Of a stretch of DNA of 64,000 nucleotides, positions 1 through 64,000 are shown one piece after another (position 1 is the stretch's first letter; each line of letters opens with the position of its first letter). The position numbers and the translations under genes are program-made. The stretch is from assembly GCF_006345805.1 (NCBI RefSeq), contig NC_043017.1, positions 14,260,001 to 14,324,000 on the forward strand, given 5' to 3'. Under the pieces are notes generated by a model, which saw only the letters and a list, made by a program, of their open reading frames with translations, ran no database searches and was not told the origin of the DNA. Source of the DNA: Octopus sinensis. Its lineage: Eukaryota.

Positions 1-3000
1 AGAAGTCTGGGTTTTACATGAGAAAATACATTTCAGCTGATTCTATAATATTAATTGCAATGTTGTTAAATTGTCTGCTAAATGTCCATAAAAATTAGCC
101 ACTGAAGACTTCCTTTATATGGCTAACAAGAGATGGACATCTAGAAGACCACCTGAACACATAGATGGCTAGGTTGCTCTATATACAAATGTTGTCCCAG
201 AGAAAAATGTTTTCACCAAAATTATTAAAAGGTCAGTTTATGTTTGCTTTTTTTACTTATTATAATAAATGAGAAATTTATAATTACATTTTCACAATAA
301 ATGTAATTACTTTTTCTATAATTTTAAAATAGAATTTTTAAAGATTTCTTTTCTAAGACTTAACCCAAAGTGGCTTTCAAGTAAGTTCCCTATGTTTTCC
401 TCAGTCACAATGGACTTTTCTGGCAAACCAACTAGACTCTTGTCAGTTCTATGGTAGAGTGCTTCCCACCTCACAGCAGCAAGTAAAAGTATTGAGGTGG
501 TGACTGTGAGGAGACCTTCCTCTGATTCGTCTTTAGTAAGACGAATCAGACTCAGAAGAGCAACAAAGACTTTCAAGTGGTGCTTAGTAGCAGGTTTTTC
601 AATGCTGATTTCAAATTCCATGTTGCTTTTCTATGCCCACCACCAACAGCAAGGTTGATGAACTAAAACACCCGGCACATACTTGGGTCAATGTAATGAA
701 CAACAAGTGTTCTCTAAGGTTCTTCAAGCAAGAAACTGTGGCTGAAGATCCTGAAAATAACTTCTTAATGATTTAAGGGAAAATATGATCCACAGCAGTC
801 CTCTATAGAGCAGTGACCCTACTACTACAGGTAGTATTATCTTTGAAAGACAGTTATAAAGCAATGTCTCACAATTCCTATAATTAAAGGGGTTTGTGGC
901 ACATCCAATCTTGGGCCCAATACAAGAGTTAACTTGACCAAGCAACATTTCATTAGAATTACATGTTTTTTTCTTATTTCAGCAATATTCACAACGATAA
1001 GAAAAAGACCATTTAATAAATATGATAATTTTAATGAATTAACCAATTAATAGTCTATAAAATAATTTCATCAAACATGATAGTATTGGTTAATTTCAGT
1101 CTTAAAATCAATTCCAACCTTAATAAACCTTTCAACATCAACCTGTCCTTGTTCTTACAGTACAAAACCGTTCATTTTTAAGTGTTCATATTTTAATCAA
1201 AACTTTCCAACATAATTTTCTCCAAGAACCTTTCATCATGTTATATTCCAAACACCAGATTCATAATGGCTAAGAGATTTCGTCAAATTCTGCGAAATTC
1301 TTGATTATTTTGCAAACTAATCAAAAATCAAATGCTACGTTTCACAAGAAATATGACCTGGAAAGACTAATTTAATTTCACTTTTGAACATCATTTACTT
1401 AGATATAATTGAACTTAAGTAAATTATTAATTATAATCTGTTCAGTAACTATAACTGTCATTCATAAACTCCAGCCGACTTGTAGAGCAACCGACTCTCA
1501 TGCAGTAAACTTGTTCTCTGCTTCCGAATGAGGACGAATCCAAGAACAACAGATTTCACAGTTAACAGAAACAATAGCCAGAGCTTTCATTCAAATAACT
1601 ACCTTTGTCTAACATGTCTGTGGCTTAAAGCAGAGCTGCCCTTGATATTTTCAACAATACACAACTGTTATGTGTATATAAACCTACCAACATTGACAAA
1701 CTATACATTTATGTCACTGAATGTTATTGAATTTAATAGGAAGTAAGGTGACCAGTAGAGTTTACTTGGAATATGAAGAAACATTAAAAAAATTTCTATC
1801 ATGGTCTTAATATTTATGTATTCAACATTTGAAATATCTGTTTTTGTGTTAGAAACCTTACAAAAATAATAAAGATCAAAATCATATGTATTTATGCTTC
1901 AATGAGTGTGTTTGTGCATGTGTATGTGTGTGTGTGTATATATATATATACAAATAAAAATGAAATTATGTAAATTATAGATATACAACTAAAAGCTAAA
2001 AGCAATGAAAACAAATAAGAATTTCATGTTGAGCAGCAGAAGAATGTAAGCTATATTTGATGTGAAAGAATTAATTGCTGTTTAACGTTGGAATAATGTA
2101 TAGCATAAAAGATGAATATGTATGAGTAGATTGGTGAGTAATTTAGCTGGTATTCACCCACATGTTATGAGTTCAAATCCTGGCATTATCAAAGATATTG
2201 CTCTTTAGAAAAAATGATGCCATCACAAGTAACTGTATTGCTGCCATTAAATTTCATCTACATCTGGTTCCTATTCATCAATCTTGATATTATGTAAAAA
2301 AACAAATCGATTAGCATTTTAAGCATTTTCACATGAATTATTTGGATCTGTAACTCAATCCTTTGGCATTCTTTGAACTGAGCTAAATATTTCATCAAAG
2401 GCTTTCTGATATGAACAATTTCATCACAGGTTTCCTTTATTCTCCATCTATGAAGAGTAGCTAAATTCACAAGCAGCTCAAAACCTATTTCTACAGAGTT
2501 GTACTTCAGTAGCTCACAATTGCAACAGAAACAATCACCATAATAAAAAAATACGCCCCCCCCTCTCTCTCTCTCCTAGAATGACTCAGTCCTTCAAACT
2601 GTATGTTAACAGTCTTTTAAAACTGAAAGAATGTCTTAAATAAGTATTGTATACTGTAAACTTACAGAGAAGAAAGAAATGTCAATATTAAAAGTGAGAA
2701 CCTCAAGTCTCACCTGATATTTCTAATAGGGTTCTTAGTATCCACGTGCTATTTTAGAATCATAAACTATAAAACTCTCAAATTAAGACAAACACATCAA
2801 TTAATGCCAAATCTTATGTCTTTTAATTAAGGTAGGATCCTATATGTGTTAATTAAGGTTGGATTCTGAGCTTTTTAAATCAAAGTAGAATCCTACTGTT
2901 TTTCGAATTATAACACTTCAATTAACATGAAAACGAATTGCAAAAAATTATATAGAAACATACAAACATTTATATGCACATACACACAAAAACATATATA

Positions 3001-3142
3001 CACTAATATTAAATGTACACACAGCTACACATATGTATTCCAATATATATGTACAAACATACATACTTTATAGGGATGAATATCTTACAGGCTGCAAGTT
3101 TGTTTCATTGAACAACCATATAAATTGTGAAATGAGTTTGTA

Positions 3143-4835
3143 GCCCAATGCTTCTCGTTCGCGGGTGAGTTCTACCAGCAGTGCTCGGGAGTGGCCATGG
3201 GAACAAGAATGGGCCCCAACTATGTTGAGGCCCAAATATTCTCTAGTTTCACTGGTCCCACTCTCGAACTATATGGCCATTATATTGACGACTGTATCGG
3301 TGCCTCCTCACTCTCCCGCGAACATCTAGACTCCTTCCTCTCTTTCGTCCAATCTTTCCATCCTGCCCTCCACTTCTCCTGCACTATCTCTGACACTTCT
3401 GTCTCCTTTCTTGACATTTCAGTCAGCATTCATCACTCCATTCTTACCACCTCCATCCACTACAAACGCACAGACTCACACTCATACCTAAACTTCTCCT
3501 CCTCCCACCCCAAACACACCAAGCTTTCCATCCCCTATTCCCAATTCCTCCGTCTACACAGGCTCTGTAGTGACAACCATGACTTTGAAATTCAGTCTCA
3601 ACTCATGGCTCGCCACTTCATCCTACGTGGATATCCCCTAACCACTATCCACACCGCCCTTGCCAGAGCACGTTCCATGGACCGTGCATCTGCTCTCTCC
3701 CTCCAAACCTGCCCTGCAGTCTCCCGCCTCCCTTTTCCCCTCACCTACCACCCCACCATCCTACCTCTCCAATGCACCAGTCTCCGAGCTTTCCGGCATC
3801 TCCAGTCTGACCCATCCACTTCACACATCTTCCCTAACCGACCCTCCCCTCCTTCAAACGAGCCCACAACCTACGAGACCTCTTGGTCCACAGCTTCTTC
3901 CCCAACCCTACCTCCCAACCTGGCTCATTCCCCTGCCCCCGCCCATGCTGCTGCACTTGCCTTTACCTCTCCAACACCACTCTCCTCATTGACACCCATC
4001 ATCGACCCTATCGCATCATCGACTCCTTCACCTGCACCTCCAGCAATATCATCTATTGCATCTCCTGCTCTCTCTGCCATTCCCTGTACATCAGACAAAC
4101 GGGACGTCACTTGGCTGACCGGTTCTCAGAACACCTCCGAGACATCTGCCTCGGCAATGACACCCCGGTCTCATGCCATTTCCGCTCCACTGGTCACTCC
4201 TTGCAACACCTGTCTGTGTCTGGATTGTCTTTGCACAGAGGCCATCCGGACTCCCGTTTGTGCCGTGAACAGGGATTAATCTTCTCTCTTCGCTCTTTTA
4301 TGCCATTTGGGCTCAACTCTCCTCCCCTCTTCATCTAACTTCCTCCCCGACTCCTACTTCTCTTCACTCCTACATCTTTTCACCCCTACTCTCTTTCTCT
4401 CTGCTCCCTCACTCTCCTCTCCCCATCCCTCCTCCTTCGTCCCACCCAACTCTCCTCTCTTGCCCTGACTCCTACTTCTCTTCACTCCTACTTCTCTTTC
4501 CCTCTTCTTTCCTACTCTCTTTCTCTCCCCTCTTCTCTCTCATTCTCTTTCTCTCTTACTCTTTCACTCTTCCCTCCTCCTCTCTCTTCACTTTGTTATC
4601 TCCCCTACTTTCCTTCTCCAGTGTGACCCTTCTGTCCGAGTCAGATGCCATGATAGATCGTTAGCCACTACACACATTTGTTTTCTCTCCTTCTTTTCTG
4701 TGTCCCTTTCTGTAGAAGAGCGTAGGCTCGAAACGTAAAAGACTTTTTCTATTCCTGAGCGTTATACTAATACATCTGTTTGTTTTGTACACCACTCGTC
4801 TTTGTCTTTTGATGTTTTTCTTGTAAACTCTCCAT
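3143..4835 (+). mobile_element. Penelope-like retroelement, 5'-truncated: RT C-terminal part, GIY-YIG endonuclease, CT-rich 3' region, hammerhead-bearing terminus
   Basis: Q-x-x-GVAMGTRMGPNY, YIDD, FLD, YKRTDSHSYL..SSSHP in ORF 3191. After a frameshift near 3840: Cys-rich linker and IIYCISC..C..LYIRQTGRHLADRFSEH (GIY-YIG) in ORF 3883..4338. Ends at (TA)n. Confidence 0.92.
4702..4743 (+). ncRNA. Minimal type I hammerhead-ribozyme-like motif (A6U core variant)
   Basis: gtcccttt-CTGTAGA-A-GAG-cgtagg-CTC-GAAAC-GTA-aaagac: stem I ttt/aaa (+gtc/gac), stem II GAG/CTC, palindromic ACGT stem III. Lies in a Penelope terminus, the expected location. Confidence 0.6.
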
Positions 4836-6455
4836 ATATATATATACTACACACACACACACACTCACACATATATATATATATAAACTAATATAAATGT
4901 ACAAACATGCAAATACTGATATACACTTATTTATTTAAATATATGCATGTATGATTTTTCTTTGAGTTTTATGTAGGTTCTCCTTGAGAGAGTTCAAGCT
5001 TGTATCTAACAAAGCTAGAAGACTTTTTGAGTTACGAGAGTTCCTAGTGTTTATAAATATGTTGAACTGGTTGAACTGTCAATGCACACATCCAAGTGTG
5101 TGTATCTATTCACATTTTTGGAATAGATTGGATTTGGGGAATCTGCATCAGTTTCTAATGTGTGTGTGTGTGGTTGTATGTGTGCAAATAAAACAAACTA
5201 ATACATTTATGTATCAAAATTGCTGATATTAATAAAAAAGATAATAGACATTATAAGAACCAATTTTGTGAGAGGAAAGTGCAGTAGGCTTGCTGATAGG
5301 ACTGAACCACAAATCTCTAGCATTCTGGGTCACTGATGGGATTTCAACTACAAATCTACAAGTTACTGCATGAGTTACAGATTAGGTGTCCAAATGTTTC
5401 GCAATACAACAATGTGCAAGTTTTTACTATATTTCTGGAAAATATTAGTCTGTGAGTTGGGGAGTGTTTGGAAACATTAGTGTTTAGGATGGAGACTTTG
5501 AAAGTTCTATGGCTAGGCATGAAGACTTTGGAAAGTCCTGTCATCATGGATGGGATTTGAACTCAGAACACAAAGGATAATATTAAAGAACATTCTTATT
5601 CAAATGTCACTGACAATAATCTATGTGAAATTCTGAAATTCCTTGAAGAAATTGTGTCACATCCATACCTGCTGAAAGCGAAACTGTTGTCCATTTAATC
5701 TAAGGCAAGGAGAATGAACTGGAATCTTATGATACTTGGTGCAGGGTTCAAACTCCTGAGTCTCGATCTAATTAAGGAACACAAGAAGTACAAACGACAT
5801 CCATACAATATAGTTAGAAAGTTTGCCTCCAATAAGAAACAGAAAAAGTAATCATAGTCTTGGTGTTAACAATGTCAGAGTTACAAATTTAGAGAATTAT
5901 TAAGATTATGAATAAAATCATAATAATGTTGAATTTTCATAACTATTAACAGGAAAAATAGATATCACAAGACCTGAAATGACAAAGGGGACAAAAGTAG
6001 GCAATTAGACTGACCCTTATACATGACTTGTAATTATAGTATCTACTGCAGTTGTCTAAAAGGAAAAGGTGACCTTGGTGAGAAATGAACATAAGACCTA
6101 TGGGTAGGCAAGTGAATACCACAAGGCATTTCATCCATCACTCCACTGCCAATCCACCAACAAGATTAATATATTCATTTTTCACTTAGGCACAAAGGCA
6201 CAAGAGGGTTGAAGAAGGCTAGGTTGACCCCAGTATATAACTGATAGTCTATTTCATCAAGCTTGGATGGATAAAGAACAAAATTAACTTGACGATTAAC
6301 TTAGAACCTAAATAATTACAGCAAAACATTCTGTTCATCATTTTAGTAATTCTGCCAATTTACTAATAAGATTAATTAAGTAATTCAAAAGTAATTCTTT
6401 GAAAACATGTTACATAAATAAATATCTTATTCTTCATATTGCTTTGTGTGTGTGT

Positions 6456-6502
<47 letters not shown>

Positions 6503-9500
6503 TATATTTATACAATGTATATCATGAATATATTATAAGTATCATATAAATGTTAAATTACATGATATAAAACTAAAGTTTGAACAGTGGAATTAGAGTT
6601 TCATTTGAATGAAATTTTTTCTAAATATTTCAATTGAAGGAAAAAATGATCAAATGTGAAAACTTTGAGAATGATTATAGAGATCAAATTGTTATAAATT
6701 GTAAAGTAATTACTAGCCTAGTTTATAAAATGAGACAAATTTTAATTAATTAATTTATTAACGAAGAGAAAAATCATTATGTTAATGATTAATTTTGATG
6801 AAGAAAGAAAAGATTGCAGTAGGAAGGAAGTCCGATTTTTGGCAGTTTGGTGTTAACAGAGGACATGTTTCAATTTTATTAAATCTCATCAGTCTACTCT
6901 AACAGATACTGAAAAATACTCGAGGACACCAGCTACACAGAAAACATTAGTATAGTACATGCTGAAATACTTAATAGACTGAGCCAAAGATTATTAAGTA
7001 ATTACAAAGCTTAATTCTAAAAATGTTCTTTGTTCTTTAATTCTTCATATCTAATAAATTGCAAGAAATTTTCTCACCAATTTATTGGTTATATGTTAAA
7101 CACATTGTCTTGTAGATTAATAAATAAAAAATCTTTATTCTGAGGTAGCTTTTTAAATCAATAACATTTGAACTATGGGCAAAATCCCCTTTTTAAATTC
7201 TAAAATTATTTGGAAAATGTTTAAAGGTTATGTCTTGAATATTTTAAAATGATTCATTATGGAAAACAGCGTGGATTCTAACTATTCATAGAATTAACAA
7301 AATAGTAATTATGATAGAAATAATAAAATGTGCATTCATTATGTACAAAATTAATTAATCAAATTAATATGGGAAAAGACTGACATTACACTATATAGGA
7401 ATAAAATAGCAACAGGTTTATTATGAATTGAAATTTACACGAATCTAAGTTCATTATAAACAAAATATATTTCAACAGAAAATAATGTAATTAAAAAAAT
7501 GGATATTAATAAAGCTGAAATTAGAAGAGATAATTAGTTGGTATAAAAATAAATTTTAAAATCATTTCTAATTTATTTTCATTTGCATAAATTTTAGATG
7601 AAGATGGGCAAAATATTTTTCACTCTAATTCTATTATTTATTTTTGTCATTTTACATAATTTAAATGAGTTCTTGGATTGAATCCTTTTTTAATTTTATA
7701 ATTAATCTAAGATCTAAATAAGTGATACATAAAATGACAGTGTAAATATGTCTTAATCAATTTTAATTGAACAAATTATCAAGGAATATTATTTTAAAAA
7801 TTATTATTACTATTATTATTACTCCAATGGTTGAAAACTTTACAAACTAAATATTTAGAGTGAGAGTTTTAATGTATTTTTTGGTAAAGTGGAATAATAA
7901 AATTATATAATTTAAATTTAAAACAAATGCAATTTTCTAACATACCTAAAACAATTAAACACCCCACCAGTTATTTATTTTGTACATTGAATTGGTAAAA
8001 GAATTACAGGTTGTTAATTAGAGGTTTCCAATGGACTAATCATTCGCTCACTGTATTTTTAGAGGCAGTAGTAAATGAGAATGTACATAAGTTGGTGTAG
8101 AATAAATATTGGAAAGGACTTCATCCAAACAGCTTTTGCCAATGCTTACAGCAATGACTGACACACAATTTGTGCCTAGTTGCCATCAACCAAATTTCAC
8201 ACACAAGCTTTGGTCGACCTGAGGCCACTGTAAAGTGGAATTGAACTCAGATGTATGTAATTGTGAACTTCTTAGCCACTTACTCATGTCTGTATGTATT
8301 ACAATAATGTCTTTTAGAATAATATAATACAGAAACTGTGGACTCAGTTTTAATAAAAGTTGACTCATATTAAGACTTTTTGTTAGTCGACTCAAGATTT
8401 TCCCTTTACCCAACCGCTATGTGAATTCACTGGAGTAAGTGTTAACCATAGTTAATACAAAGGACATTAAACTTTTTCAAATGATCTCTTTAATTCTGTT
8501 TTCCTTTAGGAAGTACAGTACTTTCTTCCAGAATGCCCTCCTTCTCCTAAGACTGCTTCAGATTTCATGATACAAAACCTCCTGTATCAAAATGCTCCAT
8601 GCATAAATTAAAACTTTCTATCACAATTTCTTCTGTAACCCATTTATGTTCCAAACATTAGAATTATCATGAAGCTTGAGTGTTACCAATTGTTTGATGT
8701 ATAATGTTAGGAATATGCTTTTTGCCAATGATAATGTGACAATGGTACAAGAGTTATAATTCTACTTTGTTCAAATTTCATAGTACCTATACAAACTAAC
8801 AAAATGAATAATGATTTTAAAAAAATATAATATCTATTATATTAAAATAAAATTCATTCAAACAAATTTCTCATTTGTATGTTTGCAATAAATATAAGTC
8901 ATCAATAACAACAAAACTGTTTAATTATCAGTTAATCACAGATATAATATTATCCTATCTAACCCAGTGGCAAAAATATATCCTAAACATTATCTACTGT
9001 AGTTATATTTAGTAACCATCGTAGAAAATCCAATAAAATCAGAATTATCTCCATTGGAAGATAAAAGCAGGATTAGAGATGGGGAGGGAATGCTGCCAAT
9101 TAAGTTGTTTATTTTCTTAAACCCATTCAAATTCTAGATTATTTTTTAACATAACAGAAACACCTAGAGATAGTATTTCAATAGAAATATGGTCAGTCAA
9201 GTGTTAATTAAACATTAAGCCCAGAAATAATCGTGCAGTGAGGAAACACCATAGTTAATAATTATTATCATTTGAAATGAACTGGTAAGTATGGGAGACA
9301 ATCCAAACATGTTTCAGTGTTATTGGAACTCCTTAGCAAAACAAACTTTGCCAGGCATGTCAAAGTAGTGATGACAGAATCACTAAGTCAATATAAACTT
9401 AGAAAGTAGAAAATAGTCAATGAACAAACTATGTTTAGATGCTGACTCCATGTCAAAAATAAAAGTTAATGTTTAGTGTATTATCTACTGAAATAAGTAC

Positions 9501-9871
9501 AATAGTTATAAAAAATTAATTCAATAAAGAATATTACATCACAATTCCAAATAAGGCATAATTTCTTTTCTCCCTTATATCAAAACAGATTACTTTATAT
9601 TTGCCATTTTAAATTCTCTGAAGCAAAAGAATTTTAAACAACAAATAAAATATTCTAAGTGTAAATATATATAAGCATTTTGATATTTATTGCATTATTT
9701 AAATTCTTACTTTTTTTTATCATTTATTAAGTTATTTAAATTATCAAAAATATTTTAAATTATTCTTAAAACACAAAAAGTTATATTTCTTAATTTAAAT
9801 AAAATTGCTCAGTGTAAAGAAAAAAATGGCTCAAAAGGTGTAATTAGAAATTCAGATGACCACGAGCTTAC

Positions 9872-9886
9872 CTCCACTATACTGGG
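9872..9886 (-). CDS. Candidate 15-nt microexon (PSIVE) of Cav2 C-tail
   Basis: ctacttactgttgtttttcattttcaatggcaag|CCCAGTATAGTGGAG|gtaagc: branch-like CTTAC, pyrimidine tract, strong donor, frame-preserving. Could be chance. Confidence 0.3.
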
Positions 9887-11299
9887 CTTGCCATTGAAAA
9901 TGAAAAACAACAGTAAGTAGTAGTAGTAATAACAGGTTCTAATTTTAGGTAGAGGACCAACATTTGTGGAGTTAGAGGTTACTCAAATCGATTCTAGAAT
10001 TTGATTTGTACTTTCCTTTATTCTTGAATGGATGAAAGGCAAAGCTGACACTGACAGAATTTGAACTCAAAATGAGCCGAAAGAAATATAATAAGGCATT
10101 TCTGTTAATCTGCAAGGATAATTAATTTTCAATTATCATTGCATAATAATAATAATAATAATAATAAAGTCAAAATTTCTAATACTTATTCTTAGACATG
10201 AAATCTAAAGATGAGAAAATATTTCTCAGTGATTAAATTGATCTACAATATATTTAGAATGTAAAGTAGACAAATCCTATGTGAAATTAAGGGAAAATGC
10301 CAAATTAAAATTAAGAAGCAATTCTTTTTAAGATATGAAATTCTTAATATTACAAAATTGAAGCTTGGAGTTCAAAACTAGGGATGACTGCAGTTTAACT
10401 CATAGAATAATTTTTGCTATGACTGACGATCTAAATTGTTTGGAACATGTTCCATTTGGCTTTGTATTTAAGAAAGAAATGTTTCATTAAAGGCTTTATA
10501 TAATTTGGTGAAGAAATAAAGTGAGGAATTTATAATTTATTTCAGAAACACAAGAAATCTCAATGGGAAGAATGTAAAAGCAGAAAGTGTCGCAGAAAAT
10601 TCTTTGAAAAGAAAAGTGCATTTAGAATCAAATCTTAAGTGTGTGTTTAGCTAAAAATGCCAGAATTAAATTTTTGTGTGAAGAGTTTAGCATGCTAAAT
10701 CCTTATGTTTTACTGCATTATCATGCTTTTAATGCATAAAAAGTTTGTTAAAAAATGTGTAAAGGCCAATGTAAAATTTGTGTTGTAAGGCAAACTTCAG
10801 TGACGCTTATGAGACATGTTATTGGACATAAAGAATCTGTGGCTTATGAACAATTTGAAATATCCCTAGAAGACATAAGAAAGAAGAAATCAGATCATTT
10901 TAGAATCAACAGCAGTTTTGATGTATATATGAGAGACAATCAGGAATGGATAATTAAAAAGCGAGGATTAAAAAATCAATGGAAATTTGTGTCAAGTGCT
11001 TTCAGAGTCATGCTTCTTAATTTTCTGCAAAGATGGAATTGAGAGGCATGTGTGCCTACAAACAAGTAGTTAAACATGTGCACATTTATATATTTCTCTC
11101 TATATGCATCTATGTGTGAGTGTGTGTACATATACATACACACACACACACTCACATACACTCACACACACACACATTCAGATATATGGATGTGATTTGA
11201 TTTTATTACAAAAATATTTTAGACTATAGACATGTAGATGAATGCGTGTATATATTTATGGGTGTGTACAAATGTCAAAGTGTGTGTATGCATATATAT

Positions 11300-11368
<69 letters not shown>

Positions 11369-12429
11369 ACCCAGCCAGCTACACATGCATGTAAATATAT
11401 GTGGAGTAGATGTGAAGTGTTGAATAAGTGATGTGACTTTATAAATAGAGAAATATTTTGTAAGCAATATTATTAAAAGTGATCAGAATCAAATGTAGAA
11501 GTGGCGGACCAAAATAGTTGATGTGCTGAGAAAATGTTCGATGTGCACAGAAGCTCAAAGGGAATGGACTTCAAACATTCAAAAAGTAATCAAGAGTTCT
11601 CATAATGAGCATTAATTAATTAGAATATTGACTGAGAAAAAAAAAAAAAATATATATATATATATTATATATATATATATATACACACTTGCTTACTTGA
11701 ATGACAAGTTGAGTTTTCTTACCATGTGGATGAAGCAACATGCATAGTTGATCCGTGCACAACATAAGAAAGGGTTGTAAACACAGAGAAAATAGATTAC
11801 AAGTTTAATGAAAACATGTTGGGTTTTTAATTATCAGTTTCGTTTAGAACCAGATTTGAAATGTTAACAAGTTGATAGCTTTAACTAAACTTTACGAAAA
11901 ACAATATGGTTAGAACATATTTCTTGTTTTGGTCTAGCTAGAAGAGATAAGTAAATGATAAAAACTATAGAAAAATAATTCCACCACAACATGCAGAATA
12001 AAAGAAGAAAAAATAAGATAAAATTCCTCATTGATTGTAAGAGCTACAGCAAAAGGGACAAAAACTATATTTTGGAAACTAGCACAAATCACTGCAATAC
12101 TTGCAAAATGGTTATAAAAAAAAAAAACAAACCTACAATGAATGAGAAATAAAGGACAAGGACTACAAAGACTTTCGACTGGTTTTTATGATAAAATGGA
12201 CTACGTTCTCAATGCACTTACACTGGTGAGAAAAATTGGTTGAAGAAAAAGTGTTTTCAACTACTTGGGTCACAAGCAATTTAAAATGAGGTAGGTGCAT
12301 AAATATGGATAACTTGTGACAGCATAAATTCGGATAATAGAGTTGAAGAGGATGGAGGCAGACTGGTGTAACTTAAATTCCAGATGCAATTTAGGTGTGC
12401 CAGAGTAATTGGAGTGTATTCAGTCATAC

Positions 12430-12573
12430 CTGATTATAGTCCTCATCATAATCTTTATAATCCTCTTGATACTCCTGATAATCTTTATAATCCTCGTGAT
12501 ACTCTTCGTCATCGTGATATTCTTTATAATCATCGTCATCACGATATTCCTTAATATCATCCTCCCAGAACAA
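12430..12573 (-). CDS. Cav2: Probable cassette exon of Cav2 C-tail encoding an acidic Tyr-rich repeat (LFWEDDIKEYRDDDDYKEYHDDEEYHEDYKDYQEYQEDYKDYDEDYNQ)
   Basis: 144 nt, no stop, phase 0-0 matching the upstream IQ exon. Acceptor cttttctgatttcaag, donor CAG|gtatga. Synonymous GAT/GAC and GAA/GAG alternation. No transcript evidence available here. Confidence 0.65.
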
Positions 12574-12787
12574 CTTGAAATCAGAAAAGTTGAACAAATC
12601 AGATACATTCAAAATTTCAACAAGAAACGTAAAGCTCTTCGACATCACAGCTGTAGATTACTCTCCAAAGGCCATGGAATGTGTGTGCATGTATATATAA
12701 TATATATATTCACATATACACATAAACAAAAAAATGTACAAGGTACTTAAAAAATACACATATAACTTAATAATCTAAAGATTGGTC

Positions 12788-12832
12788 TTATATATATATA
12801 TACATGGATATACATATTTATATGTATACATA

Positions 12833-12876
<44 letters not shown>

Positions 12877-12991
12877 GGATATACATATTTATATGTATAC
12901 ACACACATATATATATATATATAATATATATATATATGTATATATATGGATATACATATTATATGTATACACACACATATATATATATTAT

Positions 12992-13042
<51 letters not shown>

Positions 13043-13289
13043 TTATATGTATATATATATATATATATGTATATATATGGATATACATATTTATATGTAT
13101 ACATATATATATATATATATATATACATACATGCATGCATACACACATATATATATGTATATATATATATTATATATATATATATAAATAATATAATATA
13201 TATACACCTACAGATATGTGTATATATATATATATATATTTATACACATACAGATATGCATATATAGATATATATATACACACTGACAT

Positions 13290-13332
<43 letters not shown>

Positions 13333-13500
13333 TATATACATATATACGTACACACACACACACATATATATATATATATCAATAACCATGTGCATATAAC
13401 GATATACATGCATATATACACACACGCATATTCATTTACATAATTACATACAGTGATATATATAATTATATTCATGTATATGGTCATACATATATACATA
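12788..13500. repeat. Compound (TA)n/(CA)n microsatellite with higher-order ~70-nt unit
   Basis: The motif ggatatacatatttatatgtatac recurs 4 times. Confidence 0.9.
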
Positions 13501-13959
13501 CAGTCACACTAAAATAGATATAGAATCATTTCCAGTCAAAATATGAAAATAGGAATAAAATATCTAAGAACTTCATGTGTCATGAATTAATACCTAGAAA
13601 CTAATTAATAGCTAATTAGTACAAACAAATTGTTCCACTCAACTAATATTTGAACCTGAAACTACTCTGCTCACAGAATATAAAAGATGTAAAGTTTTGT
13701 AATGATACATCAAAAGTAGGTAAATCTATTATATTAGAAATTATTTAATCTAAATCATTATAATGACCAATTTTAGCGCTAACTTGTGATTAAAATGCAC
13801 AGTGAACTGAATTAAAACAATTCTTTCAGTGTTACATAATAATACTGTAAAATGGCCAAGAAAGAGCAGGAATTTTATAATGAATATATTTAACTAGTCT
13901 AATGATAGGATTAAAAGATAAACAAATAAAATAAATAGAGCCAACTCTAAACCCCAACA

Positions 13960-14520
13960 AGAAAAAATGCCACCATTAGGCCATCTGGTTTATATCCCCA
14001 TTTAGGATCTTCCTTGGATTAGCAGATAAGTATTTTCCTAAAAAAAATACATACAGGAAAAATTTCAATAAGATACTTTGAGGGTCTCTTTTACCTGTGG
14101 ACCTAGCTTAAAGAAAATTTTAGCAAATAAGCCCAAATCTAGCATAGAGATAAACTGTTCGTTCAGATGTAACACCACAAGCCCACTAAATGGTCAGTAT
14201 AACACAGAAACCATCACATGTGAAGCAGAAACAGCCTCAAAGAATCCTAGCAGAGTGATAAATGTACAAAAATACACAGGTGCCATGGAAGCCTCCTTCA
14301 AGTCCAGGCTGCACAGCCACAAATGTTTGTGTCATATTCAAGAGAATGAAAATATAGGCAGAAAATACTGCACAATATAACACCGGGTGAAGACTGTACA
14401 GGCACAGACCTTCCATGAGCAGCAGTAGGATGTGCAAACTGTTAACAGAAAAAAAAATCATATTAAAGAACACTCTCCACCCAAGGGCTGACTGAGCTTT
14501 AAAAGTGAAGTTATTTCTTA
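13960..14520 (+). mobile_element. Degenerate Penelope-like GIY-YIG fragment
   Basis: ORF 14078..14380 (SPLNGQYNTETITCEAE...KYTGAMEASFKSRLHSH) resembles the CPLxGxC..VY.A..YIG.TE..FK.R...H pattern. Confidence 0.5.
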
Positions 14521-16049
14521 CTGCCCTCATGAACTCAAGTTCATATTAACCAGCTGGTCAGGCAGACCCAAAGTATAAAAGCTGGCTTTTCCCTTGCCAT
14601 AAATGAGAAGTTAACATTCTCACTGCCTCACACAACACATATACACACTAATACACATTAGTGCATATGCCTGTCCACATCTTTAGAAAAAACAAAAAAA
14701 AACTCCATCACTCTCCCATCCAATTCTGCACCTTTCCCTGCACATGTCTCTCTACCTCCACATCACCTTGACCCCTCTTCACTCTTTTATCAAATATCAC
14801 ATAAAAACAGAGTGGACTTTTGTCAGATGAATGGTGAAATTCAGGTCATTGGATCAACAGGACAAATTCATAACACATAAATCTGACAGCCTTCAGAGAC
14901 AACCCCATTTGTTTGGTTCTATTAACCTGTTCTTTTGGCCGCATTCTTTTATCCATCATTGTTGTTCTGGATTTCTACAACAAGTCTGAGACCCATAAAA
15001 CAGATGACATTTTCAGGCCACCAAAAGTAGAGAGACCAAGCCATACTTTTCCATTCAACCACGTATGATGGTTGTTTATTTACCTCTCCAATTCTAGAAG
15101 GTTATTGACATGAATCCAATCAGACACGTTAATTAGTTGTTATGAGACTATAATATTGTAATAATAAAAAAATAATTATACATATATATATATATATGTA
15201 TATATTTATACTTAAAATGTACACATACAAGTAGATATACATATAAACAATACAATATATTCACATATATAACAAGATATTGATGTCGATATATATCTAA
15301 ATACATACGTTATATGTATATATTTATCTGTCTGTCTATCTATCTAAACATAAATATACATATGTATAGAGAAAGACATATGTTTATATATGTGTATATG
15401 AACACAGACCAAGATTGAGAAGAAAAGTGTTCCCTTCAGACTAACACTGAAGCCATATCTGTTCTGAGCCAGAACAAAGCACCTTCAATGGTTTGGGATT
15501 ATGATCACACTCATGAACGTAACATTTATACTTACATATACTTATATGTGTGTGTGTACACATTGACACAGACATGAATATGTACATATACACACATTTA
15601 TGTATAAACACACACACACATCCCATGTATATTTAGTAGGTGTATTGTCCTTCAAATGGAACCAACATTTTTACTAATTCCTGGTTTCCAGGTAATGATT
15701 TAAAGCCACTACTTCGTGTTAGATCCTAAAATGAAATGTAAAGGAATATAGGAAGTTGTGGAATTGGTTCATTATTTGAAGTTCCAGAAAAGGTGAAACT
15801 TAAAGGTGTAATCTATTGGAGACTAATCAAGCAGTTAAATTCCCACACACACACACATACACACAAACACAAAAGGTCTTTCCTGTATACTTTTCCCAAT
15901 ATGCCAATCCTCTACAAAATTAAGGGCTAGCAGCTTAGTTCACTCATTTAATAATCAATTATATTAAACATAAAAAAACAGCAATAAAAAACCAATTTGG
16001 GTTCCCAACCATGCATCAGAGATCATTTACACAAGAAAAAGGAAGAAAA

Positions 16050-17130
16050 AAACCCCGTAAAAGTCAATGTTATACTGTAGACTAGAATATATTTATAGAT
16101 ATAAATATTTATAGAATATGCTCCGGCATGGCCATAAACTGTGATGCTTAAAACAAACACAAGAACTACAAAAACTGGAAATAATGAAGTGGCTGATAGT
16201 AGTCCAGCAAACTGATGTTTGAAGTGAGAAGGGAATTCTATGGCTGTTGAATAAAGGAAAGGATTGCAACATGGGGCATAAGGAGAGACATCTAAGTCAG
16301 CCTGGAAGGGATTAATACACATCTAGCTAGTTCTGGTGAGCAGAAGCAGTTGTAGATGAGAATATATTTTGTTTAGCTGAGCAACCAGAGGTCATGACTA
16401 TTCTTCAAGGCATCTGAGTTTGGGAAAGAAGCTATCTTTACACAAAATGCTTACAGATGCTTACAATGGGGTGGAGCACATCAAATGAAGCCAAGTGCCA
16501 AGCAGTTCTGTTAAACTGGTTGAGAGATAAAGCTTAGACTTCTGCAAGATCAGTACCCAACCTAATGAAATAATGTCCAGAGGGTTAACACCAATGTTGG
16601 GTTTCTTGTGAAATGTAGCCACTGATCTCAATTGTCTGTGCATGGGTTTTATGGAAGATCTGTTTATGTGGACGCAGTTGCAATGACAGAATATGGGTAA
16701 GTGTTGATTCCACATATGCTCTGTAGGAGTCACAGGCAAGTGAAATTGAAGAAAAATGAGAGTGCATTTATGCAACCCTTCAAGAAATCAAATAGCCCCC
16801 ATTGTACAGCCACATTCAATCTAAATGTTATCAAGCATTTATCACTAAACATCTGCAAGAGGATAAATGCATTAGACTTTAATGAATTCAGCTTCCACAA
16901 AGCTGTAGTGTATGATAAGGAGGCACTACTAGGTTGCTGATGTCAAGATGAGACAAACACTTGCAACTGCACTCCCCAAACCATAAAAACATTAAGAAGA
17001 GAAATGTTATATGGAACAACCCACCGTACAATAATGCTGTAGAAACTAGTATTACAACTCATTTCATGAACAGCCTTAAATGCTGTAAATTATTTAACAA
17101 AATCAACAGCAGCACCAGTAACACTGTTAA
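16050..17130 (+). mobile_element. Degenerate Penelope-like RT-thumb/linker fragment (second family)
   Basis: PFKKSNSPHCTATFNLNVIKHLSLNICKRI and KRNVIWNNPPYNNAVETSI resemble the PYRKPN..SNHP and RNIIWFNPPY motifs of Penelope-like elements; heavily disrupted. Confidence 0.55.
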
Positions 17131-17599
17131 CGTAAATATAGTGCAGACAAACATAGAATGAAAGGAGCTGAGATGCACTCTCAAAATATAGAGTTTAGCC
17201 TCATAAAAGAGGGATGTTTAGAGAAAATATTGTATGTTGTGCTAATGTCTTCAGCAATAACCCTTTTCATCATTAGTGTCAGGAAAACAGCAAATTTGGA
17301 AATCAAGAAACAAAGCCCTCAGTATCTCAGAGGCAGTATTAGAAGAGATACAGGTATTTAAGAAGGGATCAAAGTGTTATGGTGTCTGTATTCTATAGAA
17401 ACTCCATTCCATTTGCTGTCACATCTTAATCTTAAATTAAAAAAAACACACCAGCCAATACTGACTTGTTGAAACATGCTCAAATTCTATGTTGGGGATT
17501 TCAAGGAAGTTTCACCAGATGCATAGTGTCTCTTGTCATGCAAGAGCCTGGGCTATCACCAGATGTGAAGTAATTTAAAAAGAGGAGAAAATCATAAAG

Positions 17600-17759
17600 A
17601 AATAAGTGGTAAGTAGCTTGCTAACCAACCACATGGTTCCGGGTTCAATCTCACTGCGTGGCATCTTGGGCAAGTGTCTTCTGCTATAGCCCCGGGCTGA
17701 CCAATGCCTTGTGAGTGGATTTGCTAGACGGAAACTGAAAGAAACCTGTCGTATATATG

Positions 17760-17790
<31 letters not shown>

Positions 17791-18000
17791 ATGTTTGTGT
17801 GTCTGTGTCCCCCTAGCATTGCTTGACAACCGATGCTGGTGTGTTTATGCCCCCATCACTTAGCGGTTCGGCAAAAGAGACCGATAGAATAAGTACTGGG
17901 CTTACAAAGAATAAGTCCCGGGGTCGATTTGCTCGACTAAAGGTGGTGCTCCAGCATGGCCACAGTCAATTGACTGAAACAAGTAAAAGAGTAAGAGTAA
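17600..18000 (+). mobile_element. tRNA-derived SINE with CORE-like central domain
   Basis: B-box-like gggttcaatc, cttgggcaagtgtctt core, internal (TA)/(TG) tract and conserved tail. Decayed relatives at about 8120, 9935, 23750, 28620, 31110, 41985, 44220, 57475 and 59830. Confidence 0.7.
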
Positions 18001-18544
18001 AAGTTAAAATAATAAAACAAATATGAATGGTAATTAGTTGGAGTTAAATAGCATTATAAGGAAAATATTTAAAATAACAAATTTAAATGTTTACTACTAA
18101 TTATATTATTGAAACCCGCATGTGTACTTCATTGTTTAAGTGGATATGTGTGTATAATATTACAGAATATTCATTAGTGTATATAAATAGAAGTCAACTT
18201 TCTATAACTTATGCCTTAAGTTCATTCAACTTATCAGGAATCTAAACTCAGAAATCCAATAGAAAATACAAGTGAATATTAGATAATATCATAGACTTGT
18301 AAGAACAATCAGTCAGGAGATTTCAAAGACAGACTTTTATATGACAGAGGAATAATTTGTGTAGTAAGAAATAAAATATTCATTTGCAACAAGAAATAAC
18401 CAAAGTTTGAACTAAAATAGAAACACACTATAACTTGTGTGTGTATAAAATATAATGTACCTAAAATGTGTATTTAATATTTCATTTATGAAATTCTACT
18501 TACTTTGTGTCACAAGTACATCTCATGTATGGTTGTATGTATGG

Positions 18545-18581
<37 letters not shown>

Positions 18582-19169
18582 GATGGATGTATGCATACAT
18601 GCATATATTTATCATCATTTAATGTCCATTTGCCATGCTGTCATGGGTTGAGCAATTTGACAAGATCCAGCAAGCCACAGGGCTGCATTAAGCTCACATA
18701 CTTACACATATATGCATATACACCCGCACTCTCTCTCATCTGTGGTTATCATTTGTGCAAGTGTGCATGTATGTATAATATGAATATTAAATTTCAATAT
18801 ATACATTAAATGTTTCTGTGTTGATGGTTATCTGATGTGTTAACCACTGAACATGGAATGTAAATTAACAATTAGTGTTACCCTCATTGGTAAGAGACCA
18901 GTGTTCATGCAGATTCAGAACACGAGCCATCTGCAATGAGTTATCATTTCACCCATCATATCACAACATATCCACTTATTCCTCTCTCTTTCTCTCTGTC
19001 TGTCTTTGTGTACAATATTATTAAATGTATCCCTTCCTCTTCCTCTTCCTACACACACATTCTAATTCATAAAATTGCATACACTTTCAAATTATCAGTA
19101 AAAAAATACAGATTTGGTTAAATTTTGAACATCATTGAATTCCCATGTTTTTTCTGTTAATGACCACAA

Positions 19170-20049
<880 letters not shown>

Positions 20050-20226
20050 CATCCTGCAGGGTGACCAATAAACACCCTCCTCACCAAGCAAGCTTGGTGG
20101 GGTTGCCGATTTAGTCGCCGGCGACCCGACCATGCAACAGGTTGTGCTGGGTTACATGTTACCAGTAGGACTCGAAAGTGACCTTCGCACAATGGCCATA
20201 CTCGATAACGAAGGGGCAGCCATCAT
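20050..20226. other. GC/CpG-rich structured 177-bp insert within TA repeats (probable retroelement 5'-end fragment)
   Basis: Multiple perfect hairpins or palindromes and a sharp composition shift; family not verified. Confidence 0.4.
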
Positions 20227-22619
20227 ATATATATATATATACATACATACACAGTCTTAGAGAAGTATATATCAATAAGTATCACTATAGATATACTTAA
20301 TCTATAAAAATGTTACAATACATATTTAAGAAAATAAAGTGTGCAAATTCTTGGAAATAGCAATTAAAAAAGATTTTGTTATTTTAAAAATTTATTCCAT
20401 ACATGATTGTGTGCTTGAAACGAAATTCAATTAAACAAAATCCAAGAGGATTTCTGAATGTCAGTCACTTGGCTCAATGTCAAGAGATTTTTTTCGCTTT
20501 CACAGAAACCGAAGGTTTTGATGTCTAGCATCTTGGATTTTATCACCATTACTGCTCCTGCAGACCCTTACAAGTTATTTAGTTTTATTACAGATTTTAC
20601 AGTTACAAACAGTTAACACTGATTCTAGGCATACTGAAGATATATCTAAAATATTAATGTTTAAGGAAGAAATGGAATCATTCTATTCTTGAAACTATCA
20701 AAATACTGAGTGAGTCTTTTAAAATTTAAATATTGAAAACTTTTTGAACATAACACTAAAGATATGATATACAATATTTTAATTAAGATAGATAGCCATA
20801 TTTGAAACATTTTATTATAAAAACTTACATGAATGAATCAGTATGTATGTATGGAGTGTGTGTATACACATAGTATGTATATGTATGCACTCATATACAT
20901 ACACACACAAACATATACAAGAAATAGATAAAGAGACAGGTATGTAGATACATACAAGTATATATATGAACACACATATGCACACAAAATTGTTATAATT
21001 AGATGAAAGCTATCCTTTATATTCATATGAAACATAATTGCAAAGAAACATTGAAGTGAATACAAAATAAGATACACAAAGACAATCTTTTTGGTAAGTT
21101 GTTATTACCAAACAAAAAAGCATGATTGATTATTGGTGTGAAATTTTAAATCAAAATAGACCAAGGGAAAAAAATCAACATTTACACATCAAAATGTGAA
21201 GCTCAACTTAAACAAGCAATGAAAGTGTTGTTTTAATTGCACATTTACTGTATTAAGAAGAAAGAAAGAAAGAAAAATATTATTTAAGTGGCTAGAATTA
21301 AATAAAATATTAAAAAATTGCTGTGTTGCTCTCTATCTAACATGGTTATTTGAAGTGGCTTCAGTGACAGATTTCAACAAGAAAAGCAATGTGGAAATAA
21401 TTAAAAACAAATTAAAAATAGAACATTTTTAGTTATTATTCTAATAACATAAACAACTGAATGTGGTGTTTACTGTGAAGTGGTGTGCTGCAGCCTTGAG
21501 CAATGGCAGTCAACTGGTGCCAAGCAGAGCTTGAGCAATTTACAGGCAAACAAATTTCACAGACCATACTGATACGAAAGCAGAGAAAGACTTATGTTTA
21601 ACCTATAAACAGTGAGAACTTGGGTGAAAACATGCACTTATAATTAAAGAACAAAATAGGTAAAAATAATATAAATAATATAAAGATGGAAAAATGTAAG
21701 AGAGAGCATACCAGATGGAATGAATTTCAAATAGTTTAGCACAATCTATTATTGTTCAGTGTCAAATAGATGTGGGGGAAATTAACAGTAAATTAAGTAT
21801 TTAAATCATAGTTTTAAGTAATGTATATTTGTAGAGAAGTGTAAATTACCATTGTTAATGTCATTTTAATTTGCTAAATCAAAAAATTATTTTCACACAA
21901 AATCTTGATTCTCTCAAAGTCTAGAATCTCATAAGTTCGAATCAGGCAGAGTTTGCTGATAAGGTCTAATTAGAGCAAAACATGCCTGAAGTTATCCTAT
22001 ATCACTGAGGATCAAATTCACTTCTCTGCTACATAATTCTATTTCATTTTTAGTCAATTTATATTTCATATTCTTCTCCATTGCCTTTCTTAACAAGAAC
22101 TGTCATTGCTGCTAAAGACTTTGCTCCTCATTCCAGGAGCAATTTTGTTTGGTTAAAAATTCTTTTTGGTTCACTACATTAAATATGTTAATGTTGTAAA
22201 TAAGTGAATTTATCAGAAAAAGCAGCCTGTCAGGTATACACACGCATGCACACACACACATACAGATAATACTGCTAGCCATGTAACAAAGGTATTTCTA
22301 GAATATGAGACTAGCAAAACAGTTCTTTGAATCCTGATTTGAATATATTCTACATGAAGGCAATATTCAGAAATACAAAAATATATTAAAATAATAAAAG
22401 TTTGTTACTTCCTGAAATTACTTCAGAATCTGTGCAAAGCCCTTAATCAAAATACGTATCGACAGACCCACATTGCACCCTAATGCACCCCTACTTCTCT
22501 GACTTTTCGCGTCTGTTCCAGTTGATAGGCTCACAATATTATATTTACACAAACTATAAGTGTTTCTCTAACAAACAACTTGTTATGTCCCAAATTCTTG
22601 AAATTAGACTATTTACAGG

Positions 22620-22930
22620 GGCCAAATGTATGCCATTGATATTGTGACTCCTGTTACACCATCAAGTCTTTCACGACTACCCAGTGAACTCAATATAAAA
22701 GGAACTACTCCCAACCAAATTCAATATTTTAGTCCCTTGACTTTGTCCATCTCTTTGCATGATGGATTGTTCTGGAGGAAGGGACTGTTTGGAGAACAGA
22801 GAGGTTCAGAGAAAGTGACTGTGTCTATGGTCTTCACAGGCCCTTCTGAGACCAATGGCTTCAGAACATTTACAGTCCCTCTTGAATACTTGCAATTTAA
22901 TATCTGCAGAAAAGGATGACAAAGGGATGA
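22620..22930 (-). mobile_element. Highly degenerate LINE (RTE-like) endonuclease-region relic
   Basis: Weak resemblance to APE N-terminal segments (SETR..GQL.E...YTFFWSG); no intact frame. Confidence 0.3.
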
Positions 22931-23316
22931 TATTTTTGGGGAAGAAGGACTGGTCATAATGGTTACAGTGAAACACAATGTGGGCATTTCACACACACAC
23001 AAACACAATATATATATAATTAAAATTAATCAAAGGATATACTAAGTATGTCTACCTGCTGGAAATAACAGTGACATCTCTTATTTAAATCGCAATTTAA
23101 ATAAGAGTTTTGACTGTTATTTCCAACATACTTAGTTTGTTCTTTGATTAATTTTAATCCTTCGGCTATTTAATGCTTTTTGGGGGCCTGTAATCACCTA
23201 TATTATTGATTCTGCTATTGTCATTTTTAAATTGTTACACTAAATAATAACAATGGTATCTTCGCAAATTATTTTTCATGAATAATTTTTTCTCGTCAAT
23301 TATTTGCTCCGTATTG

Positions 23317-23385
<69 letters not shown>

Positions 23386-25423
23386 TCCCTCGTTAACCTC
23401 TAGGAAAGGAAACAGCTTCAATACAGAATTGGTGTGATGTGTAGCTAAAGAATTATTAGCAATATCATCATCATAATCTTTATTATAATTAATTAATGAC
23501 ATTATCGTAGCAATAAAATCATTAATTATTTCCTAATCTCAAACCAGTTAACATTTTCAAGACTCAGTGTCTTCATACCCACATCCAACACCCTGAACTT
23601 CTTAAGTTGATATATATTATTGATAATACCCACAGATTATAACCAAATCAATTATTGATCACTGATTATCATTAATTTACCAACTGAATAAACTGGCAGA
23701 AAACCACTCAAAGGCCAGTGTTTTTGCTAGTAGTAGTGATAATAACCCTCCCTGCTATAAGTACAAGGATCAAATTTCAGTAGAGAAAATTTGACAATTT
23801 ACATCAACCCCATTGCTCAACTGGTACTTTATTTTATCAACTCCAAAAAGATGGAAAGCAACAGTGGCCTCGGCAGGACCTGAACTCGAAACATTAAGCT
23901 GGAAAAACTACCCAACAGAAGCTAACACACAGGCTAACTTACTAACAGAGTAGCAAGCAGAATTATAATCTGATATTTAGGATAAAATCTTGGTAAGACA
24001 AGTGATAAAATCGTACACAAGACTTCTCATGGCTTAAGCCCATGACCAAAATGGAGATTTATGGACACATTCCACCTAGCTCTAAAATTGTTGCTCAACT
24101 TAGAATCAGCTTTGCTGACTACTAATATTGTACTGAACACCACGATACACCAGATATTATTGGCAGAGACACACATCACAAAACTGAGGATCCAGCAATG
24201 CTAGTGGAGGACAAATATTCCTAGTGTGATGAGATGTATCTTGATTGCAGAATAAAATTGTTTATTTTAATAATTGATTTATAATTATCATTTTTATCAT
24301 TATTAGATCATTTGTATATTAATTTAAAAAAATCTAGTATATCAGGGTTGTCTCCCCTGCATTTATTAGCAAGAGTTGATCATTAGGTTAATTAGTCATT
24401 TTCCTCACCATGGATGTAATTTTAATCAATTACAATATCAGGGCTCATGACATTAAATACAGATCTAACAATTTGGCTTTCCTGCAAAACATGTCCCCAG
24501 GTAGCATTTCGATTTTGTTCTAATTATCTTCACATATTTTTACTCTAATTTGTAGATAATGTGTTTTATATCAATTAAAAGGTGTCACTCATAGTTGAAA
24601 CCTTAATACAGTAAAACTGAGTCAGTGATCAGGCTACAAATGTATGATGAAACTTTTAAACACTTCATAGTAGTACTATTTCGAAATTTAACAGATTTTC
24701 TTTTCGCATTTATAATTGGCTAATTTAACTGAAATGGCATCTGGCTGAGTTGATGTCTGTTGTTAATCTAGGCAGTGCTAGGTCTATTCTTTAACTTTAG
24801 AACTGGTATGCTCTGTATCGGAACACTTTGAAGACAAGAACATTTGAAGATGTGCAATATCAGTGAAAGTAAAGTTTTGCACACTTTCATGCTAAGAAGT
24901 ACTGACCTCTTCTTTTTTCTCCTGCAAAAAAGTACAACACTTTGACAGGTGTGTGTCAACTAACAAAGCAAAAGGGCCACAAATGAGATAATGGGGCAAT
25001 TAACAAGAACAATGGTATGGGAACAGCTAAAGTCTTAAGAGTTTTGCTTTTAAAGAAATGTACAGAACAATATATGGAACAGAAATGTAGAAACTCAAAA
25101 CAGAGATGTTTGCATGTGCTTGCACGTACGTACGTGTGTAAAAGAAATTCACTATGTTGAATATAGCATAAATATCCAGAACAAAAATGTGTTTTAATTT
25201 TCAAAATCAACAGTTTGTATAATTCTGAAATAAAGCAAATAAAACTATAAACGATTCTCTCATTAGCTTCACAAGGAATTCATCAAAACTGTCCTAAAAG
25301 ACTTGTTATATTTTATCAGGACATAATTTATCACTTTTGAAATTTTTTTAAAAAAAAGAAACTCTTTAATAACAAAATAATAAAAAATTCTGGGTGTAGT
25401 TTTTTTTTTTTTTAATTACTTAC

Positions 25424-25533
25424 CATTTTTAAACTATTATTCTGGTTTTGACTAGCTTTGTAAGCTCGCCAGTTTTCAGCTACTAAAAGTCCAGTGTAGA
25501 TTTTTCCAACTGTCAATTTCCGATCGTTTAATT
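25424..25533 (-). CDS. Cav2: Cav2 exon: IQ-like calmodulin-binding region (E-LNDRKLTVGKIYTGLLVAENWRAYKASQNQNNSLKM)
   Basis: 110 nt, acceptor ttttttttcag, donor ATG|gtaagt, phase 1-0. LTVGKIY motif. Confidence 0.95.
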
Positions 25534-26399
25534 CTGAAAAAAAACCCAATATTTTCCAGTGATTACAGGGAGAAAAAAAAAAACATCTGACTGAAAATGT
25601 GAGATAAAAAGTAGTTTCAGTGACTGTTTCACCTTAGATCAGACCTCGTCAAGCACATCTATAATTAAAACTCTTCTGACCATAGCCATCTAGCACTATT
25701 TTAAATTTAAAGGGAATGTGAGTGCATGTATGGAGGTGGGGGATGAAGGAGATTAGGCTGCTATTTCTAGTAGGGTAAGCATCTTCTAGGTTAAAAACAG
25801 ATCAAAAGAGTTGTAGTAAACTGTAAAATATGTCATAACATTTTATAGTGATCTAAGAAAAATAATGGCAAGATTATGTTACACTGATGAGATAGAAAAA
25901 GACTGAAACAAGTATGGAGTTATCACTGACAAACTCTCAGCCCACATCATATTTTTAATTAATTAAAATTTCTAAGCTGACTTCCCTTTCTTGATACTAT
26001 AATAATTGAGATCATGAATGTTTCAATCAGGTACAAGAGTAATTTTATTTAACTGTAGCAATTAGTTGAAAATAAAAACTTTATAGTAATTAATGAGGAT
26101 ATATTATAAACATAATTAACTTCCCTATATATAGTTGTCCCTTGTTTTATATGTGAGTCATCATGCAAATTGAAATTGTGTAAATCAACGGTGTTAAAAG
26201 AAAATTTTAATAATTTTAAATTATTAAATTTAAAATTTAAATAATTATTTATTGAAATTAGGACAATAAATTATTGGTGCCAGCAGCATTATCTCATCTT
26301 TGAGTCCTTCCTTTACGATGAAACTGTTGATGCCTTTGTAGAGCAATTCTTGCATAAGTGTCAAAGGCAATGTGAGTGGAGGATGAGATTGTTGAGCCG

Positions 26400-26740
26400 T
26401 TCTCTCCTGTAATTTGATTTCTTCCTTTACTCTTCTAATGGCTTTGAAGGTTTTGGATTTGATGATGATGGAACACTGCCATTCAGTACAGAAGATTGTG
26501 TTTCAAACGATTTAGGCTCAATTCCAGGAGCTTTCAGTGTTGCTTTAAGTTGGACCCTGTATCTTTGAAGAGGGCAACCCCATGGTCTTTTTTGCCAATG
26601 TGAGCTCACTAAATAAGACTTGGCACTCTTCCATTCTTGCTACATGTCCTGACCATTGAAGACAGGATTTCATGATCAGTGATTTGATACTTTGACTGCT
26701 GACTCTTTCCAAGACATTGTTGTTGTTCACATAATGTTCT
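26400..26740 (-). mobile_element. Degenerate RTE-clade LINE 3' fragment
   Basis: LQWSGHVARM...VLFSEL and QRYRVQLKATLKAPGIEPKSFETQ match the RTE C-terminal LRWxGHVxRM..LYGEL..KRxKDxLK pattern. Confidence 0.6.
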
Positions 26741-27348
26741 CATTTGATGCTCAAGATTGAATAAACGTTTCGCTGGTGAAAACTTTCTAATTAGAGACCC
26801 TTTACTATTTTTTCCACAATATTACAATGTACAACTGGTGTGCATTTTAAAGTTACTAAAGACCCAGCATTTTAAAGTGGTTCCAATTTTTTTTCTTGTC
26901 TCTTTTCTGTTCTGTTATTTCTTTTATATCAAGATGTTTCAATTTCAGTGGTTTTAATAACATATTAATTTTCTTGACATTTGAAATGTTATTATTCAAT
27001 CACAAAAATATTTAATAAAACCTAGAAATATTGCACACTTTCGCATTAGCCTAAGTTGTGGTTCACCTCTGTCATCAGAGAAATGAAATGAGAAAGAAAA
27101 AAAAGAAAAACCTGTATATATAGCAAAAAAAAGAAAAGCCAAATGAAATCATGCACACTGAGTGCCAAGTAAACTGCAGCAGAACTGAATATTCACACAC
27201 AGATTTTTAACAGAGAATATGTTGTACCCTTTCAAACCTGCAACCAAAGAGAGCTGCTCTTCCACACTTGTTATGCCTCTATTAAGGACAGATGCCCACC
27301 CCTCTTGCTATTTCTCTCTTGAACAATGAAATGAGGTTATTTACTTAC

Positions 27349-27453
27349 CATGGTTTGGAGGAACAAGAAGATCTACAATTTTTTTCCCATGTACAGGCCA
27401 CACCCGTTTGATGACTTCTCGCATTTCTTCATCTTTCCTATCCATTTCATCAG
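27349..27453 (-). CDS. Cav2: Cav2 exon: pre-IQ (A-DEMDRKDEEMREVIKRVWPVHGKKIVDLLVPPNH + G)
   Basis: 105 nt, acceptor tcttttacag, donor gtaagt, phase 1-1. DLLVPP motif. Confidence 0.95.
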
Positions 27454-27877
27454 CTGTAAAAGACAAGCAAAATTAATCATTTGAGACAATTACTTGGCAT
27501 TAAAGAAGAATTGTTAATAAATTATATGGAAACAGAATGTTATAGCCTTTCTTTTATTCCATTTTTTATTGGAACGGTGCAATGATGATGTAGCCAAAGT
27601 CTTCACCAGACCCTGTCAATTGATGTTGCGTTTTAATAGATGTCAGAAAAAAATGTGAAGAGAGGGGTAATTCCATAGTGACCGATATTCTGGGGAAGAA
27701 GTCCTGCATGGGGAAGGATGATAAAATATGGTTAATAAAGTGAGTTTGAAATGTTTGTGTGGTGATGGAAGGAGAGGCAACAGCAATAAGGAACGAAGGC
27801 CAGAGTTGTAGCAACAGAATAGAATAGAGAGCAAAGAGATGCTCTCCTCCCCCATGTTGAGCAGAGGTTGGACTTAC

Positions 27878-41642: not shown

Positions 41643-41759
41643 TTTAAAGGATTGTAAGAACGTCCATAATAGTAATCTGATGGTATAACCTTGACGTAGT
41701 AGCTTGATAAGTCGTGCCGCTCTAAATAACCTGAAACTTCCTGTTCGAAAGGAAGACGC
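41643..41759 (-). CDS. Cav2: Cav2 exon: IVS4 voltage sensor and S4-S5 linker ([39 protein letters not shown])
   Basis: 117 nt, acceptor ctctttcag, donor gtaagt. [19 protein letters not shown] is the Cav2-type IVS4 sequence. Confidence 0.97.
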
Positions 41760-42103
41760 CTGAAAGAGAAAATGTTGTGAATTAAGTTTGGAACCAAAAG
41801 AACACACAGAGAATTCATATTTCTAAATAATATTTCAAAACTGTTAATCAAAAAATAAAAGTCATTCTTTATTGGTAAAGGGATTTTAACACTGGAATAT
41901 CAAAAGATTAGGTAAAGTATAAGCTGTTGCCTTGTCTTCCTCCTTTATACAATCCTATATTTAAAAATTGTAATAGTTTTCTAAGCTGGCACCCCATTGG
42001 TTACGATGACGAGGGTTCCAGTTGATCCAATCAATGGAACTGCCTGCTCATGGAATTAACATGCAAGTGACCGAGGGCTCCAAAAACACCCATACCCCTT
42101 AAG

Positions 42104-44200
42104 CATCATCGTTTTACATCTGCTTTCCATGCTGGCATAGGTTGGACAGTTTGACTGAGGACTGGTGAGCCAGAGGTTGCACCAGGCTCAATCTGATCTG
42201 GCAAAGTTTCTACAGCTGGATGCCCTTCCTAATGCCAACCGCTCCAAGAGTGTAGAGGGTGCTATTATGCGTGACTGGTATGAGGGCCAGTCAGGCAGTT
42301 CTGGCAACAACCACACTCAAAAGGTGTTTTTATGTGCTACTTGCATGGGAGCCAGTCCAGCAGCACTGGCAATGACCACACTTGAATGTTGTTTTACATA
42401 TGCCACCAGCACATGTGCCAGTAAAGTAATGCTGGCAACGATCATGCTTGAATGGTGCTTTTCACGTGTCACTGGCACGGGAGCCAATCCACGGCCCTGG
42501 CAACGATCACACTCAGATGTGCTTCTAACGTTCCACTGGCACAAGTGCCAATCAGGTGGTACTGTCATTGGCCATGTCAGCGATTTCGATTTGTTTACAC
42601 TTGCCTCAAAAGGTCTTTGCAAGCAAAGTTCATTGTCCAATGAATGAGGGGTACTCATAAGTGTGCCAGTGCTTTAAACGTTCCACTGGCACGAGTACCA
42701 ATCAGGCAGTACTGTCATCGGCCACATCAGCAATTTTGATTTCACTTGCCTCAATGTCTTCACAAGCAAGGTTTTTTGTCCAATGAATGAGGGGTATTCA
42801 TAAATGGGCTGGTTACATCCACTGGCATAGGCCATGAACTATGGTCTCACTTGGCTTGTTGGGTCTTCTCAAGCACAGCAAATCTCCAAAGGTCCCGGTC
42901 ACTAGTCATTGCCTTGGTAAGGCCCTGTGTACAAAGGTCTTGCTTCACCACCTCATACCAGGTTTTCCTGAGTCTACCTCTTCCACAAGTTCCCTCAACT
43001 GCTAGGGTGTGACACTTTTTCCCACAACTGTCCTCATTCATTCGCAACACATGATGAGCATACCAGTGCAATCGTCTCTCTTGCACACCACATCTCATGC
43101 TTCTTAAATCCAACTTTTCTCGCAAGGTGCTTACACTCTGTTGTGTATGCACACTGATATTACACATCCAGCAGAGCATACTCACTTCATTCCTTGCAAA
43201 CTTATGCATGTCCTCAGCAGTCATGGCCCATGTTTCACTGCCATGTAGCATTGCACACATGTGTCATACAGTCTACCTTTTACTTGCCACCAGCAGAGGT
43301 AGGAGCTCTCTGAACTTTGCCCAGGCTATTCTTATTCTAGCAGCTACACTTTCAGAGCATCCACCCCTGTTACTGACTTGGTCACCTAGGTAACGGAAGC
43401 TATCAATTACTTCTAGTTTTTCTCCCTAGAATGTGACAGAAGCTGTTATCCGCACATTTTCAGTGTTTATAGCACCTGAGCATTTGCCACATACAAAAAC
43501 TATCTTCCCAGTTAGCCTTCCTTTGATATTGCTGCACCTCTTATATGTCCATAGCTTACATTGGGTACATCGTATGGAGTTTCTACCTACGCCTTTTCTA
43601 CAGATCAAGCAGGGCCGCCTACCTGAAGGGATTTGTAGTTTGTCTGCCTTCCAACTTATTAAGACTTTGGTTTTAGCTAGGTTGATTCTAAGGCCCTTCG
43701 ATTCTAATCCTTGTTTCCACACTTGAAACTTCTCCTCTAGTTCTGATAGTGACTCAGGAATTAGAGCAAGGTCATCAGCATAGAAGAGCTCCCAGAGGCA
43801 TCCTGTCTTGAATACCTCTGTTATTGCCGGGAGGATTATGATAAATAGGAGGGGGCTGAAGACTGATCCTTGGTGGATCCCTAACCCAACTTGGAATTCT
43901 TCACTGTACTCATTGCCAACCCTCACCTTACTGACAGCTTCCCTGTACATGGCTCGCACAGCTCTCACTAACCATTCATCTATCCCTAGTTTCCTCATTG
44001 ACCACCAGATAAGGGATCGGGGGACCCTGTCGAAGGCTTTCTCCATGTCAACAAAAGCCAGGTACAGGGGCTTATCTTTGGCTAGGTATTTCTCCTGCAG
44101 CTGTCTTACCAGGAATATAGCATCAGTGGTGCTTCTTCCCTGGCACCAACCCAAACTGCATCTCATCAGTTTGATAAGGCTAGCCCCTCTTCAATTACTT
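42104..44200 (-). mobile_element. 5'-truncated RTE-clade LINE (minus copy) with (GAT)n-type tail
   Basis: STTDAIFLVRQLQEKY, FVDMEKAFDRVP, HQGSVFSPLLF, YADDLAL, LHGSETW, RLHWY; frameshifted; catcatc tail at 42104. Confidence 0.93.
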
Positions 44201-45738
44201 GTGCAACTCATTTTTTCCAGCTGAGTGGCAGCTGGAGCAACCTGAAAGAATGCATCTTGCACAAGGACACCATGTGCTGCCAGGAATCAAACTCCCAACC
44301 TTACAACTGTCAGTCACCTGTGCTAACCACCAAGCCATGCACCCAGACTGACTTTGGTTTTCTCAAACAATTTAAAATCCTGTTTTATTTAAACCAGGTA
44401 CGAGCAACCTTTTACAAGAAGCAGGTCACATTGGACACGAATCATCATCAGGTGGGGTGCATTTCTAAAAACATGCAAAGTAAATTTACGTTGACATTCT
44501 ACTCTGGAAGTCCCATCACTGATTAAAACTACAGCAGAATAATATTCTTGATAACTTTAGTGGTTGCAAACTATGGCACGAGGCCAGCAGTTTTCAGGAA
44601 AGAAGGTCAGTCAATTACTTTGACCCCACCCCCAGTGCCCAACTGTTACTTATTTTATCAATTTTGAAAGAATGGGAAACAAAGTCAAGCATAATTTGAA
44701 CTCAGAAGCTGGAGGGTTACAAGAAAAGCTGTTACTCATTTTGTCTGATGTTCTAAGGATTCTACAAGCTTTCTGCCTTATTAACAATAATAACAATGAC
44801 TATCAAAATTTGTTCAGAACACCAACTGTTAATCTTTTACCATCACAACCCAATTTCCTTAGAATCAATAATTTTCCATGACCTATTTTGGCAAATCAAT
44901 AATTTCCTGACCTTCTTTTCATATATATATTTAAATAAAGTACAGTTTCACAGAAATTTAATAAAAAATATTAGCATTTAATATAATTCTTGTGGAAATA
45001 TTCCTTTGTTTTATTTGTAGTAAATAAATGTTGTATTGTGATCTTTATACCTGTCTAGCCAATCTATGGCTTATTGTGTAATATATTCATTACCATTTTA
45101 CATAATATATTTCAAAAGGTTTTGTCTTTGTAACATTTTCAGAATTGTTCTGTGACCCACAGCTTTGCAAACTACACACTGAAACCAATGACTGCAGTTA
45201 AATCTGAATTACAAATTTGTGTATTGTTGCAAATGTGTTTGGGTAACACTAATGGAATACATTTCTAAACATTTCAGTGTATAACACTCACACACACACA
45301 TCAAAACAGGAGATTTTAAAAATTGTTGGTATTATTTATTCACCATTACATGTATTTCATTTACTAAAAGGAATAACAAAATTCTATATATTTCTCCTAC
45401 ATGATAAGATATTTCCTATAAGAAATTCTTCAGACGGAGAATCAAATACTACTCGATTCCCTATCTGGAGAATTTTTCCTCAAAGATATCCTACATGTTT
45501 CCACTACATGTACAATTTCTGTAATTCTTTTTAGCAAATGAAACTGTTTTAATGGTGAATAAGATCAACATTTTCTTTCAATCTCCTCTTTTCATAAATA
45601 ATCTGCAAAAAATATTTTCTGGAATTTTCAACTCTTCTGCATACCTCAAACAAATATAACATCTGCATACGATTTGGAATACTGGAATAAGTACTTCAAG
45701 AGGACACAGCTTGGATTTTAACCCTATTTACATAATAT

Positions 45739-45818
<80 letters not shown>

Positions 45819-45829
45819 ATATATATACA

Positions 45830-48219
45830 CAGGTGTCTAGGCTATAGCTGACACTACCAGATATTTTGAGCATCTCTGCAGTGATTTCTGATGGGCCTGG
45901 GGCTTTCCCTGTCTTCATGCTTCTAATTGCCTTAACTACCAAGGAACTGTCAACTCAGATAGCTGGTCCCTCTGTTGGGTCAACATTCGAGTCAACTCTC
46001 TTTATCCCATTCATTTTCTTTATTCAGCAACCTTTCATAGTGGATAATAATATCCACTGTATTCACCTGTATAGTTAATCAGGTGATACACGAAGGAGTC
46101 ATACCCAATGACTGGTGTAGCAGCATAATAGTCAACTGCTACAAAGGTAAAGGTGACGCCCTAGATACAAATAATTACAGAGGTATCAAGCTGTTGGATC
46201 AGGTGATGAAGGTTACGGAGAGGGTCATAGCCCAACTAATTAGAGAGAGAGTTAGTTTAGATGAGATGCAGTTTGGGTTCGTGCCAGGGAAAAGTACCAC
46301 TGATGCTATATTCCTGGTAAGGCAGCTGCAGGAGAAATACCTAGCCAAAGATAAGCCCCTGTACCTGGCTTTTGTGGACATGGAGAAAGCCTTCGACAGG
46401 GTCCACCGATCCCTTATCTGGTGGTCAATGAGGAAACTAGGGATAGATGAATGGTTAGTGAGAGCTGTGCGAGCCATGTACAGGGATGCTGCTTGTAAGG
46501 TGAGGGTTGGCAACGAGTACAGTGAAGAATTCCGGGTAGAGGTAGGGGTCCACCAAGGCTCAGTCTTCAGCCCCCTCCTATTTATCATAGTCCTCCAGGC
46601 AATAACGGAGGAATTCAAGACAGGATGCCCTTGGGAGCTCCTCTATGCTGATGACCTTGCTCAAATTGCTGAGTCACTATCAGAACTGGAGGAGAAGTTT
46701 CAGGTGTGGAAGCAAGGATTAGAATCGAAGGGCCTTAGAGTCAATCTAGCTAAAACCAAAGTCCTAATAAGTAGGAAGGTAGACAAATCTCAAATGCCTT
46801 CAGGTAGGTGGCCCTGCTCGATCTGTAGAAAAGGTGTAGGTAGAAACTCTATAAGATGCACCAAGTGTAAGCTATGTACACATAAGAGGTGCAGCAATGT
46901 CAAAGGAAGGCTAACTAGGAAGATGGTTTTTGTATGTGGCAGATGCTCAGGAACAATAAACACTGAAAATGCTCTGAGACCAACTTCTGTCACTTTCCAG
47001 GGAGAAAAACTAGAAATAGTTGATAGCTTCCGCTACCTAGGTGACCAAGTCAGTAGCGGGGGCGGGTGTGCTGAAAGTGTAACTGCTAAAGTAAGAATAG
47101 CTTGGGCAAAGTTCAGAGAGCTCTTACCTCTGCTGGTGACAAAAGGCCTCTCGCTCAGAGTAAAAGGCAGACTGTATGATGTGTGTGTACGAACAGCCAT
47201 GCTACATGGCAGTGAAACATGGGCCATGACTGCTGAGGATATGCGTAAGCTCGCAAGAAATGAAGCCAGTATGCTCCGATGGATGTGTAATGTCAGTATT
47301 CATACTCGATAGAGTGTAAGTACCTTGAGAGAAAAGCTGGACCTAAGAAGCATCAGATGTGGTGTGCAAGAGAGACGTTTGCACTGGTATGGGCATGTGG
47401 CGAGAATGGATGAAGATAGTTGTGTGAAAAAGTGCCACACCCTAGCGGTTGAGGGAACCTGTGGAAGAGGCAGACCCAGGAAAACCTGGGACGAGGTGGT
47501 GAAGCACGACCTTCGAACTTTAGGTCTCACTGAGAAAATGACTAGAAACCGAGACCTCTGGAAGTATGCTGTGCGTGAGAAGACCCGGCACGACAAGTGA
47601 GACCATAACCCGTGGCCTTCTACATGGGATTACTTGTGAAGACCTGTTGAGGCAAGTGAGAATCAGAATCAGAATCGAAATCGATCAATGGAAATTGCAG
47701 CTGAGTTACCAGTGCCAGTGGCACGTAAGAGAACCATCTGTTCGTGGTCGTTGCCAGCCTCGCCTGGCCCCCATGCCAGTGGCATGTAAAAAGCACCATC
47801 CGTTCGTGGATGTTGCCAGCGCCACCCCGACTGGCCTCGTGCCAGTGGCACTTAAAAAGCACCATCCGTTCGTGGCCATTGCCAGCCTCGCCTGGCCCCC
47901 GTGCCGGTGGCATGTAAAAAGCACCATCCGTTCGTGGCAATTGCCAGCCTCGCCTCGCCCCCATGCCGGTGGCACATAAATAGCACCATCCGGTCGTGGC
48001 CGTTTGCCAGACCCGTCTGGCACCTGTGCCAGTGGCACGTAAAAAGCACCCACTACACTCATGGAGTGGTTGGCGTTAGGAAGGGCATCCAGCCATAGAA
48101 ACATTGCCAGATCAAACTGGGCCTGGTGCAGCCTTCTGGCTTCCCAGACCCCAGTTGAACCGTCCAACCCATGCTAGCATGGAAAGCGGACGCTAAACGA
48201 TGATGATGATGATGATGAT
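45830..48219 (+). mobile_element. 5'-truncated RTE-clade LINE (plus copy) with 5' inversion, tandem-repeat 3' UTR and (GAT)n tail
   Basis: ORF 46083..47312 has NYRGIKLL, QFGFVPGKSTTDAIF, FVDMEKAFD, HQGS, YADDL, YLG, then RLHWYGHVARM. Segment 45830-46043 encodes upstream RT sequence (KTGKAPGP) on the minus strand. Tail gatgatgat at 48199-48219. Confidence 0.95.
47716..48050 (+). repeat. ~61-bp tandem repeat (5 units plus a partial) in RTE 3' UTR
   Basis: Unit tggcaYgtaaaaagcaccatccgttcgtgg..ttgccagcctcgcctggccccRtgccRg. Confidence 0.85.
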
Positions 48220-48223
48220 ATAG

Positions 48224-48397
48224 TGAGAGTTTACGAAAAAAACAAAAGATGAAGACAGGTGGTGTACAAAACAAACAGATGTATTAGTATAATGCTCAGG
48301 AATAGAAAAAGTCTTTTACGTTTTGAGCCTACACTCTTCTACAGAAAGGGACACAGAAAAAACAAGGAGAGAAAAAAAATTTGTGTAGTGGCTAACA
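48224..48397 (-). mobile_element. Penelope-like terminal fragment (same family as 4650-4835)
   Basis: Near-identical reverse complement of 4655-4835. Confidence 0.88.
48311..48352 (-). ncRNA. Hammerhead-like motif copy 2 (A6U, plus G12A)
   Basis: Rev-comp gtcccttt-CTGTAGAAGAG-tgtagg-CTC-AAAAC-GTA-aaagac. Confidence 0.45.
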
Positions 48398-48412
48398 ATA
48401 TATATATATATA

Positions 48413-48577
48413 TATCTGTAAATGTAATATGTGACAATTATTCGGCAGCCAAGAAAAAACTCTGAGTTTCGGATGCCGAGGTGGAAATCCACACCACCAT
48501 CTCTTCGGTTATCGACATCCGAAACTCAGAGTGTTTTCTTGGCTATTGAATAATTGTCACATATTATTTTACAGATA
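48413..48577. repeat. Fold-back (MITE-like) element with ~66-bp inverted arms
   Basis: tatctgtaaatgtaatatgtgacaattattcggcagccaagaaaaaactctgagtttcggatgccga pairs with tcgacatccgaaactcagagtgttttcttggctattgaataattgtcacatattattttacagata. Confidence 0.85.
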
Positions 48578-48654
48578 AATTTCCTCTATTTACATAATAT
48601 TGAAGTCTCTTTCTTTCTTTTGTTATCTTACCGTTTTTACCAATATATATATAT

Positions 48655-49725
48655 AACGGGAAGGTTTATGAAAATAAACAAAAGACGAAGGCAGGTGGAG
48701 TACAAACAAACAAATGTATTAGTATGGCGCTCAGGAATAGAAATAAAACAAGTCTTTTACGTTTCGAGCCTACGCTCTTCGACAGAAAGATACACAGAAA
48801 AGAAACAAGGAGAGAAAAAAAATGCGTGTAGGAGCTAATGGTCTATCATGGCGTTCTGACTTCAGGCAGAAGTCAGAGGTCAGAGGTCAGACGTTAGACG
48901 GATAGTAGGGGTGATAATAGGGTTAAGTGACTTCCAAAACAAAGGTGCCCCAACACGAAGGTGCGTGTGTGTATAAGCGAGTATGTATATGCGTGTGAAA
49001 GAGGGCTGGTGGTCTGGACGTGTGTATGTATGTATGTGTGGGTGTGGAGATATGGGGATGGGTGTGTGGGTGGTGTGTTGTGATATATGAGTATGTATGT
49101 GTAGGTGTAAAGATGTGGGGATGGGTGTGTGGGTGGTGTGTTGTGATATATGAGTATGTATGTGTAGGTGTAAAGATGTGGGGATGGGTGTGTGGGCGGT
49201 GTGCTGTGGGTGTTGTGATGTGATGTGTAATGTCGTATGGTGTAGTGTAGTGTGGTGTGATGTTGTGGGGAGGTGGGGGCGAGGGTGGGGAAAGCCCATG
49301 TGGGGTGTGGGTTCAACTGGGGGTTGGGGTAGAGTGGGGGTTGTGGGGAGAGTGAGAGGGGGAGAGAAGAGAGAGGGGGAGGAGAGAGGGGAGGGTAAGA
49401 GGGAGGAGAGGAGAGGGTGAGCGGAGGAGAGAGGAGATGAGGGGTGAGGGGAGGAGAGAGGGGGTGAGAGGAGAAGGGAGAGGAGGAGAAGGAGGGGGAG
49501 GGGGAGGGTAAAGGAGGGGAGTGGTAGATAGAGGAGGAGGAGAGGAGGGGGAGAGAAGGGGAGTGAGGGAGCAGAGAGAAAGAGAGAAGGGGAAGAGGGA
49601 AAAAGAAAGAAGAAAGAAGAAGAGGGAAGAAGGGAAGAGGAGGGAAAGAGAGTAGGGGGGAAAAGATGAAGGACTGAAGAAAAGTAGGAGTCGGAGGGGA
49701 GGTTAGAGGAGGAATATGAACATCC
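48655..49725 (-). mobile_element. Penelope-like 3' fragment (related subfamily) with terminus, GT-rich repeats and GA-rich tract
   Basis: 48655-48850 resembles the rev-comp of 4640-4835; 49681-49710 matches the rev-comp of 4335-4360; ends at (TA)n. Confidence 0.8.
48753..48790 (-). ncRNA. Hammerhead-like motif copy 3 (A6U, otherwise intact core)
   Basis: Rev-comp tcttt-CTGTCGA-A-GAG-cgtagg-CTC-GAAAC-GTA-aaaga: 5-bp stem I, 3-bp stem II, ACGT palindrome. Confidence 0.6.
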
Positions 49726-49879
49726 AGGCCGATAACATGTTACTATATGTAAAGTGACAAGGCCAGTTTCTTTTGCTGTTCCGTTTTAAGGTATATTTTC
49801 TAAAAACTACCATCCGATATTAATGGTTGATTTCCTGGCTACTTAGAGTATAAAATCACAGTATTAATAATAAGGAACA

Positions 49880-50035
49880 TGTGTCAGACGGTTGGTGTTA
49901 GGAAGGGCATCCTGTTGTAAAAATCCTTCCAAAACAGTTACAAAAGTCTGGAGCAAGCTCCTACTTGGTTGGCTCTTGTCAAACCGTCCCATCCATGCCA
50001 GCATGGAAGGCAGACGTTAAACGACGATGATGAAA
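49880..50035 (+). mobile_element. RTE 3'-tail fragment
   Basis: ttggtgttaggaagggcatc..ccatgccagcatggaaggcagacgttaaacgacgatgatg resembles 48069-48219. Another decayed tail lies at about 52395-52520. Confidence 0.7.
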
Positions 50036-50083
50036 CCAAGTGAAAAGTCTGGGTGTTCAAATTCTTAATTTTCCTTATTGTTA

Positions 50084-50140
<57 letters not shown>

Positions 50141-50432
50141 ATGTGTAACGTAACAGTTTAGAAAAAAACCCATTGGTTTCATATCTAGCGTGAACTAGGC
50201 TTCACTTCAGCTAAAAAAATATTCCTATTAAATATTATGGCCAGATGAGTTGTCTTCCTTTGCTTGATAAATAAGTTTTCCAATTTTGAAGTAAAACTTT
50301 CCGAAAATGTGGACAATACTTTGCTTTTATCTGTTGTTGAAAGAATTTATAAACAGGGTGGTACATGAGTTGCATGGTGATTTCTGATCGTCTGAATGGG
50401 TAACAAAAGGAAATATTCAACTAAATACTTAC

Positions 50433-50522
50433 ACTAGATAATACATTTGTTGTAACTACATCTATAATACTTCCAATCACGATGATAAAGTCGAATAGAT
50501 TCCATCGATCACGGAAATAGTT
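50433..50522 (-). CDS. Cav2: Cav2 exon: IVS3 (NYFRDRWNLFDFIIVIGSIIDVVTTNVLSS)
   Basis: 90 nt, acceptor tcttttag, donor gtaagt, phase 0-0. NYF-WN-FDF-GS-D motif. Too short for the ORF track; read manually. Confidence 0.96.
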
Positions 50523-53500
50523 CTAAAAGATAAAACAAAATTACTTGAAATTTTCTGTTTCAAAATACATTTGTGCCTCATTTTACAATATTCATTTTTA
50601 TTTTTGAAAATTATTACAAATTTAAATTGTCAAAAAAAGAAGAAAATATATTATTACACTTCATGCTTAATTTTAAAGTAATTAGCTCAAATTATTTTAA
50701 AAATATTTCACTTATAACCCTCACTGGTATTTACATGCTACTATAAAATGTATTCAAATGTTCTCTGACTTCAATTTATTCTACCAACAGCAAAAAGAAT
50801 CGTTTTTATTCTACAAATAAATAATTTTATACAATTGGAAAAAGGAATGAAAGTAAAATGACTTTCAATGATGTTTGGTGAATAAAGCAGCATCGAGCTA
50901 AAACTTAAATCTATCACAACAGCAGAACCAATGAGTTCTTGCTGTTACAGAAACAATATATCCACAGTAGAGAGTGATTATCGAATTATTGTGAAGATAT
51001 TGGAATCGAAAAAAAAACAAAAACAAAAAAAAAACATATACACAAGTGATTTTCAGGATTTCCTGTTAAAAACTTAGAACTGCCTAGGACTTGTGAAGTC
51101 ACTTAAACATTATAATTTTTTATATTTATAATTAGATACATCATTCTCAATGATGAGCTTAGATTCCTAATTTATGAATTGTTAAATTAATGAAATTATG
51201 ATAAATGTACAACAAATTGAAACTATTATAAATATAATTACTAAATCATTGGAAATATATTAAATGAAAAACAAACAACATACTGATATAAGATTTTGTT
51301 TTAGTAGAATAACATTTTGGACAGAGGAACATAGGATGCTACTTTAAGATATTCATGCAAAATACTTGGAATATTAGTTTTAATCTATCAAATTAAAGAG
51401 ATGCTAAAAATAGAATAAAAATTAAGAAAGAAATTATGAAACTTGAAAAGTTTACAAATTAAATGGTTCAACTATTTTAAAATAGTTTAAAAAGAGACTA
51501 AATGTTCAATAAAGAACTTTTGAAAAATGTAAAAAAATGTAAAAAAAAAAAAAAATTCAAAACAGAAATGAAAGCATACGGCACAGTGAGCAAGCTAACA
51601 TGCAATACAACATATAATTGAGAACAGTCACGTTTAGTTCCTTAGGCAATTAACAAAGCAACTCTGCTAGTTGCTTAAATACTAATAAACATAAAGCACC
51701 ATTTTAAACCCAGACTGTTGAGGTTGCATAAGACGAGGTGTCACTGCCACATTTCACTTACGGACAGAGCACAGACTACACCAAGTATTGGAACTCAAAG
51801 CTGATGACAAGGAAGAGCTACAACTTGTATAAGGATCTCTCTCATATAGAAGATTTGGGAGTGCAATAGACAAATAGGACTTTTTTTCAACATAAAACCA
51901 AAGATTTGGTACAAAACAACATTTTTTTTCTTGAACAGCATTAAAAATAGCTTAATGATATATTAAGGTACTTAATGATATATTAATATATCTTGATGAT
52001 ATATTAATATTCACTAAAATATCATAATATATCTTTATGATATATTAAAAATATCTTAATGATACAATGTTGATGATATTTGAATAATTTTTAAGAAGTT
52101 AAAAAAAAAAATCTTTTCAAACTGATTTATAATTTCTGAAGTATGTTTACTTTTAAATTTCAACAGAGAAACTATGGACAATTTCCTTTCAACAGCACCA
52201 TGTATATAAGACTTGAAACAACAAAAACTTTGAAATTTACAGCATGTACAGTTGGGAAAATGTCAATTGAAGTTAAGCAACATTGAAAATAACAACAGTC
52301 TCTATCTGATTGCCTTTAAATATCATTGTGATATAATGTGATATATATATACACACACATATATATCACAAAGATATTTATGAGCATCCAGCCTTAGAAA
52401 CCATGCCAAAGCAGACACTGGAGCTTGGCACAGTCGGCTGGCTTGCCAGCTCCTATTAAACTGTCTAATCCATGCCAGTATGTAAGATGTATGTTAAATG
52501 ATGATGATGATGATGATGAATAAATATAAACACGCACACGCACATACACACACACACACACACAAACATATGGTGTGTGCATTTAGAGTTTTAACCATTG
52601 TTTAATTGTACCCACTATTTGAAATTTCCTGCTGACCAGGTGAGCTTCTGATGAGATTTCACAAAATAAAGTTTTAAAAATATGAAACCAGAATTATTTT
52701 TGGTATCCAAAATGTGACAGAGTGTGTATTGTAGAACTTCCAGGGACTTCATGAACTGATTCCCTTTTGTGAGTTAAATCAGGTGTTATTTTATGTTCCT
52801 TTGGAAACAAATAACAAATTTCGCCTAGAAAATTGTAATGTTGAAATGAAATGAACTTCTTCAGACGTAGACAAACAGGTGCCTCGTCCATAGATGGACA
52901 ACACTCAACAACAATGATAATTCCATTTACAATTTTTCAAAATCTTTGCTGACAAAATCTCTTTTGAAGACTTCCTGGTGAGCAAGCAACTTGAAATAAT
53001 TGTTACAAAGCAACAGTTTCTAACACACACACACACACACATTCACTCTCTCTTTCTTTCTCTCTCACACACACACATGCACAAAAACGCAAACAAAATA
53101 TTCATAAATTTTCCTGTTCAAGATATGAGACTAGTTATCAAAATCCTTATCAGCAATATCCTGGGCCACAGTGATTCATTAATGAACGATGACAAACATT
53201 TATTAAGAAAAGGACTCAATACTGGGTGTAGAGTGGAATATACAATTAAAAAGAGGTGGACTCTCTCATCTCTGTCAAGGCTTGTTTGATCAAATTTTAA
53301 TTAATGAGGCTGATTGATGAAATTTTGCAATCAACCTCACTTTATAATGTGTTTGTGTTTTAAACAGCCAAGAATTTGAAGTAAATGAGACATTATAATT
53401 CCAGTTTAAGGTAGAAAACAATAACTACCACCAAACCCCTGAATCCTACTGGGTGGTGGTCACTTTACTGATTCCATTTACACTGCAGACCCTCTACTAT

Positions 53501-54302
53501 TTCCTCTTGTTTCAATATTAGAGACTAGAAATTGTTTACTTCTATTTTCCTGTACTATTTAGTTTCACAAATATTTAAATGTCAGTCATTTAGTGGTAAC
53601 AATTTCAGCTATTCTACAAATATGCAACACAGCATATCTCAACCTGATTTTAGGTTTATGGTATAGAAATAACAATTTTATTCTAACAGTACAGAAGAGC
53701 ATGAAGTCTCAATTTGATTCTTGGCATGTTAATTACCTCAAAACTTTGAATAAATTAAAAATTGATTGCTAAAAGTTCAATGTAACTGATATGCAACATT
53801 ACAAGAGTCAATTTGAGAGAATTGACCTAAGATTTGGTGTTATGCTTATGGAATCTCTAGTCAGACGGAATGGTTTTGATTGTGTAGTTCTCTTCCATAT
53901 ACCTGCTAAAAAATATCTGTTAATGGAGAGCTATCAGAGTACATCTGCTGTGTAGATCTGCTGAGGTAAACAGGGTTAATGTTTAAGCTGCTAATTGTGG
54001 CAGTCTCCTCCCTAGCACCACAAGGAAGATTTCACAAGGATTGGAACTTATAAACTAATGAAATGCCATTCACCAATATTTTACCAAGAATCACCAAGTG
54101 GGCCTTTAAATCTTATAAAAGAATTAAATGTTGCATACAACAAAGACAGCCACATAGGTTAAAAAACTGTGAGGTGACACTGAAGGCTGCCCATGGGGCA
54201 AAAGCAGCAGACCAAAGAAGATAGGGACAGAAATCTGATAACTTTGGAGCTCAAGACAAAAGAAAGCAAAAAATTACAATAATGTAATAGAATACTTCTT
54301 AA

Positions 54303-64000: not shown

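What the first reader, a model, noticed from the sequence alone, without database searches (positions are those of the whole stretch)
12430..12573. Isolated 144-nt exon encoding a hyper-acidic, tyrosine-periodic repeat right after the IQ domain of Cav2
Seen: 48 codons with 14 Asp, 9 Glu and 10 Tyr but only 4 Lys, 1 Arg and 2 His. It is built from DYK(E/D)Y units; Tyr falls at 16, 19, 25, 29, 32, 35, 39, 42, 46 (mostly 3/4 spacing, one helical face). Splice sites and phase fit insertion directly after ...NNSLKM, 12.85 kb upstream in the transcript. Synonymous variation and triplet-only repeat units argue for coding constraint rather than a (GAT)n microsatellite. Established: the region after IQ governs calmodulin-dependent modulation, and acidic Tyr contexts are preferred Src/Syk-type sites. 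Inference: a switchable lineage-specific module acting as a multisite phospho-Tyr/SH2 scaffold, a low-affinity Ca2+ buffer, or a competitor near the calmodulin site. I do not recall an equivalent in vertebrate Cav2, but cannot confirm novelty among molluscs.
Basis: partly seen in the sequence, partly recalled or inferred. Interest (0 to 1): 0.75.

Follow-up and report, generated by a model that had tools for sequence, protein, structure and literature searches.

The report
Known acidic exon in octopus Cav2
This is a real, very acidic, tyrosine-rich coding exon just behind the calmodulin-binding IQ domain of an octopus presynaptic calcium channel, but it is already in public gene models and listed in a 2018 paper, so only its function and unusually strict conservation remain open.

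Summary
Window 12573..12430 (minus strand) is a 144-nt, phase 0/0 exon with AG and GT splice sites. It encodes LFWEDDIKEYRDDDDYKEYHDDEEYHEDYKDYQEYQEDYKDYDEDYNQ (14 D, 9 E, 10 Y, net charge -18) and lies 12,850 nt downstream of the Cav2 IQ exon.

It is not new. Three UniProt Cav2 alpha-1 models (A0A0L8G525, A0A0L8G5M3, A0A0L8G6E5) contain ...NNSLKM|LFWEDD...DYNQ|RPPSFFQRI.... Dunn et al. [quoted passage not shown]

New here:
- In a related genome (Logan contigs from SRR11869385 and related runs) the exon is 144/144 nt identical. A 400-nt block around it has 1 substitution.
- Introns beside the IQ exon, from the same run, differ at 11.9% of aligned sites.
- No homologue turned up outside these sequences. 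Another mollusc locus has no such ORF at this position.

All ten Tyr follow D or E. The "one helical face" claim is weak overall.

Function is untested. My best guess is that it tunes the calmodulin/IQ region electrostatically. The phosphotyrosine-scaffold and Ca2+-buffer ideas remain speculation. I found no junction reads, and alternative use in octopus rests on the literature.

The parts
12430..12573 (-). 144-nt phase 0/0 coding exon: LFWEDDIKEYRDDDDYKEYHDDEEYHEDYKDYQEYQEDYKDYDEDYNQ
   Evidence: Sequence and translation. 48/48 residues identical to positions 1262-1309 of P0007 = UniRef100_A0A0L8G525. 144/144 nt identical in Logan contigs L001-L004.
12574..12610 (-). Splice acceptor region: AG at 12575-12574, a pyrimidine-rich run, and two CTGAT branch-point-like motifs
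   Evidence: Read directly (gtatCTGATttgttcaacttttCTGATttcaAG|). Identical in the related genome.
12424..12429 (-). Splice donor CAG|GTATGA (GT at 12429-12428)
   Evidence: Identical in the related genome.
12315..12714 (-). 400-nt block (exon plus about 141 nt upstream and 115 nt downstream) with a single substitution against a related genome
   Evidence: 1 substitution and 0 gaps in 400 aligned nt. This compares with 11.9% substitutions in introns beside the IQ exon and 5.7% in the rest of the same contig. The binomial P is 6e-21 against the first rate and 2e-9 against the second.
12448..12561 (-). Internal in-frame tandem duplications (30-nt unit x 1.9 copies at 96%; 27-nt unit x 2.3 copies at 80%) that build the (D/E)-Y repeat
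   Evidence: Tandem Repeats Finder. All periods are multiples of 3.
12574..25423 (-). 12,850-nt intron between the IQ exon and the acidic exon
   Evidence: Coordinates. The junction KM|LFWEDD is present in P0007-P0009.
25424..25533 (-). IQ exon, (E)LNDRKLTVGKIYTGLLVAENWRAYKASQNQNNSLKM; starts in phase 1 and ends in phase 0
   Evidence: The Pfam Ca_chan_IQ match (8e-29) ends 10 residues before the acidic exon.
27349..27453 (-). Pre-IQ exon (A)DEMDRKDEEMREVIKRVWPVHGKKIVDLLVPPNH
27878..27983 (-). Pre-IQ exon [35 protein letters not shown]

Best explanation
It is a genuine, single-copy coding exon of the octopus Cav2 (presynaptic, high-voltage-activated) calcium-channel alpha-1 gene. It is spliced between the IQ exon (...NNSLKM) and the next C-terminal exon (RPPSFFQRIIGVMR..., which lies outside the window).

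This is the position where Aplysia Cav2 carries a run of optional exons. There the mini-exons DPVRLPK and NHNEK sit before a large optional segment that begins RPSLFRR. The octopus exon is therefore the octopod-lineage occupant of a mollusc-wide splicing hotspot just behind the calmodulin-binding IQ domain.

It was built by in-frame duplication of 27-30-nt units. It encodes a 48-residue polyanion (net -18, no Ser or Thr) in which every Tyr follows Asp or Glu.

Shown here: exon anatomy, its place in the protein, prior annotation, and very strong nucleotide-level constraint on the exon and about 130 nt of intron on each side.

Inferred (about 0.25 each, not tested):
- The flank conservation reflects regulated inclusion.
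- The peptide acts as a charged, partly helical spacer. It would alter how calmodulin (itself acidic) and the conserved basic segment RPPSFFQRIIGVMR engage the IQ region, and so tune Ca2+-dependent feedback. Tyrosine phosphorylation is a possible second layer.
For: Anatomy: AG/GT sites, 144 nt, phase 0 at both ends, matching the phase-0 end of the IQ exon.

Protein context: P0007, P0008 and P0009 (UniRef100 A0A0L8G525, A0A0L8G5M3, A0A0L8G6E5) read ...ASQNQNNSLKMLFWEDD...DEDYNQRPPSFFQRIIGVMRTPSARSSQSIDSEHSD... and end in DDDWC. All window exons tested match them at 92-100%.

Literature:
- Dunn et al. [quoted passage not shown]
- Their supplement shows Aplysia ...NNFKM followed by optional DPVRLPK and/or NHNEK, then RPSLFRR..., or skipping of all of these.
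- Dunn et al. 2023 report four consecutive alternative exons after the IQ domain, used differently in sensory neurons and whole nervous system.

Constraint: 0/144 exon and 1/400 block substitutions against a genome whose introns beside the IQ exon differ at 11.9% of aligned sites plus many indels. The constitutive IQ exon itself has 3/110 changes.

Regularity: all 10 Tyr are preceded by D/E (P = 1.7e-4 under shuffling).

Lineage restriction: no other homologue among 1.84 billion representative proteins. There is none between the IQ and KPSLFRRLMG exons of another mollusc.
Against: - No spliced read or transcript contig covering either junction was recovered. The related-genome contigs are colinear with the genome, that is unspliced.
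- The two word-indexed protein searches returned no octopus transcripts at all.
- All three UniProt isoforms retrieved include the exon, and none shows the skip junction. Alternative rather than constitutive use in octopus therefore rests on the 2018 table and the Aplysia analogy.
- Those gene models are imperfect. They omit the domain IV S4, pore and EF-hand exons that are present in the window.
- The species behind the comparison contigs is unknown, and the databases held only one relative.
- The functional inference has no direct support. The exon has no Pfam or PDB match, and the Aplysia exons at this site had no detected effect.
Confidence: 0.8

Rival explanations
1. The exon is constitutive in octopus, not a switchable cassette. 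It would be a fixed, lineage-specific expansion of the linker after the IQ domain.
For: All three isoform models in the retrieved cluster contain it, and none has the NNSLKM|RPP skip junction. The splice sites look competent.
Against: Dunn et al. 2018 list it under alternative splice sites and name a single accession as carrying the insert. The homologous position in Aplysia is alternatively spliced. Near-perfect conservation of about 130 nt of intron on each side is typical of regulated exons; this last point is established knowledge, not tested here.
Confidence: 0.2
2. The peptide works mainly as a multisite tyrosine-phosphorylation and SH2-docking scaffold.
For: Ten Tyr all have an acidic residue at -1. 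Src-dependent inhibition through an EF-hand tyrosine is established for Aplysia Cav2, so tyrosine kinases do act on this C-terminus in molluscs.
Against: From general knowledge, Src-family kinases prefer an aliphatic residue at -1 and a hydrophobic one at +3. Here -1 is always D/E and +1 is R/K/H/Q/D/N. There are no phosphorylation data. The nucleotide-level conservation, which includes synonymous sites and introns, is not explained by this function.
Confidence: 0.2
3. The peptide is a low-affinity, high-capacity Ca2+ binding or sensing patch next to the channel's inner mouth.
For: 23 of the 48 residues are carboxylates and net charge is -18. From general knowledge, acidic tails such as those of calsequestrin and alpha-synuclein bind Ca2+ weakly.
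Against: There is no EF-hand or other Ca2+-binding motif (no Pfam hit). The strict (D/E)-Y regularity is not needed for buffering. One copy per channel is negligible as a buffer.
Confidence: 0.1
4. It is not translated sequence at all. On this reading it is an ORF-like repeat inside an intron that gene predictors picked up, conserved for a non-coding reason such as an enhancer, an RNA structure for A-to-I editing, or an antisense gene.
For: - Three of the six frames are open.
- A 113-codon antisense ORF spans it.
- Conservation extends well into the flanks.
- The related-genome contigs are unspliced.
- No junction-spanning transcript was found here.
Against: - The phase fits at both ends, with canonical splice sites.
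- The next exon in the models starts with the conserved RP(S/P)xF motif that follows this site in Aplysia.
- The paper cites transcriptome data.
- The conserved block folds no better than shuffled sequence (z = +0.88).
- The antisense ORF is only the I/L/F-rich complement of GAT/TAT/GAA codons.
Confidence: 0.07

Closest known systems
Aplysia californica Cav2 alpha-1 C-terminal splice site 5: the run of optional exons (numbered 45-48) that includes mini-exons DPVRLPK and NHNEK ahead of the large optional segment RPSLFRR... (Dunn et al. 2018, 2023)
   Same: Same gene family. Same insertion point, immediately after the IQ exon's ...N(S/F)(L)KM and before the exon starting RP(S/P)(L/S)F. The intron setting is also similar, with introns of several kb. 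The 2018 paper itself equates the octopus insert with this site.
   Different: There is no sequence similarity: 5-7 neutral or basic residues in Aplysia against 48 hyper-acidic Tyr-rich residues here. The Aplysia authors call their exons non-conserved. Those exons showed no measured phenotype, whereas the octopus exon is under very strong constraint.
Octopus bimaculoides Cav2 gene models KOF72120.1 / UniProt A0A0L8G525, A0A0L8G5M3, A0A0L8G6E5
   Same: The exon peptide is identical (48/48), as are the neighbouring exons. This is the same feature, already deposited.
   Different: Nothing differs for the exon itself. The models omit the domain IV S4, pore and EF-hand exons visible in the window, and they carry no functional annotation of the insert.
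Alternatively spliced C-terminal modulators of Cav1.3/Cav1.4 (ICDI/CTM) and the PCRD-DCRD charge pair of Cav1.2
   Same: From general knowledge, these are C-terminal segments whose presence depends on splicing or proteolysis. They act on the calmodulin/IQ apparatus, partly through charge. That is the kind of mechanism proposed here.
   Different: They lie in the distal C-terminus of a different channel subfamily and form folded helices that bind the EF/IQ region. No homology was detected (no Pfam or PDB hit). No binding was tested.
Acidic, Tyr-bearing disordered tails such as the alpha-synuclein C-terminus or the band 3 N-terminus
   Same: From general knowledge, these have D/E-flanked tyrosines, bind Ca2+ weakly and are tyrosine-kinase substrates. 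Alpha-synuclein is also presynaptic.
   Different: These are unrelated proteins with no repeat regularity comparable to ten (D/E)-Y in 48 residues. This is a resemblance only, not tested.

Membership tests
Cav2 alpha-1 subunit, proximal C-terminus | The Ca_chan_IQ domain lies immediately upstream in the same reading frame and transcript | tested here: met
   Pfam PF08763, E = 8e-29, ends 10 residues before the exon in the spliced product. The IQ exon is at 25533..25424.
Cav2 alpha-1 subunit, proximal C-terminus | Domain IV voltage-sensor and pore exons lie upstream on the same strand, and the full-length product ends in the Cav2 PDZ ligand D(D)WC | tested here: met
   Ion_trans hits for the ORFs at 41628-41807 and 38277-38630 on the minus strand. 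P0007 ends ...DSDEDDDWC.
Post-IQ alternative cassette exon (mollusc Cav2 splice site 5) | Inserted between the ...KM end of the IQ exon and the RP(S/P)xF exon | tested here: met
   P0007 reads NNSLKM|LFWEDD...DYNQ|RPPSFFQRI. Aplysia reads NNFKM|(DPVRLPK)(NHNEK)|RPSLFRR.
Post-IQ alternative cassette exon (mollusc Cav2 splice site 5) | Canonical splice sites and a length divisible by 3, so that skipping preserves the frame | tested here: met
   AG|...|GT, 144 nt, phase 0 at both ends.
Post-IQ alternative cassette exon (mollusc Cav2 splice site 5) | Transcripts both with and without the exon occur in the same species | not testable with these tools
   The only support is the literature table. All three retrieved models include the exon. 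No octopus transcripts were in the searchable protein sets.
Post-IQ alternative cassette exon (mollusc Cav2 splice site 5) | Sequence homology to the Aplysia or Crassostrea inserts at this site | tested here: not met
   By inspection, DPVRLPK, NHNEK and VEDKEE share nothing with the 48-residue peptide. Another mollusc locus has no acidic-Tyr ORF in the corresponding intron. The equivalence is positional, not by sequence.
Non-coding microsatellite or minisatellite | Uniform unit, length and sequence unstable between related genomes, no frame preservation | tested here: not met
   The units are degenerate and all periods are multiples of 3. The exon shows 0/144 differences against a genome with about 6-12% intronic divergence. 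The (TA)n tracts bounding the contig diverge or break the assembly.
Calmodulin-competing C-terminal modulators (ICDI/CTM type) | Binds the EF/IQ module and changes Ca2+-dependent inactivation | not testable with these tools
   No homology was detected. This needs electrophysiology and binding assays.
Acidophilic tyrosine-kinase multisite substrates | Tyr embedded in D/E-rich context | tested here: met
   10 of 10 Tyr have D/E at -1 (P = 1.7e-4 under shuffling).
Acidophilic tyrosine-kinase multisite substrates | Demonstrated phosphorylation of the tyrosines | not testable with these tools
   No phosphoproteomic resource is available here.

The most novel reading that the evidence does not exclude
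The acidic (D/E)-Y cassette is an octopod-specific regulatory module under exceptionally strict nucleotide-level constraint, covering the exon and its intronic flanks. Its regulated inclusion would switch calmodulin-dependent feedback, or the tyrosine-kinase or active-zone coupling, of the presynaptic Cav2 channel. That function would have no counterpart in other animals' Cav2 channels.
Probability: 0.2. Interest if true: 0.55.

Novelty: already known. Interest (0 to 1): 0.3.

Why it matters
Cav2 channels trigger transmitter release, and the segment behind the IQ domain is where calmodulin feedback is set. Octopods appear to have installed and then frozen a 48-residue polyanionic tyrosine repeat at a splice site that other molluscs fill with short, unrelated and apparently dispensable mini-exons.

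The exon's existence is not news. Two things do make it a cheap, well-defined target for anyone expressing cephalopod channels:
- The degree of constraint: no change in 144 nt and one in 400 nt, where neighbouring introns differ by 6-12%.
- The perfect (D/E)-Y regularity.

They also suggest the exon's inclusion is regulated. If it proved inert, like the Aplysia exons, the conservation would itself need another explanation.

Tried and rejected
1. Junction evidence. A word-indexed protein search with pre-IQ + IQ + acidic exon joined, and another with the skip form IQ + RPPSFF..., returned only genomic ORF fragments and two transcripts from other invertebrates. There were no octopus transcripts, so inclusion and skipping could not be measured.
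2. The Logan contigs carrying the exon (L001-L004) are colinear with the genome, not spliced.
3. A literature search for the run accessions SRR1186938x/9x, to name the comparison species, gave no hits.
4. I looked for the next exon (RPPSFF/RPSLF) in window 1-12429 by regular expression and tblastn. It is not there and must lie beyond the window.
5. I tested whether RNA structure explains the flank conservation, for example as an editing duplex. The 400-nt block folds no better than shuffles (z = +0.88), so I rejected this as far as local structure goes. An inverted-repeat scan failed on a parameter error and was not repeated.
6. I counted known splicing-regulator motifs (Rbfox, Nova, PTB, MBNL, CELF) in the conserved flanks. 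Nothing stood out.
7. Pfam and PDB sequence searches with the peptide gave no hits.
8. The helical-face statistic for all ten Tyr was not significant.
9. The microsatellite explanation was rejected.

Full report
**1. The observation**

On the minus strand, 12573..12430 reads ...ttttctgatttcaAG|TTG TTC TGG GAG ... GAC TAT AAT CAG|GTatgact. It translates without stops to LFWEDDIKEYRDDDDYKEYHDDEEYHEDYKDYQEYQEDYKDYDEDYNQ.
- The composition is exactly as reported: 14 Asp, 9 Glu, 10 Tyr, 4 Lys, 1 Arg, 2 His. There is no Ser or Thr, and net charge is -18.
- Tyr is at 10, 16, 19, 25, 29, 32, 35, 39, 42 and 46.
- Tandem Repeats Finder sees only periods divisible by three. The best arrays are a 30-nt unit (1.9 copies, 96%) and a 27-nt unit (2.3 copies, 80%). 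The exon therefore grew by in-frame duplications of 9-10-codon units, roughly KEYRDDDDY / KEYHDDEEY / HEDYKDYQEY / QEDYKDYDEDY.
- Synonymous variants exist for Asp, Glu, Lys and Gln, but all Tyr codons are TAT.
- Three of the six frames are open over the exon, so openness is not evidence by itself.
- The composition is unique locally. Among 13,724 stop-free 48-residue windows in six frames of the 64 kb, only windows overlapping this exon reach 15 or more D/E. The DNA is single-copy in the window.

**2. The gene around it**

The minus strand carries the 3' part of a Cav2 alpha-1 gene.
- An exon covering the start of domain IV (FYVNP...LGFGLK) lies at about 63593-63757.
- The S4 exon ([15 protein letters not shown]) is at 41628-41807, and the pore/S6 exon is at 38277-38630.
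- An EF-hand exon is at 28289-28215.
- Two pre-IQ exons are at 27983..27878 and 27453..27349.
- The IQ exon is 25533..25424 and ends ...NNSLKM|gtaagt in phase 0.

In the spliced product the Pfam Ca_chan_IQ match (E = 8e-29) ends 10 residues before the acidic exon.

**3. It is already annotated and published**

A full HMMER scan of 1.84 billion representative proteins found two hits. One was a 73-residue genomic ORF (P0001). The other was P0007, a 1857-residue protein.
- P0007 is UniRef100_A0A0L8G525. It clusters with A0A0L8G5M3 and A0A0L8G6E5, all named [quoted passage not shown].
- All three read ...WRAYKASQNQNNSLKM LFWEDD...DEDYNQ RPPSFFQRIIGVMRTPSARSSQSIDSEHSD... and end DDDWC.
- The exon matches the window at 48/48 residues, and the neighbouring exons match at 92-100%.
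- From my own knowledge, the A0A0L8 accession series is Octopus bimaculoides. The window is therefore that species or a very close relative.

Dunn et al. 2018 (Sci Rep 8:3263, PMC5818475) list the insert in Table 1. [quoted passage not shown]
- Their supplement shows the Aplysia arrangement. After WKAYKASQNASNNFKM come optional DPVRLPK and/or NHNEK, then RPSLFRRLMGGMR..., or a jump over all of these to PGNDFSGG.
- The octopus exon therefore sits at the positional equivalent of the Aplysia mini-exons.
- Dunn et al. 2023 (PMC10657410) describe four consecutive alternatively used exons after the IQ domain. They are used differently in sensory neurons and whole nervous system, are described as non-conserved, and had no detected effect on depression or its reversal.

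**4. What I could add: constraint**

P0001 comes from four Logan contigs (L001-L004; runs SRR11869385, -390, -391, -394). They are colinear with window 12814..11347 and hence unspliced.
- The exon is identical at 144/144 nt in all four contigs.
- The block 12315-12714 has one substitution and no gaps in 400 nt.
- A contig from the same run (L005) covers the IQ exon. Its flanking introns differ from the window at 11.9% of aligned sites and carry many indels. The IQ exon itself has 3 changes in 110 nt.
- The remainder of the L001 contig differs at 5.7%.
- Against these two rates, at most 1 change in 400 nt has P = 6e-21 and 2e-9.

The acidic exon and about 130 nt of intron on each side are thus more conserved than a constitutive, functionally central exon of the same gene. 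From established knowledge, such exon-plus-flank conservation is characteristic of regulated alternative exons. I did not find a specific cause:
- the block does not fold better than shuffled sequence (z = +0.88);
- known splicing-factor motifs are not enriched;
- the exon is purine-rich (64% against 47% background), which fits exonic enhancer content but also follows from its codons.

The species of the comparison contigs is unknown.

**5. Lineage restriction**

No other protein in the representative library resembles the peptide. In a 29.7-kb contig of another mollusc (L010) the IQ exon is followed after about 2.5 kb by KPSLFRRLMGVMR..., with no acidic-Tyr ORF between them. The searchable sets held no squid, cuttlefish or Nautilus sequence for this region. 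"Octopod-specific" is therefore likely but not demonstrated.

**6.

- All ten Tyr are preceded by Asp or Glu (P = 1.7e-4 under shuffling). The +1 residue is R, K, H, Q, D or N.
- The "one helical face" claim is weak for the whole exon. The resultant is 0.435 at 100 degrees per residue (P = 0.09), and the best period is 3.25-3.3 residues.
- By my own arithmetic, the last seven Tyr (spacing 4, 3, 3, 4, 3, 4) do stay within about 140 degrees of arc.
- AlphaFold2 without an alignment predicts three helices at low confidence (mean pLDDT 65). This does not distinguish a helix from a disordered polyanion.
- There is no Pfam or PDB match.

The phosphotyrosine-scaffold, Ca2+-buffer and calmodulin-competitor ideas all remain untested.

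My preferred reading is inference, at about 0.25. A -18 segment placed 10 residues after the calmodulin-binding helix, and directly before the conserved basic segment RPPSFFQRIIGVMR, would change the electrostatics and spacing of the calmodulin/IQ apparatus. That would tune Ca2+-dependent feedback, in the general manner of spliced C-terminal modulators in Cav1 channels. Tyrosine phosphorylation would be an additional possibility, given that Src acts on the EF-hand tyrosine of Aplysia Cav2.

**7. What is not established**

- I found no junction-spanning transcript.
- All three retrieved isoforms include the exon, and none shows the skip junction. Alternative use in octopus therefore rests on the 2018 table and the Aplysia analogy.
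- The gene models are imperfect in domain IV.
- The next exon lies outside the window.

**8. Verdict**

- The identification as a Cav2 exon behind the IQ domain is confirmed.
- Novelty is not: the exon is already known.
- Function is open.
- The cross-species constraint and the strict (D/E)-Y grammar are new details that make the exon a reasonable small experimental target.
- Interest is modest.

Noticed in passing
window 63593-63757 (-): This exon at the start of domain IV (FYVNPYPEPNPQAKIFLNVQKYINIAFTILFTIECVLKLLGFGLK) is one of a mutually exclusive pair that Dunn et al. 2018 list for Octopus (FYVNP...LGFGLK versus YNGSS...MGFGIR). The UniProt models use the other member, which is not in the window (36% match only).
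   Followed up: partly
window 41628-41807, 38277-38630, 28215-28289 (-): The domain IV S4, pore/S6 and EF-hand exons are clearly present in the window (Ion_trans hits; [43 protein letters not shown]). They are absent from all three UniProt Cav2 models, which jump from ...MGFGIR to KLIRMNMPV. The public models are incomplete here.
   Followed up: partly
window 33137-36386 (+): A retroelement sits inside a Cav2 intron. It has consecutive ORFs with RVT_1 (E = 7.5e-22) and zf-RVT domains, and long (ATT/ATA)-type simple repeats follow at about 36400-38300.
   Followed up: partly
window 42847-44166 (-) and 46083-47600 (+): Two closely similar reverse-transcriptase fragments (RVT_1, E = 4e-21 and 1e-30; both contain FVDMEKAFDRV...WWSMRKLGIDEWLVRAVRAMYR) lie in inverted orientation about 2 kb apart within an intron.
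   Followed up: partly
window 12789-13379; also 19135-19920 and 58215-58918: There are very long degenerate (TA)n-type microsatellites. The first (about 590 nt, 300 copies) begins only 216 nt upstream of the acidic exon and is where the related-genome contigs end.
   Followed up: no
L005 (SRR11869385) versus window 23337-26181; L001 versus window 11347-12814: Divergence between the same two genomes differs about two-fold between the two intronic regions: 11.9% near the IQ exon against 5.7% in the outer parts of the acidic-exon contig. Constraint may therefore extend beyond the 400-nt core block.
   Followed up: partly
window 12409-12750 (+): A 113-codon antisense ORF runs across the exon and is almost entirely Ile/Leu/Phe/Val. 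It is the expected complement of GAT/TAT/GAA codons, and there is no evidence that it is a gene.
   Followed up: no
L006-L009 (SRR11236195 and related runs; ENA ERZ27269834): Contigs from what look like environmental or mixed assemblies carry a compact-intron invertebrate Cav channel gene with GPHH and IQ exons. The organism was not identified.
   Followed up: no
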